Shown one piece after another: positions 1 through 64,000 of a stretch of 64,000 nucleotides of DNA. How positions within the stretch are numbered: position 1 is the first letter of the stretch; each line of letters starts with the position of its first letter. The stretch comes from a virus. The translations under genes and the position numbers were made by a program. The notes below the pieces were generated by a model. That model was given only the letters and a program-made list of their open reading frames with translations, searched no databases and was not told where the DNA came from. Location of the stretch: positions 1 to 64,000 of the IMG/VR virus record IMGVR_UViG_3300029827_000121. The stretch is one strand, 5' to 3'.

Positions 1-241
1 CTTTGACATCCTTGATTGTTTTCGTCGGTTTATTGAATTTCAATGAATAAAAAACCTTCAATCCGAAATCCATATGTTTTATATAATAAGACCAATTGCC
101 ATAATATATGTATGTATCGGAAATCTTCGCCGCCCAAAACCCGCGAATTCCTCCGCTCTCCTTTTTCCGGTGAATACCGTCATTCGGACATTTATATCTT
201 TTTTTTGGAATTTTCTTCGCTTTACCTTTAATCGTTATCAT
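1..241 (-). CDS. Partial ORF running off the left edge; paralog of the kinase-like protein at 8984-9583
   Basis: Hand translation MITIKGKAKKIPKKRYKCPNDGIHRKKESGGIRGFWAAK...GLKVFYSLKF aligns with MEIKGIAEFIQRAHVPCPKDGVH...IKGSHA...GVQLFYSLSW. Not in the ORF track because it is truncated. Confidence 0.75.
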   Translation of the reverse strand, partial: MITIKGKAKKIPKKRYKCPNDGIHRKKESGGIRGFWAAKISDTYIYYGNWSYYIKHMDFGLKVFYSLKFNKPTKTIKDVK

Positions 242-830
242 TCTTCTCCGCCAATATCAAATAAATACCATTATAATCATGTTTCCCCATAAGATGCAAT
301 TTACTTTTAAACCCATGCTCATCAAGCATTTTCTTTATTCTGCTACTTTCCCATTTCGGCAGAGGATCGAATCCGATTTCATCATGCCCATATTTAAGCG
401 GATCTCCGCTTCTCGTACTGATCGCTACTTTATCACACTTATCAAAAATCGCATTAAGCTTGTTAATTTCCTTTTCATTTAAATGGTGAAGCACATAACA
501 GACAAAAAATAAATCGTAATCCAATGCATCAATATCGATATTTTCAAATTTATCTTTTATAAGTGTAACATCCATTTTCCCTTTGAGCGTATGAAGCGAT
601 TGGTTGTAATAATGTTCATCAAACTCAATACCAATATATTTTTTTATATAATGGTATAAAAGAAAAGCATACATTCCCGCGTTCGCTCCAAGTTCAAGAA
701 CTTTCGCGTTTTTAAAAAATTCAATATGTTGTTCTATCATGGGAAACCTCTTTTTTATTTTCTTCCATTTCTGATATATTTTCCCGGTCCATCTGGAAGA
801 TATTTTTTTATACTCTTTTTTGGCTATCAT
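228..830 (-). CDS. Class I SAM-dependent methyltransferase
   Basis: Motif I VLELGANAG, acidic GIEFD, YVLHHL; paralog of 9204-10331. Confidence 0.85.
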   Translation of the reverse strand: MIAKKEYKKISSRWTGKIYQKWKKIKKRFPMIEQHIEFFKNAKVLELGANAGMYAFLLYHYIKKYIGIEFDEHYYNQSLHTLKGKMDVTLIKDKFENIDIDALDYDLFFVCYVLHHLNEKEINKLNAIFDKCDKVAISTRSGDPLKYGHDEIGFDPLPKWESSRIKKMLDEHGFKSKLHLMGKHDYNGIYLILAEKNDND

Positions 831-1469
831 TTATATTTTATACTTTGTGTTATAGTCTAATTTTTCCATAACGTATTTAAATTCATTACATATTAAATCC
901 GCTTCTTCTTGCATTATTTCCGTTCTAGTACTTATAAGTCGTATACCTCTATTGTAAATTTTATCCTTTTTTTTTCTATAAAAAGCACAAGATATTTTAT
1001 TTTTAATAGCATATTCCTGCATTTTTTTCATAGCTTCAGTTGATGCAAATTTATATATATCGTCTACTGGTTTTTCAATGTTTATATATGTAGAAATATT
1101 TTCAATTGATTTTTTTAGATTTTCTTCCATATCTTCATATTTTATAATAAAAGGTTTTTTATCAATCCAACTCAATACATGACTATCCCATCTTCCATAT
1201 TTGTTGTTGTAAATAAATTCATTTACATTAACATTTTTTTTATAAAATTGATTATAATATCCTTTAAACGATTTAAATACATTTACCGGATTTCTGACTA
1301 TATAAATAATTTTATCGGCTTTAATTCCCATAGAATGTGTTTTTCTTGCAACTTCTCCATCAATATATGTTTTATTTACATTTTCCAATTTATTACCATA
1401 TATTAATGATGTTACAATAAATCTTACCCACAAATTGCCCGATCTTGGAAAAGAAGCGATTAAAATCAT
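831..1469 (-). CDS. Sulfotransferase domain protein
   Basis: 5'-PSB loop ASFPRSGNLW, KTH, 3'-PB IVRNP, KYED. Confidence 0.85.
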   Translation of the reverse strand: MILIASFPRSGNLWVRFIVTSLIYGNKLENVNKTYIDGEVARKTHSMGIKADKIIYIVRNPVNVFKSFKGYYNQFYKKNVNVNEFIYNNKYGRWDSHVLSWIDKKPFIIKYEDMEENLKKSIENISTYINIEKPVDDIYKFASTEAMKKMQEYAIKNKISCAFYRKKKDKIYNRGIRLISTRTEIMQEEADLICNEFKYVMEKLDYNTKYKI

Positions 1470-2113
1470 GTTTTATCCTGACGTTCAATAAAACATAGTC
1501 CCTTGTAAATACTTATCGATTTTATATTTTCTTCCAACCATAATATTTTTTCTTCTATTTTATATTCTTCCGCACGATCTGTTATTTTATACGCCCAATA
1601 ATTCGGCATATCAATTATATCTTTTACAAATTCAATAAAAGTATTTTTTCTCTTATATCCACCACCGAATTTCGGCCAATAAGAAGTATGAATATCTTCT
1701 ACAATATATACACCACCAAAAACAACTCTTTGAAACATACGTAAAAATGTTATTATTTGATCTTCAACCATATGGCTTGCATCATCAATTATTACATCAA
1801 ATTCTACACCTGAATAAATTTTATTTACAACATTAATATCGGTTATATCGCCTACAGTAAATTTAATCCTTTTTTTATCAAATGTTTTTTCCCAATCAAA
1901 TTTATTTTTTATATCAATACCATAAATAGTAGCTATAGGAAAATATTGTGCCCATGCCCGTAATGCACCACCTTTATGTACACCTATTTCAAGAAAATTT
2001 CTAACATCCCATACTTTTGTTTTGAACCAATTTTCATAAATATCCGCATAATGATCATTTTCATTCTTAGCATGCTTCATTGCTTTTTCTTTTTCGAATA
2101 TTTCATCAAGCAT
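1466..2113 (-). CDS. SAM-dependent (sugar O-)methyltransferase, MycE/Methyltransf_24-like
   Basis: FLEIGVHKGG, YGIDI, FDVIIDDASH, GGVYIVEDIHTSYW. Confidence 0.85.
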   Translation of the reverse strand: MLDEIFEKEKAMKHAKNENDHYADIYENWFKTKVWDVRNFLEIGVHKGGALRAWAQYFPIATIYGIDIKNKFDWEKTFDKKRIKFTVGDITDINVVNKIYSGVEFDVIIDDASHMVEDQIITFLRMFQRVVFGGVYIVEDIHTSYWPKFGGGYKRKNTFIEFVKDIIDMPNYWAYKITDRAEEYKIEEKILWLEENIKSISIYKGLCFIERQDKT

Positions 2114-3047
2114 TCAATACCTCTTCGAACACATTTTTATATTGTTTTGCAATGGTTTTTATATCCAATTTCCAAACCACCTTTTTATCAAAATTATATA
2201 AAACATCCAATAATGCATCTACTACAACGTTTATATTTACTTTTGGCGGATTGTCAGTTTTCAAATATTTATATTTTGGTTCAGGATCAACAAAAACTAT
2301 ACGACTGTTATTTTCAAGTAGTTCTTTTGTGCCGCAACAATTATTACATACCACAGGTAATCCGGCACATAAACCCTCTACCACCGCATTTGGACACCAA
2401 TCGTTATAAGAAAGATTTAACATCGCATCTGAAGAAGATAAATATTTACACAATTTTTTTTCTTTTAAATGTCCAAGGAATTTTATACCTCTTTCCGATA
2501 AATCCTTATTATATCTACCAGCAACCCAAAAATACACATTTTCTCGCTTTCTTGTTTCTCTCGCGACCGCCAAACAATCTTTAAGACGTTTCCATGGCCT
2601 ATCTTTCCAACGCGCAGACATTATAACATGATATCTGCAAATTCTTTTTACATATTCAGAATTATAATCTCTAGGTTCAGCACCGTTAAAAACAACAAAT
2701 TCTTTTTTAGGTTTAACTTTCATAATTTCAGATATCATGTTTTTACAAAATTCGGATTGCCATATAACGGCATCCGATTGTTTTATCGCATTTTTTGTCA
2801 AATTATTTTTCCAAAAAGTATTTTTATTTTTCCATAAATAAACACCATCAACCCTTAAAACTTTTGGTATTTTAACCTTTCCTCGCCAATATCTAATTCC
2901 TAAAGCAATATCGGCCTTTTTCATATTAAAAGAACATTTTACACCGAGGTCTTCAAGATGAGGAATTAATTTGGTTAAAAATTTTCCCTTACCAGAATCT
3001 TTTATTTTATAATTAATATAAAGTTTCAAAATGCACACTCCAAACAA
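2106..3047 (-). CDS. Glycosyltransferase family 4 (GT-B)
   Basis: VFNG, DWCPNAVVEGLCAGLPVV (D/E-x7-E motif); paralog of 7884-8846. Start may be about 18 nt further in. Confidence 0.85.
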   Translation of the reverse strand: MFGVCILKLYINYKIKDSGKGKFLTKLIPHLEDLGVKCSFNMKKADIALGIRYWRGKVKIPKVLRVDGVYLWKNKNTFWKNNLTKNAIKQSDAVIWQSEFCKNMISEIMKVKPKKEFVVFNGAEPRDYNSEYVKRICRYHVIMSARWKDRPWKRLKDCLAVARETRKRENVYFWVAGRYNKDLSERGIKFLGHLKEKKLCKYLSSSDAMLNLSYNDWCPNAVVEGLCAGLPVVCNNCCGTKELLENNSRIVFVDPEPKYKYLKTDNPPKVNINVVVDALLDVLYNFDKKVVWKLDIKTIAKQYKNVFEEVLNA

Positions 3048-3808
3048 ACACCCTCTCGTTTATAATCCATTATTTTCCTTAATACTCGTTTACGCTTTAT
3101 TATTTGGCTTGCTTCATTTTTTAACAAACTACCAATATAAATAGCATCCGGATAAACACAACATGGTCCGACATATCCTTTACAATTAATATATAAATTA
3201 TCTTTTTTCATATATCGACATGAACCTTTTGTTTTATCTGCAATTTTTCCACTTGGATTTTCAATTGATCGAGGAAAAGGATGCCATGTACGAAATTCCC
3301 GCTTCCATCCTCGCGCTATCCCGTTCCACCATTTTTTACCTTTTTTTGTCTTTACTATTCCTCTCATGATATGTTTCGAATAAGGTGTAACTTTTCGAGC
3401 GTTTTCAAGAAACCAAATTAATTTTTCAAATCTAGCACCTTTTCGTATACGTTCATAATCATTTTTGTTTTCACCGTCACAACTTACCACTAATGAATCA
3501 ATATTACATTCTTTCAACTGTTTAATTGCTTTTTCGTCACATTGTCCACTTGTTGATATTTCAATCATATTTGCCTTATTCCATTGATTTATAATATTAA
3601 CCATTTTAGACAATTGTGGATGAAGTAAAGGTTCACCAAAGTTATATAATCTAAGAATATTAATTTTTATATCTATATTTTTAAGACAATTTATCAATAT
3701 TTCTGGAGTCATGAAATCAACATTTTTTTTTATAGTAGAATTAGGACAACCAATACAACGCAAATAACACCCATCCACTATATCAATACTCAATTTATCG
3801 ATTATCAT
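3026..3808 (-). CDS. Radical SAM protein with SPASM/twitch domain
   Basis: CYLRCIGC (CX3CX2C), NFGEPLLHP, C-terminal C...GYVGPCC...IGSL...CLEC. Confidence 0.85.
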   Translation of the reverse strand: MIIDKLSIDIVDGCYLRCIGCPNSTIKKNVDFMTPEILINCLKNIDIKINILRLYNFGEPLLHPQLSKMVNIINQWNKANMIEISTSGQCDEKAIKQLKECNIDSLVVSCDGENKNDYERIRKGARFEKLIWFLENARKVTPYSKHIMRGIVKTKKGKKWWNGIARGWKREFRTWHPFPRSIENPSGKIADKTKGSCRYMKKDNLYINCKGYVGPCCVYPDAIYIGSLLKNEASQIIKRKRVLRKIMDYKREGVCLECAF

Positions 3809-4521
3809 AATTTTTCTTTATATCTTCCATCCATATAACATGCTCGACACAAATCAAAATATCTATCTCCACTGCTTAATTTTTTATAAGCATCTCTCAT
3901 TTCTTTTTTCAAAAGTATGTTTTCCAGATCTTCTTTAATAACATTGCCGAATATGTGTTTATTATCCCAATCTCGACAACATAAAACCACATCTCCGGTA
4001 CATCGAATAACTACTTCACCCAAAGGAGCATAACATTGAACATTTCTTGGCTTATCCGAACAATTATATTCATTTAATCTGTCGTCAAGATCAACAATTT
4101 TTCTTACTCTATATTTTAATTTAGATGATTTTAATTTACTCAATCTGTCATAATCATGATAACTATATGCGGAAACATATACTTTTTTAACTCCAAACAG
4201 TTCAAGTTCGTTCAATATGGTTTTATCCAACCAATGTCCATTAGTTAATATAAATATACTGGCGTTTTTACATTTATTTTTAGTATAATCAAGTAAATAA
4301 AATAAACGCGGATCTTGCAACGATTCATTATAATTATGAAATGCTATAAATTTACCATAATCATTTTTTCCAAGCCATTTAACAATATTTTTAACTGTTT
4401 TTAATGGTAAAAATATTGGCGGTTTATGTCCGTGCAAAGGACATTTCGTATGAAACAATGCCATGTCACATCGATTTGACAATTCAATCGTTACACGACC
4501 GGTACGATTTAACGCATTCAA
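3805..4521 (-). CDS. Radical SAM/SPASM-like protein with non-canonical cluster motif
   Basis: IELSNRCDMALFHTKCP, NESLQDP, TNG, GDVVLCCRD...FGNV...CRAC. Confidence 0.75.
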   Translation of the reverse strand: MNALNRTGRVTIELSNRCDMALFHTKCPLHGHKPPIFLPLKTVKNIVKWLGKNDYGKFIAFHNYNESLQDPRLFYLLDYTKNKCKNASIFILTNGHWLDKTILNELELFGVKKVYVSAYSYHDYDRLSKLKSSKLKYRVRKIVDLDDRLNEYNCSDKPRNVQCYAPLGEVVIRCTGDVVLCCRDWDNKHIFGNVIKEDLENILLKKEMRDAYKKLSSGDRYFDLCRACYMDGRYKEKL

Positions 4522-4546
4522 ATTGTTTTACCAATCACATACTTGT

Positions 4547-5017
4547 TTATACACATATCGCTAAAACACCACAAAACTCAACTTTTTTAAATGTTGTTTT
4601 CAATACATCACGGTATTCATGCATATCATGAATCGCTACAAAAGGAACTATTTTTCGACATTTTTTTGCCAATTTTATCGCTTCCAATCTTTTAGGACCG
4701 TCTATAATAACGGCAGTATTTGGAGTCAAATATTTTAACTTAAGATTCCCCAATTTAAATCTTATATTTTCAGCATAATTTTTTTTCGGTATTGCCGAAT
4801 ATCGTTTATTCCGTATTTCGAATGAATATATTTTATAATTAGGATAAATCAATGAAAGCCGTTTTGCGGTCACCCCTTTATATGTTCCTGATTCAACAAT
4901 TCTGTTTATTTCAAACTGTTTCATAAAATTACAAAACGCCTCTAATTCATAAGGCGCAATTGATTTATCATGAGGGCAATTGATATAATCATCTGTCAAA
5001 CAATTTAAATTATTCAT
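4547..5017 (-). CDS. Putative methyltransferase (Methyltransf_24-like)
   Basis: IVESGTYKG, YSFE, IIDGPK, IHD. Confidence 0.6.
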   Translation of the reverse strand: MNNLNCLTDDYINCPHDKSIAPYELEAFCNFMKQFEINRIVESGTYKGVTAKRLSLIYPNYKIYSFEIRNKRYSAIPKKNYAENIRFKLGNLKLKYLTPNTAVIIDGPKRLEAIKLAKKCRKIVPFVAIHDMHEYRDVLKTTFKKVEFCGVLAICV

Positions 5018-5745
5018 ATCGTTTCACCGATTTTTTCTTTTGCCATTTTAAGATATTTATTAAACTCATTTTCAAAAATACTACTTAATTGCTTTTTATA
5101 TGGATGCCATATAACATCATCTTGTAAAAATTTATTATTATTAAATTTAATTTGCAATGGAACAAGGTTTATTTCTTTTTTATATTTTAAATACGACAAA
5201 TAAAGTTGATGTTGATCTGCATACCAATAATGATGCTTTTTTAATTTATTATATAAACGATGAACTAATTTTTTAGTCGCATCCGAATATCCTAAAACAT
5301 AAACACCATCCTGAAATTTTCTATATTCTTTTTGATGCGGTCGATACAATACTTTTAACGTTGTCGGCTTAATATTTTTCCATATTTCATCAAGATTTGA
5401 ACGAACAATTATATCAGGATCACACCACATAAGAGGTTTGCTATTTTTCGATATTTCTAAATTGAGAAGTTCGCCGCGTATATGGCTTGCCGCAGCACCG
5501 TTTTTTACGGAATGCCATGGGATTATTTTTGCTTTTGAATTTATTTTTTCCAAATTCATGTCCTCAAATCCCAATAAATAAACATGAATTTCCTGTTCAG
5601 AAGAATTAATTGCCATTGACATTAACATTGCCTTTGCATAATCAGCATATGTTAATATTCCAAATTCACTTTTTTTCCTTGATATTGAATTGTTAAATCC
5701 AGTAATTGCAATACCATTCATATTTTTCTCCATATTCCAATACAT
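5014..5745 (-). CDS. Putative nucleotide-diphospho-sugar transferase (GT-A fold)
   Basis: DxD motif WCDPDIIV, QDGV, ADQ..LY, IWH. Confidence 0.6.
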   Translation of the reverse strand: MYWNMEKNMNGIAITGFNNSISRKKSEFGILTYADYAKAMLMSMAINSSEQEIHVYLLGFEDMNLEKINSKAKIIPWHSVKNGAAASHIRGELLNLEISKNSKPLMWCDPDIIVRSNLDEIWKNIKPTTLKVLYRPHQKEYRKFQDGVYVLGYSDATKKLVHRLYNKLKKHHYWYADQHQLYLSYLKYKKEINLVPLQIKFNNNKFLQDDVIWHPYKKQLSSIFENEFNKYLKMAKEKIGETI

Positions 5746-6281
5746 GTTTTATATTTTTTCTTGTTTATAGGGTCCGATTTAAAAATATTAAATCGTAAAC
5801 AATATAATTTATTAAAAGCATTTATTATGTTATCTTCAGTATATAAATATTTATGATTTTTGTTTAACTGTTTTTTATTCCTAAGATTTAAATGAAGAAC
5901 AAAATAACCGTTAACGTCAAGATGCGAAATTATTTGTCTTGCAGCAAAAACTAAATTGTCGCAATAATTAATACTGTCAACACATACAATTAAATCAACT
6001 TTTTCTGTATAATTGAATTTCTCAAAAGTTCCTATTACTTTTAAAATATCTTCTGGTAAATCAATATATTCTTTATATAAATCCCATAAAGGATCAATAC
6101 CAATCATTTTTGAAAATTTTATAGCAGAAAATATTCCACCATATGCACCGCATCCGATATCTATAACATTTGATATATTTTTAAATTCAGCAATCCCAAG
6201 TTTTTTAACCATTAATTTGTTGCGCTTAAAAAACCATTTTTTTTTATTTTTGAGCCAATATTTTAACATAAAATTATTCAT
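5718..6281 (-). CDS. Class I SAM-dependent methyltransferase
   Basis: VIDIGCG, GIDP, DLIVCVDSINY. Confidence 0.75.
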   Translation of the reverse strand: MNNFMLKYWLKNKKKWFFKRNKLMVKKLGIAEFKNISNVIDIGCGAYGGIFSAIKFSKMIGIDPLWDLYKEYIDLPEDILKVIGTFEKFNYTEKVDLIVCVDSINYCDNLVFAARQIISHLDVNGYFVLHLNLRNKKQLNKNHKYLYTEDNIINAFNKLYCLRFNIFKSDPINKKKYKTCIGIWRKI

Positions 6282-6312
6282 AATCTATTCTTATTTTATT
6301 TATTTATATATG

Positions 6313-6624
6313 CTATTCAATTAAATATGATTTTGATAATCGTTTTCTTAAACATTTTTCACGTTCTTTACCTTCAACAGTTTCCCACCATTCTTTATCA
6401 TATTCCTTATTATATTCCAAAAGTTTATAAGACATTTTTTTTGCCATACGCTCAATTTCAGCAAGCATTTTACGAACTTTTCTATCATGTTTTGTTTTTC
6501 CTTGATGAAGATCGTTTACTTCACGAAGAACTTCGCATAATGTCCTCATTTTTGTTGCTCTTCGTAACGACATTTTATATCCTTTAAATAGGAAAATTGG
6601 TATTTTCTCTCGTGATTCCCTCAC
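6313..6624 (-). CDS. Hypothetical basic protein
   Basis: Fills the gap in a tightly packed operon; start possibly at MSLRR. Confidence 0.55.
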   Translation of the reverse strand: MRESREKIPIFLFKGYKMSLRRATKMRTLCEVLREVNDLHQGKTKHDRKVRKMLAEIERMAKKMSYKLLEYNKEYDKEWWETVEGKEREKCLRKRLSKSYLIE

Positions 6625-7336
6625 GTTTTAATTGTATGATACGGTCCTTCTGAATTCGTTTCGTCTCTTTATTCCAAACCGAATTGGCTTTTCTCAATTT
6701 ATGCTTTTCATTTGGATGCTTTCGATAAAATGCCATGGGAGCTTTAAGTTTTTTTGCCTTAACTAATTTGAAAGGAGATTCCGGATGTATACCGAGACGA
6801 ATACTCATCTCTTTATCCTCCCCGGAAATAAGCCCTTCATACCAGCCACCATATTTTTCAAAAACGGTTCTGCGATACATCACCGTTTGCGGATTTACTT
6901 CTGACGGATGAATTCGAAATTTTCTTACTCTGTTTATAGCTTGGGAATATTTTATGTCCCCGCGTATTTCCAATGCTTCACCGAATACCACATCAACATT
7001 CTTATGATTATCAAGATACATTTTTTGAGCCAGTATGCTTCCCGGAACACGCATATCATCCGCATCAAGAAAGGTAATATACGTTCCTTCACTCATTCTC
7101 AATCCCGCGTTTCTCGCTATCGATACTCCCCTGTTCGATCCCAATGATATAAATCTTATAATTTTCTCCGGAAAAGCAAAAGGTCGGCTTATTTTATCTA
7201 TCACCATTTTGATATCATCGGTACTGCCATCATCAACAATGATAATTTCCATATCATTGCATTCGTTTACTACCGATAAGAAAGCCTGTAAAAGATACTG
7301 TGCGTAATTATAAACGGGTATTATAACGCTGATCAT
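6584..7336 (-). CDS. Glycosyltransferase family 2
   Basis: ISVIIPVYN, VDDGSTD, GVSIARNAG, FLDADD, GED. Confidence 0.92.
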   Translation of the reverse strand: MISVIIPVYNYAQYLLQAFLSVVNECNDMEIIIVDDGSTDDIKMVIDKISRPFAFPEKIIRFISLGSNRGVSIARNAGLRMSEGTYITFLDADDMRVPGSILAQKMYLDNHKNVDVVFGEALEIRGDIKYSQAINRVRKFRIHPSEVNPQTVMYRRTVFEKYGGWYEGLISGEDKEMSIRLGIHPESPFKLVKAKKLKAPMAFYRKHPNEKHKLRKANSVWNKETKRIQKDRIIQLKREGITRENTNFPI

Positions 7337-7887
7337 AAATATTTGATTACTTTCGTTTCGAATTTTCCGCCTTTATTCGATCCGGGATATTTATCTTCTA
7401 CCCACAAAATCGATACCTTTTTATATCCAAGAGCGTACATTGCCGCGCATCTGCGTCCTCCATGATATATTTCCGGTCCCATTAACCAATCAGCCATATA
7501 ATTAAATCTCGTAGTCCAGAAAGGCGAAATAAGAATCGCTATCGGCTGCTTTCTATTTAATTTTTCATCAAATCCGTGTTTTTTTATACTCATGAGAATA
7601 TTATAACGTGAATCTAAAATATGTTTTTTTATCGCTTTTTCGGTCCATTTGGTCATTCCGCATTTATATCTATGCCGACGATCTTGCGCGAATCTGCAAT
7701 CTTTCAATTTCGACCAATCCCTTCCATATTTTAAAAGCAATTTCGCGCATTCCACTTGCGGACTATGCGGCAAACTCATATCATAATTCCAAATATCCAT
7801 ATTCGTAAACTCGGGAACGAATTGATATTTTAATTTTCTCAAATCAATTTTTTCAAATTTCTTGCTTAAATATTTGATTTCACTCAT
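7333..7887 (-). CDS. ParB/Sulfiredoxin N-terminal-like protein
   Basis: SIKKHGF...QPIAI...EIYHGGRRCAAMYALG resembles the ParB/Srx GxxR..A..LG motif. Confidence 0.5.
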   Translation of the reverse strand: MSEIKYLSKKFEKIDLRKLKYQFVPEFTNMDIWNYDMSLPHSPQVECAKLLLKYGRDWSKLKDCRFAQDRRHRYKCGMTKWTEKAIKKHILDSRYNILMSIKKHGFDEKLNRKQPIAILISPFWTTRFNYMADWLMGPEIYHGGRRCAAMYALGYKKVSILWVEDKYPGSNKGGKFETKVIKYL

Positions 7888-8846
7888 AATATTTTTTCAA
7901 AATATTTTAAATACTGTTTTGCGATATTTTCAATATGAAGATACTTTGCATTCAATCCGAATAATTCATGAGCATATCTTTTCATCGCAACCGATAACAT
8001 CCATATCAATTCATCCGATTGCGGTGGTTTATCCAGATTAACCGGTTTATATTTGAATTTCGGATCATGCCGCAAAACAGTACAAGCATTATAAATAGTA
8101 TTATCTATTTCCAATAATTCATGCGTTCCCCCCTGATCGGTACAGATAACCGGCAATCCCGCGACAAGGGCTTCCACTACGCTGTTCGGGCATGCATCAA
8201 TCCAAGTAATATGAATCATCGCATTACATGCTTTATAAAATCCCGATAAAACTTCATCGCTTACCGGCCCGGTAAATAATATATTATTATGACCGTTATA
8301 TTTTTTATCAATCCCCAAAGTATCCCCACAAACGATTAAACGATTTTCATCGCTTTCAATTTCAAGAAAAGATTGAATAATCGTTTTAAGCCTTTTCTGT
8401 TTCAGCCATACTCTCGTACTCGCCAGAAAATTGTTTTTGAAATGACTGTCAAACGGTTCAACATCATAATCACGAGGATTGGCACCGTTGAATATTACCA
8501 TTTCCGGCTTATTTGGCTTGCAAATAAGATTATGATATACCTTCTTTGAATATCGCGATTGATAAATCACGGCATCGGCTTTCTTTACTGATTGCGCTTT
8601 CTCGTGATTTATTTTTTTCCAATTCATATTGGTATTAATACAGGCGGGACCGACACGCAATACATGCTTTTTCGCCTTTGATTCATAATTCATTCTTCCA
8701 ATATGAAGCGCGATATCGGCTTTTGCTTTCGAATCTTCAGTTACTTTAATTCCCATTTCACGCCATGAATTAACCAACCGTGCCGCGAATTTACCCTTAC
8801 CGGTTTTTCCTCTTGCGAAATAATTTTTGTTTACATGGATGAGCAT
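7884..8846 (-). CDS. Glycosyltransferase family 4 (GT-B)
   Basis: IFNG, DACPNSVVEALVAGLPV; paralog of 2106-3047. Confidence 0.88.
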   Translation of the reverse strand: MLIHVNKNYFARGKTGKGKFAARLVNSWREMGIKVTEDSKAKADIALHIGRMNYESKAKKHVLRVGPACINTNMNWKKINHEKAQSVKKADAVIYQSRYSKKVYHNLICKPNKPEMVIFNGANPRDYDVEPFDSHFKNNFLASTRVWLKQKRLKTIIQSFLEIESDENRLIVCGDTLGIDKKYNGHNNILFTGPVSDEVLSGFYKACNAMIHITWIDACPNSVVEALVAGLPVICTDQGGTHELLEIDNTIYNACTVLRHDPKFKYKPVNLDKPPQSDELIWMLSVAMKRYAHELFGLNAKYLHIENIAKQYLKYFEKIL

Positions 8847-8983
8847 TTTATTTCCAAATTCATATTATTTATCATAAAATAGCTGCCATGCCAATTAACC
8901 GTTGAACCGATACCACGGTTGCTCAACTTCTGCCACGTTCGCATACATTAAGGACGGCATAAGGCATGGCAACTTTTATATTA

Positions 8984-9583
8984 TTAATCAATATCCACCA
9001 AATACCACCGTTTTTTCGTACAACTCCACATCACATCCCCGATTTTATAACTCCCTTCGATCGAAACACCATTAGTATGCTGTTTTCTTTTCGCCCATTT
9101 TACGAATTTTAAATACCCCTCCGGTGAATGATCCGGATGATCAACCGCTTTCCAATCATACGGATAACCGCAAACATAATCCCACCATGCTTTTTCCGGC
9201 GCATCAACATGTTGCGTCTTTATCCCCAACGCCGTCGTTTTGTGGCGCGTCCTTTTGTATAACAGGTTTACTTCTACTTCCACTATTTTTTCTGGTCGTG
9301 GAGCGACGCCGAGGTCGTGGAGTTTTTTCCACTTTTTGAATATCTTTATCACGTACCGTTTCTTCTGTGCTTTCTTCCACGACAGACTGTAAAACAATTG
9401 AACGCCGACTTTCTGGCTTTTTTGGTAATACAGTTTCACTCTTCCCTTCGGAATCAACTTCTCGTTCAACAGTATCGCATGGCTCCCCTTTATCCGGTTG
9501 TTCGCTCCCACCTGATGCACTCCGTCCTTCGGGCACGGCACATGCGCTCTCTGAATGAATTCCGCTATCCCCTTTATCTCCAT
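8984..9583 (-). CDS. Atypical kinase-fold protein (Kdo/WaaP/RIO-like, divergent)
   Basis: KKLHDLGVAPRP, GIKTQHV, GSYKIGDV..., terminal YLVDID; RBS GAGGAG upstream. Confidence 0.45.
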   Translation of the reverse strand: MEIKGIAEFIQRAHVPCPKDGVHQVGANNRIKGSHAILLNEKLIPKGRVKLYYQKSQKVGVQLFYSLSWKKAQKKRYVIKIFKKWKKLHDLGVAPRPEKIVEVEVNLLYKRTRHKTTALGIKTQHVDAPEKAWWDYVCGYPYDWKAVDHPDHSPEGYLKFVKWAKRKQHTNGVSIEGSYKIGDVMWSCTKKRWYLVDID

Positions 9584-10331
9584 TAGAATTCTCCTCTATT
9601 TCCTTATACATTCCATTACTAATCAAATCCCAAGCTTTTTTATCTATTTTTGATAATAAAGTTATATCTGGATAATTATCGCCAACATAATCAAATGATT
9701 TTCTCAATATTTTTTCTTTAACACCAATTATAAAATGAAACTTCCTATCAGGTCCCCATTCCACCATTGTGCAAAATTTATTTGTATTTAAATATTTTTC
9801 AACATTCATGGGATGCCAGAAAGCATAATCATTATGTTTTTTGCGACCTTTCTTATTTCTTTCTGCAAATCTGCTTTGTACGATAATTACATCCAGTTTT
9901 GGAAGAATCACATTTTCAAACATCCGCACTTCTTTATTGCTGAAATGATAAAGTACATATGAAAGATACGCGGCATTTGTCTCATCTTTTAACTCACCGT
10001 TTTTAATACGTTTCATAAATTTTTTAATACTCATATTTAAAAACGTCGGTTCATGTTCTAATTCAGGAATGTGCTTTTTCGTTTCAAGCGCTTGCTGCCA
10101 ATATCCTTTTTCTTCTTCCACCCCTGTATAACAATTGGCAACTTGAGCGATATGATATGCGGCGAGTCCGGCATTACATCCCACTTCGAGCACGTTTTTT
10201 CCTTTGAATACATTCATATATTTCAACAACATAGGAAACCGAACCTGATATCTGTCAAATTTCTGATAAACAGTTCCATGTTTCGCCCAACTTCCCGACA
10301 ATTCCCTGTACTGATCTTTTGTCAATAACAT
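9204..10331 (-). CDS. Class I SAM methyltransferase with a long low-complexity tail overlapping the next gene
   Basis: VLEVGCNAG, YVLYHF; paralog of 228-830. Confidence 0.8.
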   Translation of the reverse strand: MLLTKDQYRELSGSWAKHGTVYQKFDRYQVRFPMLLKYMNVFKGKNVLEVGCNAGLAAYHIAQVANCYTGVEEEKGYWQQALETKKHIPELEHEPTFLNMSIKKFMKRIKNGELKDETNAAYLSYVLYHFSNKEVRMFENVILPKLDVIIVQSRFAERNKKGRKKHNDYAFWHPMNVEKYLNTNKFCTMVEWGPDRKFHFIIGVKEKILRKSFDYVGDNYPDITLLSKIDKKAWDLISNGMYKEIEENSNGDKGDSGIHSESACAVPEGRSASGGSEQPDKGEPCDTVEREVDSEGKSETVLPKKPESRRSIVLQSVVEESTEETVRDKDIQKVEKTPRPRRRSTTRKNSGSRSKPVIQKDAPQNDGVGDKDATC

Positions 10332-11275
10332 TTTAACACCTCCACGAAGTTTCTCATTGCTTGTTCGCGATTACCTATTTTATTAAGGATAAGTTCACGA
10401 TGAGTTTTATATCGCGTTTTATCCGATGATTTTATCGCTTTTATCGCCGAATCAACATCAAGAGCCTTATATCGCCATGCGGTTTCACCATCAATACAAT
10501 GATCGCTGCAACCCGCTAACGGAGCATCCGGATAGACGACCGTACATCCGCACAATGCAGCTTCCATCGGCGGATTATGCAATCCCTCTTTCGTGCTGGT
10601 AACAACCCATGTATCAACGACATTATATATCCGTATCAAGCTGCTGTAATCCGCATTTTTTACAAAAGAATAAAAATTGCTTTTAACGAATCTCTTTATT
10701 TTCTTATTCAAATCGATACCATATCCATAATATCGATAAGTATCACCAAGCTTTTTAACGATCTCCATCACGAAATCAAAATGTTTTCGCGGTTTATCTG
10801 ATATTAAAAAACCGATACTGTTTTTTTCATGGATATACAAATTATGCCATCGATATGAATCAATACCCTGATAAGCAATACGTGTTTCTATTCCATGGTT
10901 CGCGTACCAATCACGCAAATTTTCACTATTTACTATTACTTTTACTTTTGATGCCCATTTGAGCACTTTCCTTTTTGACATTTGATGGTTTTCCAAAAGC
11001 CTGCACCAATAGAACAATTTCGCTTTTTTCGGTGCATACTTCAGCATCGGTTTAATATCGCTGACGGTAACGGCGATACATGCATCGGCATCTTCTGAAA
11101 TCTTATTTACCGGTTTAGGATGTTTAAACCAGCGAAATTTATCCTTTGTCGCGACAATATGAACTTTATGACCAAGACTCTTCAATGAATTCGCGGATTT
11201 TAAAATGGTCGAAGTTCCGCCATTGGAATTTAGTTGTGACCAGTAAGGATGATTGGCGTAAAAACAGATATTCAT
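10322..11275 (-). CDS. Glycosyltransferase family 4
   Basis: GG near N-terminus, LGHKVHIV, EGLHNPPMEAALCG. Confidence 0.85.
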   Translation of the reverse strand: MNICFYANHPYWSQLNSNGGTSTILKSANSLKSLGHKVHIVATKDKFRWFKHPKPVNKISEDADACIAVTVSDIKPMLKYAPKKAKLFYWCRLLENHQMSKRKVLKWASKVKVIVNSENLRDWYANHGIETRIAYQGIDSYRWHNLYIHEKNSIGFLISDKPRKHFDFVMEIVKKLGDTYRYYGYGIDLNKKIKRFVKSNFYSFVKNADYSSLIRIYNVVDTWVVTSTKEGLHNPPMEAALCGCTVVYPDAPLAGCSDHCIDGETAWRYKALDVDSAIKAIKSSDKTRYKTHRELILNKIGNREQAMRNFVEVLKCY

Positions 11276-11436
11276 TGTCCCATCAACTTATCTATATATT
11301 GAACTGTTTCTTCTTTATTCAATTTTCTTTCCACTCCATTTTCAACTAATATGCTTCCATCTTCTGTGATTTGTATTCCATTACCAGTATACACACCACA
11401 TCCTTTCATCTTACTACAATCATCATTCTTATTCAT
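11272..11436 (-). CDS. Small hypothetical protein (54 aa)
   Basis: Hand-translated MNKNDDCSKMKGCGVYTG...KLMGQ; fills the operon gap with an ATGA overlap. Confidence 0.5.
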   Translation of the reverse strand: MNKNDDCSKMKGCGVYTGNGIQITEDGSILVENGVERKLNKEETVQYIDKLMGQ

Positions 11437-11438
11437 TT

Positions 11439-12209
11439 TTATAAAAATTTCTCCAAGGCTTTTACCACCGTTTTAACGGATGGTTGCCAATTATCCTCAT
11501 CAAGAACTTTGCACGGCGTATCAAACGGATTCCATATATGTTTATATCTATCCTTGTTGGTTCCTTTTATTGACTTTTGATATTTATTATCGGTCATAAT
11601 CACCTGAGGACATCCACATAAACTCGCCAAATGTCCCGGCCCGCTGGAAGGAGTAAGGAGCACTTTGCTGCTTGCCAAAATATCACATATAATGTTTAAT
11701 GAAAAATTCCGCATATCTTCCGTATTATCGATATAATGCGCTTCGGTTCCTATGCAACACACTTTTTTCGGTTTTAAAATTTCCAATAATTTTCGATATC
11801 GCGGTTTCGGCCAATTCCAACTTCTCTGCCCGTATTTATCGCACGCCCGCGCATGTATAACAAGATCGTAAGCGCATGCCTTTCGTTTAATTCCATATTT
11901 TAAATATTCTCTTTTCCATTCAGAACATATAGAGCGCGTCGGTTGAACGATATGCGTCTTCGGACAATCCCTTATGATAAGTTCTGGCATCTTTACTTTT
12001 TTACCATTCAACAACCATCTGTCCGGTAATCCTTTTTTATCGTGAAAAATATTCTCTTTCGCGAAATCACGATAAAGATACTCATGCTCTACTTTACTTA
12101 CAATAATAGTTTCATCGAATTTTCGGCTATATTTCCTGATGGCAGGAATCCATGTCATTATTTCCCATCCGAATTCTCCAAGCCATGGTCCCGCAAGAAG
12201 TGTTTTCAA
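11439..12209 (-). CDS. GT9 (heptosyltransferase-like) glycosyltransferase
   Basis: LGEFGWEI, VIHAR, NWP, SSGPGHLASLCGCP. Confidence 0.7.
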   Translation of the reverse strand: MKTLLAGPWLGEFGWEIMTWIPAIRKYSRKFDETIIVSKVEHEYLYRDFAKENIFHDKKGLPDRWLLNGKKVKMPELIIRDCPKTHIVQPTRSICSEWKREYLKYGIKRKACAYDLVIHARACDKYGQRSWNWPKPRYRKLLEILKPKKVCCIGTEAHYIDNTEDMRNFSLNIICDILASSKVLLTPSSGPGHLASLCGCPQVIMTDNKYQKSIKGTNKDRYKHIWNPFDTPCKVLDEDNWQPSVKTVVKALEKFL

Positions 12210-12514
12210 AAGAAATACTCCTCCGTCGAATTTTTACGATGTGACTTACCTATCACTTTAAAAAAGAATTCCGGTACTTTGCCGCGTTTTTTCATATTGG
12301 CTATTCGATTACGTTCTCCCCAATTCGGCGGTCCTATGGTGACCAGCATTTCTCCATAAAATTTTTTATCCCTATCCAATCGTTTCGTTGCTTTTACGCG
12401 AAATTCTCCACCTTCATCCATCACCGTTACATACTGAATACCGTCGGTAAGGAGACATTTTTCCACCGCCAATTTCGCCATTTCAGCGCTTTTTTTTAAA
12501 AATTCCTCATCCAT
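12206..12514 (-). CDS. Hypothetical protein
   Basis: Operon-embedded ORF. Confidence 0.6.
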   Translation of the reverse strand: MDEEFLKKSAEMAKLAVEKCLLTDGIQYVTVMDEGGEFRVKATKRLDRDKKFYGEMLVTIGPPNWGERNRIANMKKRGKVPEFFFKVIGKSHRKNSTEEYFF

Positions 12515-12515
12515 T

Positions 12516-13223
12516 TCAACTCTTTCTCAAAAGCTTTTCGCATTTCCTTTGCAACCGTTTTTTTCTTCGCGTTACATGATCGTTCCAGTAATAAATCACT
12601 TTATGAATATGCCTCACCTTTTTTAATCCCGTAATGCCGATACAACCAAATATCAAAGCCAAATCACTCGCCGCTTCGAGCCATTTTCCACCATGTTGAA
12701 ACCATTGCGGTTTTGCCTGTTTGATAATTTTCCATTTGATTGTTTTCAAATGCGATCCACGCCACGGCAATTTCCTGATATCGCCGTTTCGCGGATACGG
12801 TTTGCTGATTTTCGTTCTTCTCCCTTTTGAAATCTTTTTATAACTTCCATGAGTAATCATGGTATCAGGATATTTACGATAAACACGTTCAACGGTTGCA
12901 AGCGCTTCCTTGCTGATATAATCGTCGGCGTCAACTACCACCGCCACATCGTCATTATCAGGTTTAAAAACATGTTTCGTGAGACCTATAATCGAATACA
13001 TATTTCTGCAAAGTCCGAAATTGTTCAAATTCGTTGACAAAACAAATCTATTATCATCTTTTATCGCTGCATTCGTTACGATTACTGAATTATCCATCGG
13101 CGCATCCAGCGATATGATCGCTTTCCATCGCGAATATGTCTGTCTTCGTATCGATCTTATGCATTTTTCAACTGTTTTTTCGCAGTTTCTTCCTCTGATA
13201 AGGAAGATAAATGTAATCTCCAT
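12516..13223 (-). CDS. Glycosyltransferase family 2
   Basis: KCIRSIRRQTY, VVDADD, AASDLAL. Confidence 0.85.
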   Translation of the reverse strand: MEITFIFLIRGRNCEKTVEKCIRSIRRQTYSRWKAIISLDAPMDNSVIVTNAAIKDDNRFVLSTNLNNFGLCRNMYSIIGLTKHVFKPDNDDVAVVVDADDYISKEALATVERVYRKYPDTMITHGSYKKISKGRRTKISKPYPRNGDIRKLPWRGSHLKTIKWKIIKQAKPQWFQHGGKWLEAASDLALIFGCIGITGLKKVRHIHKVIYYWNDHVTRRKKRLQRKCEKLLRKS

Positions 13224-14101
13224 TTTGTATACTTTCGAACACGTCTCAATATCTCTCTTATTTTGGCATTTTCACCCGCTTTTCTTCGTATTTGAAGCCA
13301 TAACGAATCTTTTTCGAGTTTGGCGAGTAATTTCAGATTTTCAACCGCTACCCGTCCGGCGAGTCTTTTTTTGCCGTGTTTTTTCTTTATAAAATCACCC
13401 AGATGTATATCCCTGTAAATTTTCGGCGCATGTTTTTTGTAAACGTTTTTATTTTTTCTCGTCGGAGCGGGCAATCCCGCCTTTTTAACAATTCTATAAA
13501 GCATCACTTCGTCATATTCTCTGTACGACGCGGGAATATGACTGTCGATACCGTCCGCAAGATTGTGTTTAATAAAAGAACGATACTTTTTCTGAATTTC
13601 CCGCGTTTTTTCAAACCATTCCGGATTCTTAAAAACGAAAGAACCGCCAGCGATTCTCGTAAAATCACCTTTCCATCCAATCCTATTTATATTGTAACGC
13701 CTTGGATGCCGGTAAGGACCGCGCACCCCGAAATACGGAAGATTACCCATGGCCGTTTTAAAGAATTTCAGATGAGAAATCTTGTGCGGGAATATAAGAA
13801 AATCGATATCCTTTATAAAAACATAGTCATATCCCTTATATTCCTTTTCGTTTACAAGAAATCGCAGACAATTCGTTATAAACGGCCTGTTCGGGTACGA
13901 TTTGAAACAATCTTCCTTAACTTCCCATCCGTCATACGGAATCATTTTCAAAGCTTCACGGGTATTATCCTTCAATTCTCCTTTAACAAATACTTTAACA
14001 CCGGCATCCGGATACGCTTTCTTCGTCGTATAGACGAATAAAGGTATAAAGAACTGATATGAATCATTCGTGCAAACGGATGAGAAGCAGAATTTACTCA
14101 T
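13157..14101 (-). CDS. Putative glycosyltransferase (GT-A-like)
   Basis: LRFL, YVFIKDIDF (DxD), DEVMLY. Confidence 0.5.
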   Translation of the reverse strand: MSKFCFSSVCTNDSYQFFIPLFVYTTKKAYPDAGVKVFVKGELKDNTREALKMIPYDGWEVKEDCFKSYPNRPFITNCLRFLVNEKEYKGYDYVFIKDIDFLIFPHKISHLKFFKTAMGNLPYFGVRGPYRHPRRYNINRIGWKGDFTRIAGGSFVFKNPEWFEKTREIQKKYRSFIKHNLADGIDSHIPASYREYDEVMLYRIVKKAGLPAPTRKNKNVYKKHAPKIYRDIHLGDFIKKKHGKKRLAGRVAVENLKLLAKLEKDSLWLQIRRKAGENAKIREILRRVRKYTKWRLHLSSLSEEETAKKQLKNA

Positions 14102-14232
14102 TTTTTCTTTCCATGCACGCCTTTGATAGTTCCCTTGTTCGCCGATGCATAGAATACGTTCTCCCCTTTTTTGGAACCGTATTCCTGTTTCATGTTCGTC
14201 ATTATTTTCTTACCCTTTTTTGTCAACGGCAT
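14098..14232 (-). CDS. Small basic phage protein
   Basis: MPLTKKGKKIMTNMKQEYGSKKGENVFYAS; RBS AGGAG. Confidence 0.65.
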   Translation of the reverse strand: MPLTKKGKKIMTNMKQEYGSKKGENVFYASANKGTIKGVHGKKK

Positions 14233-14233
14233 A

Positions 14234-14428
14234 TTATCTCCTTTTCGTATTTTTCCACATTGCGGCGGCGGCAACGTTTTCTCCCGCTTCCTTGCTGCCA
14301 TATGTTTTCGCGGCTTTTGCGGCTACCTTTCCGAAATTCTTTCCCGGCTTACCGATATCTTTTCCGGCACTCGCCTTTTTAGCGATTCCGCTTTTCTGTT
14401 TCTCACTCAATCCGCTTGACGGTTTCAT
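14234..14428 (-). CDS. Small basic phage protein
   Basis: K/A/G-rich 64-aa ORF with RBS AGGAG. Confidence 0.6.
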   Translation of the reverse strand: MKPSSGLSEKQKSGIAKKASAGKDIGKPGKNFGKVAAKAAKTYGSKEAGENVAAAAMWKNTKRR

Positions 14429-14846
14429 CCTGATGCTCCTTTCTCCACACGAGTAATTTATTTCCTTTTATAACTTCTTGTTTGAAACCCCATTTCAAAC
14501 ACAATTCCCTTCCGCCTTCAGTAGATATACCTGTTACAATAATATTGAAAAATCCCGAACCGGTAATAAATCCCATAATCTGATCGCCGATTCCCTCGCC
14601 GCGATCATCCGGATCGTATACAATAATATCAGTCAATATAACCGTTTCATTTATCACCGGTGCGGTACCGTTATTTCTTTTAAAATGCACGTTTTTCGTC
14701 AGTATCGCTCTGCCGAGAATCTTGTTATCCTTACCCATTATCGGTATGTTTACCAAAAAATCAACCGGCACACATTCATACTCAACAAACAAACCTTTCC
14801 CTTCAATCGCATATCTGGTTTTGATTATATTCATCTCGTACACCAT
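14403..14846 (-). CDS. GNAT-like acetyltransferase
   Basis: Acetyl-CoA motif IVYDPDDRGEGIG, CLKWGF. Confidence 0.6.
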   Translation of the reverse strand: MVYEMNIIKTRYAIEGKGLFVEYECVPVDFLVNIPIMGKDNKILGRAILTKNVHFKRNNGTAPVINETVILTDIIVYDPDDRGEGIGDQIMGFITGSGFFNIIVTGISTEGGRELCLKWGFKQEVIKGNKLLVWRKEHQDETVKRIE

Positions 14847-16885
14847 GCGGTCATACTGTGATTTTCTTCCTTCTTTATTCTTAACACCGGGGAATAATCC
14901 CTTAATTTTTTCATTTCTATTTTCTCTTTCTTTCTCCGTCTCACTTCGCTTAATATAAGTAACAAGGCTTTGACGAATCCGTTATTATCGACATCCGGAC
15001 CTTCCTTCTTCACCGACCAGAGAGCTATCGCGGTTCGCATATCCTTCAAATCGTTATGAATGATGATATTGTTTTCTCCGTACATTTTAATACCGAGCGC
15101 AATGGCTCCGAATTCATCGTATTTTTCAGCGAAAGCAATGTACAATCCCGACCGCAGAAGAATTTCTCCCAATGGTTGCCGGTCCTCATTGTTATTGAAC
15201 ATTTCATTATTTCCGATAACACGTATTTCCCGGTCATCGTCATAGCACCCTTTATGCGTACTTCTATTCACGATTCTCGCGATAACATCCGGATCGGGAT
15301 GCTCCTGTTTGAATTCTGCATAAATCCACAATTTGTCAATGAATTGCTGGTATATCGCCGCGATTCCATTAATGGAAAGATCCTTGTTAAGCACCAGGGC
15401 GGCATAGTGAAGAACATCCACCATGAAAATGCCGTCAAAAGAAGGATCGGTCAGATGATCGTAATTCCAATCTATGGTAAAATTATTCGACACACTCCGA
15501 TTATCCGGACGTTCAAATATCTTTTTACTACCCTTATAAAAACAGATTATAACCGCATCGGCCCTGTCCGGACTTCTTCCCACTCTTTTTTTATGTTCCG
15601 CTTTCGGTTCGATTTTCATTTTATTATTGGAAGCGGGACGCCACTCTCTCGTTGACATTTCCTCTATAAGATCTTCATCATCGCACAATTCTATCGATCC
15701 TATAATTTCCGCCATATAGAACCACATCTCGGAACCGGAATCCGGATACCGATCATCATCGATTTTCGTATTCGATAGACACGGCACCACTTCAATATTA
15801 TCAGTTTCATTCAACGCCAGTTCATCGCCGATGGGACCGCCCAAACCATGATCATCAATTTTAATTCTTACCTTACTTTTGATTCCGGTTTTAATCCGAT
15901 ATTCACGCAACATTTTCAAGGCATGGCCGATGGTCTCCGGTCCTTTTGTTTTCGGGAATACGCGCACTTCCAACAACTTCATTCCCTGCCGCATCGCGAT
16001 CGCGGTAAGGTCGTTTCCTTCCCTTGCCGGATCGATTCCCATTTCCAAATAATCACCCGCCGGAACATCCCGGTCCTTCGCGGCATGACAATCGGAAAGA
16101 GATATAATTGCCATGGGATTCCCAAGTGGAGGCATCCCCAGAACATACACCCGGTACATATCCGATTCTCTCGGAAACCGCTGCATGCGTTTGAACCATA
16201 TATTGTTTTTCCGTTCGGAATGTTCGGTGCTTAACCGGATACGATACCAATCATTTTTATCCTTATAATGAGAATCATAGAAGGGACCGGATGCCAAGGT
16301 GGGGTTTCCGGCCATAACGATTTTATTATCCGGATCGTTCATTCCCGCCAAGATCGCATCGATAATAACTTTTTCGACATTTGAAGCTTCATCAACCAGC
16401 CACAAAACGTGAGTGGCATGAACGCCGGAAATATTCTCCTTGTCCTTGGTAGTCATTATCTGTCCGAAGGCATGCATGGTGGGATCGACATGATAAATTT
16501 TCTCACCGGTAAGTCGTATCTCATCGGTAAGATTCGAACCGTCAAGCCACTTCCTTATCTCCGCCCAAAGCGTTGCCTTCAGGTTTTCGTATTTGGGACC
16601 GGTGGCGATTACGCGGGATTCATTCCTTGTCCATATCCACCAAAGAGCCAGAAAGGCGAGAGAGCTGGTTTTCGTACATCCTCTTCCTGAAAATATTGAC
16701 ACGTAATCATGCGTGGCCACCGCTTTCAGAATCAATTTTGTCTGCGGTTCAAGCCGTCTTCCGATCTTGTTGGCCGCGACTTCCTCCGGAGTAAGACGTA
16801 ATACCTGTTGTTCAGTGAAGGCTATGGGGCGGGGATAATAATATTCGTACTTATTGGCGGACATCGGAGGTCTTTTACGCGGCAT
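14831..16885 (-). CDS. terL: Terminase large subunit
   Basis: Walker A SGRGCTKT, Walker B WLVDEA, GNP coupling motif, RNase H GIDPAREGNDLT and SPDRADA; about 230-aa C-terminal extension. Confidence 0.92.
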   Translation of the reverse strand: MPRKRPPMSANKYEYYYPRPIAFTEQQVLRLTPEEVAANKIGRRLEPQTKLILKAVATHDYVSIFSGRGCTKTSSLAFLALWWIWTRNESRVIATGPKYENLKATLWAEIRKWLDGSNLTDEIRLTGEKIYHVDPTMHAFGQIMTTKDKENISGVHATHVLWLVDEASNVEKVIIDAILAGMNDPDNKIVMAGNPTLASGPFYDSHYKDKNDWYRIRLSTEHSERKNNIWFKRMQRFPRESDMYRVYVLGMPPLGNPMAIISLSDCHAAKDRDVPAGDYLEMGIDPAREGNDLTAIAMRQGMKLLEVRVFPKTKGPETIGHALKMLREYRIKTGIKSKVRIKIDDHGLGGPIGDELALNETDNIEVVPCLSNTKIDDDRYPDSGSEMWFYMAEIIGSIELCDDEDLIEEMSTREWRPASNNKMKIEPKAEHKKRVGRSPDRADAVIICFYKGSKKIFERPDNRSVSNNFTIDWNYDHLTDPSFDGIFMVDVLHYAALVLNKDLSINGIAAIYQQFIDKLWIYAEFKQEHPDPDVIARIVNRSTHKGCYDDDREIRVIGNNEMFNNNEDRQPLGEILLRSGLYIAFAEKYDEFGAIALGIKMYGENNIIIHNDLKDMRTAIALWSVKKEGPDVDNNGFVKALLLILSEVRRRKKEKIEMKKLRDYSPVLRIKKEENHSMTAWCTR

Positions 16886-17372
16886 TCAAAACCTCCAGAT
16901 TCAAATCATTCAACAATAAATTCTCTTTTGAAAATTCTCTTATTTTTTTATTATACGCTTCCGCCGCATCCATTTCGGAAGCGAAATACCCTATCGGCAA
17001 ATCAAGAAGATGCGCTTTCCATAAACCGTAATACCCATCCCACTTTACCCCGGTAAACCGCGACACTCCATTGGAAGCCCACCATTTGACCGGTTCTCCC
17101 CGTGGATTGATCACCGATAAATTCGCACGTTGCAAATTAAGCGGATTATGGTCCCGGAACTTAAGCAGATAATTTTTTGATATTCCCGCGACAACTTTAT
17201 GCAGATAAATGAACTGTTGTTTATGCAACAACGGATTGATCCCGAAACGACGGGCATACCTGAAACCTTTTCTCCCATGATTAGCAATACTCCACTTCCA
17301 ATGATGCAACCAATCGTAAATATCATCGTCAGTAAGACAGTAGATATTTCGTGATAAACAAAAAGCTTTCAT
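16875..17372 (-). CDS. HNH-AP2 homing endonuclease-like protein (HNH degenerate)
   Basis: YLHKVV...DHNPLNLQRANL; AP2 SRFTGVKW...WKA...GYFASEMDAAEAYN. Confidence 0.8.
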   Translation of the reverse strand: MKAFCLSRNIYCLTDDDIYDWLHHWKWSIANHGRKGFRYARRFGINPLLHKQQFIYLHKVVAGISKNYLLKFRDHNPLNLQRANLSVINPRGEPVKWWASNGVSRFTGVKWDGYYGLWKAHLLDLPIGYFASEMDAAEAYNKKIREFSKENLLLNDLNLEVLNAA

Positions 17373-17623
17373 TGAATCGCCGAAAGTCGCCGACAGATAT
17401 AATCGTAACAAAGTTCAGTTATATTCAAACTATTCGGTTCAGAACGGTGAAGCCACATTTCTCGTTGAACATGCGCTTTTACTTCCTCTAATGATGGCAA
17501 GCTACGTTTATTGGCGGCATTCGTCGCAGCCTCCCAAATTTTAGAAGCCAATTCAAGGCTTATTCCAGACTCTTCCCCACCATAAAACGCAAACCACTCT
17601 CGAACATTATTCGGCGCAATCAT
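17369..17623 (-). CDS. Hypothetical phage protein
   Basis: RBS AGGAG; operon-embedded. Confidence 0.55.
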   Translation of the reverse strand: MIAPNNVREWFAFYGGEESGISLELASKIWEAATNAANKRSLPSLEEVKAHVQREMWLHRSEPNSLNITELCYDYICRRLSAIQ

Positions 17624-17641
17624 AAAAGCTCCTATTTATCT

Positions 17642-17839
17642 TTACCAAATACCGCGTACAAAATTATCAATGTACTCCTCACATGACTCCTGAAACTCCC
17701 TGATAAGCTCCACCGCCTCATTAATGCGATCGGCATCCTCCTTCGATTCGCAAATCTCCTGCGGCTTAATATTTCCACTATACGCAAGGTCATACCAGAA
17801 ATCATTCGTCGATACCTGACAATTAGACCTGATATTCAT
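17642..17839 (-). CDS. Hypothetical phage protein
   Basis: Acidic 65-aa ORF with RBS. Confidence 0.55.
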   Translation of the reverse strand: MNIRSNCQVSTNDFWYDLAYSGNIKPQEICESKEDADRINEAVELIREFQESCEEYIDNFVRGIW

Positions 17840-17848
17840 GAAAATTCC

Positions 17849-18055
17849 TCACTCCTTTTTATCAGAATCAGTCGATGCAACAACTTGAGATAAATCCTTA
17901 TTAGGATCAACTTCATCTAATCCGCATTCTTTAATTATTTTAAAAATCGATATAATCAATCCAGCAATTATTTCAGCAGTATTACCTTTTCTTGTAATAT
18001 GAACAACATCTCTCTCTTCCTTCATATGAAACTCAAACATCCAACCTCCTCCCAT
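17849..18055 (-). CDS. Hypothetical protein
   Basis: Operon-embedded; RBS GGAGG before MFEF. Confidence 0.5.
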   Translation of the reverse strand: MGGGWMFEFHMKEERDVVHITRKGNTAEIIAGLIISIFKIIKECGLDEVDPNKDLSQVVASTDSDKKE

Positions 18056-18311
18056 TCACCATTAAATTTCCCCTACAACAATTCAACGTATTCCCATCAA
18101 CAAACTCCACCCGATCCCCCCTCTGCGCTCCCGCTATAAACCGATGCAAATAAACCTTCCGCACTACCCGCCCTTCACGCTTCCCATACATCACATAATA
18201 ACCCTCATTGTATTTACCCTTGTTTAAACACCACCTCCTGTCCTTCACCCGCCACCAATCAGACTCATCCACCAATACCACCCGATTACCCACTATCAAA
18301 ACCTTCGACAT
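18033..18311 (-). CDS. HNH_3-like endonuclease fragment (no AP2)
   Basis: LVDESD...YLHRFIAG...VEFVDGNTLNCCRGNL. Confidence 0.6.
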   Translation of the reverse strand: MSKVLIVGNRVVLVDESDWWRVKDRRWCLNKGKYNEGYYVMYGKREGRVVRKVYLHRFIAGAQRGDRVEFVDGNTLNCCRGNLMVNGRRLDV

Positions 18312-18617
18312 TAAACCATCACCATCCTATCCCACGAATATGTTGTGTGGAAATAAAGAGGCGTTCCATAGTGTCAGGCGCGATGAATAAAGCTTCGCTT
18401 GATTACAGACCATTCGAAATAACACGGGACGGTCACTTCCCGGAACTTTTTTCGCGCCATCAAACATAAAACGCCTCCATATTTCTACACAACATACCTC
18501 GAATACTTATAAAAAGGGTGCTGATGCAACCTGCCCGATACGGATAACCTCTCGGCTACGTTTTGTCCACAACTCCGCCGTCGCTCGGTCGCATGATGTG
18601 GCTTTCATTTCAGCACC

Positions 18618-18827
18618 CTATACATGCTTCCTCCAATTATTGTACATGCGAATCGCCGCCGATACCAAAGCCGTCCCAAGCGTTACAAGCACAACCGCCG
18701 TTTTTTCGTCTATCTCTATCCCAAGATGTTGAGCAACGAAAACTATGGCAGCTACCACCAACCCGGAAACCGTAACTCCGGTTGCCTCATTAAGACCCTT
18801 CCTCGTCGTAATCGCCAAATCCGCCAT
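18618..18827 (-). CDS. Holin-like two-TM membrane protein
   Basis: Two hydrophobic helices, basic C-terminus, RBS AGGAG. Confidence 0.55.
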   Translation of the reverse strand: MADLAITTRKGLNEATGVTVSGLVVAAIVFVAQHLGIEIDEKTAVVLVTLGTALVSAAIRMYNNWRKHV

Positions 18828-19153
18828 AATCACTCCTTTTGCTAAAACATATCATTTACATGCGGAAATCTTATTCCTCTATGTAAACCTTGTTTCCATA
18901 GATGGTAATGAAAAATTGACGCGCTGGGGGGAGAGGATATATATATAAAACAAAAGAGTCAAGCGCGTGAGCGGGAACATCCCCCCCCCTATCCTTTCCA
19001 TTTAGGGCATTTAAGCGTTAAAGGAAATCATAGTTTACATTAGGCATTAGTTTACACTTTTATCATTATGCGACATCCAATAATGGCGTTTCTGATCAAA
19101 TTTAGCCATTTTAATGCTTATCGATGTCAATAGTTGTGTTATTCTACCAATTA

Positions 19154-19762
19154 CTAGCTAGTTGAATCGTTCTCTATTTGGTTGATAGGGGGAAGGGTAA
19201 CTTCCTCGAAATCAGCCATTTGCGCGTTTTGAAACGTAGTATACGCTTCCTCTCGTGCTTTAGCTGGTGCAATGGTTATATTTTGCTCAATGTCCACTTT
19301 GTCGCCGAAATCTTGCCGATTATACCTTGACATAAACCATTGACGGTGACCCCAAACACGGTCGAAACGGCGTATGCGGTTACTTGTACGTTTGTAATTA
19401 TCGTCATTTTCGACCTGATTATTGAGTATTTGAACTTCACCTTCAAATTCATCCGCGACTGCGTGCGTACGATGTCGTACGGCAGTTCGCCACGTGTTCA
19501 ACAGTTGAACAGACACCGATCTCCACAGATACACCGTCGTTTTGGCTAGTCCGTGGCGTTTAACGATATTGTCGATGGTGTCGGTAGTAGTGGCTATTTC
19601 GAGGATAATGCTTTGCATTTTTCGGGCGTCATAGTGCTGTAAACCGAAGGGCGTTTTCACTGAAGCAGGGACCAGCAATTCTTTTTCCTCAGATGATAGG
19701 TGGGATACGTTCGGTTTTTCCTCCCCTTTTATCACCTGCAAAGCATTTTTATCACTTGTCAT
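19154..19762 (-). CDS. terS: Terminase small subunit (Sf6/P22-like)
   Basis: HTH (IVKRHGLAKTTVYLW) and RQWFMSRYNRQDFGDK motif; upstream of terL. Confidence 0.7.
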   Translation of the reverse strand: MTSDKNALQVIKGEEKPNVSHLSSEEKELLVPASVKTPFGLQHYDARKMQSIILEIATTTDTIDNIVKRHGLAKTTVYLWRSVSVQLLNTWRTAVRHRTHAVADEFEGEVQILNNQVENDDNYKRTSNRIRRFDRVWGHRQWFMSRYNRQDFGDKVDIEQNITIAPAKAREEAYTTFQNAQMADFEEVTLPPINQIENDSTS

Positions 19763-19790
19763 GATGCTCCTTTTTTATCTATTTAATAAA

Positions 19791-19993
19791 TTAAATTATG
19801 AGCATGCATAATTTAACTCGTTAAATGGCTAAATTTGATCAATTTGACCATAATTAACTAAAAGTTAAATTATACACGTGTATAATTTAACACGTTAAAT
19901 TATGAGCATGCATAATTTAACACGTGTTAAATAGCGAAATTCGTTCAAAAACGCTATTTAACGAATATTAAATTATGAGCGTGTATAATTTAA
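19791..19993. repeat. Cluster of four 26-bp palindromes plus two related inverted repeats
   Basis: TTAAATTAT-N8-ATAATTTAA at 19791, 19865 (perfect palindrome), 19895 and 19968. Confidence 0.9.
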
Positions 19994-20280
19994 ACGATTA
20001 ATAGGGTATAGGGTTTTTGCACGCGCCCTACGGCGCGTGTTTTGTTCTCACTTTAAAATGCAATAAAATGCGAAAACAATGAAACCACTATGGTGAAACT
20101 AGCTAGCTAGGGTGAAATTGGTCGATATTATTGCCGTGGGGCGATTGTGGATAGGCTGTACAGCCTATAGTATTATATCCCCTTCCGTAGGTTTCCCCTA
20201 TTGGTTAATCCTGATTACTAGAGATTGTCACTAATAGGGTAATGGTGTATGGTAAAATTAACCAATAACCGGGAGGTATA

Positions 20281-20472
20281 ATGAGTACTCAGCAATTACA
20301 CAATGTAGATCAGCTGATCGATTCGGTTGTTAAACATGATGTTCATGACCGTATTATCAATTATTTGGTTAAAATGAATGAGGAAATAATTATTCGAGAA
20401 TTGAGAGAAAAAACAATCGAATTAATAAAAACTCTCAACGAGTTTATTGAGAATATTGATAACCCACAATAA
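20281..20472 (+). CDS. Hypothetical protein
   Basis: RBS GGGAGG. Confidence 0.55.
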   Translation: MSTQQLHNVDQLIDSVVKHDVHDRIINYLVKMNEEIIIRELREKTIELIKTLNEFIENIDNPQ

Positions 20473-20631
20473 TTAAATAGATCCCTGCGGGGATAAGTAG
20501 CACCTTTAACTGTTACTAGGTTTGTAGTCTACGGTACCATTATGGGAGTATTGTCATTGCTGCCACAATGCCGTATAATAGGTATAGGTACTATATATAT
20601 CAATGAACGATATTAGCTGAGTGATGGAATT

Positions 20632-20662
20632 AAAAAAGCGGACAGGTTGTGCGCCTGTCCGC
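20632..20662 (-). terminator. Rho-independent terminator
   Basis: AGCGGACAGG/CCTGTCCGCT stem; the A-tract on + reads as a U-tract on -. Confidence 0.55.
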
Positions 20663-20868
20663 TCTGTGCGTCAATAACTATGAGTCTGGATACAATGCAT
20701 TCCATCATTACTCTATATGATAGCACATTTTCACAAACAATGCAAGTATTTTATTTCTCAACGATTTACAACACTTGATAAATAATAATCTATAGAGTAT
20801 TCAATAGGATAGTAGGGGATTTTATAGGATGTATTCTAAATGAGAATACGCTTTTTTATATTATTTTA

Positions 20869-20897
20869 TTGACATCGTCTCACAATAGCAGTATATT
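20869..20897 (+). promoter_or_regulatory. Sigma70-type early promoter
   Basis: TTGACA-17 bp-TATATT with an AT-rich upstream tract. Confidence 0.7.
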
Positions 20898-20942
20898 GGA
20901 TTGTATAATTAATTAATCAATCACCCATAACCGGGAGGATAC

Positions 20943-21371
20943 ATGGCTACATTAAAATTTTCAGTCCGTCAAACTGGTAGGCCATATGGTCCTACTGAAC
21001 GTATTACCGCAACCGATTATTCAATAGTGTCAAAACATACAACACTATCAGCAGCACAAAAAAAACACTCAAAATTATTATCAGAGATGCGGCAATGTTG
21101 CGGTCAAAATGGCTGGGACAATCATTTTGCTATCATGCCAATAGCTGATATTAAAATGATGCAATCATCCACCTGCCCTCATTGTTTTACGACAGTTAAA
21201 TTTAAATGGATTTGGGAGGCGAACCAATTAAATCCCCATTTCATTCCACCATGCGCATGCGAATACACTGACGATGCATACCACTATGATAAACCGGATA
21301 AAAAAATACTCGAACCAATAATAAATAAATGGGCAAATGAAAACAATATTGAAATAATTTCAATATCCTAA
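20943..21371 (+). CDS. Hypothetical early protein (Cys-containing)
   Basis: RBS GGGAGG; CPHC motif. Confidence 0.6.
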   Translation: MATLKFSVRQTGRPYGPTERITATDYSIVSKHTTLSAAQKKHSKLLSEMRQCCGQNGWDNHFAIMPIADIKMMQSSTCPHCFTTVKFKWIWEANQLNPHFIPPCACEYTDDAYHYDKPDKKILEPIINKWANENNIEIISIS

Positions 21372-21516
21372 TCAGGGAAAAAGGCAAGGAAAAAATAAAA
21401 TACTTTTTTTAACTCTACATTAAATTAATTTATGGAAACAGCCTAAAATAAAAATCCCCTATTCCCGCGTTAACGAGAATAGGGTTTTATCACACCTAAC
21501 CGGAAAGGGGTTAGAT

Positions 21517-22332
21517 ATGAATATTCAAGGAAAGGCAAAAGATCAGATTGAAAAGCTTGTAAAAGAATTTCAATCGGGGAATGTAGTCGAATCTGTGTCT
21601 AAAATAGTTATTGTTGACCGCAATATTCCATCATTTAAATGGTCAATGTTAAATCGATGGATGGCCTATGCTCAGACCGGGGATACAGATAGCAGGGGAT
21701 TCCGGCAATGGGAACAAGCGGGGAGAAGTGTAAACAAGGGCGAAAAAGCCGCATATATCCTTCGGCCTATTCATATTAAAAAGACAGTTAAAAATGAAGA
21801 AACGGGGGAAGAATCGGACACTTTTATCCTTATTGGATACGGAAGTATACCGGTATTCGGTGCATCACAAACAACCGGGACACCATTAGAATATGAAAAA
21901 GCCCCTGAAGAATTACCAGCCTTAAATGAAATTGCTTCTGATTTGGGAATATCCATCAAATATACGGTTTTTGGTGGGGCTTTTTACGGTTGTTATGATT
22001 TTAATAATAAGATTACTCTTTATACTCATGATGAACAAACTTTTTTACACGAACTTTCTCACGCTATCCATCAAAAAGTATGCGGTAATTTAAAAGGTGG
22101 GCAACATCCTAGCCAAGAAATTGTGGCGGAATTCTGTTCCTGCGTTTTGGCTAGAATGTATGGCAAAAAGACACCTAATGAAGGGAATTCTTATAAATAT
22201 ATCGAAAGATATGCCCAACAAATAAAGAAAAGTGTTCCCGATTCAATACTTTCCTTTATGTCGGATATCGTAAAAGTTTTGGATTATATCATTGAGAAAA
22301 AAGAATCTTTATCAATAGCAACAGCAGCATAA
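21517..22332 (+). CDS. ArdC-like ssDNA-binding/zincin antirestriction protein
   Basis: WSMLN, RGFRQWEQAGRSVNKGEKA, PVF..SQT, HELSH...EIVAE. Confidence 0.8.
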   Translation: MNIQGKAKDQIEKLVKEFQSGNVVESVSKIVIVDRNIPSFKWSMLNRWMAYAQTGDTDSRGFRQWEQAGRSVNKGEKAAYILRPIHIKKTVKNEETGEESDTFILIGYGSIPVFGASQTTGTPLEYEKAPEELPALNEIASDLGISIKYTVFGGAFYGCYDFNNKITLYTHDEQTFLHELSHAIHQKVCGNLKGGQHPSQEIVAEFCSCVLARMYGKKTPNEGNSYKYIERYAQQIKKSVPDSILSFMSDIVKVLDYIIEKKESLSIATAA

Positions 22333-22335
22333 ACC

Positions 22336-22356
22336 AAGGGGGAGAAATCCCCCTTT
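22336..22356 (+). terminator. Hairpin/terminator
   Basis: AAGGGGGA-GAAA-TCCCCCTT. Confidence 0.5.
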
Positions 22357-22371
22357 AGAAAGAAATCAATT

Positions 22372-22773
22372 ATGAATATCATTGAATCTATCGGGAAATG
22401 GGGAGTAAAAAGCACTCCTGAACATATGTTTTATGATCGAATAAGAAAACCAAGATCAGGCGATATCGTAAAATTTACAGATAAAGAATATCCCCACCAT
22501 AACGGCGAATATGGAAGAATAGAAAGTTTTGGGGGATGGAAAGAAGGTGAATATCATATTTGTTGTGGGCTGGGGAGTGCTTTTTTATTTGAAAATGGTC
22601 ACGTTAGTATTTCAGGTGGGCCATTTGAATCGGTTATCCCCGCAAGATTAATTTCAACAGGTGAATTATATTTAGCACAATATTGGAATTGGGGAAACAA
22701 TCTACCGGGAGGTGGTCAAGGAGTATACTACTTTTTCCATCGACCGGTTTTTTTATTGGAAAGTAAAAAATAA
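22372..22773 (+). CDS. DUF4121-like protein
   Basis: YGRIE, VSISGGPF, YWNWG...GV. Confidence 0.55.
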   Translation: MNIIESIGKWGVKSTPEHMFYDRIRKPRSGDIVKFTDKEYPHHNGEYGRIESFGGWKEGEYHICCGLGSAFLFENGHVSISGGPFESVIPARLISTGELYLAQYWNWGNNLPGGGQGVYYFFHRPVFLLESKK

Positions 22774-22823
22774 ACCATCTTTGACCGGCGGCAGGTCGAT
22801 AAACTCGCTGAAAGGACAGTATT

Positions 22824-23339
22824 ATGAACAGGACAATAGGTATTGATTATGGAGCAGGAAAAACGAATATTGATACTGAAAATAATATTCGTTATGGTGT
22901 AATTAATGTTAATGAAGTAGTGCAAGCTTTCTATGATAGTGCTGCACCGATAGATTCAAACGCTTGTCCCTATTGCGGGAATACTCCTAAAAGTGGGAAT
23001 AATATTCATGAAATGAAACGGTGTCCCTCATGCTATCATGCCTTGGAAGAAAGTGATTTTTGGGACAGTGAACCTATCGGCTGGAAAATAGACGATGGTG
23101 AATATATCGCAGAAATATCTTCCGACGATACTGATGTTTTTATTTTAAAATCCCCATATTTTACTTATTGTCAGTATTGTTCCCCTTGTGCTCCCGGTGC
23201 CGGATATATTATGAATACCGTTAAAGACGGAGTAAAGGCTTATTGTTTTGGCCATGATTTTTTTGACGATGAAAAAGCACCTTATCCTGTTTACTCTGTT
23301 GAAACAGGTGAATTAATTGAAAAGGGGGAAGAAAAATGA
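22824..23339 (+). CDS. Hypothetical Zn-binding protein
   Basis: CPYC...CPSC, CSPCAPGAG. Confidence 0.65.
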   Translation: MNRTIGIDYGAGKTNIDTENNIRYGVINVNEVVQAFYDSAAPIDSNACPYCGNTPKSGNNIHEMKRCPSCYHALEESDFWDSEPIGWKIDDGEYIAEISSDDTDVFILKSPYFTYCQYCSPCAPGAGYIMNTVKDGVKAYCFGHDFFDDEKAPYPVYSVETGELIEKGEEK

Positions 23340-24025
23340 AAACTAAAATCTTATCCATCACAGTAGAACAAAGAATAGACGATTGCCCTGACACTTCTTT
23401 TCTTGGGGAGTATACGAATAAACCATCTTTTTGGGCGATTGATCGTAAATATAATACTTTTGTATGTAAAATTGAACAAAGAGAAAGAATTATCGAACAA
23501 TTGGAAGATAGAATTTATGATTTAGAAGATCTTGATAATAAAAAAATGGCTAGAATGAAAAAAAGAAAAGTAAAAATTGAACAGTCTTTTCCTTCTGATT
23601 GTTTTCTTGATCGTAATCAATATAGATATTTTATTCCATGCAATCACCTTCCCCATAATCCTAAAAATTGGATTCATGTTCAAGGCAAAGAATTAGAAAA
23701 AGTCATAAAAGAACACGGAAGCATTAAATCCGCTGATATGCATTACGCAATTGAAGATTATAAACGGATGGAATCACTCAATAGGGGTGACTGGTGTTTT
23801 ATTGGAATCATGGCAAAGGCAACAGTGCAAACCGAAAACGGAATTACTCAGCATATTACTTCAGGGGGCTTATGGGGGATTGAAAGCGATTCCGGCAATT
23901 ATATCAAAGAAGTAGTAAAGGAACAACTATCCTCATTAAAATGTGAATTGCTTTCTTTCGGCTTTTCAGAAAGAGCTATTCACTATGCCATGAAAAAATG
24001 GGATGGTGAAATAATAGAAAAATAA
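23336..24025 (+). CDS. Hypothetical phage protein
   Basis: ATGA-coupled; GDWCFIGI...GLWGIESDS. Confidence 0.65.
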   Translation: MKTKILSITVEQRIDDCPDTSFLGEYTNKPSFWAIDRKYNTFVCKIEQRERIIEQLEDRIYDLEDLDNKKMARMKKRKVKIEQSFPSDCFLDRNQYRYFIPCNHLPHNPKNWIHVQGKELEKVIKEHGSIKSADMHYAIEDYKRMESLNRGDWCFIGIMAKATVQTENGITQHITSGGLWGIESDSGNYIKEVVKEQLSSLKCELLSFGFSERAIHYAMKKWDGEIIEK

Positions 24026-24050
24026 TATCCACTAAAAAAGAAAAAAAATT

Positions 24051-24263
24051 ATGAAAAAGGAAATTTCTCAAAAATTAAAAAATAAAATTGTCGGACAATC
24101 AGCGAAAATGAGAGATAAAAATGATACCGTTATTGAAGGCGTTATCATCGGACGGCTTGCTGAATTCCCGGTTTTCCGTACTCTTGACGGTCTCATTACA
24201 ATAGAATTATCATGGAATTTAGCTTATCGTGCAGTTTTTGAAAACGTCTATATAATAGGATAA
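24051..24263 (+). CDS. Hypothetical protein
   Basis: Same-strand ORF in the early cluster. Confidence 0.55.
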   Translation: MKKEISQKLKNKIVGQSAKMRDKNDTVIEGVIIGRLAEFPVFRTLDGLITIELSWNLAYRAVFENVYIIG

Positions 24264-24296
24264 ACAAACCATCTTATTAACCGGAAAGGGGTTAAT

Positions 24297-24551
24297 ATGT
24301 CAACCGAAATTAAGGCTATATATGACAATGAGGGGAAAACAATCGACCGGTATACGGTATATTTCAATTCGTATAATGAAATCATTGACGGAAACCCTGT
24401 TTATAGTTGTGTGGCAATGAATGAACGGCCATTTCATCCCTTTGGTTTCTGCAATCACAATACGGGTATATTGGGGGAACACAATGGAAAAATCATTCCC
24501 TTCAAACAATTACCGGATATTTGCCAAAAAGCTGTTTTACTTTTATTATAA
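24297..24551 (+). CDS. Hypothetical phage protein
   Basis: YDNEGKTIDRYTV; shared TAACCGG leader. Confidence 0.65.
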   Translation: MSTEIKAIYDNEGKTIDRYTVYFNSYNEIIDGNPVYSCVAMNERPFHPFGFCNHNTGILGEHNGKIIPFKQLPDICQKAVLLLL

Positions 24552-24648
24552 CAAGATCTGAATTGAAAGAAAGAATTCATTGCCGGAATATTGCCGAAAG
24601 GTTATTATTAAAGGATTGTATTAACCAATAAAAAAGGAGCGTGACGCA

Positions 24649-25062
24649 ATGAAAAGATTTTTATTGCCGTGCATTATACTGTTTTTTGTTCCGACAATTA
24701 ATGGGCAAAATATATATGTTAATGGTCAAGCAAAAGATAATATTGGAAATAGATTAATTTATAAAGTCAAAGAGAACATCAGACAATCAAAAGGAATGAT
24801 TTTATATCCTTCGGAAACCGGTTCAGGTATTCAAATCAACATAATTACTTTAGATGCATTAGAAGATAATTTATCCACAGTATATTCTATTGTATGGACA
24901 TGGACCACTTCAAACAATTTTAAATCATTTATTACTCATCATGTTGGTATGTGCGGAAAATATAAAATAAATGATGTTGCCGAACAAATTGTTGCCGATA
25001 CGGATGAAATTATTATGGAATTAAAAAAGATAATACTTGATATTTATAACGAAAATCAATAA
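24649..25062 (+). CDS. Exported hypothetical protein
   Basis: N-terminal signal peptide; RBS AGGAG. Confidence 0.6.
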   Translation: MKRFLLPCIILFFVPTINGQNIYVNGQAKDNIGNRLIYKVKENIRQSKGMILYPSETGSGIQINIITLDALEDNLSTVYSIVWTWTTSNNFKSFITHHVGMCGKYKINDVAEQIVADTDEIIMELKKIILDIYNENQ

Positions 25063-25136
25063 TACTCTATGAAGGAAAGCAAACGCCAAAATATTTTTTT
25101 AACTCAAAAACAATAGAAAGGATGGAAAAATATATT

Positions 25137-26322
25137 GCCATGGCGTAGTTGGGCCTTGTTACGCATTGCAAAGCAAAGGTAATGCCAAGTATAGCAATGT
25201 ATTGTGTTGTAAAGGTATAGTGTAGCTGGGCCATGTTGCGCTGTGCAAAGGCAAAGCGTAGTTAGGCAATGTAGTGTATGGCAAAGGTAATGCGAAGTTG
25301 GGCCATGTAGCGTAATGCAAAGGCATAGCTCTGCGTGGTATAGTTAAGCCATGCAAAGGCATTGCATAGTTGTGTGAGGTAATGCAAAGGCATGCCTTGA
25401 GCAAAGTAAATTTTCCCTGTCCCGATTCACTGCCTTCATTGTATCAGGCGGATGAAGGTAAGGAAAAAGGCAGGGAAAATTTATAATTATTTTCGCTAAT
25501 GCAAAGTAATGCAGCGCTTGTCACCGCAAAGGCACGGTTTAGTTTGGCCCCGTGTTTCTAAGCGAAGCAAAGGCGAAGCATTGTGAAGATAGGTGATGAT
25601 AAGCAAAAGATAAGTAATGTTTTGTAAAGTTTAGTAATGCACAGGCATAGTTCTGTATTGTATCGTATAGCACAGCAAAGGCATGGTGATGTACAGTGAA
25701 GTTCAGCAATGTACAGTAAAGACTAAGTCAGGTGTAGTACAGCAAAGCAATTGTAACGCACAGCAAAGGCATAGTTCAGTATAGTAAAGTTAAGCGAACC
25801 ATCGGCAAAGTATAGCGGAGTATAGCTTGGCAAAGACTATGTTTGGTGCAGAGGGGTGCAGCTAAGTACAGCAATGGCGATGCATAGAAAGGTGGTGGGA
25901 AACACTGCACAGGCTAGGCAAAGTGGAGCATAGCTTGGCAAAAGCAAAGCGGGGCGTCGTTTTGTGTTGTATGGCAAAGCAAAAGCAATGTGAAGCAGGG
26001 TCTTGTTTAGCACAGGTAATGCAGTGTATAGTATTGTGTGGCAATAGCACAGCGGAGCTGTGTTACGCACCGTTTGGCATAGGCATAGTTTAGTGAAGTA
26101 ATGCATAGCATAGGCAGAGTCTGGAACAGTACCGTTTGGCACAGGCATAGTTAAGCCCCGTCATATACAGTTGCGCATTGTAAAGGCTGGGCGTAGTGAT
26201 GCATAGTGAAGCACAGGCAAAGCTTGGCAATGTAATGTATAGCTCAGGCAAGGCGTGGCAAAGCATAGTACAGTCGCGCACAGGCAATGCGAGGCGCAGT
26301 ATGGTGTTGTATTGAAAAGCAA
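25137..26322 (+). repeat. Pentamer-periodic array 1 (NGY-NN units; candidate guide ncRNA array)
   Basis: e.g. ggtaa tgcca agtat agcaa tgtat tgtgt tgtaa a | ggtat agtgt agctg ggcca tgttg cgctg tgcaa a; interrupted by a hairpin at 25407-25483. Confidence 0.9.
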
Positions 26323-26354
26323 AAAGGTTTCGTCTCGTTTTTTGAGGCGAAACC
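26321..26354. terminator. Hairpin closing array 1
   Basis: GGTTTCGTCTC/GAGGCGAAACC stem preceded by an A-tract. Confidence 0.55.
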
Positions 26355-26386
26355 ACTACTTTAACTTTAACAAAAGGAGTCCCATC

Positions 26387-26800
26387 ATGAGATACGCAAT
26401 TGCCGTTTTGAGACACGCAAAACAACCAGACATCAAATGTCTGGAAATGCCGCAATTTTACCGCTCTATAAAAGAGATAGCTGTTCCTCATGCTTTATTG
26501 TTTGAAGATTTATCTAAAGCTCTTCAGATAAAAAATGAATTGGATATCAGCCCTTATATTGCCGAAGGGGATGAATGGGCAAAACCCGACTTCTATGTAG
26601 TCAATCATGTCGTCGCCGATTACATCCGTACGGCACGTTTTGGTAATGAAGATGTATATGAATGGAAAAAATGTTTCTGTGAAAAGAACAACGGCGCACC
26701 TTGTCGGGAATGTTTTATATGCATGCGTTTTCGAATCCTTTCAGATCGAAGATTCATTATTACTCATCGTGAAGTTGAAAAGGAAGGAGTAAAGGCATGA
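26387..26800 (+). CDS. Hypothetical protein with Cys cluster
   Basis: RBS AAGGAG before MRYAIAV; CFC...CRECFIC. Confidence 0.65.
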   Translation: MRYAIAVLRHAKQPDIKCLEMPQFYRSIKEIAVPHALLFEDLSKALQIKNELDISPYIAEGDEWAKPDFYVVNHVVADYIRTARFGNEDVYEWKKCFCEKNNGAPCRECFICMRFRILSDRRFIITHREVEKEGVKA

Positions 26801-27189
26801 AAATGTCGGTTATTCTCATACTATTATGTCTATTTTCCTGCAACAGCCTTCGAGGACCAACGGGTCCGGCAGGTCCGGCAGGTCCGCGAGGACCACAAGG
26901 AGAACAGGGAGAACCGGGAGAAATACGTCCGATTGTAAAAAGCGGTATCCTTTATTCTTCTGAAAAAGTGGAAGGAAAAGATTATTGGGAAATCATATTA
27001 CTCGGACATGAAGATTTTTTTGTCATGTTACCTGATACCATACTTATTAATTGTTATGTCCGTAAAGGAAGTGGGTATATGTGGCATTCCCCGATTTGGT
27101 ATTATGGTAACTGGTATATAAGAATCTTTGATGATGAGGAATGCGATCCCGGTGATGAGTACATAATTACCGCTATTGTTCCCGATTAA
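26797..27189 (+). CDS. Lipoprotein with collagen-like Gly-X-Y repeat
   Basis: Lipobox-like LFSC; GPTGPAGPAGPRGPQGEQGEPGE. Confidence 0.75.
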   Translation: MKMSVILILLCLFSCNSLRGPTGPAGPAGPRGPQGEQGEPGEIRPIVKSGILYSSEKVEGKDYWEIILLGHEDFFVMLPDTILINCYVRKGSGYMWHSPIWYYGNWYIRIFDDEECDPGDEYIITAIVPD

Positions 27190-27208
27190 TTCTATTTAAT
27201 CTTCCATT

Positions 27209-27233
27209 AAAGCCCGTTTATACGGGCTTTTTT
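27209..27233 (+). terminator. Rho-independent terminator
   Basis: AAAGCCCGT-TTAT-ACGGGCTTTTTT. Confidence 0.8.
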
Positions 27234-27334
27234 ATTGGTTTTATAATAAGACAATTGTTATACATAATAAATATATTGCAATCGTATAATTTATTAGATA
27301 TATTTATGGAAACAATTAATTGATCGGAGATATT

Positions 27335-28225
27335 ATGAAAAAAACAATGGTTACGCCTTGGAACAAAATCGGCATCTCAATAAGAGGTGTTTCGTCATGG
27401 TCGGCTGCGGTAAAAAGAACAAATTTGATGTGGAGCGTATCCAAGCGTCAGCTTTGTTCATTTCAAAATAATAAAAAAGTTCCTACTACGGCTTGGGGAG
27501 TCTTCCGGGATGATACAGATGATTTTCTTGAAACCGTGGAAGCGAAAACCGACATATTACAAAATTCATCGGCATTTAATTTCGTTGATGAGTTTTTAAA
27601 AAAGATCCCCGGTGCCGAATATGATACCGCCGGATCACTCTTCGAAGGTAAATGTATTTTCGTTATTCTCAAGCTTCCCTATACCATTAAACTGGCTCCC
27701 CCTCCCCATGAATTGTTACATTGTTACCTCATGTTCCAAACGACGCATGACGGTTCAATGAGGCATATGCGGCATCTGAAAAACAGTGCGAAACTGATGC
27801 TGGTATCTCTCTCAGGTGCCATATTACCACTTACCATTTCCATTAACGGTACTGGTATATCAGTTATTAAACAAATAGAATCGATACACCGCAAACTCAA
27901 TGCTTTGTTTCAAAAAAGCATCGATGATGAAATGTTTGATATCATAATGAAAAAAATTTTTGGAAAAAACTGTTATGATTCTTCCAAAAAGAAAAATCAG
28001 ATCGAATTAATAAAAAAATGGTTCGATGAAAGCAGTGAGAAAAATGCTTATACCTTGTTGGTGACCTATCTCATTTGGATAGATCAGTACCGGACCACCC
28101 GAAAAACAAAACGGATGGCCAATTTAAACGATCACCAAATACAAATACAATCCTCCATCTTTTATGATGGTGCGGTAAAAAAGGAAAAAGCGTTTTTTAA
28201 ATTAATAAAATTATTGAACAATTAA
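27335..28225 (+). CDS. DUF932/DUF945-like protein (divergent)
   Basis: TPW..IG, FRDDT, ILQN..AF.F, TAGSL..GK, YL..TTHDGS. Confidence 0.7.
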   Translation: MKKTMVTPWNKIGISIRGVSSWSAAVKRTNLMWSVSKRQLCSFQNNKKVPTTAWGVFRDDTDDFLETVEAKTDILQNSSAFNFVDEFLKKIPGAEYDTAGSLFEGKCIFVILKLPYTIKLAPPPHELLHCYLMFQTTHDGSMRHMRHLKNSAKLMLVSLSGAILPLTISINGTGISVIKQIESIHRKLNALFQKSIDDEMFDIIMKKIFGKNCYDSSKKKNQIELIKKWFDESSEKNAYTLLVTYLIWIDQYRTTRKTKRMANLNDHQIQIQSSIFYDGAVKKEKAFFKLIKLLNN

Positions 28226-28287
28226 TCTTGAAAATATTCAATAATAATTATATATTTTTAAAAAGCAACGATTAAACGAGGTTTATT

Positions 28288-28488
28288 ATGAATAAAAACC
28301 GTCCCGGACGGGGACGTATCATTCCCCCTGAACAAAGGGGATGTAAACCGACCGTGAGTGGTGATCCGAATGATCCCACTGTCAGCTATACTATAAGAAT
28401 TCCATTATCCCTTAAAAACTTCTTGTTAAAGATCGGTCCAGAAAACTTAAGAAAGATGCTGAAACGGGAAAAACTGCGATATGGTTAA
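28288..28488 (+). CDS. Small DNA-binding (ribbon-helix-helix-like) protein
   Basis: RPGRGR...TVSYTIRIPLSLKNFL. Confidence 0.5.
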   Translation: MNKNRPGRGRIIPPEQRGCKPTVSGDPNDPTVSYTIRIPLSLKNFLLKIGPENLRKMLKREKLRYG

Positions 28489-28705
28489 ATTCATCTTTCA
28501 AGGAAAAAATGGTCCTGTTTTGGGATTAGGACTAAGTGAAGAAAATATCCGTCGATTAAAAGACGGTCAACCGATCCTTGTCGAAGGTGGATCGCTAAAT
28601 TTAAATCATGATATTTTTATCATGTACGGCAAAACGGAACAATCAATTGCCATGATTCTTTCACCCTATATAGATCCCGATACCGTAATTCATAAGGAAA
28701 TGTAA
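28481..28705 (+). CDS. Hypothetical phage protein
   Basis: LGLSEENIRRLKDGQPI; paralog at 29231. Confidence 0.6.
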   Translation: MVKFIFQGKNGPVLGLGLSEENIRRLKDGQPILVEGGSLNLNHDIFIMYGKTEQSIAMILSPYIDPDTVIHKEM

Positions 28706-28710
28706 AAAAA

Positions 28711-29103
28711 ATGAAACGATTTATTTTTTTTATAATTTTTATTATTTCTTGTACTGAAAATGTACAAGTGCAAACCAATGTACAAGTGCAAACTAAAGTA
28801 TCTATATTAATTGATTATAGTAATATTAATTTCCTTTTTGTAATGGGTAAAATTTATAGTGATCTGAAAATTTATGATGGAAAAATATTACATACTCATC
28901 TTATATGTTCAATTCCTCCGACTCATTCAGGAATTATTAAAGTAGATTCTATGACAATGCTAATATCCGAATTTACTTGTTCTTATACTTTTGAAGAACA
29001 AGGATATATTGATGTTAATGATACGGATATTATTATAAGAGATACACTTATAGCATCAGAAGATTATGATTGGATATTTGAACCTTATAAACCAAATTTT
29101 TAA
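28711..29103 (+). CDS. Putative lipoprotein
   Basis: MKRFIFFIIFIISC signal; tandem NVQVQT duplication. Confidence 0.6.
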   Translation: MKRFIFFIIFIISCTENVQVQTNVQVQTKVSILIDYSNINFLFVMGKIYSDLKIYDGKILHTHLICSIPPTHSGIIKVDSMTMLISEFTCSYTFEEQGYIDVNDTDIIIRDTLIASEDYDWIFEPYKPNF

Positions 29104-29230
29104 AAACCAACAAATGAAATGCCAGGGTCCGCATTGATACATGTTAGCAATGAGAAGGTCCCCCTACGTCGGCAATTCCTTCCGATGTGTATCATCACCG
29201 GCTTGGCATTTCATTTATTACAAAACCATT

Positions 29231-29443
29231 ATGCCTGAAGAAAAACATCCCCTTTTATATATTGGATTGAGTGAAGAAAATTTTAATCAATTAAGAAATG
29301 GCGAAACGATTCTTATTGCCGCCGATGAATTGAAATTGAATCGCGATCTGAAAATTTATTACATTAAAACAAAAACAGAGCGTGCCAAAAAACTCACCCC
29401 GATTGTAATTCTCTCCAATACTGTAATGACGGATAATACATGA
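29231..29443 (+). CDS. Paralog of 28481-28705
   Basis: IGLSEENFNQLRNGETILI. Confidence 0.5.
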   Translation: MPEEKHPLLYIGLSEENFNQLRNGETILIAADELKLNRDLKIYYIKTKTERAKKLTPIVILSNTVMTDNT

Positions 29444-29808
29444 TTTCCGATTGGAGATCACCCGATAAAATCTCCATTCTTCCTTCCACTTATGAAGATT
29501 GGGGAATACAGAATAGATTACAGAGAGTTTATCGCCGCCGTCGTGATGGTATGTCCGTTATCGTTACGGAAGAAAACCATGATGGAAAATGGTGGCAGCA
29601 TGTATCGTGTGCATTCAATAAAAAAGGTAAACTTCCTTCATGGAATGATCTAAAAGAGGTAAAAAATATTTTTATCGGGAGATTCAAAAAGGCGATACAG
29701 ATTTTACCCAATGAAAAAAATTATGTAAATATTCATCCTCAATGTTTGCATTTATTTCATTGTCCCGATGATGGACTGCCCGATTTTACTCATGAGGGTA
29801 TGTTGTGA
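29440..29808 (+). CDS. Conserved phage hypothetical protein
   Basis: WQHVS...LPSWNDLKEVKNIFIG...YVNIHPQCLHL. Confidence 0.7.
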   Translation: MISDWRSPDKISILPSTYEDWGIQNRLQRVYRRRRDGMSVIVTEENHDGKWWQHVSCAFNKKGKLPSWNDLKEVKNIFIGRFKKAIQILPNEKNYVNIHPQCLHLFHCPDDGLPDFTHEGML

Positions 29809-29939
29809 ATAGTTAATAGCAATTTAATTGATAATACAACAAAGGAATTTTATTAAGGGCGATAGATTTTTCACGACGGTGAAAAATTGACAAACAGCAG
29901 TTCCTTTCCGCTTGCTGCTTCGCCCCCTTTTTTGCAGAA

Positions 29940-30584
29940 ATGAACATTATGATAATTCTCCCTCCTAAAGACATTTCATACCTAGATGATATTTTATTGG
30001 AGAACAATTTATTAAAGATTCTTCCGGCGCATATTTACGCGGCATTGCCGCCGGAAGATTTAATGCTGTACGGACATTTTAACGGCATTTACTGTTTCCC
30101 GACCATTGAACTGGCGGAATGGTTATCGGAGAGAATAAATATCGCTTCCACTATTGAAATCGGGGCGGGACATGGAGCGCTGGCGCGTTATCTGAAAATT
30201 CCCGCGACGGATTCAAAATGTCAGGAACGTCCCGATGTCAAGGCATATTATATTAGTACCGGTCAACCCCTAACCAAATATCCTGAGGACATTATTGCTC
30301 TTGATGCGGTTGATGCGATAAAAAAATACCAACCCGAAACGGTAATTGGTTGCTGGGTCACTCACAAGTACAAAAAGACTGAACATGATCGCGGCGGCAA
30401 TATATATGGTATCGATGAAGAATTTATATTAAAAAACGTCAAACAATATATAGTTGTCGGGAATGAAAACGTTCATGGAAATAAGAAAATCTTGAAAATT
30501 AAACATAAAGAATATCAATTTTCTTGGCTATACAGTCGTGCGACGAATCCCCGGAAAAATATCATTTATGTCTGGAATTTATAG
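29940..30584 (+). CDS. Methyltransferase-fold protein
   Basis: TIEIGAGHGALA motif I. Confidence 0.5.
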   Translation: MNIMIILPPKDISYLDDILLENNLLKILPAHIYAALPPEDLMLYGHFNGIYCFPTIELAEWLSERINIASTIEIGAGHGALARYLKIPATDSKCQERPDVKAYYISTGQPLTKYPEDIIALDAVDAIKKYQPETVIGCWVTHKYKKTEHDRGGNIYGIDEEFILKNVKQYIVVGNENVHGNKKILKIKHKEYQFSWLYSRATNPRKNIIYVWNL

Positions 30585-30763
30585 ATCGGTTTTTTAATAT
30601 CCGTTATCATTCTGAATTCCCATTTTTTACGTTGACAATATTCATAGACTTGTTTATACGGCCATCCTTTCATATACTGAATAATCGGTGCGCTATCAAT
30701 AACATGATCATCTATTATTTCACCGCCAGCGCAAAAATAAGAAGCTTTAATTTGAAAAAGCAC
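30566..30763 (-). CDS. Small phage protein
   Basis: YFCAG...APIIQYMKGW. Confidence 0.5.
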   Translation of the reverse strand: MLFQIKASYFCAGGEIIDDHVIDSAPIIQYMKGWPYKQVYEYCQRKKWEFRMITDIKKPIYKFQT

Positions 30764-30782
30764 TATGGCGTTGCTTTTCTGT

Positions 30783-31223
30783 TTACGTTAATAGTTTTTG
30801 TGAAATATCCGATAGCAACTGGTATTGTTTCGATCCATATAAATTAACCGATATTGGCGAGACCAACAACTTCAAATTCCGCTGATCTTCCACCGTTCTC
30901 CATCTCTTGACAATATCCTTTTCCGCTGCTTTATAAGCCATATAATCGGATACATGGTGTCCGTAACACATTCGGAGAAAGTGTACATCGTCTTTTTGTT
31001 TCGCATGAGAAGACAGAATATATCCTCCGTATACCGACATTACACCGATGCCATTATATCGCATTAATTTAATAAGGCGTCTGATACGGGAAGGCTTGCA
31101 GTGCATTTTGTTCGCCAAAACTATTGCCGATCGATAAATGGTCGGATCGGCTTGTAAAATTTTTAATAATCTTTCCATGCCTTCTTCCGTTGCCTTTCGA
31201 ACTGCCATTCGAACTTGATTCAT
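30783..31223 (-). CDS. Winged-HTH protein
   Basis: SAIVLANKM..SRIRRLIKLMR..GIGV...GGYIL. Confidence 0.6.
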   Translation of the reverse strand: MNQVRMAVRKATEEGMERLLKILQADPTIYRSAIVLANKMHCKPSRIRRLIKLMRYNGIGVMSVYGGYILSSHAKQKDDVHFLRMCYGHHVSDYMAYKAAEKDIVKRWRTVEDQRNLKLLVSPISVNLYGSKQYQLLSDISQKLLT

Positions 31224-31254
31224 TAGTGCTCCTTAATGAGAAGTGAATTGAATA

Positions 31255-31995
31255 TTATAAAAACAGAGTTGAATTCAGGGCGCTTGCTTCTTTGGAAGCG
31301 GTAATGAGCGCGGCGGCGCACTCTTTGTAGAATTTCGCTTTCTTTAATAAATCAATCACCTCTTTGGCATCCTGAGGCGAAAGAGATTTCAGTTGTTCAA
31401 CTAACTTTTGTGGTAAAATAATATCACTATCACTATCGGTAGCAGGATCGGAAGGGATATCAGTTATATTAGGCGATTGAAAAGTTCCGGCTGACCTTCT
31501 TTTTTTAGAAACACATTTATATATATCATCTAATAAAATAATTTCATACTGATCTTTCAATTTCTGTCGAACCGCATATATTAAAGTATAAAGCATAGAA
31601 TTGTTTTTTAATTTTAAAGCTGACATAAGAATATTTTTATTTATTCCTTCATTCGACTCCAATAAAAGATCTTTTAATATGTTTGATTTATTTATTCCGT
31701 CTTTCAGGGATCGGGCGACTCTTCTTGTCAAGTCACCATTATTTTCCTTATTGCTTGTGAATAACTCCGGTTCCGGAGAAGAATCGGTATTGTTCCGTTG
31801 CATTATATATCTTCCGTTTTTATCGGCAATGAAATCAAATTGCGGAAATTTTACCCGTGCGCGTTTAATCGTTGAATACGTACTCTGTGTACTGCTATGG
31901 CCAAAACGCGTTTTTAACTCTTCAATAGAAAATCCCGCAGGATTTTCTTTTAACAATTCAAACAGTCTATCGGTACTGCTGACTAATTCCGCCAT
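31255..31995 (-). CDS. Tandem winged-HTH protein (candidate regulator)
   Basis: Two similar wHTH-like segments; divergent from the replication operon; RBS AGGAGG. Confidence 0.55.
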   Translation of the reverse strand: MAELVSSTDRLFELLKENPAGFSIEELKTRFGHSSTQSTYSTIKRARVKFPQFDFIADKNGRYIMQRNNTDSSPEPELFTSNKENNGDLTRRVARSLKDGINKSNILKDLLLESNEGINKNILMSALKLKNNSMLYTLIYAVRQKLKDQYEIILLDDIYKCVSKKRRSAGTFQSPNITDIPSDPATDSDSDIILPQKLVEQLKSLSPQDAKEVIDLLKKAKFYKECAAALITASKEASALNSTLFL

Positions 31996-32309
31996 AAACC
32001 CTCCTTTATTGATGATGTTTCCGTCCGACGGACAGGGAATAAAACAAGAAATTAAAAATGGATAATTTTTTACTTTTTTTGTTGACTTATTTATTGTTAA
32101 AATAATATAATCTAATTATTTGAGTGACGGTCTGGCAGGACCGTCACCCTTGGAGAAAAAGGGCGGAACCGCGAAATTCCTAATAAGCCATGAGGCTTTT
32201 ATACCCTTTTTGTATCCTAATATATTCTTTAATTGATAGGTCAGTCAACTTTATTTTCAATTTTTTTTTCAACTTTTTTTTCAATAAAAATGGAAAGTCG
32301 GATTTTCGA

Positions 32310-32570
32310 ATGGCGGAGATAAGAACCGGCATCCCGGTACAAATAAAGCGAAAAGGACGCAAGCCCCTGTTTGACGACAAAATTAATTGTGTCGCGGGAT
32401 GTCCGGACAAATATCTCCATGAACGAAAAAAAAGTAAAACGGAAGCCATCAGGCATCGTGCGATCATGCTTGGCTTTTCCGTGCAAACATTCGCCGCGCC
32501 TGAGGGCGGATGGAATATCAGAATTTTGCAAGTCGAAGAGAAAGCAAGCGATGAAAGCAAATCGGAATAA
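32310..32570 (+). CDS. Hypothetical small DNA-binding protein
   Basis: GIPV...KGRKP; first gene of the rightward operon. Confidence 0.45.
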   Translation: MAEIRTGIPVQIKRKGRKPLFDDKINCVAGCPDKYLHERKKSKTEAIRHRAIMLGFSVQTFAAPEGGWNIRILQVEEKASDESKSE

Positions 32571-33018
32571 ACTGGTTCGCGCATATAATCAACCGCCTCT
32601 CAGTGAGAAGACAAGTGCTTTCCGTCTTCGTGCTGATGCGCTTAACTGTTCAGGAAAACTCACCCTCATGAAACTCTTTCTTATGATTGTTCTTTGTTCA
32701 ATTGTTTATATAATAATCCTTTTTTTAATTCTATCATTATTCAACTTAAATATCAATAAAAATGTGAACCAAGAAAGGCGGCAGCGCGTGGAAGAGAAAG
32801 ACATTCTTAATCAGACTTGCAAACCGTGTGCTTATCTGCACAATGAAGGTCCGTTACCACTTTGTTTGTCTCTTGAGAGAAGTTACTATCATGCCTCAGG
32901 CCAAAGTCTCTTCCCGGAAGCGCATGAATGCGGTAAAGGCAGATGCATTCATTATAAAGAAAGTCAGCTATTATTGAGACATAACGGAAAAAGATATATG
33001 GAAAGTCTGATTGGATAA
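32551..33018 (+). CDS. Hypothetical protein with TM segment and Cys cluster
   Basis: ORF track; start uncertain. Confidence 0.35.
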   Translation: MKANRNKLVRAYNQPPLSEKTSAFRLRADALNCSGKLTLMKLFLMIVLCSIVYIIILFLILSLFNLNINKNVNQERRQRVEEKDILNQTCKPCAYLHNEGPLPLCLSLERSYYHASGQSLFPEAHECGKGRCIHYKESQLLLRHNGKRYMESLIG

Positions 33019-33030
33019 ACTGCATAGTGT

Positions 33031-33795
33031 ATGGCGCGTCCGAAAAAGGAAGGACTTGACGTTTTTCCGCTTGAAGTGACATTCAATGATACGGTTGAAT
33101 CAATGATTGCAATGCATAAAAATGGATTGACATGGTTAATACGATTCTGGCAAAGCGCGTATAAAACAATGACGGGAACGGTTGATCTGCGGGGACCATT
33201 TACCGAACTGTTCCGGAAAAAATGCAGTGTAACACCTGAGGAACACGAGGCGATTCTCGCGGATGCGATAAAAAACGGAATTTGTCGTGAAACGGAAAAA
33301 GGGGTATATATCTCCCCGAAGGCACAGGCAACGCTTGCCGACAAAGCGAAAAGACGTGCCGCCGCGACCAAACGGTTGAAAAAACCGACGAAACCGCTGG
33401 TCCCTATAAAGGAAAAAGAGGAAGAGAAACAGAAACCCGTACCGCGAAAAAAAAGAAAGGCCCGGATTACCGTTCAATATCTCGATACCGTCTATCTGAC
33501 CGATGAAGAGTATGAGCGATTAAAGAAAGAACTTGGCGAACGATTTCTTAAAGCATGCATAAAATATCTCGATGAATACTTGACCAATAACCCGAAGAAA
33601 CGCAAACAGTATCAGGATCACAACAAGGTTATCCGCAATTGGGTGATCGACAAAATACGGGAAAGAATGCAACCGGCACCGGAAAAGGAACCGGAGAAAC
33701 AAGTGAGCATGACCGATGATGAGAAACGAGAACAAATTGCCGCAACGGAAGACGTCGTTGCCGGAGTCCTCAGAAAAATCGGAAGAACCGTTTGA
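33031..33795 (+). CDS. Phage replication initiator (Lin1244/DUF4373-like)
   Basis: MARPKKEGLDVFPL N-terminus; C-terminal VYLTDEEYERL...YQDHNKVIRNW. Confidence 0.75.
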   Translation: MARPKKEGLDVFPLEVTFNDTVESMIAMHKNGLTWLIRFWQSAYKTMTGTVDLRGPFTELFRKKCSVTPEEHEAILADAIKNGICRETEKGVYISPKAQATLADKAKRRAAATKRLKKPTKPLVPIKEKEEEKQKPVPRKKRKARITVQYLDTVYLTDEEYERLKKELGERFLKACIKYLDEYLTNNPKKRKQYQDHNKVIRNWVIDKIRERMQPAPEKEPEKQVSMTDDEKREQIAATEDVVAGVLRKIGRTV

Positions 33796-34018
33796 TTATG
33801 ACGCGGCGATCGCACGGATAATGGAGCAATGGGGCGAACACCGCAGAAAACCGGTGGAAGAGCATTGGGCCAGTAGGATATGACGCCCGTTCCGTCGCGC
33901 GACCGCCGCCGACGCAACGGCAATGACATCGTGAAAGAAACATGTCCCGAATGCGGTGCGCCGTGGGACCGGGAGCACAACCGATGTACCGCTAATTGTC
34001 AATCAATGGAGGTTTTTG

Positions 34019-34918
34019 ATGAGCAAATTGAAAGCGAAAGATCCTGAAGAAGTCAAACAGGGTAAGGCGAAAGGACTTCTTTTCGGAGCGAGTGGAGTGG
34101 GAAAAACATGGTTTTCCCTCACATTCCCAAGGCCGTATTATATCGATACCGAAGGGGGAGCGGACGGAGTGGAATACCAGAAACGTCTCAAAGCGGCGGG
34201 AGGCGCGTACATGGGACCGGAGGAAGGAGCGCTTGACCTTTCGGCAATCGTTACCGAAATGCAATCGCTTGCCACCGAAAAACATAATTACGGTACGCTG
34301 GTGATCGATTCGATCACGAAAGTTTATCAGACTTGCATCGCCAACGAGGCGGAGCGTCTCGCCGAACGTGATGTCTTTGGCGCGTCGAAAAAACCGGCGA
34401 TCGCGCAGATGCGCCGACTTGTCAATTGGTGTATGAAACTTGACATGAACATCTGGTTCATCGCGCATGAGACGTCGGAATGGGGTACCAATCCCCGAAC
34501 CGGACAACGGGAAGAGACGGGAAAGTGTCCCGACGTATGGGAAAAACTCGTTTATGAGCTTGATCTGGGATTGCGGGTGATCAAACGCGGCACCGTCTAT
34601 CCGCCAACGGCGATCGTTTATAAAACGCGCCTCGCGGGTTTTCCCGATCAGGAAACCTTTTCCCTCGATTACGAGGAGTTTTCGAAACGGTACGGCAGGG
34701 AGAGTATTGAATCGAATGTAAATCCTATCACGATCGCGTCGGATGAGGATGTCGAGGAAATCGAACGGATGGTGGCGCTCCTTAAAATCACCCCTGAGGA
34801 AACGACGAAAGTATTGACCAAGGCGGGAGCGGACAATTGGAACGAACTTACCGCCGATCAGGCGGCGAAAACAATAGAATGGTTAAACGGCAAATTGAAA
34901 GGCGGAAAAAAGAAATGA
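34019..34918 (+). CDS. Sak4-like AAA_24 ATPase/recombinase
   Basis: GASGVGKT, IDTEGG, VIDSIT, FIAH; RBS GGAGG. Confidence 0.85.
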   Translation: MSKLKAKDPEEVKQGKAKGLLFGASGVGKTWFSLTFPRPYYIDTEGGADGVEYQKRLKAAGGAYMGPEEGALDLSAIVTEMQSLATEKHNYGTLVIDSITKVYQTCIANEAERLAERDVFGASKKPAIAQMRRLVNWCMKLDMNIWFIAHETSEWGTNPRTGQREETGKCPDVWEKLVYELDLGLRVIKRGTVYPPTAIVYKTRLAGFPDQETFSLDYEEFSKRYGRESIESNVNPITIASDEDVEEIERMVALLKITPEETTKVLTKAGADNWNELTADQAAKTIEWLNGKLKGGKKK

Positions 34919-35343
34919 GGTTCAAAACCTATTCGGAAAAAGATCTACCGAGAAAAATCATCGATAAAGGCGTTTACGACGTCGAAGTGATCGAAGCGAT
35001 CGATCAGGTAAGTAAAAACGACAAGGAGATGATCCGGCTTACTATTGCCGTCTGGTCGGGGGATCGCGTCGTCAACAGAATCTATGACTATCTGCTTGAT
35101 GAAATGCCCGCTAAACTCCGCCATGCGTGCGATGCTTTCGGGCTGCTGGCGAAATACGAGACGGGAAGCCTCAGAGCCTTCGATTTCGAAGGTCGTGTCG
35201 GTAAAGCGAAAATCGGCATCGAAGTGGATAAAAACGGCGTCTATCCCGACAAGAACAAGATCGATGATTACGTGTGCCGTGAAGCGAAACATCTGGCGGA
35301 CCAGAACAACGCTCCTCCAGCGGATTCCGATCTGCCATTTTAA
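34915..35343 (+). CDS. DUF669-type single-stranded DNA-binding protein
   Basis: GVYDVEV...SKNDKEMI...; acidic C-terminus DSDLPF; follows the Sak4-like gene. Confidence 0.8.
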   Translation: MRFKTYSEKDLPRKIIDKGVYDVEVIEAIDQVSKNDKEMIRLTIAVWSGDRVVNRIYDYLLDEMPAKLRHACDAFGLLAKYETGSLRAFDFEGRVGKAKIGIEVDKNGVYPDKNKIDDYVCREAKHLADQNNAPPADSDLPF

Positions 35344-35344
35344 C

Positions 35345-35790
35345 GGTGTTTGGTAAGGTAATGCAAAGGCACCGTGGGGTGATGTATTGTCAAGCACAGG
35401 TACAGCACGGTTTTGTTTAGCATAGGCAACGCATTGTTATGACATGTTTTGTTAAGCACAGGCATAGTGAAGCAATGTAAAGTTTTGCACAGGCATGGTG
35501 ATGTAAGGTTTGGTAAGGTGATGCACAGGCAATGCGCGGTGGAGTTTCGTTATGCACAGGCACGGTTTGGCAAAGCACGGCTTCGTTTTGCATAGGCGGT
35601 GTGGCGTTTAGTAAGGTGAAGCTTGGTCATGCACAGGCAGTGCGCGGTGAAGTTTCGTTATGCACAGGCAAGGCAGGGTAATGTTTGGCCCAGCACAGGC
35701 TAAGCTTGGTGTTGTTTGGTAAGGCACAGGAAGAGCAAAGTGAGGTTTAGTATAGCACAGGCGAAGTAAAGCATAGTCAAGCAAAGGCAA
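35345..35790 (+). repeat. Pentamer-periodic array 2 (13 complete units, 35368-35785)
   Basis: Unit lengths 31,26,36,31,36,31,36,41,31,31,31,31,26 (all 5n+1); boundary GCA(C/T/A)A|GG. Confidence 0.95.
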
Positions 35791-35799
35791 GGAGCGCGT

Positions 35800-36003
35800 A
35801 TGACGAAAGATTCGCTGATGACTCCCGATGAATTGAGTGAGCGATTAAACGTCAGTAAGAAGTTCATCGAAAAATACATGGCGTTACGGCGTCTGCCCGG
35901 TATGGTAAAAATCGGGGGAATTTATCGGTTCAGGCGTGCCGATATTGAAAAACGACTGACCGGCGGAGAGTTTTTATTGCCGGAGAGAGGAAGAAAAAAA
36001 TGA
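35800..36003 (+). CDS. xis: Excisionase (HTH_17/MerR-like)
   Basis: LMTPDELSERLNVS...LPGMVKIGGIYRFRRADIE. Confidence 0.8.
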   Translation: MTKDSLMTPDELSERLNVSKKFIEKYMALRRLPGMVKIGGIYRFRRADIEKRLTGGEFLLPERGRKK

Positions 36004-36275
36004 GCTTCTACATTTGCGGCAAAGCCGTAAAAGAGTGTGAAGGGTGTCCCTCCGCCGTCCCGCACAAATGGAGTCCTCGATGTATGCTCGGCGGCTGCCG
36101 GGAATACGCCGACCGGTGGAAAAAAGACATTCCGACCTGTGAAGAGTGTCCTTTCAAAAACACCTGCGTGAAATACGAACAGGGCAATCGATACGATATG
36201 TCGAAAACGCCTGAATTCTGTCCGATATACGCCAGCAAAATCATCTATAATGCGGTATGCGTAAAAACATTATAG
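36000..36275 (+). CDS. Cys-rich hypothetical protein
   Basis: Multiple CxxC motifs. Confidence 0.55.
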   Translation: MSFYICGKAVKECEGCPSAVPHKWSPRCMLGGCREYADRWKKDIPTCEECPFKNTCVKYEQGNRYDMSKTPEFCPIYASKIIYNAVCVKTL

Positions 36276-36366
36276 CAGTATGCGTAAAAGCGTAGAAAAT
36301 ATACCCTCTCCTCCCCTACCTGATACTATATTATACTCAGATACCCTCCCTGAAAAGGGAGGAGAT

Positions 36367-37419
36367 ATGCGAGTCTGGTATAAGGATGATGCAAACGGGG
36401 TCCGGTGGTATTACGTTGACCGGGCATACCGAAACGGCGCGGGAAAGGCGCGTCACTTCCGCCGCAAGACGGATAATTTCGATCAGCATTTAAAAAATCA
36501 GATCGAAGCCCGTTCATTGACGGGAGATTGTTCTTTGACATCGTTGCGATTTTCCAAATGCGTGGAACTTTATTTGAACGAGCGCGGACGCGGGGGATTT
36601 AATCAGGCGTGTTACGACCGGTCGATTAAGGAGCTGGGTCGCCTGTTTCCCGACAAACAGATTTTCGCCGCCGGTTACAGCCGGTATGTCGGGAATCTTG
36701 AAGGGAGCGACCTTGCGGTCAATACGGTCAATAATTATAAAATTATTGTCCGGTCGATCTGCAATTTCGCTTATGAGACCGGTCGGTGCGGTCGGGCCAC
36801 GGTCAGAGATTGGAGGATCAGGAAAGGCAACGAGCGCAATCGGATTCTCTCCGACGGCGAAAAAAACGCCCTGATCAATTATTTGACCTTACATAAATCC
36901 CATATACTCGAAGCGGTAAAATTCTCCCTTATTAATCCCATCCGCAAGGGGGATCTTTTCAGTTTGCAACGAAAAGATCTTCAGATGGATGTCTCGCGAT
37001 GGGTCGTTCGTTTTCAGGCGAAGAAAACGAGAAATAAAATTCGGGTGACGATCCTGCCGAATATCGACATGGATTTTGTCCGGTACGCCCATTCGTTGCC
37101 GGGGGATTGTCCGTGGCTTTTTCCCATGTTGGAACGGAAAAACGGAAAGGTTGTCTGGAAAAAAATCAGCGATCCCCGATGGCATTTCGATACGGTTTTA
37201 AAACAGGTGGGGATTTATGATTTCAACTGGCACGATTTGAAGCATTGCGCGGAGACGTATTTATTGCGGCAGGGATTCACCTATGAGATGTTGCAGAAAA
37301 TGGGTATTCAAACGAGTCCGAAGACGCAGCATATTTACGATAACCGTCGTCAGATTGATATCATAAATGACGTATTATGTAGCCCTCAGGTAGCCTTTCC
37401 GGTACGGAAGACGGCATAG
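36367..37419 (+). CDS. int: Tyrosine recombinase/integrase
   Basis: TVNNY, RNRILS, PIRKGDL, KKT, WHDLKH, terminal IYD; RBS GGAGG; adjacent attP. Confidence 0.88.
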   Translation: MRVWYKDDANGVRWYYVDRAYRNGAGKARHFRRKTDNFDQHLKNQIEARSLTGDCSLTSLRFSKCVELYLNERGRGGFNQACYDRSIKELGRLFPDKQIFAAGYSRYVGNLEGSDLAVNTVNNYKIIVRSICNFAYETGRCGRATVRDWRIRKGNERNRILSDGEKNALINYLTLHKSHILEAVKFSLINPIRKGDLFSLQRKDLQMDVSRWVVRFQAKKTRNKIRVTILPNIDMDFVRYAHSLPGDCPWLFPMLERKNGKVVWKKISDPRWHFDTVLKQVGIYDFNWHDLKHCAETYLLRQGFTYEMLQKMGIQTSPKTQHIYDNRRQIDIINDVLCSPQVAFPVRKTA

Positions 37420-37460
37420 AACCATTGGTTTTATTGGGTGAAACCTACTCCGTCGTAGAG

Positions 37461-37515
37461 TTGCTAAACCTGCGTAGGGGCAACTCTACCGGAGGTTCAA
37501 ATCCTCTCCCCTCCG
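37461..37515 (+). other. attP core: 3' half of tRNA-Ser(GCT)
   Basis: Anticodon loop TTGCTAA, long variable arm GTAGGG-GCAA-CTCTAC, T arm GGAGG-TTCAAAT-CCTCT, acceptor strand CCCCTCC plus discriminator G; no 5' half. Paired TGTAGYC-like arm-type repeats at 37378-37396 and 37605-37623. Confidence 0.88.
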
Positions 37516-37678
37516 TTTTTTTAACGAATTTGGGCACTTTTTTTAAAAACCTGCTTTCCATCATGAGTATTTTTATCCTCAAATATACTATCATCAGGGC
37601 CAATTGTAGTCTTTTTGTAGCCTCTGAGAACCAAAAAATTAATTCGGGAGGGTATCAAAAATAGAGAATCGATACAGA

Positions 37679-39222
37679 GGCGATGCATGGTATGGTTCAG
37701 TATTGTTATGCACAGGCAGAGCATGGTTAAGCCAAGCACAGGCAAAGCGAGGTAGAGCGAAGTCAGGTGATGCACAGGCACAGCAGAGTAAAGTTAGGTC
37801 ATGCACAGGCAGAGTGATGTCTAGTAAAGCATAGGCGTAGCGATGTGCTGTTATGTACAGGCACAACAGAGTAGAGTTTGGTATTGTTTAGCACAGGCAT
37901 GGTCTAGTTTTGTTTGGCACGGTAAAGCAAAGGCAAAGTGCTGTAAGGTGAAGCACAGGCATGGTCTGGTTTAGCTTGATATTGCGCGGCACAGGCAATG
38001 TAAAGTGAAGTAAGGTGATGCACAGGCGATGCATGGTATAGCAATGTATGGCACCGGCATGGTGCAGTGATGTTCAGTAAAGCATGGGCACGGTGCTGTG
38101 AAGTGTTGTATAGCAATGGCAAGGTGAAGTAGTGCATTGTGTGGCAAAGCCATTGCTTGGTGAAGTGCTGTAATGTCGAGCATAGGCAATGCATAGTGAA
38201 GCATTGCTCTGCAAAGGCAAAGCGTGGTTTAGTGATGCAAAGGCATAGTTTTGTGACGTGCTGTTTCGTAAAGCATAGACTATGCGTTGTGACGCTGTGT
38301 ATTGCAAATGAAAGGCGAAGTGGTGCATGTCGCTGTATGGCAAAGGCGAAGTAAGGTGAAGCACTGTGATGCATTGTGGAGCACAGGCATAGTGAAGCAT
38401 TGTGCAGCATAGGTAAGGCAAAGCGGTGTGTTGTTTCGTCATGCACAGGCATGGTATCGCGGCGTTTAGTGCGGCAAAGGAACGGCAAAGCTTGGCATGG
38501 CGATGGTAAAGCGTTGAGTAGTTTGGCACAGCACCGGCAAAGTAAGGCGAAGTAGTGTTTAGCATAGCATAGGCAAAGCATAGTGAAGATAAGGAACGCG
38601 TCGTGAAGTCAAGCACCGGCAATACATGGTAAAGCACCGTTTGGCCTTGTTAAGGCGAAGTATTGTGTGGTATGGTGTTGTGGAGCATTGCACAGGTATA
38701 GCATGGTGCTGTTATACTTTGTGTAGCGCGGGAAAGGCATGGTAAAGTAAGGTTGTGCCTCGTGTACCACAGGAATGGCAAAGTGAAGTTATGTAATGTG
38801 GGACAAAGGCTGAGTAACGTTAAGTAAAGTGATGCATAGGCATGGCAACTCGCGGTAACGTATTGCCCGACGAAGCAAAGGTAAAGCATAGCAATGTGAC
38901 GCGCAGCGGGGCGAGGGTAATGCATAGTAATGTAATGTGCAGCGGGGCAGGGGTAATGTGAAGTATAGTTTAGTCGCGCAAAAGCTTTGTATGGATTTGC
39001 GTAGTTAAGTGTTGCAAAAGCAGGTCGATGTAACGTATCGTATGGAACAGCACTGTTTTTTTTAACCATTTTGGAAAAAACCAATTGGATCAAATAGAAA
39101 GGAGATGTTCGCGATTGTAAAGTGCTGTATTGCAATGTGGGGTTTTGCAACGGCTGAGTTGAGCAAGGAATAGTTTGGCGATGCAAAGGTATAGTGTAGT
39201 ATTGCTAATCAATGCAAAGGTA
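37679..39222 (+). repeat. Pentamer-periodic array 3 (upstream of the Cas7-like gene)
   Basis: ggcga tgcat ggtat ggttc agtat tgtta tgcac a | ggcag agcat ggtta agcca agcac a | ...; AT-rich interruption at about 39053-39105. Confidence 0.93.
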
Positions 39223-39255
39223 AATCAACATTCAATTTTATCAGAAAGGTTTAGT

Positions 39256-39888
39256 ATGAAGACGCTCAAAGTAAAAATCACTTTCCAAGAAGAAGTGTTG
39301 GGAACAGCAAGTCCGTCAAAAGAAATCCACGCGGAATATATAGCCAGCAAAGCTCCCGACAAACTAACGCGGGAAGAAGAAGTGGAAGCTATCGGGATAG
39401 AAGAAGTCGTTGAAAAAGCAATGACTATCTTCCCACGCGATAAGGATAGTAATCCCATCTTTTGGGATTACCAGTGGAAGGGATTTTTCAAAGATACCTG
39501 CGCCGCTCTCATGCGCTGTGAAGGATTCGAAACGTATAAGGCATCAAAATCCGAATCGGGTAAAGGAAAGAAAGGAGAATTAAGAGCATATAAAAAGGTG
39601 ATCGATGGATGTATTTTCGTTCACCCGAGAATGATTGCCATCAAAGTAAAAGGCAAAATGGGAAACTGTCAACGTCCTCTTCGCGGAAATACCGCGCAGG
39701 GAGAGAGGATTGCTTTGGCGAACAGTGAAACCGTCCCCGCAGGAAGCACCTGCGAATTGGAGATTCAATGTTTGAGTGATTCCCATGAAAAGTTTGTGCG
39801 TGAATGGCTTGATTACGGCCAATTGCGCGGCATCGGACAATGGCGTAACTCCGGCAAAGGCCGCTTTACCGTCAATTACTTGAAATAA
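39256..39888 (+). CDS. Stand-alone Cas7/RAMP-superfamily protein (Vipr-like), 210 aa
   Basis: N-terminal strand LKVKITF..EVLGT, PIFWDYQWKGFFK (equivalent to P.IPGSS.KG..R), ETVPAGST.ELEI, Gly-rich loop GIGQWRNSGKGRF; RBS AGAAAGG. Confidence 0.85.
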   Translation: MKTLKVKITFQEEVLGTASPSKEIHAEYIASKAPDKLTREEEVEAIGIEEVVEKAMTIFPRDKDSNPIFWDYQWKGFFKDTCAALMRCEGFETYKASKSESGKGKKGELRAYKKVIDGCIFVHPRMIAIKVKGKMGNCQRPLRGNTAQGERIALANSETVPAGSTCELEIQCLSDSHEKFVREWLDYGQLRGIGQWRNSGKGRFTVNYLK

Positions 39889-40962
39889 GCCATGCTTTGG
39901 CAATCCAAAGTATAGGAATGCCCGGTGCGGTCAAGCATCGTTAATGCTATGTATTGCAGGGTGGTGTATGGCACAGGCATGGTATCGTTAGGCATAGTAA
40001 AGTTAAGCATAGGCAAGGTAAAGCTATGCATTGCCTAGTAATGGTTTGGTAAAGCAGGGCCGGATACGGTGGAGCAAAGCACAGGCTTGGCGAGGCGTTG
40101 TATCGTGTGGCACAGGCATAGAATAGTTAGGAGTGGCCGAGCAAAAGCCAAGTGATGTATTGTCCGGCAAAGGTAAAGCATAGTGCTATTTCGTTGCGTA
40201 GAGCAGAAGCGAGGCGAAGTATAGTAATTCGTAGTATAGCAAAGGAAGTGTACCGTTAAGTTGCGCGAAGCAAAGGCTGAGTGAAGCGTAGTTTTGCGCC
40301 GCAAAGGCAAAGCGAAGTTCCGTTCAGTACGGCAAAGGCATGGTTATGTTACATACTGTGAAGCCCTGCAAAGGCATAGTTTTGCGTGGTTTAGCGACGC
40401 AAAAGAAGTGTGAAGCCTTGTTTCGTATCGCCATGCGAAGGTATTGTACTGCGCAGTGCAGTCATGTATTGCAATGGTTGGGCGAAGCCCTGTCCAGTAT
40501 GGCAAAGCAAAAGCAGTGTATGGTGAAGCTGAGCTAGCAAAGGATCAGCATAGTTAAGTATCGCGATGCATTGAAAAGGCTATTCAATGTATAGTGTTGC
40601 AAAGGTAACGTGGAGTCAGGTGTTGTTTCGCGATGCAAAGGAAGAGCATAGTTGTGTTCCGTTCTGCAAAGGCAAAGCGAAGCGAAGTAGCGGCGTGTGA
40701 AGCATAGGCGAAACATGGTGGTGTTGAGTATAGTAATGCAAAGGCAAAGCGAAGCAAAGTAAGGTGTTGTGAAGCATAGGCAGGACATAGTGTGGTGCAG
40801 CATGGTAATGCAAAGGCGGAGTGAAGTAATGTAACGTACAGTTTCGCAGAGGCGTAGTAAAGTACCGTTGTGTTTGACAAAGCAAAGGTTCAGCAAAGCG
40901 TAGTATTTTATTGTTCAGCAAAAGCAAAGCTAAGTATCGTTCGGTCGTGCGAAGCAAAGGCG
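39889..40962 (+). repeat. Pentamer-periodic array 4 (downstream of the Cas7-like gene)
   Basis: Same NGY-NN grammar, mostly GCAAAGG boundaries; starts immediately after the stop codon. Confidence 0.9.
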
Positions 40963-40964
40963 CA

Positions 40965-41345
40965 TTATACCTCTTCAATCACTATCACCGTCTGTTCTAC
41001 CGGCGATATTTCCGGTTTGTGGACCTGATAGCTTTCGATCTGGTCGGGCGAATCAGTTTCAAGTATTCCGCAATTAACGATTCCGTCGAGTGCAGCTTTT
41101 CCCGATATGTTATCAATGTCGGTCTTTTGCTTTCGGGTAGAATAAATATCGATATGAACAGGTGAATCAAATGTCTCACCCGAATACGCTGAAACGGGTT
41201 CATTTCGAGAAGCCGGTTCCATGTTGGTAACGGAATGGGGAGTATTATCTCCATTCTTTTTTTTTCGGTATGCATCAACGATCTGTTGCTTTATATGTTC
41301 CGGAATAGGATATTTATTCAATTCCGAGAGATTTCGAATTTTCAT
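40965..41345 (-). CDS. RusA-like Holliday junction resolvase
   Basis: DIDNISGKAALDGIV..GILETDS. Confidence 0.7.
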   Translation of the reverse strand: MKIRNLSELNKYPIPEHIKQQIVDAYRKKKNGDNTPHSVTNMEPASRNEPVSAYSGETFDSPVHIDIYSTRKQKTDIDNISGKAALDGIVNCGILETDSPDQIESYQVHKPEISPVEQTVIVIEEV

Positions 41346-41451
41346 GCTATCACTTGCAATAGTAAATCAGATACAGTAACATCCACATTACGAAAACCGT
41401 TCCTATCGCCGCGAGTATCCAACCGGGTTTATCCATCATCCCCCCAATATT

Positions 41452-41739
41452 TCATTTCAAAACACCATTTAATAATTCTTTATTAACCTGTTTTATGGCT
41501 TCTTTATATAAAGAAATCTGTCTTTCTTCCTTATAATGCTCTACCAATCTGTTGAGAATTTCGACAAGCTTATAATGTTCTTTGCAAAATCCATTTTTAT
41601 TTTTTCCATTTTTATTTAATTTCAACATTAAATAATCAAATCCCATTTTACCTATATGGGCAATAGACATCGCTCCCACGCCTATTAATGCACCTTGAAC
41701 TTCTGGATGTATCATGTTATTCATTCCCCGGCATGGCAC
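41452..41739 (-). CDS. Small membrane protein (possible holin)
   Basis: One hydrophobic segment followed by a coiled coil; start probably near MIHPEV. Confidence 0.45.
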   Translation of the reverse strand: MPCRGMNNMIHPEVQGALIGVGAMSIAHIGKMGFDYLMLKLNKNGKNKNGFCKEHYKLVEILNRLVEHYKEERQISLYKEAIKQVNKELLNGVLK

Positions 41740-44700
41740 TACGCCGCTGCATTTCAGTTACGTATTTCCTCTGTCCCGTTTTAGGCACCTTTTTCATATA
41801 CTCAACCTGACTACCAGTTAATAATTCCTTTTTTCTGTCGATCAACTCTTTTCTTTTGTTTTCATCGGTCGTATTCCGCAATTCGGAATCAATTATTTTT
41901 CTCTGCGCGGTATTGTTTTTGAACCATGTATTCAATTGCAACCCTTCGAAACCGTTTTCTTTGGCGGTCTTCACCAACGCTTCAACATCATTAATCGCCC
42001 TTTGTTGTTTATCGGTTAATGCCATATTATCTTTTCGTGCTTTCAAACCCTCACTTACATTATCTCCATACTCATCCAGAATATCATAAAACTTCGTTCG
42101 ATAATATTCATTCGCCGCCTCTATCGGTCCCGCGACTTCGAAATGTTCCGATAATTTTTGAGTCAATGGATTTACTTCATAAATACCGAAAGCTCTTTTT
42201 ATATTAAACGGTCCTTCCGTTAACCAATCCAATAACGGATTTTTCGTCGGATCGCCACCTTTTTTGGTACGGGTATATTGAGCGATCGGCGTAATGAGTT
42301 TTTCCCCTAAATAACCAATAGTATATCGTTTTCCATATTTGCTGAATATCCCTTCCCTATGTACCGCATCCGGCATTATTTTTCGATGAGTAAATGGATC
42401 TTCGTTTGATTGCAACCCTTGCCACGCTTGAATCAGCGGATTCATTAAAGAACCGATATTTTCGGGTGCCCCGCCGCGTATGGCATCCCAAAATTCTCCG
42501 GCAGCCTGTTTCGACGTAATTCTTTCGGCTTTCATATCGGAAGCGATTTTATTCATTTTATCCAAACCAAGCCAACTCATCGCCATGTCAACCGGTTGTT
42601 GCGGTGCCCAAACGACTACATTGCCATCCTTGTTTTTAAATAAATTCAGATGCCACCGTTCACGAAGATAATCGGGCAATTGCATTTCCATGTCTTTTTT
42701 ATTTTCAGACAAATTATTATACGCCCATTGCGCCGCATAAGCGGCAAGGATCGGCGTTGCGGTTTTTAATGCTTTATGCGTTCCTTCATTTCTCGTGATC
42801 GCCCGTGCATAATTGCGAAAATTCCCTTCATGAAAACGTACAAACGGCATCAATCCCCGGCTAAGAAACAATTGATACGATCTTGGTACAGCCAAATAAT
42901 CAACCAATACTTCTCTCGCGACTTTCCCAGCCGCCGATTCATTATCCAACCCTTTCAAATTTAATCCGGCCAAATTTTGTACCGCTTCGCCTTTATCTAC
43001 CCTGTCCAACTGATGCGCCAATATGGAAAGCCGCATCAAGGATTCCCGATATTCCGATGCCGTTTTATATTTTTCGGACAAACTTTTTAAAATCCCATAT
43101 CTGAGTTCGGATGTCATCCCACTTCGAGCAACATCTTTTTGCAAAGCAACATCGTATAATTTCTGTTCAAAACTATTCAGAGTAATATTTTTACCGATGC
43201 CTTGAGGATAAAATATTTTCATCGCCACACGGCTGGATTGCGGCAAATAAGTATATGCATGAGGATCAAAAACCAGAGTGGATATTCCATCACCCATTAT
43301 ATTACCCATCTGATACGGTAATGCAGCCGTCGCTAATGTAAAACCTTTCCATTTCTGAGTTAAATGTCCGATATTATAAATCGCATCCATAAAAGGCGGA
43401 CTTTTTTCAATGAGATTATCAAGATCAACGGCTATTTCCTTCGGTAATAAATACAATTGAGGTTTGCCCATCGCCGTAATTTCTCTTACCGATTTTCCTC
43501 CAAACGGCCCTTTCGTTTCCAGCCAATCCTTAACAAGCATATCTTCCTGTTGCGCTTTTTCCAGCAAACCTTCACTGATTGCACGCGCCCGGTATCTCGT
43601 TTTCTTCCATTCCATCACCTTGTATCGTTTACCATCTATTACCGTTTCGTATCCTTTATAAAATTTTTGACGTTCTTCCGGCGTAACACGACTTGTTGCA
43701 TCATATTTCAATGCCTGCTTTGTAAACCAATCCTCTTGTGCGTTATCAGCTAAAACCTTTGCGATATGGGTCCATACAACGCTGTCGTCAGATGATATCA
43801 ATCGTTTCGATCCGACCGCTTTTTTCGTATACGGTCGATACGGTTCGCCGAATTTTCTATTCATCGGCGTTTTCAAACCAAGCATGAATTCAGGAGTATA
43901 ATCAAGAACTTTATGAGGAAAATAATCTACTTCAAGAGCTGCTTCCGGCAATTTACCACGCGCTACAAGTTCTTTACCAATACCCTGTAAAACCGTTCTC
44001 ATATCTTCCACGGCATCGAGAACTTCTTTGCTTGAATTTTTTTCAACCCAATCCAGATGCTTTTGCACCTGTTCAACATTTAAATCATTCTCAAGCGTCT
44101 GACCTTTTAGTCCCCGCAATTTCAAATTTCTCAATAAAAGAATATCAGTTGCTTTTCTGACTCCCCGCTTTCCTTCACTTTTAAACAATTTTGACAGAGA
44201 TGCATAGCGATATTTAGCAACCGTTTCAAACAATCCTCTTCTCATCGTATCGAATTCGGTACGCCGATCATCCCTGTATTGAGGATAGCTTTCAACATCG
44301 CTTTCATATTTGGTAAAGCTTTTTTTAATCGATCCGATCGTGGCATTAATTGATTTTTTTATTTTTTCAATGGGATTTAACGATTCATATCTTCCCGCTT
44401 CCAATGTTTCCGCAACCTTTTTTTCTCCACCTTCAACAACTTTTTTTTCTCCGGGAAGCTGTAAAAAACCTCTCTGTGCCTCCGCTCGTTCAAATTCAGA
44501 TACATCCTGTGATTTTTTATTCATTTCATTATCGGCATTTTTCATTTCATCCGATCTGAATCGAATCGTCTTTTCAACAGTTTCTTCCGGTGAAACCGGT
44601 TTCGACTCTATCTCTTTTGTCAACCTTTCTACTTCTGCTGTAACCTTTTCCGATTCAACATCTATAGTGGATTTTTTGTAATTTTCCATCTTACGAGCAA

Positions 44701-46624
44701 TATCAATAGCTTTTTCAATTTGTGATCTTGGTCCCTTTATTCCCTCCGCTCCTAACGAAAATGGAACATTAAGGCGTCTTGCTTCTTTAATAAGTTCATC
44801 CCCTGTCATTTTAGAGGTATTTTTCAATTCGGTTTCCGTCGGCGGTTTTCTGATTTTTTCAATATTTTCTATTTTAGGCTTTATTTTTGATAAATCATAT
44901 ATTTGTAAAGAAGGCTGAGACGCATCATTACCTTCCGGTCCTACTGCATTAGGATAAACAATATTATCTTTTTCATTTTTATAATCAATTTCCAAAGAAT
45001 TTTTTAAATCACCAGTAACTTCCCATGTTGTAATATTTTTTCCTCCAAAATATTCTGCCGCACTTTTAGTAGGAGCAAGCCACATTCCTCTATGTGGTTT
45101 AAAACCAGGATTTTGATCTCCATGATACCAAATTCTTTTTTTCTGTGCTTCTTTAAATTGTTCATTAGGATTTTTACTCCATATTATATTTCTTGTAATT
45201 TCAATACCACTTTTAGTTGTTGTTTCGAATTCAGCTTGTTCGGCTTCAATCACCTTTGATATTGACGGCGTTTGCGTCGCTTCAAGGGATTTCCTGATGT
45301 TTTCATCGATGCGTTGGCTTGCCTGCGGGGTAAGTTCCCATTCTTTCGTTTTTCCGGAATTGAGAAGCTTTTTTAATTCATTTCGTTGTGCTTGTTGCTG
45401 TACTTCAAATGTCTTCCCTGAAGCAACATCCCTTATGGCGAATCCGGCGGATGAAGCAAGAGTAATTATTTCATTTTTCCACCATCTTTTTGAACCGACA
45501 TCCTGTCCCCTTATTTTTCCAGAAACGATATCATATACCAAATCACCAAGAGGTTGTGCTATTAATTGTAAAGGTCCGGCAGGAACGACAATTTCGGGAA
45601 TTATCGATACCAATCCTCCCCCGCTCTGTTGCGCGACATCTCCTATAGCCTCGCCGATTTCTTTTCTTCCTATATTTTGTTCAGCGGCGATCGCACCGGC
45701 GGTAGTTAATCTCGTAATGGCATTAGTCAATAAAGGAGATTTTGAAATGATTGTTTTTCCAAGAAGCTTATTCAATGCTCCCGCGCCAATCAAAGCCTGA
45801 CTTGCCGTTCCAGCGAATTGCCCCGCACCGAATCGTATCGGAGCGGCCTGTTGCGTTTTTTCTATTTCTCTTTTGGTTTCTTTCGGAAAAAAAGTCGGTG
45901 CCAAAGTTGATTGCAATATCCCCATAGCGAAAGCATTCGCTTCTTTATCTTCTTTTAATAATTTTTCAAGCTCTCCATTCACCGCAATTTTTTGATCATC
46001 AGGCAATTTGTTAATTAAATTAATACCTATATCCAACGGCAAGGATTTCAATTCAAGCGCTTTTGCACGGGGATCTTGAATACTGTAAAATCTTGATTCG
46101 ATAGCCTTTATTTGCGGTTCAGCGCTTAATTGAGGAATGGGAATTTGTCCCGGTTCCGGCTTTTGTTCCGGTTTTTCAATTGTTTCAGAAGGTTCAAAAG
46201 ATCGCGTTGCGCCAATTGGTTTTTTCGATTCATCCATCGGCTCTTCCTGCGGAATAATTTTTTCCGCAAAACCTTTAATCGCTTCCACGCCTTTCCCAAC
46301 GAATTCTTTCCCCCGTTCAAGAAGCGAAGGCGTCTCTATATAATTTTTAATATCGGGTTTTTTTTCTATGGCTTTATCAACCAATTCCTTATCATCAATT
46401 GAAGCGTATTCCGGATGAAGTTCCTTTAATTTGGCGGCGAATTCTTTGACGGTATATTTGGTTGGAGAAGAAACAGGAGTGATTTCTTCCTTTATAATAT
46501 ATTGCTCAAGTTCAGGTTTTTTTGATAATGCCTTTTCCACCAATATATTATTATCAAGATTTTTGTATTGCGGATATTTATTTTTAAGCTCTTCCGCGAA
46601 TTCATCAACCGTATATTGCTTCAC
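41717..46624 (-). CDS. Large virion/ejection (polyvalent-like) protein, 1635 aa
   Basis: Last large gene of the virion operon; duplicated N-terminal YTVxEF...YP.Y..LD motif; internal ART-like segment. Confidence 0.7.
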   Translation of the reverse strand: MKQYTVDEFAEELKNKYPQYKNLDNNILVEKALSKKPELEQYIIKEEITPVSSPTKYTVKEFAAKLKELHPEYASIDDKELVDKAIEKKPDIKNYIETPSLLERGKEFVGKGVEAIKGFAEKIIPQEEPMDESKKPIGATRSFEPSETIEKPEQKPEPGQIPIPQLSAEPQIKAIESRFYSIQDPRAKALELKSLPLDIGINLINKLPDDQKIAVNGELEKLLKEDKEANAFAMGILQSTLAPTFFPKETKREIEKTQQAAPIRFGAGQFAGTASQALIGAGALNKLLGKTIISKSPLLTNAITRLTTAGAIAAEQNIGRKEIGEAIGDVAQQSGGGLVSIIPEIVVPAGPLQLIAQPLGDLVYDIVSGKIRGQDVGSKRWWKNEIITLASSAGFAIRDVASGKTFEVQQQAQRNELKKLLNSGKTKEWELTPQASQRIDENIRKSLEATQTPSISKVIEAEQAEFETTTKSGIEITRNIIWSKNPNEQFKEAQKKRIWYHGDQNPGFKPHRGMWLAPTKSAAEYFGGKNITTWEVTGDLKNSLEIDYKNEKDNIVYPNAVGPEGNDASQPSLQIYDLSKIKPKIENIEKIRKPPTETELKNTSKMTGDELIKEARRLNVPFSLGAEGIKGPRSQIEKAIDIARKMENYKKSTIDVESEKVTAEVERLTKEIESKPVSPEETVEKTIRFRSDEMKNADNEMNKKSQDVSEFERAEAQRGFLQLPGEKKVVEGGEKKVAETLEAGRYESLNPIEKIKKSINATIGSIKKSFTKYESDVESYPQYRDDRRTEFDTMRRGLFETVAKYRYASLSKLFKSEGKRGVRKATDILLLRNLKLRGLKGQTLENDLNVEQVQKHLDWVEKNSSKEVLDAVEDMRTVLQGIGKELVARGKLPEAALEVDYFPHKVLDYTPEFMLGLKTPMNRKFGEPYRPYTKKAVGSKRLISSDDSVVWTHIAKVLADNAQEDWFTKQALKYDATSRVTPEERQKFYKGYETVIDGKRYKVMEWKKTRYRARAISEGLLEKAQQEDMLVKDWLETKGPFGGKSVREITAMGKPQLYLLPKEIAVDLDNLIEKSPPFMDAIYNIGHLTQKWKGFTLATAALPYQMGNIMGDGISTLVFDPHAYTYLPQSSRVAMKIFYPQGIGKNITLNSFEQKLYDVALQKDVARSGMTSELRYGILKSLSEKYKTASEYRESLMRLSILAHQLDRVDKGEAVQNLAGLNLKGLDNESAAGKVAREVLVDYLAVPRSYQLFLSRGLMPFVRFHEGNFRNYARAITRNEGTHKALKTATPILAAYAAQWAYNNLSENKKDMEMQLPDYLRERWHLNLFKNKDGNVVVWAPQQPVDMAMSWLGLDKMNKIASDMKAERITSKQAAGEFWDAIRGGAPENIGSLMNPLIQAWQGLQSNEDPFTHRKIMPDAVHREGIFSKYGKRYTIGYLGEKLITPIAQYTRTKKGGDPTKNPLLDWLTEGPFNIKRAFGIYEVNPLTQKLSEHFEVAGPIEAANEYYRTKFYDILDEYGDNVSEGLKARKDNMALTDKQQRAINDVEALVKTAKENGFEGLQLNTWFKNNTAQRKIIDSELRNTTDENKRKELIDRKKELLTGSQVEYMKKVPKTGQRKYVTEMQRRSAMPGNE

Positions 46625-48030
46625 TGCAATCCGCCCAATCCGCTGAAAATATCCTCACTTTGCGATGAAGGCGTTTTCTCGATAACTCCATATACCTGAT
46701 TTTGTAATTGCTGCATCTCATTTAATACCGATTGAATTTCAGCATCAGATGGACGCGGCGCACCTTTCGCCCGCGCTATCGCTCCCACTTCTTCCGGAAA
46801 AGCATAAGCAAGAGCTATTCTTTTTTGCGGATCTCTTAAAATAGCCCTCGCCGCTTCAGCAATGCCGCTTGTCTGCTTAAGAACATCAATACCATATTCG
46901 CCTTCGATAACTTTAAAGAGATTAGGAAATTGCTGTTTCGCCATTTTTTCTAAAGCATTCTGCAACTCTTTACCTAATTTCCAATCGGGAGTCGGTGTCG
47001 GAGCTCCTTTTCTCCGTGCATTCATTTCTTCCCGCTTTTTCATTTCATCATAAGCGGTTTCCCAACCTTTCTGCCAATCCTCTTCTTTCGCAACGAGACG
47101 ATCGATATCCTCTTTCATACGCCCTAAAAATTCATCGTTATGCGCGAGCTGTTGCGGAATGTTAAGTTCTTGTGAAATCTGATCGATTTCCATCTCCAGA
47201 TCTTTTTGTTTTCCCTGTTCGATCTGTTTCATGGATAAACCTTCGGATTTGCTGACGGTTTTTATCAAATCTTCAAGCGTCGATTTTTTGGATTTTAATT
47301 TATCCACCGCTTTCTGACTTTCAATTATCGCCGTATGAAATCCGGCACCCTTATCGATTCCCGACATCGTTTTTATATTATTTTCCCGTTCTTTTACCGA
47401 TGCTTCTCTTTCAGTTTCGAATGTTTTTAACGGTTGTTGATAAACGGATTCAGTGGTTTTTACCCGCGCTCCGACCGATTCGGGAATCATTTTTCGCGTT
47501 TCCGGTTCCAATGCTTCATATCCCTTTTCATACTCTTCATATCTCATCGGACGCTGAATTGTTTGCTGTTCCATGGGAACTTCACCGACACGTTCGCCTT
47601 GTTGTATAGGCGGTCCTTCAGCTTGTATCTGTCTTGTTTCGGAAACAGGCTGTTCAGCAGCTTTCGTGAATTGCGTGGCTTTTGTTTTTTTCTGCAATTC
47701 TTCAATATATTTATCCGCCGATAAAGAAGCAGCCAACAGATTTTTTAAATTATCCTCGCTCGACATACCCTCCATGGGAGAAGGTAATTTCTTCATGGCG
47801 GTAATTCTGGCTTTCTCATCCGATATGGAAGGATCGGCTTCCTTCATTTCCGTTACAAATCTGTTTACCGTCTCTTTATAAAGACCGTTGATTTTTTCAT
47901 TGATACCTTTTTGTTTCGATATCTCGGCTATTTTCGAAGCGGTATCCACTACGGCTTTTTCAATACCGGAAGTCATACCGCCAATAACATTCGCTCTTGC
48001 TACTGAAAATTGATATGGATCGTAAGGCAT
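46621..48030 (-). CDS. Putative internal virion/ejection protein
   Basis: Helical, E/K/Q-rich; position in the operon. Confidence 0.55.
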   Translation of the reverse strand: MPYDPYQFSVARANVIGGMTSGIEKAVVDTASKIAEISKQKGINEKINGLYKETVNRFVTEMKEADPSISDEKARITAMKKLPSPMEGMSSEDNLKNLLAASLSADKYIEELQKKTKATQFTKAAEQPVSETRQIQAEGPPIQQGERVGEVPMEQQTIQRPMRYEEYEKGYEALEPETRKMIPESVGARVKTTESVYQQPLKTFETEREASVKERENNIKTMSGIDKGAGFHTAIIESQKAVDKLKSKKSTLEDLIKTVSKSEGLSMKQIEQGKQKDLEMEIDQISQELNIPQQLAHNDEFLGRMKEDIDRLVAKEEDWQKGWETAYDEMKKREEMNARRKGAPTPTPDWKLGKELQNALEKMAKQQFPNLFKVIEGEYGIDVLKQTSGIAEAARAILRDPQKRIALAYAFPEEVGAIARAKGAPRPSDAEIQSVLNEMQQLQNQVYGVIEKTPSSQSEDIFSGLGGLQ

Positions 48031-48031
48031 A

Positions 48032-48418
48032 TTAATTCCTCAATCCTTTAAGACGGTTTATATATAAATCTTTTAATTGCTCGTTTTTATCAAGGATGCC
48101 GGTAAGATTTTTCACCTGTTCCCGAAAAGCAGCTCTCGCGTATTCATTTTTCGTCATGGCAAGTTCCGTCTGTTTCAAACCCAATGATTCATTGAACTGC
48201 CGTTTCTCTTCCGCGAGATTTTGCCGTTGCAAAGAAAGCGATTGCCGTGAAAGTCCCGCTTCAAGATTAAAACGCCGTGCGCTTTCGGCAAGTTCTCCCT
48301 GATACTGTTCCTTAGCCGCCGCTTCTCCCCGTTTAAGAGTCTTCATCTGAAGACCGCCGCCTATCAGAGTCGAAGCGATTCCCGCTATTCCCGTTATTAC
48401 CGCCGCCGCTATTGACAT
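48032..48418 (-). CDS. Putative DNA pilot/ejection protein
   Basis: Ala/Gly-rich N-terminus AAVITGIAGIASTLIGGG followed by a coiled coil. Confidence 0.6.
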   Translation of the reverse strand: MSIAAAVITGIAGIASTLIGGGLQMKTLKRGEAAAKEQYQGELAESARRFNLEAGLSRQSLSLQRQNLAEEKRQFNESLGLKQTELAMTKNEYARAAFREQVKNLTGILDKNEQLKDLYINRLKGLRN

Positions 48419-48432
48419 AATCTCTCCCTATA

Positions 48433-51117
48433 TTAACTCGGCTTTTCAGTCATTTGTGACAATGCAGTTTCAGTTCCTTTTTGTATAATAGTAGCCAGAT
48501 CAAGATAAACATTATTCTTACTTTGTGGATCATACAATTTAATCGTATCATCGGAATTTAATCCTAAAATGATGAACGTTCCTTTACTTGTCTCAACCAT
48601 TTTCCCGGTATTATTACTTACCGCTTCCCTGATTTCCCTTGCGGCGTTTGTATACGCTTCCGTTCGAGCCGCCGCCTCATTACTGCCCTTCCTTGAATTC
48701 TTGGTATATTCACTATTGGCATTGAGAACACGGTTTAAATCCTCTTCCACCATAAAAAATTTATCGGCTCTTTTATCTCCGCTTGCTTTCGCTTCAAGTA
48801 TCTTGTTTAAATCTTCCTCGCCTATATTCGGCCTTGATCCTCCCAAACTCAAATCACCATCGGGATAACTGGTTTCAATCCTTTCCCAAAATTGGATTCC
48901 GTATCTTTTCGCGTCCCATTCATCCATTTCTTTTGTATCAAGAGGGAGTCTTCCCGTTTCATCAAAAAAAGCCTGTACATCCGCTTCCGAATAATCCGAT
49001 CCGGCCTTTTTAAATCTTGCCGCCACGGTTTGCACCGTTTCGGTCGTACCTTCACCCTCCGTCGTCGTTGTTCCCGTCTGGTTATTCACCGTTACCGTAT
49101 CGCCCGATACGATATCCTTGTAAATGTAATTTGAACTTTCATTTACGATATATCCCTTATCGGCGTTTTCACCTAAAAACTTGTTGGCGTCAACGATGTT
49201 ATCAAACGATTGTACAAATTTTCCAGTTTCATCAGTTACGTTATAAACCGGTTTGATGTCGAATTCAAGTTCTCCGGTAAGTCCTTTGGTAAATGTCTGA
49301 CTGATTAATTCAGCCGCTTCAGGATCTGTTCTTAGTAAATTCTGATAACGTTTAGATTGTTCAATGGCATCCCATTCTTTATCCAACTCATTCCATTTAA
49401 GACCTTGAAACATTCTCGCCGCATTGCCTTCGGAATCCTCCCATCCACCTCCAAGCGTTTCAATAAGATTTAATCCTTCAGCGCTGGCTTTGGCTTCCTC
49501 CCATGTATCATAAGTCGAAGCCAGTGTTGCCATATCCGTCAATGCTCCGGCGAATCTTTCCGCCCCGATATCGTTAATAAGCTGATCAACATCAAAAGTA
49601 ACGTCATAACCCATGAACGGAAAAAGTTCTTTGAGTATGCGTTGCGCCTTGACGATATTATCGGGATCTTGAGACTGAAGCAGCATATTCGAATATTGTA
49701 GATTACGTTCCCACGTTCGTTCTCCAAGCGGAGTCGCATCCAGCATCTTCATGTATTCTGAAGTTGAAATTTCTCCCATTCCATAATATCTCGCTCGATC
49801 ATTGATCGCTTCAAGCGACGATCCACCATTAATCATTTCCTGAAGCGAATTGTATATCTCATCGCCCACTCTGTTTTTCAATGACAATAGTTCGGAATCG
49901 TATCTCGCGGCGATTGAATCCCTGTCGTCATCAGTAAATTCCGTACCATATTGAGAATTAATGGTATCAACCGGAATACCACTATTTATATCCCTTACGA
50001 CGGATTGCATTTCCGCATCATTCAATCCGTATCGGGCGGCATCATTTGCGATATCACCTGCGGTAATGGTTTGTTCGCGAGTTTTCAAAACATAATCGCG
50101 ATCCTCCACGAATTGCGTATAATTGATAGTACGTCCCGTAATCTGTTTTACAAGCGCCGCATAATTGTCATAATCTCCGGCATTAAGAAATTGTTGGGCA
50201 TCATTCCATTTATCGCTTTTCTTAAGCTGATATAAATTTTCACTTGCCGTTTGATTCGCTATATCCATGCTTTGAAGTTGCCGCGCTTTATACTCCCTCG
50301 CCGTTGTATAATCCTCTTCAGTGGCATCCGGATATTTCTGCTTCCACGTTTCATATGATGTGGTTTGCGCGTCATCAGCCATACGGGCAAATGCCTGATC
50401 GCCATATTTTTGTCTTTCAAAATCCATCCCCCGCGCTGTAGCCACTTCTCCGGGCAATTGTCGTGCGGCAGTAAACGCCTGTTCCGATTCCTGCTTTCTC
50501 AAATTAGACATAAGCTCATTTTCCTGAGCACCAATCTGTCTTCCCAGCCGCGCCTCTTCCGTAGCAGCTTCCCTACCTTTTATCCCCATCTGCGCCTGTT
50601 CCTGAGCCAAAGCACCTTTCGCCGCGACCGCCTCACCGGCAAAACGTTCCCGCTCCCCTTCTCTGATAGCGGTATTCACTGGACTTTCATAATCGGCGTA
50701 CCGTTCAAGACGCTGCAATCCACGGGTAGTATATGGTTTATATGTATCATCAATGATGGTATTATCATCGGGAGATTTCCCCAACTGATAACCCTTCATA
50801 TTATTTTCACGTTCCATAGTCTGGAGATTTTCCTGTCCTCCCAATTGCGACGCGGGAATAACACCAAATTGACCATCAGATTCGATATTCACCTGTTCGC
50901 CTTCATGAACGGTTTTCGGTCCCTGATTGGTATTCAATATGCCGGTCGGTCTTTCCGGTTGCAACTGTTTGTCATTGCCATATCCCGTGAAAAAAGATTG
51001 CTTGCCGGGAAGACCGATTACTCCCAACCGGTCCCAAAGAGCATCGATATTCTCTTTCTGACGTTCCTCTTCCGTTTTCTGGTTTCTGGCCAGAAATGGA
51101 TAATTGCTCGAAGTCAT
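48433..51117 (-). CDS. Putative internal virion protein, 894 aa
   Basis: Large acidic helical ORF in the virion operon. Confidence 0.55.
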   Translation of the reverse strand: MTSSNYPFLARNQKTEEERQKENIDALWDRLGVIGLPGKQSFFTGYGNDKQLQPERPTGILNTNQGPKTVHEGEQVNIESDGQFGVIPASQLGGQENLQTMERENNMKGYQLGKSPDDNTIIDDTYKPYTTRGLQRLERYADYESPVNTAIREGERERFAGEAVAAKGALAQEQAQMGIKGREAATEEARLGRQIGAQENELMSNLRKQESEQAFTAARQLPGEVATARGMDFERQKYGDQAFARMADDAQTTSYETWKQKYPDATEEDYTTAREYKARQLQSMDIANQTASENLYQLKKSDKWNDAQQFLNAGDYDNYAALVKQITGRTINYTQFVEDRDYVLKTREQTITAGDIANDAARYGLNDAEMQSVVRDINSGIPVDTINSQYGTEFTDDDRDSIAARYDSELLSLKNRVGDEIYNSLQEMINGGSSLEAINDRARYYGMGEISTSEYMKMLDATPLGERTWERNLQYSNMLLQSQDPDNIVKAQRILKELFPFMGYDVTFDVDQLINDIGAERFAGALTDMATLASTYDTWEEAKASAEGLNLIETLGGGWEDSEGNAARMFQGLKWNELDKEWDAIEQSKRYQNLLRTDPEAAELISQTFTKGLTGELEFDIKPVYNVTDETGKFVQSFDNIVDANKFLGENADKGYIVNESSNYIYKDIVSGDTVTVNNQTGTTTTEGEGTTETVQTVAARFKKAGSDYSEADVQAFFDETGRLPLDTKEMDEWDAKRYGIQFWERIETSYPDGDLSLGGSRPNIGEEDLNKILEAKASGDKRADKFFMVEEDLNRVLNANSEYTKNSRKGSNEAAARTEAYTNAAREIREAVSNNTGKMVETSKGTFIILGLNSDDTIKLYDPQSKNNVYLDLATIIQKGTETALSQMTEKPS

Positions 51118-51132
51118 TTTACATGTCCTTTA

Positions 51133-51567
51133 TTAGCACCCCATGAACCATAATTTTTCCACGGTCGTTCCCTTGCGGTATATCCGACGATACACTTCCT
51201 CATGAAGAATGCCGCCGGTATATTCACCGACGGTAACGATATTGTTGTATTTCAATATCCCTTTGATATTATTTCCATTATCGTCATCACCCACCCGGAT
51301 TTTCGTATCGTTGAATCGCGCCGCAATAATATGATCCATTCTCGTCGGAGTGCTGCCGTCCTGCAAAGTAAATACGTTCGGATCATTCGCAAGCACCCAT
51401 GTCAAGTAAGCGCTGTTCGGATAATTCGGAGCGCCGACCAGTACATTTTCAGGTTGCCGTACATTGCCGTGCGGATCGTTTCTTATTTCATCGATATCGC
51501 AATACTCCGGCGCATTTTTGTCTTTCGTTCGCAGCCACACATCACTTACAGGGTAACATTTCAACAT
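51133..51567 (-). CDS. Hypothetical virion-associated protein
   Basis: RBS AAGGAG. Confidence 0.6.
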   Translation of the reverse strand: MLKCYPVSDVWLRTKDKNAPEYCDIDEIRNDPHGNVRQPENVLVGAPNYPNSAYLTWVLANDPNVFTLQDGSTPTRMDHIIAARFNDTKIRVGDDDNGNNIKGILKYNNIVTVGEYTGGILHEEVYRRIYRKGTTVEKLWFMGC

Positions 51568-51578
51568 CTTTCACTCCT

Positions 51579-51749
51579 TTACTGAGGATATACCCATTGA
51601 TTTAATCGATCTATCTGCCGTTGCAATTCCTTTTGTTTGGCGGAAGTCTGTTTCGCCCATTCAATCAATTGCATCAACGATTCCGGATTTTTCGGATCGA
51701 TCATATCCAATTGAATGTTTTGTGATTGAATTTCATTTCTTTGAGCCAT
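51579..51749 (-). CDS. Small hypothetical protein (56 aa)
   Basis: Hand-translated MAQRNEIQSQNIQLDMIDPKNPESL...; fills the operon gap. Confidence 0.5.
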   Translation of the reverse strand: MAQRNEIQSQNIQLDMIDPKNPESLMQLIEWAKQTSAKQKELQRQIDRLNQWVYPQ

Positions 51750-51933
51750 TTTTTATTTTCGATGTCTGTTTTTTTAACTGATCATTTTCCTGTGCCAACG
51801 CAGCATAATTTTTGCATAAAAAAGTAATTACTCCATTTAATTCATCAACTATTCTCCGTGTTCGCAATTCAATTTGTTCCAAACTGACCGGTTGTTGTTT
51901 CTGTTGAACATTCGTTTCATCGCCATTTGACAT
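51733..51933 (-). CDS. Small coiled-coil protein (possible fibre chaperone)
   Basis: RBS GAGGAG; downstream of the tail fibre. Confidence 0.5.
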   Translation of the reverse strand: MSNGDETNVQQKQQPVSLEQIELRTRRIVDELNGVITFLCKNYAALAQENDQLKKQTSKIKNGSKK

Positions 51934-51944
51934 AAAGATTCTCC

Positions 51945-52247
51945 TCACGTAATATCTTCGTTTATACCTTCGACATAAAGATCTTTTAATTTATTCGCGA
52001 GCATTGTATTAAAATTGCTGTAATTTATCAATGCCGTATATATTTCATGTGGCGTCCACGGCACATCTTTTTCAGAACCAAGATATTCTATATCCATTAT
52101 TACAGGTGCTTTCATAACGCCGTTCTTCGCTATACCGATCATCTGCATTGAACCCGCATGATATTTACCCGTTTCCGGACAATATGCGGGAATTCGCATA
52201 CGTACGGTAATCTCATCCATTTTCGTTGCCGTGTAATTTTTTGACAT
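51945..52247 (-). CDS. Hypothetical protein
   Basis: Immediately follows the tail fibre gene. Confidence 0.55.
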   Translation of the reverse strand: MSKNYTATKMDEITVRMRIPAYCPETGKYHAGSMQMIGIAKNGVMKAPVIMDIEYLGSEKDVPWTPHEIYTALINYSNFNTMLANKLKDLYVEGINEDIT

Positions 52248-55094
52248 TTAAGCTCCCAACATTAAAACGTGATCCGGTAATGATGCATGACCGGAAGTTT
52301 CCCAAATTTCTCCCGCCGACGCCCCGGCAGCCACTTGTGTCGCACCGGATTTGACCAGATATAAATAAACACCTCCATCGGATTCTATTCCAAGTGCAGA
52401 AGCACCGGCTCCGGCGGTTGTATTTGCGGAAGTATAGAAATATATCGCGGTCGGCGCATTCCCCGTTACCGATCCACGACTACCGATTAATAACAAATTT
52501 TGACTGACATTACATAAAGTTGCTAATATTGCCATTCCATCAGCGTCGGTATCGTATTGGGTACATTGAATATGACAACGTTTATTGGTATTATCGGTTC
52601 GTGTATTTAACCCTTCGTCAGCACCAAGAAAAATTGTTTTAGCACTTGACCAAATATCTAATATTCCGCCTAATCTATTCTGTGCCGTTCCGTCTTGGTA
52701 AATGCCGTAATCGATACCGCTGGATTCGTTCAAATACAACATATAGGACGTTCCGCCAATGGTGCCGTCAAGATCAGCAATTATCCGTACACCAAAAGCA
52801 TCCCCGGTTATTTCATTCGCCGCTTCCTGATCAATACTGAAATCTCCACAGCTCACATACCCCCATATTTTTCCACCATTTAAATCCAACAGATTATATG
52901 AGTGTATTATATTTCTTGAATTGGAGACATCTCCGATATTTCCATCTTCAAATTGAAATTCGTTATAAACCCCCCTCGTACTTCCTATTGTTCCGCCAGC
53001 CTGATTCAGATTGTTATAATTATAAAAACCGTAAAAATAATCGTCCGCATCACTGGCCCCCGCTGTCTTAATCAATCTCTGATATATACCATAAAATGTA
53101 TCTGTAAACGAAAGTGTGGCATCATCAATATTTATATACCGATTCGGGTCTGCGGTAGTGTTAATCCCAAGCCATCCAACATTGTCAAGTTCTTGGCTGT
53201 TCCAGTCGAACGATGCCGCCGCATCCCCACTCAAATCGGCAAGCAGTTCAGCCCCGGTGCGATAATCGATATTATTGCTTGCATCAAGTACAAGAATTTT
53301 ATTTGTATCAGTTCCGGCATCCGCACAAGTATTAAGTCTTACTGTGCCGGTAAATGCATGCGCTCCCGCTCCCACCAGTGTTGAATTGTAAACTAAATTG
53401 GAACCGTCGTAATAAATACCGGCATCCTGACCGTCGCCGAATATTATCATATCAGTATCGGAATCGATTTGAATATCACCGTATATTCTGGCGGTCACCG
53501 TTGAAGCATTGCCGATTACGGTGGTATTGCTGCCGATACCGTTACCTTGATATCCAATAACTATTTCATTGGTTTCGCCATTAGCAGCAGGTCGAGTATC
53601 AACTCCAATAAATATAGAATTACTTCCTGCTGTATTATTGCCTCCACCTACTATATAAGTTCCGGCATAATGTCCGATCCCTACATTATAATCTGGATCG
53701 ACTATATTATATAAAGCTCTATAACCAATTCCACAATTAGAATCTCCTCCCGCTAATGCATACAAAGCCTGGGTGGATATTCCGCAATTATATTCACCAC
53801 CATCGCAATTGTAAAGAGCCTGACGTCCAATAGCAGTATTATATCTACCTGTAGTATTTTTATATAAAGCTGAATAACCTATTCCAAGATTGCTCCCTCC
53901 GGTTGTACAAAGTGCCAGAGCATCTCTTCCTATAGCAATACAATAAGGGGCATCCGTTAAACTTGTAAGAGCCTGCGGTCCAATAGCTATATTATTATAT
54001 CCTAGAGCTACATTTAATAATGACTTCCATCCAATACCCAAATTGTATGAAGCTTCAGAGATATTCGTTGCCGCCGCACCCATAATAAAATTACCGGCAT
54101 CTTCTCCTATAAACAAATTATGTCCGACCGGAATTGCTCCCCCGCCGGTCGGATGCTTAAAATCATGTAAAAATCTGTCACCATTCTTTCTTACAACACC
54201 GGTAATCGCTGATATGGTATTTACCAAATCAATACAATTTGTCAAATCAACATAAGCACCATACAATGTCGCTACATTGGTAACATCCTGACTATTAAAA
54301 GAAAATGCCGCTCCCGCATCCCCGCTCAAATCAGCCAGTAATTCCGTACCGGTACGATAATCAATAAACCCTCCGGCATCCCTCACGAGAAATGCATTGA
54401 CATCCGCTCCCGCATCGGCGCAAACATCAAGATATACCGCGCTGTTCAAATCAATCTGCGTATCCGCTTCCAGATCAAGATGCCCGTCGTTAAGCGACGC
54501 TATATAGATAGCCGCATCCCTGAATTGCAACTGCATGGTGGAATTAATGCGTATACCGGTATCGGCGATATGGGTAAGTATTACTTCCTGATCGTCACCC
54601 AGATAAATAATTCCGCCATCCGCAAGATAAAGATCTGAAAATTCAAGAGCAGCGGTTCCAAGCGACGCTCCATCAGCCGCATTCGGCGTGAAATCAATCG
54701 TTGCCTGAATATGATCGGTAGTCAGCGTATTCGTACCGTAATTATAGGTAAATGCCGCTTCGGCGGCCATGACGCCTCCGGCATTATACTGTACCTGCGT
54801 ATCCGCTCCCGCGACTGCCGCCGCTCCCGGAGCGATCCAAGCAAGATTCCCCGCTCCATCGGTATACATGATTTCATTGGCAACGCCGTCGGCTGCGGGA
54901 AGCTGCCAAAGACTGTCTTCAACCATGGATATTTCAGAATCCCATGTAAGCAACTGGTTGTTCGTCGGTTGATTGATAGTCGCTTTTGCTGACTTCAAAT
55001 TGCGTATATCATCCGAAATGCCATTTATTTCCCTTTCCATTTTGGCAATGGCATTAAGTAGATCACGGGAATTAGTAATAATTGATTTCGTCAT
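52248..55094 (-). CDS. Tail fibre/spike with 14-residue NxAIGxxAL beta-roll repeats
   Basis: N-terminal coiled coil; repeats NIAIGPQAL, NTAIGRQAL, NCGIGYRAL; internal duplication. Confidence 0.8.
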   Translation of the reverse strand: MTKSIITNSRDLLNAIAKMEREINGISDDIRNLKSAKATINQPTNNQLLTWDSEISMVEDSLWQLPAADGVANEIMYTDGAGNLAWIAPGAAAVAGADTQVQYNAGGVMAAEAAFTYNYGTNTLTTDHIQATIDFTPNAADGASLGTAALEFSDLYLADGGIIYLGDDQEVILTHIADTGIRINSTMQLQFRDAAIYIASLNDGHLDLEADTQIDLNSAVYLDVCADAGADVNAFLVRDAGGFIDYRTGTELLADLSGDAGAAFSFNSQDVTNVATLYGAYVDLTNCIDLVNTISAITGVVRKNGDRFLHDFKHPTGGGAIPVGHNLFIGEDAGNFIMGAAATNISEASYNLGIGWKSLLNVALGYNNIAIGPQALTSLTDAPYCIAIGRDALALCTTGGSNLGIGYSALYKNTTGRYNTAIGRQALYNCDGGEYNCGISTQALYALAGGDSNCGIGYRALYNIVDPDYNVGIGHYAGTYIVGGGNNTAGSNSIFIGVDTRPAANGETNEIVIGYQGNGIGSNTTVIGNASTVTARIYGDIQIDSDTDMIIFGDGQDAGIYYDGSNLVYNSTLVGAGAHAFTGTVRLNTCADAGTDTNKILVLDASNNIDYRTGAELLADLSGDAAASFDWNSQELDNVGWLGINTTADPNRYINIDDATLSFTDTFYGIYQRLIKTAGASDADDYFYGFYNYNNLNQAGGTIGSTRGVYNEFQFEDGNIGDVSNSRNIIHSYNLLDLNGGKIWGYVSCGDFSIDQEAANEITGDAFGVRIIADLDGTIGGTSYMLYLNESSGIDYGIYQDGTAQNRLGGILDIWSSAKTIFLGADEGLNTRTDNTNKRCHIQCTQYDTDADGMAILATLCNVSQNLLLIGSRGSVTGNAPTAIYFYTSANTTAGAGASALGIESDGGVYLYLVKSGATQVAAGASAGEIWETSGHASLPDHVLMLGA

Positions 55095-55100
55095 ATTCTA

Positions 55101-56561
55101 TCAATACATCGCACAGGTTGATTTTCCCTGATTTTCAATCACATCATTGTATAACCATTCGATCGCATCCGCCGTCAATATTGATCCGACAATTCGCGGT
55201 TCAAATCCGATTACCGAACCGGAATAAAATTCAATAGGACCGGCATATGATCGATTCGTTTTCAAAAGCCGTGTATTCGCGAACGATTTGTTTTCATAAA
55301 CTTCAACCGTCGTTTCATGTCGAATAATGACAATCATCGTCCATTGCGTCAGTGCCGCGCTTAACGCGACCTTCCAGTTATTCACCCCATCATCCCAATC
55401 AAGATTCCATCCATATCCGTTTTTGATCAATTTGATTGTCAAATCGGCATTGCTAATTATCGTACAGGGAGACGCCGGAGATTTTACCCATAACACGATA
55501 CTGATATCTCCTGAGGGTAAATCCGTATCCACGCTCATACTTTCGGAAGCATTAAATACGATCGCCGATCGTGTATTCCCATCAGGACCGCCAATTACTC
55601 CGGAAAAACTTCCGGTTGTCCGCTGATTGCTTCCCTTATCCCACGGCATTTTATGGGAACCATCTTCCAGATTTACAAGTTCAATACTTCTGCCGATCCA
55701 TATGATCGAATCAGCCATCAACTCAGCCCATGTCTTTTCGCTCATCTGCTTTTCGGGCGGTGCGGCGGCGGTATCGATCTGCTCATACCATTGCTGCATA
55801 TTAACCAATCGCCACGGTGCTCCGACAAGTCTCAATCCGGCCTGTATACTTTCGCTTTCTATATGCCGGTCAGAAACAATCTGCGCTTTTCTCGGGAAAT
55901 ATTTTACTACCGCCCGATCATCAGGACTCGAATCCTCACGGAAATACATGCTCGATTTGAAATTTTTCCTGAAACCGAATACATTATAATCGCCGGTATT
56001 TCTTCGATCTTTATACCATGGTTTTAAATTGGCATGACTTTCCGAATGTCGTAATTTAGCGGTCGCTTCAATGGGCGGAACATGCTCTCTAAATAGAATA
56101 TCTGATTCAATTTCACTTCCACCATAATCCTCATTTCCGCCGTCAAGCCAGTGATCTTCCTTGCCCAGCCAGTAATGTTTGAACGAATCGCAATCGGTAA
56201 CAATTATCCGCTCTTCATCATTGTTATCAAAAATTTTACAGGTTCCCACCAAACCGATCGCATTGGGATAATCACTCCCCTGATATTCACTCCAGCTTAT
56301 TCCCTGTTTCTTTTCCTGCGGAACGCCTAATCGATAAATCCGGTCTGATTTGGTAACGTTCCTTCCGCCGGGAGCATAACTGTTTTCATATACATATATG
56401 TAATTAATTTTAGTTTCAGAAAAAAGATTGCCATCATCATCCCATACTTCAAGTTTTACCGTATATACACCGGGCATCCGGTAAACATGAACCGGTTCTT
56501 TTTCATTGGACGTTTCGCCGTCACCGAACGTCCATAAATATTTAGTAATAACACCGCTCAT
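55101..56561 (-). CDS. Virion protein: PKD domain, central region and LamG/ConA-like domain
   Basis: YLWTFGDG...HVY..PGVYTVKL; C-terminal SIVLWVK...WTMIVI. Confidence 0.7.
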   Translation of the reverse strand: MSGVITKYLWTFGDGETSNEKEPVHVYRMPGVYTVKLEVWDDDGNLFSETKINYIYVYENSYAPGGRNVTKSDRIYRLGVPQEKKQGISWSEYQGSDYPNAIGLVGTCKIFDNNDEERIIVTDCDSFKHYWLGKEDHWLDGGNEDYGGSEIESDILFREHVPPIEATAKLRHSESHANLKPWYKDRRNTGDYNVFGFRKNFKSSMYFREDSSPDDRAVVKYFPRKAQIVSDRHIESESIQAGLRLVGAPWRLVNMQQWYEQIDTAAAPPEKQMSEKTWAELMADSIIWIGRSIELVNLEDGSHKMPWDKGSNQRTTGSFSGVIGGPDGNTRSAIVFNASESMSVDTDLPSGDISIVLWVKSPASPCTIISNADLTIKLIKNGYGWNLDWDDGVNNWKVALSAALTQWTMIVIIRHETTVEVYENKSFANTRLLKTNRSYAGPIEFYSGSVIGFEPRIVGSILTADAIEWLYNDVIENQGKSTCAMY

Positions 56562-57754
56562 AATTTGAATGCCACTTCGAGAGGACGAACACCACTTCGA
56601 GGCGTACCGGTAAAGTCAAGCGTTACGGTGATGTAATCCTCTTTCGTTTCGGTATACAAACCATAAGAATAGGTTGAATTCAATGTAACTGTATAAATTC
56701 CCGGCGCATCATATCGGTGCGTCGGATTCTCTTCGGTGGAAATCTTTCCGTCACCGAAATCCCAGAGATACGATATCGGCGAACCCGATGATTCATTAGT
56801 AAAATTAACGGTTAACGGATATATACCGCTTAAAGGAGAACCGCTGAATTCAGCGTACGGTTCGGCGGGTGATTCCCAAACGTCATTTAAATATGTCACT
56901 CCGGTATCCGGCGTCCCACCGAATATATAAAGCCTTTTATTGTGATGAACAAAACAAAAATCACTTCTTTCGGTATATGCGTTTATCTGTGCGATTTCAG
57001 TAAAATTAAATCCATCATCCGTTTCCCATACATCATGATATGATGTACTGGTTGCCGTATTATAGCCGCCGACAATAGCTAAATTCTCACCTTCCTCATC
57101 TATCAAACCGCAATGTTCTCTTCTGACTCCATAAGCTGCGTTTCCAAGATTTACCCAATTAGCTCCATTATCTATCGATCGATAAACTACATGTGATGAA
57201 GCGCCGTTATCTCCATAATAACAGTATAAATTGCCTCCAAATGAAAACATTACATGTTCGCGAACCGCTTGCGGTAAATTCGCAACAAGTGCCCAATTAA
57301 TCATATCCGATGTTTTGTATATATTTTGTCTATATCCTCCTCCGCCATAACCACCGGATAAATAGATTTCTCCCTTATGTAAACAGTATGCGAATTCATG
57401 GCGTACACTCCACGCGGCGGCAGCCGTTCTTTCCGTCCACGTTATACAATCGGGAGAAGACCAGACATCATTTAAAAATGCCGCTTGTTCGGAACCGCCG
57501 AAAACCCAAAAAAGTCCATTAAAATAAACGAATCCGTGCGCCGCTCTCGCCGACCATCCGGGAGTATCGGTAAGAAGTTCCCATGATATTCCATCCTTAG
57601 TTCTCCATACTTCAGCGACTCTCACTCCTGCTGCATTCGTATTCCCACCGGTCATATAGATATAATCACCGACTGAAACGGCTCTCATCAATCTGCGTTC
57701 AGACCAAGGAGCGGCGGCAAGTTTCTGAGTCCAGTCATTAAGAATAATAGGCAT
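56558..57754 (-). CDS. Kelch beta-propeller plus PKD domain virion protein
   Basis: Repeated WSxR...(W/Y)xxGG...NDVW; YLWDFGDG. Confidence 0.85.
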   Translation of the reverse strand: MPIILNDWTQKLAAAPWSERRLMRAVSVGDYIYMTGGNTNAAGVRVAEVWRTKDGISWELLTDTPGWSARAAHGFVYFNGLFWVFGGSEQAAFLNDVWSSPDCITWTERTAAAAWSVRHEFAYCLHKGEIYLSGGYGGGGYRQNIYKTSDMINWALVANLPQAVREHVMFSFGGNLYCYYGDNGASSHVVYRSIDNGANWVNLGNAAYGVRREHCGLIDEEGENLAIVGGYNTATSTSYHDVWETDDGFNFTEIAQINAYTERSDFCFVHHNKRLYIFGGTPDTGVTYLNDVWESPAEPYAEFSGSPLSGIYPLTVNFTNESSGSPISYLWDFGDGKISTEENPTHRYDAPGIYTVTLNSTYSYGLYTETKEDYITVTLDFTGTPRSGVRPLEVAFKL

Positions 57755-57757
57755 TTG

Positions 57758-60286
57758 TTATTTCCTCGTTCTCCAGAATACATGCCCGAGCGTCCTCCCA
57801 TAAGCGCTCGCGCCGATATTCCAGCACTCTTTGAAATCCTTCGCGATTATATCCTGTTCGAGTGAATTAAACGTCATGTCTTCACTATATGTTCTATTGA
57901 TAACCTGACGTACGCTCATATCATGACAGAGAAGTTCGAATGTTCCCTTGTCTATTTCCTGAATGCTTCCCCAATCAATGGCACCGAGATATTCGTCAAC
58001 CACATCGGCATGAAGAATACCGTAATATTCTCCGAAATCAGGAAGAGTTTCAATATCGGGATTATTGGTCGGAATACTCCACAAACTGTCGATACACCAG
58101 ACAAGTATATAGTTGGGAGCTTTGCGAATAAGTTGTATCGAACCTTCGATCTTGTCGATAATCTGTCTTGACATCAAATAATAACCGGCGTTATATCGCA
58201 TGTTGTTGGCAAGATCGCAATAATGAATCAACGAATCGCCGCGCTGTGACGTCACCATAAAACCGGGAACCATCCGAAGAATATTGCAATTAGGCATTGC
58301 CTCTTTATAACGCATATTCAATAAGCCGATATGCTTTTCATCCATGCGATTCCGCAGTGTTTCATCGGTGGTAATATCCGTAATTACCCGGTACATCGGA
58401 TCAAGCGTTATTCCCTGAAGTTCTTTTGACAAATTTTCATGTACTCGCACCTGATTGCTGGAAAGCACCTCCACAATAATCGATTCGTATCCGGTGGACC
58501 AGAATATTGTTTTTCGTTCATCGCATTCGGTTTTTGAAAAATAATCATCCGTATATACATTATGTAAAGTAACTATGTATCCATCCTGCGAGGCACGCAT
58601 AACCCGTCCCGCGCCGATCGCGCAAGCCTGTAACGGTTTCGTCCCGCCGTAATAATCGGTTCCCACCCTTACTTTTTTTGGAGATAAATATTCTATGATG
58701 GTTTCGGTATCGCCATCCTCCCATTTAAGCGGCGTTCCCTCATCAGCCTTTTCAAATGTACCGACTATTGCGGTAACAATACCGTGTGTTTTACTTGCGT
58801 AAAAGGCGGCAGCCACGCGAAAATCGCCGCACCATGTAAATTTAAGCGGCGTTAATTCTTCCCCGTTTTCGGTTGTTCGCGGTTCGGCTCCGTTTTCACT
58901 AATATCGGTAGTACGCCATTTTGTATAATGCGTCCAGTGCCATTCAAAATAATCCTGATCGAGCGGAATAAAAAACACTCCTACCTGATTAGGTTCGGTA
59001 TATCCCCATGAATCATTTATTTTCGCGCCATCCGCTTCAGTTCCTTTTATTATTTCCGAAATATCCGTTCCGGTAATACCGGCTCCCAGATAACCGATCG
59101 ATGCGTTTTTTTCCCGTCCTGTATCAAAAGTAAAATAACCGCCATCATTATATTTGACGATAATCCATGGAAACAACGTGTTGATGCATTTTTGCAACGA
59201 ACCGGCAACCTCATGCATACTCTGCACATTGGTTCCGGTCGTACTCATATCAACAATGAATTCAGCCTCGTATTCATTGTGGGTAAATTTAAAAGAGGCA
59301 CCGGGAGCTTCTATCGTTCGATAATAAGCGGGATCTTTATTGACATCGGACATTTCAGCGCATATAAGACGACATCCGATTTTAACGCTGCTGTCATTGT
59401 TTCCTATCGGTTTTTCTCTCCAATGCGTCGAATAATCCCTGTTAGGAATTATACCGGTATTCAATTGCGTCGTTCCGCTTTGCTGCAACAGTTTCGCATT
59501 CGTTCTATCCCTTATTCCGGCTCCGGCGATTCTCGCCATGGAATAAAGATAGTCATAACGATAATTATGCTCTTTTCTTCTTTGTCTTCCATAAAGCAGT
59601 ATATGCGGAACCGGCCCGTTCGCACGCCAAAGAATACCAACGCTTTGATCGAAACTTAATTTGAATATGCCATTCGAATTCCCGAATACTCCATCATTGT
59701 CGGAATCGTCCCAATCGGATATGACGTTCGATGGCATTCTTCTCGAAACGCAAAGACATTCACTATATCCCCTGTATTTATAACTGCTGGTATATATTCT
59801 TTTACCGAACTGCCATATTTTTTTTCTTTGTATTTTATGCCAACTATTAATATTCAACCGGCCATGGATATAACATCCATCCGATTCCCTGTCGATTCCC
59901 GACAACGCCATTCTTACCTGATTTTCGGAAATATATTCGGCTATTTCATCATGATAATATTCGCCATCGTCGGTAGGCCATGCGATATAACAACTCACAC
60001 TGTCATAATTAAAAACGTCTTGATCACAGGTAACGACGTTATTAACTTTGCTCATATAAAGATTTTTTAATTCGCTTCCGCAGCCATCCCTCCAAGGCGG
60101 AGGTTGCAAATCAGACCATAGCCACGATGCCAATCTCGGCTGTATTTCGGTGTCGAAAGAATGAGCATTGATCAATCCTGCGACCGCATTGACTGGTATG
60201 TCCTCATGCGGCGCATTCTTTACCAAACCGTCACTGAAATTGGTTTGATTCCAGTTTTCCAGATTGTCGTCTGTTTGTCTGCTCAT
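57758..60286 (-). CDS. Putative tail nozzle/stabilization protein
   Basis: NFSDGL N-terminal motif; size and position after the adaptor. Confidence 0.5.
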   Translation of the reverse strand: MSRQTDDNLENWNQTNFSDGLVKNAPHEDIPVNAVAGLINAHSFDTEIQPRLASWLWSDLQPPPWRDGCGSELKNLYMSKVNNVVTCDQDVFNYDSVSCYIAWPTDDGEYYHDEIAEYISENQVRMALSGIDRESDGCYIHGRLNINSWHKIQRKKIWQFGKRIYTSSYKYRGYSECLCVSRRMPSNVISDWDDSDNDGVFGNSNGIFKLSFDQSVGILWRANGPVPHILLYGRQRRKEHNYRYDYLYSMARIAGAGIRDRTNAKLLQQSGTTQLNTGIIPNRDYSTHWREKPIGNNDSSVKIGCRLICAEMSDVNKDPAYYRTIEAPGASFKFTHNEYEAEFIVDMSTTGTNVQSMHEVAGSLQKCINTLFPWIIVKYNDGGYFTFDTGREKNASIGYLGAGITGTDISEIIKGTEADGAKINDSWGYTEPNQVGVFFIPLDQDYFEWHWTHYTKWRTTDISENGAEPRTTENGEELTPLKFTWCGDFRVAAAFYASKTHGIVTAIVGTFEKADEGTPLKWEDGDTETIIEYLSPKKVRVGTDYYGGTKPLQACAIGAGRVMRASQDGYIVTLHNVYTDDYFSKTECDERKTIFWSTGYESIIVEVLSSNQVRVHENLSKELQGITLDPMYRVITDITTDETLRNRMDEKHIGLLNMRYKEAMPNCNILRMVPGFMVTSQRGDSLIHYCDLANNMRYNAGYYLMSRQIIDKIEGSIQLIRKAPNYILVWCIDSLWSIPTNNPDIETLPDFGEYYGILHADVVDEYLGAIDWGSIQEIDKGTFELLCHDMSVRQVINRTYSEDMTFNSLEQDIIAKDFKECWNIGASAYGRTLGHVFWRTRK

Positions 60287-60295
60287 ATCAAACCG

Positions 60296-60979
60296 TCAAA
60301 AAGGTCTTTTCGTGCAAAACAAAGAAATACCCTGTTCCCCATTGTCAAGTTCCGACCAGTATTTCGGCTTTAAAACTTCTTCGATATATTTCGTTACCGC
60401 CAATTGTTTTTTATGATCGTTGACGGCATCGATAAGCGACATTGTAGCCTGCATCAAAATCTGTTCCGCTTCCGGACTCGGACATTCATGCTGTATTCTC
60501 TGTGAAGTAATTTCCGTGGGTAATTTATAAGCTATGCGACGAAACAAAGAAGTGGTATTTCCGGGATTTACTCCCCGAAACATGAGAGTAGCCGGAGTAA
60601 TGTTTCCACTTCCGGCTACTCTTGCGGGTCTGGTTTTTACATTGAGAATCCGCCGGTATTCCATTCCCTCAAAATGAAGTGCTTCAACAAACCATTCATT
60701 TGTCCATGCCGACGGCAGATCGGCATCCCAATCAATTACGATATGTTTAACCTGCCAAACGGTCTCCGGACAATCATACTGAAAAGTATTATCAGCAGTG
60801 GCAATAAAAGGAAAATCACCGGTAGCGGAATCGTAAAGAAGATTCTGTTCCCGTTCAGCCGTGTTCAGTATCCGGTGTGCCTGATTATAAAGAGGAAGTA
60901 TTCCCTTCTCTGTCCCCTCCGGTTGCCACCCGTGGCACTCCAGAGCTATCCACGCCAGATGTTGACTCGTTGATGCCAT
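60296..60979 (-). CDS. Putative head-tail adaptor
   Basis: Position after the capsid gene; LYNQAHR..., YDCP motifs. Confidence 0.5.
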   Translation of the reverse strand: MASTSQHLAWIALECHGWQPEGTEKGILPLYNQAHRILNTAEREQNLLYDSATGDFPFIATADNTFQYDCPETVWQVKHIVIDWDADLPSAWTNEWFVEALHFEGMEYRRILNVKTRPARVAGSGNITPATLMFRGVNPGNTTSLFRRIAYKLPTEITSQRIQHECPSPEAEQILMQATMSLIDAVNDHKKQLAVTKYIEEVLKPKYWSELDNGEQGISLFCTKRPF

Positions 60980-61520
60980 TCGTTACACTTCCTTTCGGCC
61001 TTCCTCTTTTTCTGTTTCCGGCTTCATTTTCCTGTTGATTTATCGATTCGAGTTCACGCACTTTTTCGGCGATGTCTCTTTCCAATTGCTCTTTTCTACT
61101 GAGTTCGGCTTTGAATGGTTTCTTGGCTTCCTCTCTGATTTCCTCTCTTAACTTATCATCCAATACCTCAAGATCGTCGGGATGCGATGCGATGTATCTT
61201 CGATTCCAACCGTCAGGATCATCCCATATGTCAGCTTCAATATCCCCGCTTGCTGTCTGGCGAAAGTATAAAACGCGAGCGCCTTTCCTCGATTTCCATT
61301 CCGTCCGTCCGGTATTTATATCCGATGATTCATATGCTTCGACATCTCTCAGTCCATGCGGCCTGATATTGTAACAGATGCCTTCATGATCGATTTCAGG
61401 AATAATCGGTCCTTTATACCGAACACGTATAAACCGTTCTCCCTTTCGCCGTAGTTGTTCGACTCTTTTTAATCGATCCCGTTCCTCCTGCGACTTAAGA
61501 ATTTCAGCCAGTTCATTCAT
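60885..61520 (-). CDS. Hypothetical protein
   Basis: ORF after the capsid gene; KRGRP motif. Confidence 0.6.
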   Translation of the reverse strand: MNELAEILKSQEERDRLKRVEQLRRKGERFIRVRYKGPIIPEIDHEGICYNIRPHGLRDVEAYESSDINTGRTEWKSRKGARVLYFRQTASGDIEADIWDDPDGWNRRYIASHPDDLEVLDDKLREEIREEAKKPFKAELSRKEQLERDIAEKVRELESINQQENEAGNRKRGRPKGSVTNGINESTSGVDSSGVPRVATGGDREGNTSSL

Positions 61521-61546
61521 AATTCATCCCTTTTTTAATGGATATA

Positions 61547-61577
61547 AGGGTAGTCCCGCGAAACGGGATACTACCCT
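61547..61577. terminator. Hairpin downstream of the capsid gene
   Basis: AGGGTAGT-CCCG...CGGG-ATACTACCCT. Confidence 0.5.
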
Positions 61578-61608
61578 CGAAAATTTACAAACTGTTTTTA
61601 CTTCAACT

Positions 61609-62895
61609 TCATGCGTTTTCAACACGCCCAAGTACGACAAGTACCGAACCGAAATACTCTCTCGCGGCACCCGTCGGATCAACAGGAGTATTGTCAAACT
61701 GCATATGCTGATATCCCCGTACACCGGCATACCCAACACCGTTACGCACGTTATAATCCCAATCCTGAGATATCATGTGCATTTTTTCCGGTTCAAGCAG
61801 GTAAAGAGCGCCAGCCGCATGAAGAATCGATGCATCCCTTACCAGCGGGTTTTCAAGCTGCCGCTGGTCGTTGGCAATCGGCCACATATAATTGGCCTGC
61901 AACCCATACGGAGGTGCCGTACCACTCGGCAGAAGGGTGGCAAGCCTGTCATCACGAACGAGATAAATCGTCGCTCCGGCGGCACTTTCCCATTTGCCAA
62001 GCATTCCGTACCAGTTTTGTACCTTACTATCCTTGATATCATCGACACGGGTATACCGTGAACCAAGCGTATCAACGAATCGTGGATTCGAAAAACGCGC
62101 CGCCTGAAGCTGGGAAACGGTAAGAAGAAACGCCTGATTATTTTCGATCGAAAGCGGCCACAATCTGCGCATGAACGCGAACCTGACAAGTTCATCCATT
62201 ACCCGTCCGCTCAGCATTTGAGCAGCAGTTTGCGGAAAGGTTCCCGTCCCTCCGGAAGCGGCATCAATCGCCGCAACTATACGGTTGGTATACGTTGCCC
62301 AGTTCGGATGAAACTGCGGTTGCTGATAGATGGTTCCGGCATTGGCAACATAACAGTGCCGGTTCCATTGCGCCGGACAGGTATTCGCCGTAGAACCGAA
62401 TTGCAGGTTCCATCCGTTCGTCTCGATAAGCCCCATATGAATTTCAAGGTCTTCCTCCGCCGCCGCATGAGGAGCCAGATCCTTCGCATGTTGCTCATAG
62501 AGATTGAAAAACTCGGCATCGAGTTTGTGCTCTCCATATCCGGGTTTATCCTGAAAAACAACGCGGTAATTATTACGGAACAATGTACCGCTTTTCACGA
62601 CGGGAGCAACTTCAGTTCCCATCGCGACGCCATTGCCGCGAATGATATTCGCGTTCGCTTCCATTTTCAATCCGACGCGAACATTGTTCGCTCCGCCGAT
62701 TTCCTCCGGTGACAAACGTTCGATAACGGCACTCGGCATCGACAATTCCTGCCGTTTATAGATGATGCGTTCACCGGTGATATTCGCATAAATCGATTTC
62801 GGAATAGCTCTTCGACGGAGAGTATTGCTGAATTTACGTACAACAAGACTTCCGCCCGAAAGAGTATTCAAATCGGTGTAATTCCTGACACCCAT
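61609..62895 (-). CDS. Major capsid protein (N4-gp56/DUF4043-like)
   Basis: 428 aa after the scaffold-like gene; GTEVAP, DWDY..RNGVG, EYFGSV motifs; RBS AAGGAG. Confidence 0.7.
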   Translation of the reverse strand: MGVRNYTDLNTLSGGSLVVRKFSNTLRRRAIPKSIYANITGERIIYKRQELSMPSAVIERLSPEEIGGANNVRVGLKMEANANIIRGNGVAMGTEVAPVVKSGTLFRNNYRVVFQDKPGYGEHKLDAEFFNLYEQHAKDLAPHAAAEEDLEIHMGLIETNGWNLQFGSTANTCPAQWNRHCYVANAGTIYQQPQFHPNWATYTNRIVAAIDAASGGTGTFPQTAAQMLSGRVMDELVRFAFMRRLWPLSIENNQAFLLTVSQLQAARFSNPRFVDTLGSRYTRVDDIKDSKVQNWYGMLGKWESAAGATIYLVRDDRLATLLPSGTAPPYGLQANYMWPIANDQRQLENPLVRDASILHAAGALYLLEPEKMHMISQDWDYNVRNGVGYAGVRGYQHMQFDNTPVDPTGAAREYFGSVLVVLGRVENA

Positions 62896-62929
62896 TTTTA
62901 AGCTCCTTTTAGTTTATTGCCTGATAATA

Positions 62930-64000
62930 TCAGGCAGAATTTCTCCAATACGGTTCCGGCTGCGGAATCGGCATTCCTAAAACTTCATGGGCTGCTTGCA
63001 ACGCTTTGAACATATCCCATCCGCGCTTATCACCGATCCGTAACAACCGTTCCATTTTTTCTTCGTCAACGGTCATCCGGCCCTTTCTTTCACCAATGAT
63101 TTCCAACGCCTGATTTTCAGTCAAACCCTGTCCTTCAGGCGGTAAACCGGTCGGTTCGAGCGTCGGTGGTGATGTATCGCGTTTTTTAAGAGATGCGTCA
63201 AGATTTTGCTGTCCCTTTTTTTCAGCCTCAATAATCGCCAATTCCTTTTCCGCAGTCGTTATCCCTTCACTTTCCTTCATATGTTGAAACGTGGATGCGA
63301 AGTCCGGAAACGTTACTTTCTGTCCTCTCCAATCGGTAACCGGTATACGGGAACCGGTCATAGGATCAATGCGTTCTCCCCGTTGCCTCCAGTAAACATT
63401 CATGAGTATTCCGTAATTCCGGATATCATTTGGATTAATGCCGAAATTGCCGGGGAAAATACTGTTCCTTTCACAAATTTTAATAAGTTCAGGATTTTTC
63501 GCATTAAAATCACTGACGAACCTGTTTATCTCATCAAAATTTTTCGGCTTTCTATCATATACTACTTCAGCCATTCTGACGATCGCCGATTCAAGGTCAT
63601 CCCTGTTGTCGGCATATAAAGGCTTCGTCGTCTTTAATTCGGGAAACTTTGATTGTAACTCCTCCAGATTTCTTTCCGCTGTTTTTTGCTCAAACTCCAG
63701 CTTTCTTTTTTCCTCAGCCCGTTGGGTCATTTCCGATACGTTTTTAATACTTTTTTCAAGATTGGCATATCGCGATTCGGCGGTTTTACGATAACTCGTA
63801 AATTCATCCTTTACCGAATCAAGTTCAGCCAGAGTATCTTTGAAAACTTCAACCGTACCAGACATCACGCTCTGAAGAGCATCAACATCTTCTCCGCCGT
63901 AATCCTTCAGTTTTTCTATCCGGGCGTTGATTTCATCCAATTTCGTATTAAATTCCGCTCGTTTCCCGGATGATATGAAAGGCTTTTGCTCAACGGATTT
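62930..64000 (-). CDS. Putative scaffolding protein (5' end outside the window)
   Basis: Coiled-coil, charged ORF directly upstream of the capsid gene. Confidence 0.55.
   Translation of the reverse strand, partial: KSVEQKPFISSGKRAEFNTKLDEINARIEKLKDYGGEDVDALQSVMSGTVEVFKDTLAELDSVKDEFTSYRKTAESRYANLEKSIKNVSEMTQRAEEKRKLEFEQKTAERNLEELQSKFPELKTTKPLYADNRDDLESAIVRMAEVVYDRKPKNFDEINRFVSDFNAKNPELIKICERNSIFPGNFGINPNDIRNYGILMNVYWRQRGERIDPMTGSRIPVTDWRGQKVTFPDFASTFQHMKESEGITTAEKELAIIEAEKKGQQNLDASLKKRDTSPPTLEPTGLPPEGQGLTENQALEIIGERKGRMTVDEEKMERLLRIGDKRGWDMFKALQAAHEVLGMPIPQPEPYWRNSA

What the first reader, a model, noticed from the sequence alone, without database searches (positions are those of the whole stretch)
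35345..35790. Exact grammar of array 2: every unit is 5n+1 nt
A hand parse from 35368 to 35785 gives 13 units of 31,26,36,31,36,31,36,41,31,31,31,31,26 nt, summing to 418 and matching the coordinates. Example: ggcat ggtga tgtaa ggttt ggtaa ggtga tgcac a. Position 2 is G in every pentamer and position 3 is almost always C/T, while positions 1, 4 and 5 vary. Length changes only in whole pentamers. A decaying satellite would not be expected to keep two positions fixed while randomising the others, so this implies selection on a code. The array fills the whole ssb-xis intergenic gap and is probably co-transcribed with replication genes.
Basis: seen in the sequence. Interest (0 to 1): 0.8.

Follow-up and report, generated by a model that had tools for sequence, protein, structure and literature searches.

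The report
Phage VIPR guide-RNA array, staggered type
The 5n+1 pentamer array is real and is one of four guide-RNA arrays of a VIPR system (a CRISPR-like phage system first described in 2026 preprints), so it is a clear new example of a known kind, not a new kind.

Summary
Window 35368-35785 parses into 13 units of 31,26,36,31,36,31,36,41,31,31,31,31,26 nt. All 81 pentamers have G at position 2 and 79 have C/T at position 3. The parse score is 100, against -118 +/- 12 for shuffles.

The same grammar fills four same-strand arrays of about 4 kb and 116 units, in a 73.7-kb rumen-type phage genome. Two of them flank a 210-aa gene at 39256-39888. That gene is a small RAMP by profile, by fold (Csm3 and type VII Cas7) and by hhalign to the experimentally studied Vipr of phage SUSP1. 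In all 16 independent related loci, a G-every-5-nt array follows the gene on the same strand. The phase slips by +1 in 289 of 344 shifts.

This matches VIPR (bioRxiv 10.64898/2026.04.26.720920 and .720927): one Vipr protomer per pentamer, fixed G(G)Y bases sequestered, variable NN bases pairing with DNA while skipping one target base. The preprint names YNNNG repeats and "staggered" arrays with 1-nt overlapping guides, which fits 5n+1, but did not confirm that architecture by RNA sequencing.

Not shown here: transcription, processing sites and targets. Target searches were inconclusive.

This scan already holds VIPR notes from at least 393 other genomes.

The parts
35347..35790 (+). Array 2, the finding: 14 staggered units of n x [N-G-Y-N-N] + 1 nt, filling the gap between the SSB-like gene and xis. 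Read as candidate vrRNA genes lying about 3.5 kb upstream of vipr.
   Evidence: 81/81 G2 and 79/81 Y3; parse score 100 against -118 +/- 12 in shuffles. No excess RNA folding (z +0.40).
25142..26325 (+). Array 1: about 33 units of the same grammar, interrupted at about 25399-25499, in the early region about 13 kb from vipr.
   Evidence: 31 of 33 shifts are +1.
37680..39059 (+). Array 3: about 41 units, directly upstream of vipr and just after the attP-like tRNA fragment.
   Evidence: 41 of 41 shifts are +1.
39113..39215 (+). Three or four further pentamer units between array 3 and the vipr start.
   Evidence: Read from the sequence and the parse.
39256..39888 (+). vipr candidate: 210-aa single-RRM RAMP with a beta-hairpin thumb (about residues 136-160) and a C-terminal glycine-rich loop of form GxGxxxxxGxG (residues 192-202).
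   Evidence: The profile of 72 homologues hits type VII Cas7 (E 2.5e-6) and Csm4. AF2 model: pLDDT 88, pTM 0.84. Foldseek top hits are Csm3 and type VII Cas7, E 5e-7, probability 1.0. hhalign to SUSP1 Vipr: probability 79%, E 1.5e-5, full length. The family has 1649 clusters at 50% identity.
39899..40958 (+). Array 4: about 30 units starting 11 nt after the vipr stop codon. This is the position conserved in all relatives.
   Evidence: 30 of 30 shifts are +1.
34915..35343 (+). Context gene upstream of array 2: 142-aa OB-fold SSB-like protein with an acidic C-terminal tip ending in LPF.
   Evidence: AF2 model pLDDT 76. Foldseek: PrgE of pCF10 at E 1.8e-4, followed by many bacterial SSBs. No Pfam or PHROG hit.
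35800..37419 (+). Context genes downstream of array 2: HTH_17 excisionase-like gene (35800-36003), a 91-aa ORF, and a tyrosine integrase (36280-37419).
   Evidence: Pfam HTH_17 at 5.7e-10 and Phage_integrase at 1.4e-6; PHROG integrase at 4.4e-27.

Best explanation
Array 2 is a block of guide-RNA genes (vrRNAs) of a VIPR system carried by a temperate phage of about 74 kb. Together with arrays 1, 3 and 4 it would be transcribed from the + strand. Each pentamer N-G-Y-N-N would be bound by one copy of the 210-aa Vipr protein encoded at 39256-39888. The protein holds the fixed G and pyrimidine, and presents the variable bases (positions 4-5, possibly also 1) to pair with double-stranded DNA of a rival element, skipping one target base per repeat, so that the bound gene is silenced. 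The 5n+1 rule is the 'staggered' array form. Each guide starts at a GG and ends on the first G of the next guide's GG, so neighbouring guides share one base and successive guides sit one base out of phase. Shown here: the grammar, its strand bias, the RAMP fold, homology to an experimentally studied Vipr, and the conserved gene-array pairing. Inferred from the published homologue: RNA binding at one protomer per pentamer, DNA targeting, and silencing. Not shown for this phage: transcription, cleavage at GCA(C/A)A|GG, the pairing rule, and the targets.
For: The grammar is exact and far beyond chance. All four arrays lie on the strand of vipr and its flanking genes. The 210-aa protein is a RAMP by profile (type VII Cas7 E 2.5e-6, Csm4 6e-4) and by fold (pLDDT 88; Csm3 and type VII Cas7 E about 5e-7). 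It aligns over its full length with SUSP1 Vipr (hhalign probability 79%, E 1.5e-5). Nine of the ten residue numbers named in the structure preprint match that SUSP1 ORF. The SUSP1 intergenic tracts show the same N-G-Y-N-N pentamers. The G-loop Trp and Arg that hold G2 and Y3 in SUSP1 (W178, R179) are kept as W196 and R197 in 71 and 70 of 72 family members. The two G1-binding residues are replaced (D177 to Q195 in 69 of 72; H17 to T17), which matches the loss of a fixed G at position 1 in these arrays. In 17 of 17 loci (16 independent, 43-66% G+C) a G-period-5 array starts right after the gene on the same strand. The phase shift is +1 in 289 of 344 cases there and in 116 of 118 here. Every boundary reads ..GCaA|x|GG... 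The preprint lists YNNNG repeats and staggered arrays with 1-nt overlapping vrRNAs. No cas genes, CRISPR-type repeats, ribozymes or Rfam families were found. The array RNA has no excess structure.
Against: There is no expression or processing data for this phage, because no RNA run was listed. The staggered architecture was not among those the preprint confirmed by small-RNA sequencing. No natural target was found. Permutation tests on the phage's own genome and on 15 related loci were not significant (z 1.7 or less). Six NNx pattern scans of IMG/VR gave 5-82 hits each, no contig was hit twice, and there was no convergence. Units hold only 5-8 repeats, which gives 10-16 guide bases at most, and their first and last pentamers are semi-conserved. 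That is much less specificity than the 9-16 repeats of SUSP1. No accessory vap gene is conserved next to vipr. The hhalign probability to SUSP1 Vipr is moderate (79%).
Confidence: 0.87

Rival explanations
1. The arrays are not cut into one-unit guides. Each is one long RNA coated by a continuous Vipr filament, and the extra base every 5-8 repeats is a structural hinge at about one filament turn, not a guide boundary.
For: The published filament has six subunits per turn in the binary complex and five in the ternary complex. Units here are mostly 6-7 pentamers, and 5-6 in relatives. One-unit guides carry little specificity. No processing element such as a ribozyme, hairpin or tail is visible.
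Against: Unit length varies from 4 to 9 repeats with no fixed period. The conserved boundary word GCA(C/A)A|GGCA looks like a handle or cut site. The preprint draws the boundaries as ends of processed vrRNAs.
Confidence: 0.15
2. Arrays 1 and 2, which lie far from vipr, are solo or decoy guides meant to load a rival phage's Vipr and misdirect it, rather than to arm this phage's own Vipr.
For: Solo vrRNAs that redirect or target rival VIPR systems are described for satellites and SUSP1-family phages (abstract). Arrays 1 and 2 sit 3.5-13 kb from vipr.
Against: They use the same pentamer grammar, the same +1 stagger and the same boundary word as arrays 3 and 4, which flank vipr. The simplest reading is therefore one shared protein. 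No match to the vipr genes of 15 relatives stood out.
Confidence: 0.1
3. The array is a non-functional satellite or slippage product, or a DNA-level element such as iterons, a centromere-like site or curved DNA.
For: It is a tandem repeat in an intergenic gap next to replication genes. TRF reports only weak 10-nt periodicities there.
Against: G2 is invariant while positions 1, 4 and 5 are near-random. Among the eight closest paralogous unit pairs, position 2 never differs and 7 of 9 changes at position 3 are C/T. Strand asymmetry is extreme, 3170 against 160 nt. The array is coupled to a RAMP gene in 17 of 17 loci across 43-66% G+C. A 5-nt period with a +1 slip fits no DNA helical repeat.
Confidence: 0.02
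4. The long open frames on the - strand across the arrays (for example 37904-38581, 225 aa) are real genes, and the periodicity reflects a repetitive protein.
For: Several - strand ORFs of 60-225 aa overlap the arrays.
Against: A 5-nt period with +1 shifts cannot keep a reading frame. The open frames follow from the lack of T and C on the + strand. None has a Pfam hit even at E 1.
Confidence: 0.01

Closest known systems
VIPR systems (Vipr protein plus vrRNA), with type II of Escherichia phage SUSP1 as the experimental reference (bioRxiv 10.64898/2026.04.26.720920, .720927 and 10.64898/2026.10.15.759431)
   Same: Both are phage-borne. Both have a RAMP of about 20 kDa with a thumb and a G-loop. 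Both have same-strand intergenic tracts of pentamers with fixed G-Y and variable bases on both sides of the gene. Neither has cas genes or CRISPR repeats. The Trp and Arg of the G-loop are conserved.
   Different: Here the repeat is N-G-Y-N-N, the preprint's 'YNNNG' variant, not G-G-Y-N-N. Guides have 5-8 repeats rather than 9-16. There is no conserved 3' tail or pseudoknot. Guides abut with a +1 stagger. No vap gene is found. There are 116 units in four arrays against four vrRNAs in SUSP1. The G1-binding Asp and His are replaced by Gln and Thr.
'Staggered vrRNA arrays' of the VIPR preprint (its fig. S18, read from the legend only)
   Same: The legend says individual vrRNAs derive from positions overlapping by 1 nt, and that the end of one marks the start of the next. 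A guide of the form GG + n x (YNNNG) sharing its last G with the next guide gives a spacing of exactly 5n+1, as seen here and in 16 related loci.
   Different: The figure itself and the loci behind it could not be read, so identity with this clade is inferred. The preprint did not confirm this architecture by small-RNA sequencing.
Class 1 CRISPR backbone proteins: Cas7 of type III (Csm3) and type VII
   Same: These are the best fold and profile matches: RRM core, beta-hairpin thumb and glycine-rich loop. They also form helical filaments along a guide RNA.
   Different: Cas7 binds 6 nt per subunit in a 5+1 pattern and pairs contiguously. Here the period is 5 nt with fixed bases inside every repeat. 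There is no repeat-spacer array, cas1, cas2, cas5, cas6 or cas10, and only about 11-13% identity.
TIGR-Tas arrays
   Same: Both are tandem guide arrays in phages with short units; the commonest unit here is 36 nt.
   Different: The language-model preprint reports an 18-nt periodicity for TIGR arrays, against 5 nt for VIPR. No 18-nt period is seen here. From my own knowledge, not tested here, the TIGR effector has a Nop domain; no Nop domain was found in the 13 frames tested near the arrays, nine neighbouring genes and four array-overlapping frames.

Membership tests
VIPR | A small (about 20 kDa) stand-alone RAMP with an RRM core, thumb and glycine-rich loop | tested here: met
   The protein has 210 aa. 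AF2 pLDDT is 88. Foldseek finds Csm3 and type VII Cas7 at E about 5e-7. The profile hits type VII Cas7 at E 2.5e-6. There is a beta-hairpin at 136-160 and a GxGxxxxxGxG loop at 192-202.
VIPR | Homology to an experimentally characterised Vipr (SUSP1) | tested here: met
   hhalign of the 72-sequence family profile against the SUSP1 ORF at 28474-29061(-) gives probability 79%, E 1.5e-5 and 175 aligned columns spanning both proteins. The G-loops align. This support is moderate, not overwhelming.
VIPR | Tandem pentanucleotide repeats with fixed G(G)Y and variable NN, next to vipr on the same strand | tested here: met
   Over 767 pentamers, G2 is 97% and Y3 is 95%, while positions 1, 4 and 5 carry 0.15-0.32 bits. 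Arrays flank the gene here and follow it in 17 of 17 loci. The motif is the YNNNG variant named in the preprint's methods.
VIPR | Non-CRISPR context: no cas operon and no repeat-spacer array | tested here: met
   No PADLOC hit for vipr or three neighbouring ORFs. The neighbours are replication, xis and int genes. TRF shows no CRISPR-like repeats. Not every ORF of the window was scanned.
VIPR | An accessory vap gene beside vipr (six vap families across seven types) | tested here: not met
   No protein other than Vipr is conserved within 5 kb across the 17 loci. The preprint lists six vap families for seven types, so a vap may not be universal, but this is inferred. The VIPR type could not be assigned.
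VIPR | Arrays transcribed and processed into vrRNAs that bind Vipr | not testable with these tools
VIPR | Variable NN bases match natural targets under the 1-nt skip rule | tested here: inconclusive
   Permutation tests on the phage's own genome and 15 related loci gave z 0.97 and 1.72 for skip 1, and between -2.1 and 0.9 for the other skips. Six IMG/VR scans gave 5, 11, 41, 19, 82 and 19 hits with no contig hit by two guides. Guides of 10-18 bases are too short for single hits to be significant in a database of this size.
VIPR type II (SUSP1-like) | 9-16 repeats followed by a conserved structured 3' tail or pseudoknot, plus vap1 | tested here: not met
   Units have 4-9 repeats and abut directly. 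There is no tail and no excess folding (z +0.40). No vap was found. It is therefore not type II.
VIPR, ribozyme-interspersed arrays | Hammerhead ribozymes between guides | tested here: not met
   No Rfam family was found in 25000-41100 at E 0.1 or less, apart from a tRNA-antisense match at 37445-37515.
CRISPR-Cas class 1 | Repeat-spacer array, 6-nt Cas7 periodicity and a multi-gene cas operon | tested here: not met
   The period is 5 nt, there are no repeats of 23 nt or more with unique spacers, and there are no other cas genes.

The most novel reading that the evidence does not exclude
This Vipr clade, abundant in rumen and gut phages, may read a somewhat different code from SUSP1. The two G1-binding residues are replaced, pentamer position 1 is as variable as positions 4-5, and guides are only 5-8 repeats long, about one filament turn. 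The protein may therefore present three variable bases per repeat, or use another skip rule, with very many mini-guides (116 in this phage, about 5.5% of its genome) making up for low specificity per guide. The staggered 5n+1 processing itself has not been confirmed experimentally.
Probability: 0.2. Interest if true: 0.5.

Novelty: new member of a known kind. Interest (0 to 1): 0.3.

Why it matters
It shows that a pattern picked out by eye from raw sequence is a genuine RNA-guided system, and it places it in VIPR. The locus is also a useful test case. It is a very large, clean example of the staggered, short-guide, YNNNG form, which the VIPR preprint's main text mentions only in passing and did not confirm by small-RNA sequencing. 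The replacement of the G1-binding residues, matched by loss of the first G in the repeats, links protein and RNA in a way that can be tested. Two points of biology may be worth following. The arrays flank the integration module, so that in the prophage they would lie at opposite ends. And four arrays are spread over early, replication and lysogeny regions. It does not open a new category, since the class, its code and its variants were in print by mid-2026.

Tried and rejected
1. Rfam, at gathering score on the whole window and at E 0.1 or less on 25000-41100, found no RNA family in the arrays and no ribozyme.
2. Pfam, PHROGs and PADLOC gave no hit for the 210-aa protein. phmmer against PDB sequences also gave none. 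Only the family profile and the fold search revealed the RAMP.
3. blastn of 33000-40900 against GenBank phages gave no match. tblastn found four unannotated human-faecal phages and not SUSP1.
5. RNA evidence: no RNA holder was listed for 35000-41000.
6. Target search on local data. Best-hit distributions under nine pairing rules on the phage genome plus related loci did not separate. Permutation tests were not significant.
7. Target search on IMG/VR. Six NNx patterns from the longest units gave hit numbers of the order I expected by chance, using my own rough estimate of the collection's size. No contig was shared between guides, and near-matches simply piled up on A+T-rich loci.
8. The 18-base pattern from the unit at 25680 hit five contigs, all in frame. 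One of the three near-identical hits lay in the C-terminal part of an ORF that I identified as a portal protein. I rejected these as targets. The purine-rich period-3 pattern favours codon frame 1. They amount to about three independent hits, against roughly two expected by my estimate. The contigs have very different G+C content (0.33-0.62).
9. TRAP-, Hfq- or CsrA-type RNA-binding sites, primase sites, R-loop origins and anti-CRISPR decoy repeats were early ideas. I dropped them once the gene-array link and the VIPR papers were found.
10. No supplementary tables of the VIPR preprint are held, so I could not check the VIPR type or whether this clade is among its 667 systems.

Full report
**Observation.** From 35368 to 35785 there are 13 units of 31,26,36,31,36,31,36,41,31,31,31,31,26 nt.
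- Each unit is a run of pentamers N-G-Y-N-N plus one extra A.
- G occupies position 2 in 81 of 81 pentamers and C/T occupies position 3 in 79 of 81.
- A dynamic-programming parse that lets the phase slip by 1-4 nt at equal cost scores 100. In 300 shuffles of the same bases it scores -118 +/- 12.
- One more 21-nt unit precedes 35368. The array therefore begins 4 nt after the stop codon of the upstream gene and runs to about 10 nt before the xis start codon.

**Extent.** The grammar is not confined to this gap.
- Chains of GY at 5-nt spacing cover 3170 nt on the + strand, 160 nt on the - strand, and 85-240 nt in shuffles. They fall into four arrays: about 25142-26325, 35347-35790, 37680-39059 and 39899-40958.
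- Together these give 116 units. Of these, 110 are 26, 31, 36 or 41 nt long, and the extra base is A in 98.
- Information content over 767 phased pentamers is 0.15, 1.74, 0.75, 0.32 and 0.18 bits for positions 1-5. This parse favours NGY by construction, so the shuffle controls carry the significance.
- Units begin with GGCA and end with GCA(C/A) plus A.
- With all shift sizes treated alike, the phase shift is +1 in 116 of 118 cases.
- Among the eight closest paralogous unit pairs, position 2 never differs and 7 of 9 differences at position 3 are C/T. Positions 1, 4 and 5 differ in 22-33% of cases.
- The window is bases 1-64000 of a 73,743-base virus record rated 96% complete. The last 9.7 kb holds no further array on the + strand and a single four-pentamer chain on the - strand. 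The arrays are about 5.5% of the genome.

**Context.** The genes around array 2 all lie on the + strand.
- They are a replisome-organizer-like gene, a Sak4-like AAA_24 ATPase, a 142-aa protein, then array 2, then an HTH_17 excisionase-like gene, a 91-aa ORF and a tyrosine integrase.
- The 142-aa protein has no HMM hit. It folds as an OB-fold most like PrgE of pCF10 (E 1.8e-4) and bacterial SSBs, and it ends in the acidic ...LPF tip typical of SSBs.
- No terminator is predicted between the upstream gene and the array.

**The partner gene.**
- Single-sequence searches were blank.
- The family is very large: 7924 of 8000 scored candidates at E 0.001 or less, and 1649 clusters at 50% identity, mostly from gut and rumen metagenomes on contigs of 50-75 kb.
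- A profile of 72 members hits the 200-aa Cas7 of type VII CRISPR (E 2.5e-6) and Csm4.
- The AlphaFold model (pLDDT 88, pTM 0.84) shows an RRM core, a long beta-hairpin and a C-terminal GxGxxxxxGxG loop.
- Foldseek ranks Csm3 and type VII Cas7 first, at E about 5e-7 and probability 1.0. The nearest viral model is annotated as a RAMP.

**Gene-array link.** In all 17 loci fetched through this protein, a G-every-5-nt array starts right after the gene on the same strand.
- Sixteen of these loci are independent of the window. They come from rumen, yak, sheep and other metagenomes, span 43-66% G+C, and include contigs binned to Clostridia and Atopobiaceae genomes.
- In the 16 independent loci the phase shift is +1 in 289 of 344 cases, against 25% expected if shift sizes were random. 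Units hold mostly 5-7 pentamers, and the boundary reads ..GCaA|x|GG...
- Position 3 is C/T in some lineages and A/C in others.
- No other protein is conserved beside the gene.

[quoted passage not shown] It describes VIPR systems.
- A VIPR system is a phage-borne RAMP of about 20 kDa (Vipr) plus vrRNAs made of YNNGG pentamers. The GGY is fixed, and the NN dinucleotides pair with double-stranded DNA while skipping one target base.
- Its methods list the variant repeats NNNGG, YNNNG and NNNNG. Its text and the legend of fig. S18 describe 'staggered arrays' whose vrRNAs overlap by 1 nt.
- The companion structure preprint (.720927) shows one protomer per repeat in a helical filament. G1 is read by H17 and D177, G2 by R138 and W178, and Y3 sits in a pocket that includes R179.

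**Test against the reference system.** I fetched phage SUSP1 (KT454805.2).
- Its 195-aa ORF at 28474-29061(-) carries nine of the ten named residues at the stated numbers. It is flanked by GGYNN tracts.
- hhalign of my family profile against it gives probability 79% and E 1.5e-5 over the full length, with the G-loops aligned.
- W178 and R179 correspond to W196 and R197, which are kept in 71 and 70 of 72 family members. D177 corresponds to Q195 (69 of 72) and H17 to T17.
- This fits the arrays here, where G2 and Y3 are fixed but position 1 is A, G or T. That link is my inference from an alignment, not a structural result.

**The 5n+1 rule.** Suppose a guide is GG followed by n repeats of YNNNG, and its last G is also the first G of the next guide's GG. 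Starts are then spaced 5n+1 apart, and each guide is one base out of phase with the previous one. This is what is seen, and it matches the wording of the fig. S18 legend. I could read only the legend. The preprint says that only the ribozyme-interspersed and single-guide architectures were confirmed by small-RNA sequencing. Processing at GCA(C/A)A|GG is therefore still a prediction.

**Other properties of the arrays.** Array 2 RNA has no excess secondary structure (z +0.40). The arrays contain no ribozyme or other Rfam family. They lack the 3' tail of type II vrRNAs. The VIPR type cannot be assigned, because the supplementary tables are not held.

**What could not be shown.**
- I decoded the 114 usable units under several pairing rules and searched the phage genome and the related loci. 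Nothing separated the 1-nt-skip rule from the controls.
- Six NNx patterns from the longest units were scanned against IMG/VR. They gave 5, 11, 41, 19, 82 and 19 hits, with no contig shared and no convergence.
- The five in-frame hits of one 18-base pattern amount to about three independent hits in unrelated environments. I treat them as chance.
- With at most 10-18 guide bases per unit, single hits cannot be significant in so large a collection. Targets remain unknown.

**Verdict.** The element is a VIPR guide array of the staggered YNNNG kind. It belongs to a large clade of rumen and gut phages and is unusually big, with 116 units in four arrays, two of them far from vipr.
- It is a new member of a kind published in 2026. 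A second preprint recovers VIPR arrays, including non-canonical motifs, from sequence alone.
- This scan already holds 588 VIPR notes from at least 393 genomes.
- The open points are the processing of staggered arrays, the pairing rule when G1 is not read, and the targets.

Noticed in passing
window 37430-37520 (+): Just after the integrase gene lies a fragment that looks like the 3' part of a tRNA, with a GGTTCAAATCC T-loop followed by a T-run. ARAGORN calls no tRNA. Rfam gives a sub-threshold antisense match to a plastid element, RF04351 (E 1.3e-5). From memory, not checked, that plastid spacer lies opposite trnS. Integration there would put array 2, xis and int at one prophage end, and array 3, vipr and array 4 at the other.
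   Followed up: partly
window 34915-35343 (+): This 142-aa protein has no Pfam or PHROG hit and only six homologues in the large protein collection. It folds as an OB-fold most like PrgE of plasmid pCF10 and ends in an SSB-type acidic ...LPF tip. It follows a Sak4-like ATPase with an ATGA start/stop overlap.
   Followed up: yes
L002, L010, L013, L015 (arrays downstream of vipr), compared with the window, L009, L014, L016 and L017: Vipr proteins that are 51-65% identical to the window's go with different fixed bases at pentamer position 3: mostly A/C in some loci and C/T in others. This suggests that the pocket for that base co-evolves with the repeat.
   Followed up: no
window 19790-20001: TRF reports two copies of a 104-nt unit. 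The unit itself contains 30-nt repeats rich in the near-palindromic words ATTAAATTAT and ATAATTTAA. It lies between divergent genes (19154-19762 on -, 20281 onward on +), where the cumulative GC skew turns. It may be an operator or origin region.
   Followed up: no
window 26797-27189 (+): A 130-aa ORF just after array 1 has a collagen-like Gly-X-Y stretch and weak matches to tail-fibre PHROGs. The Pfam Collagen match is below the family's threshold.
   Followed up: no
window 39106-39174 (+): A 22-codon ORF with a good AGGAG ribosome-binding site lies between array 3 and vipr, partly over residual pentamer units. It may be chance.
   Followed up: no
L061 (IMGVR_UViG_3300025601_000842), 9.6 kb fetched: Two different guides match this A+T-rich locus exactly under the NNx rule: the unit at 38345 (16 of 16 bases) and the unit at 39976 (14 of 14 bases). 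About one such coincidence is expected over the 1.56 Mb examined, so I treat it as chance.
   Followed up: partly
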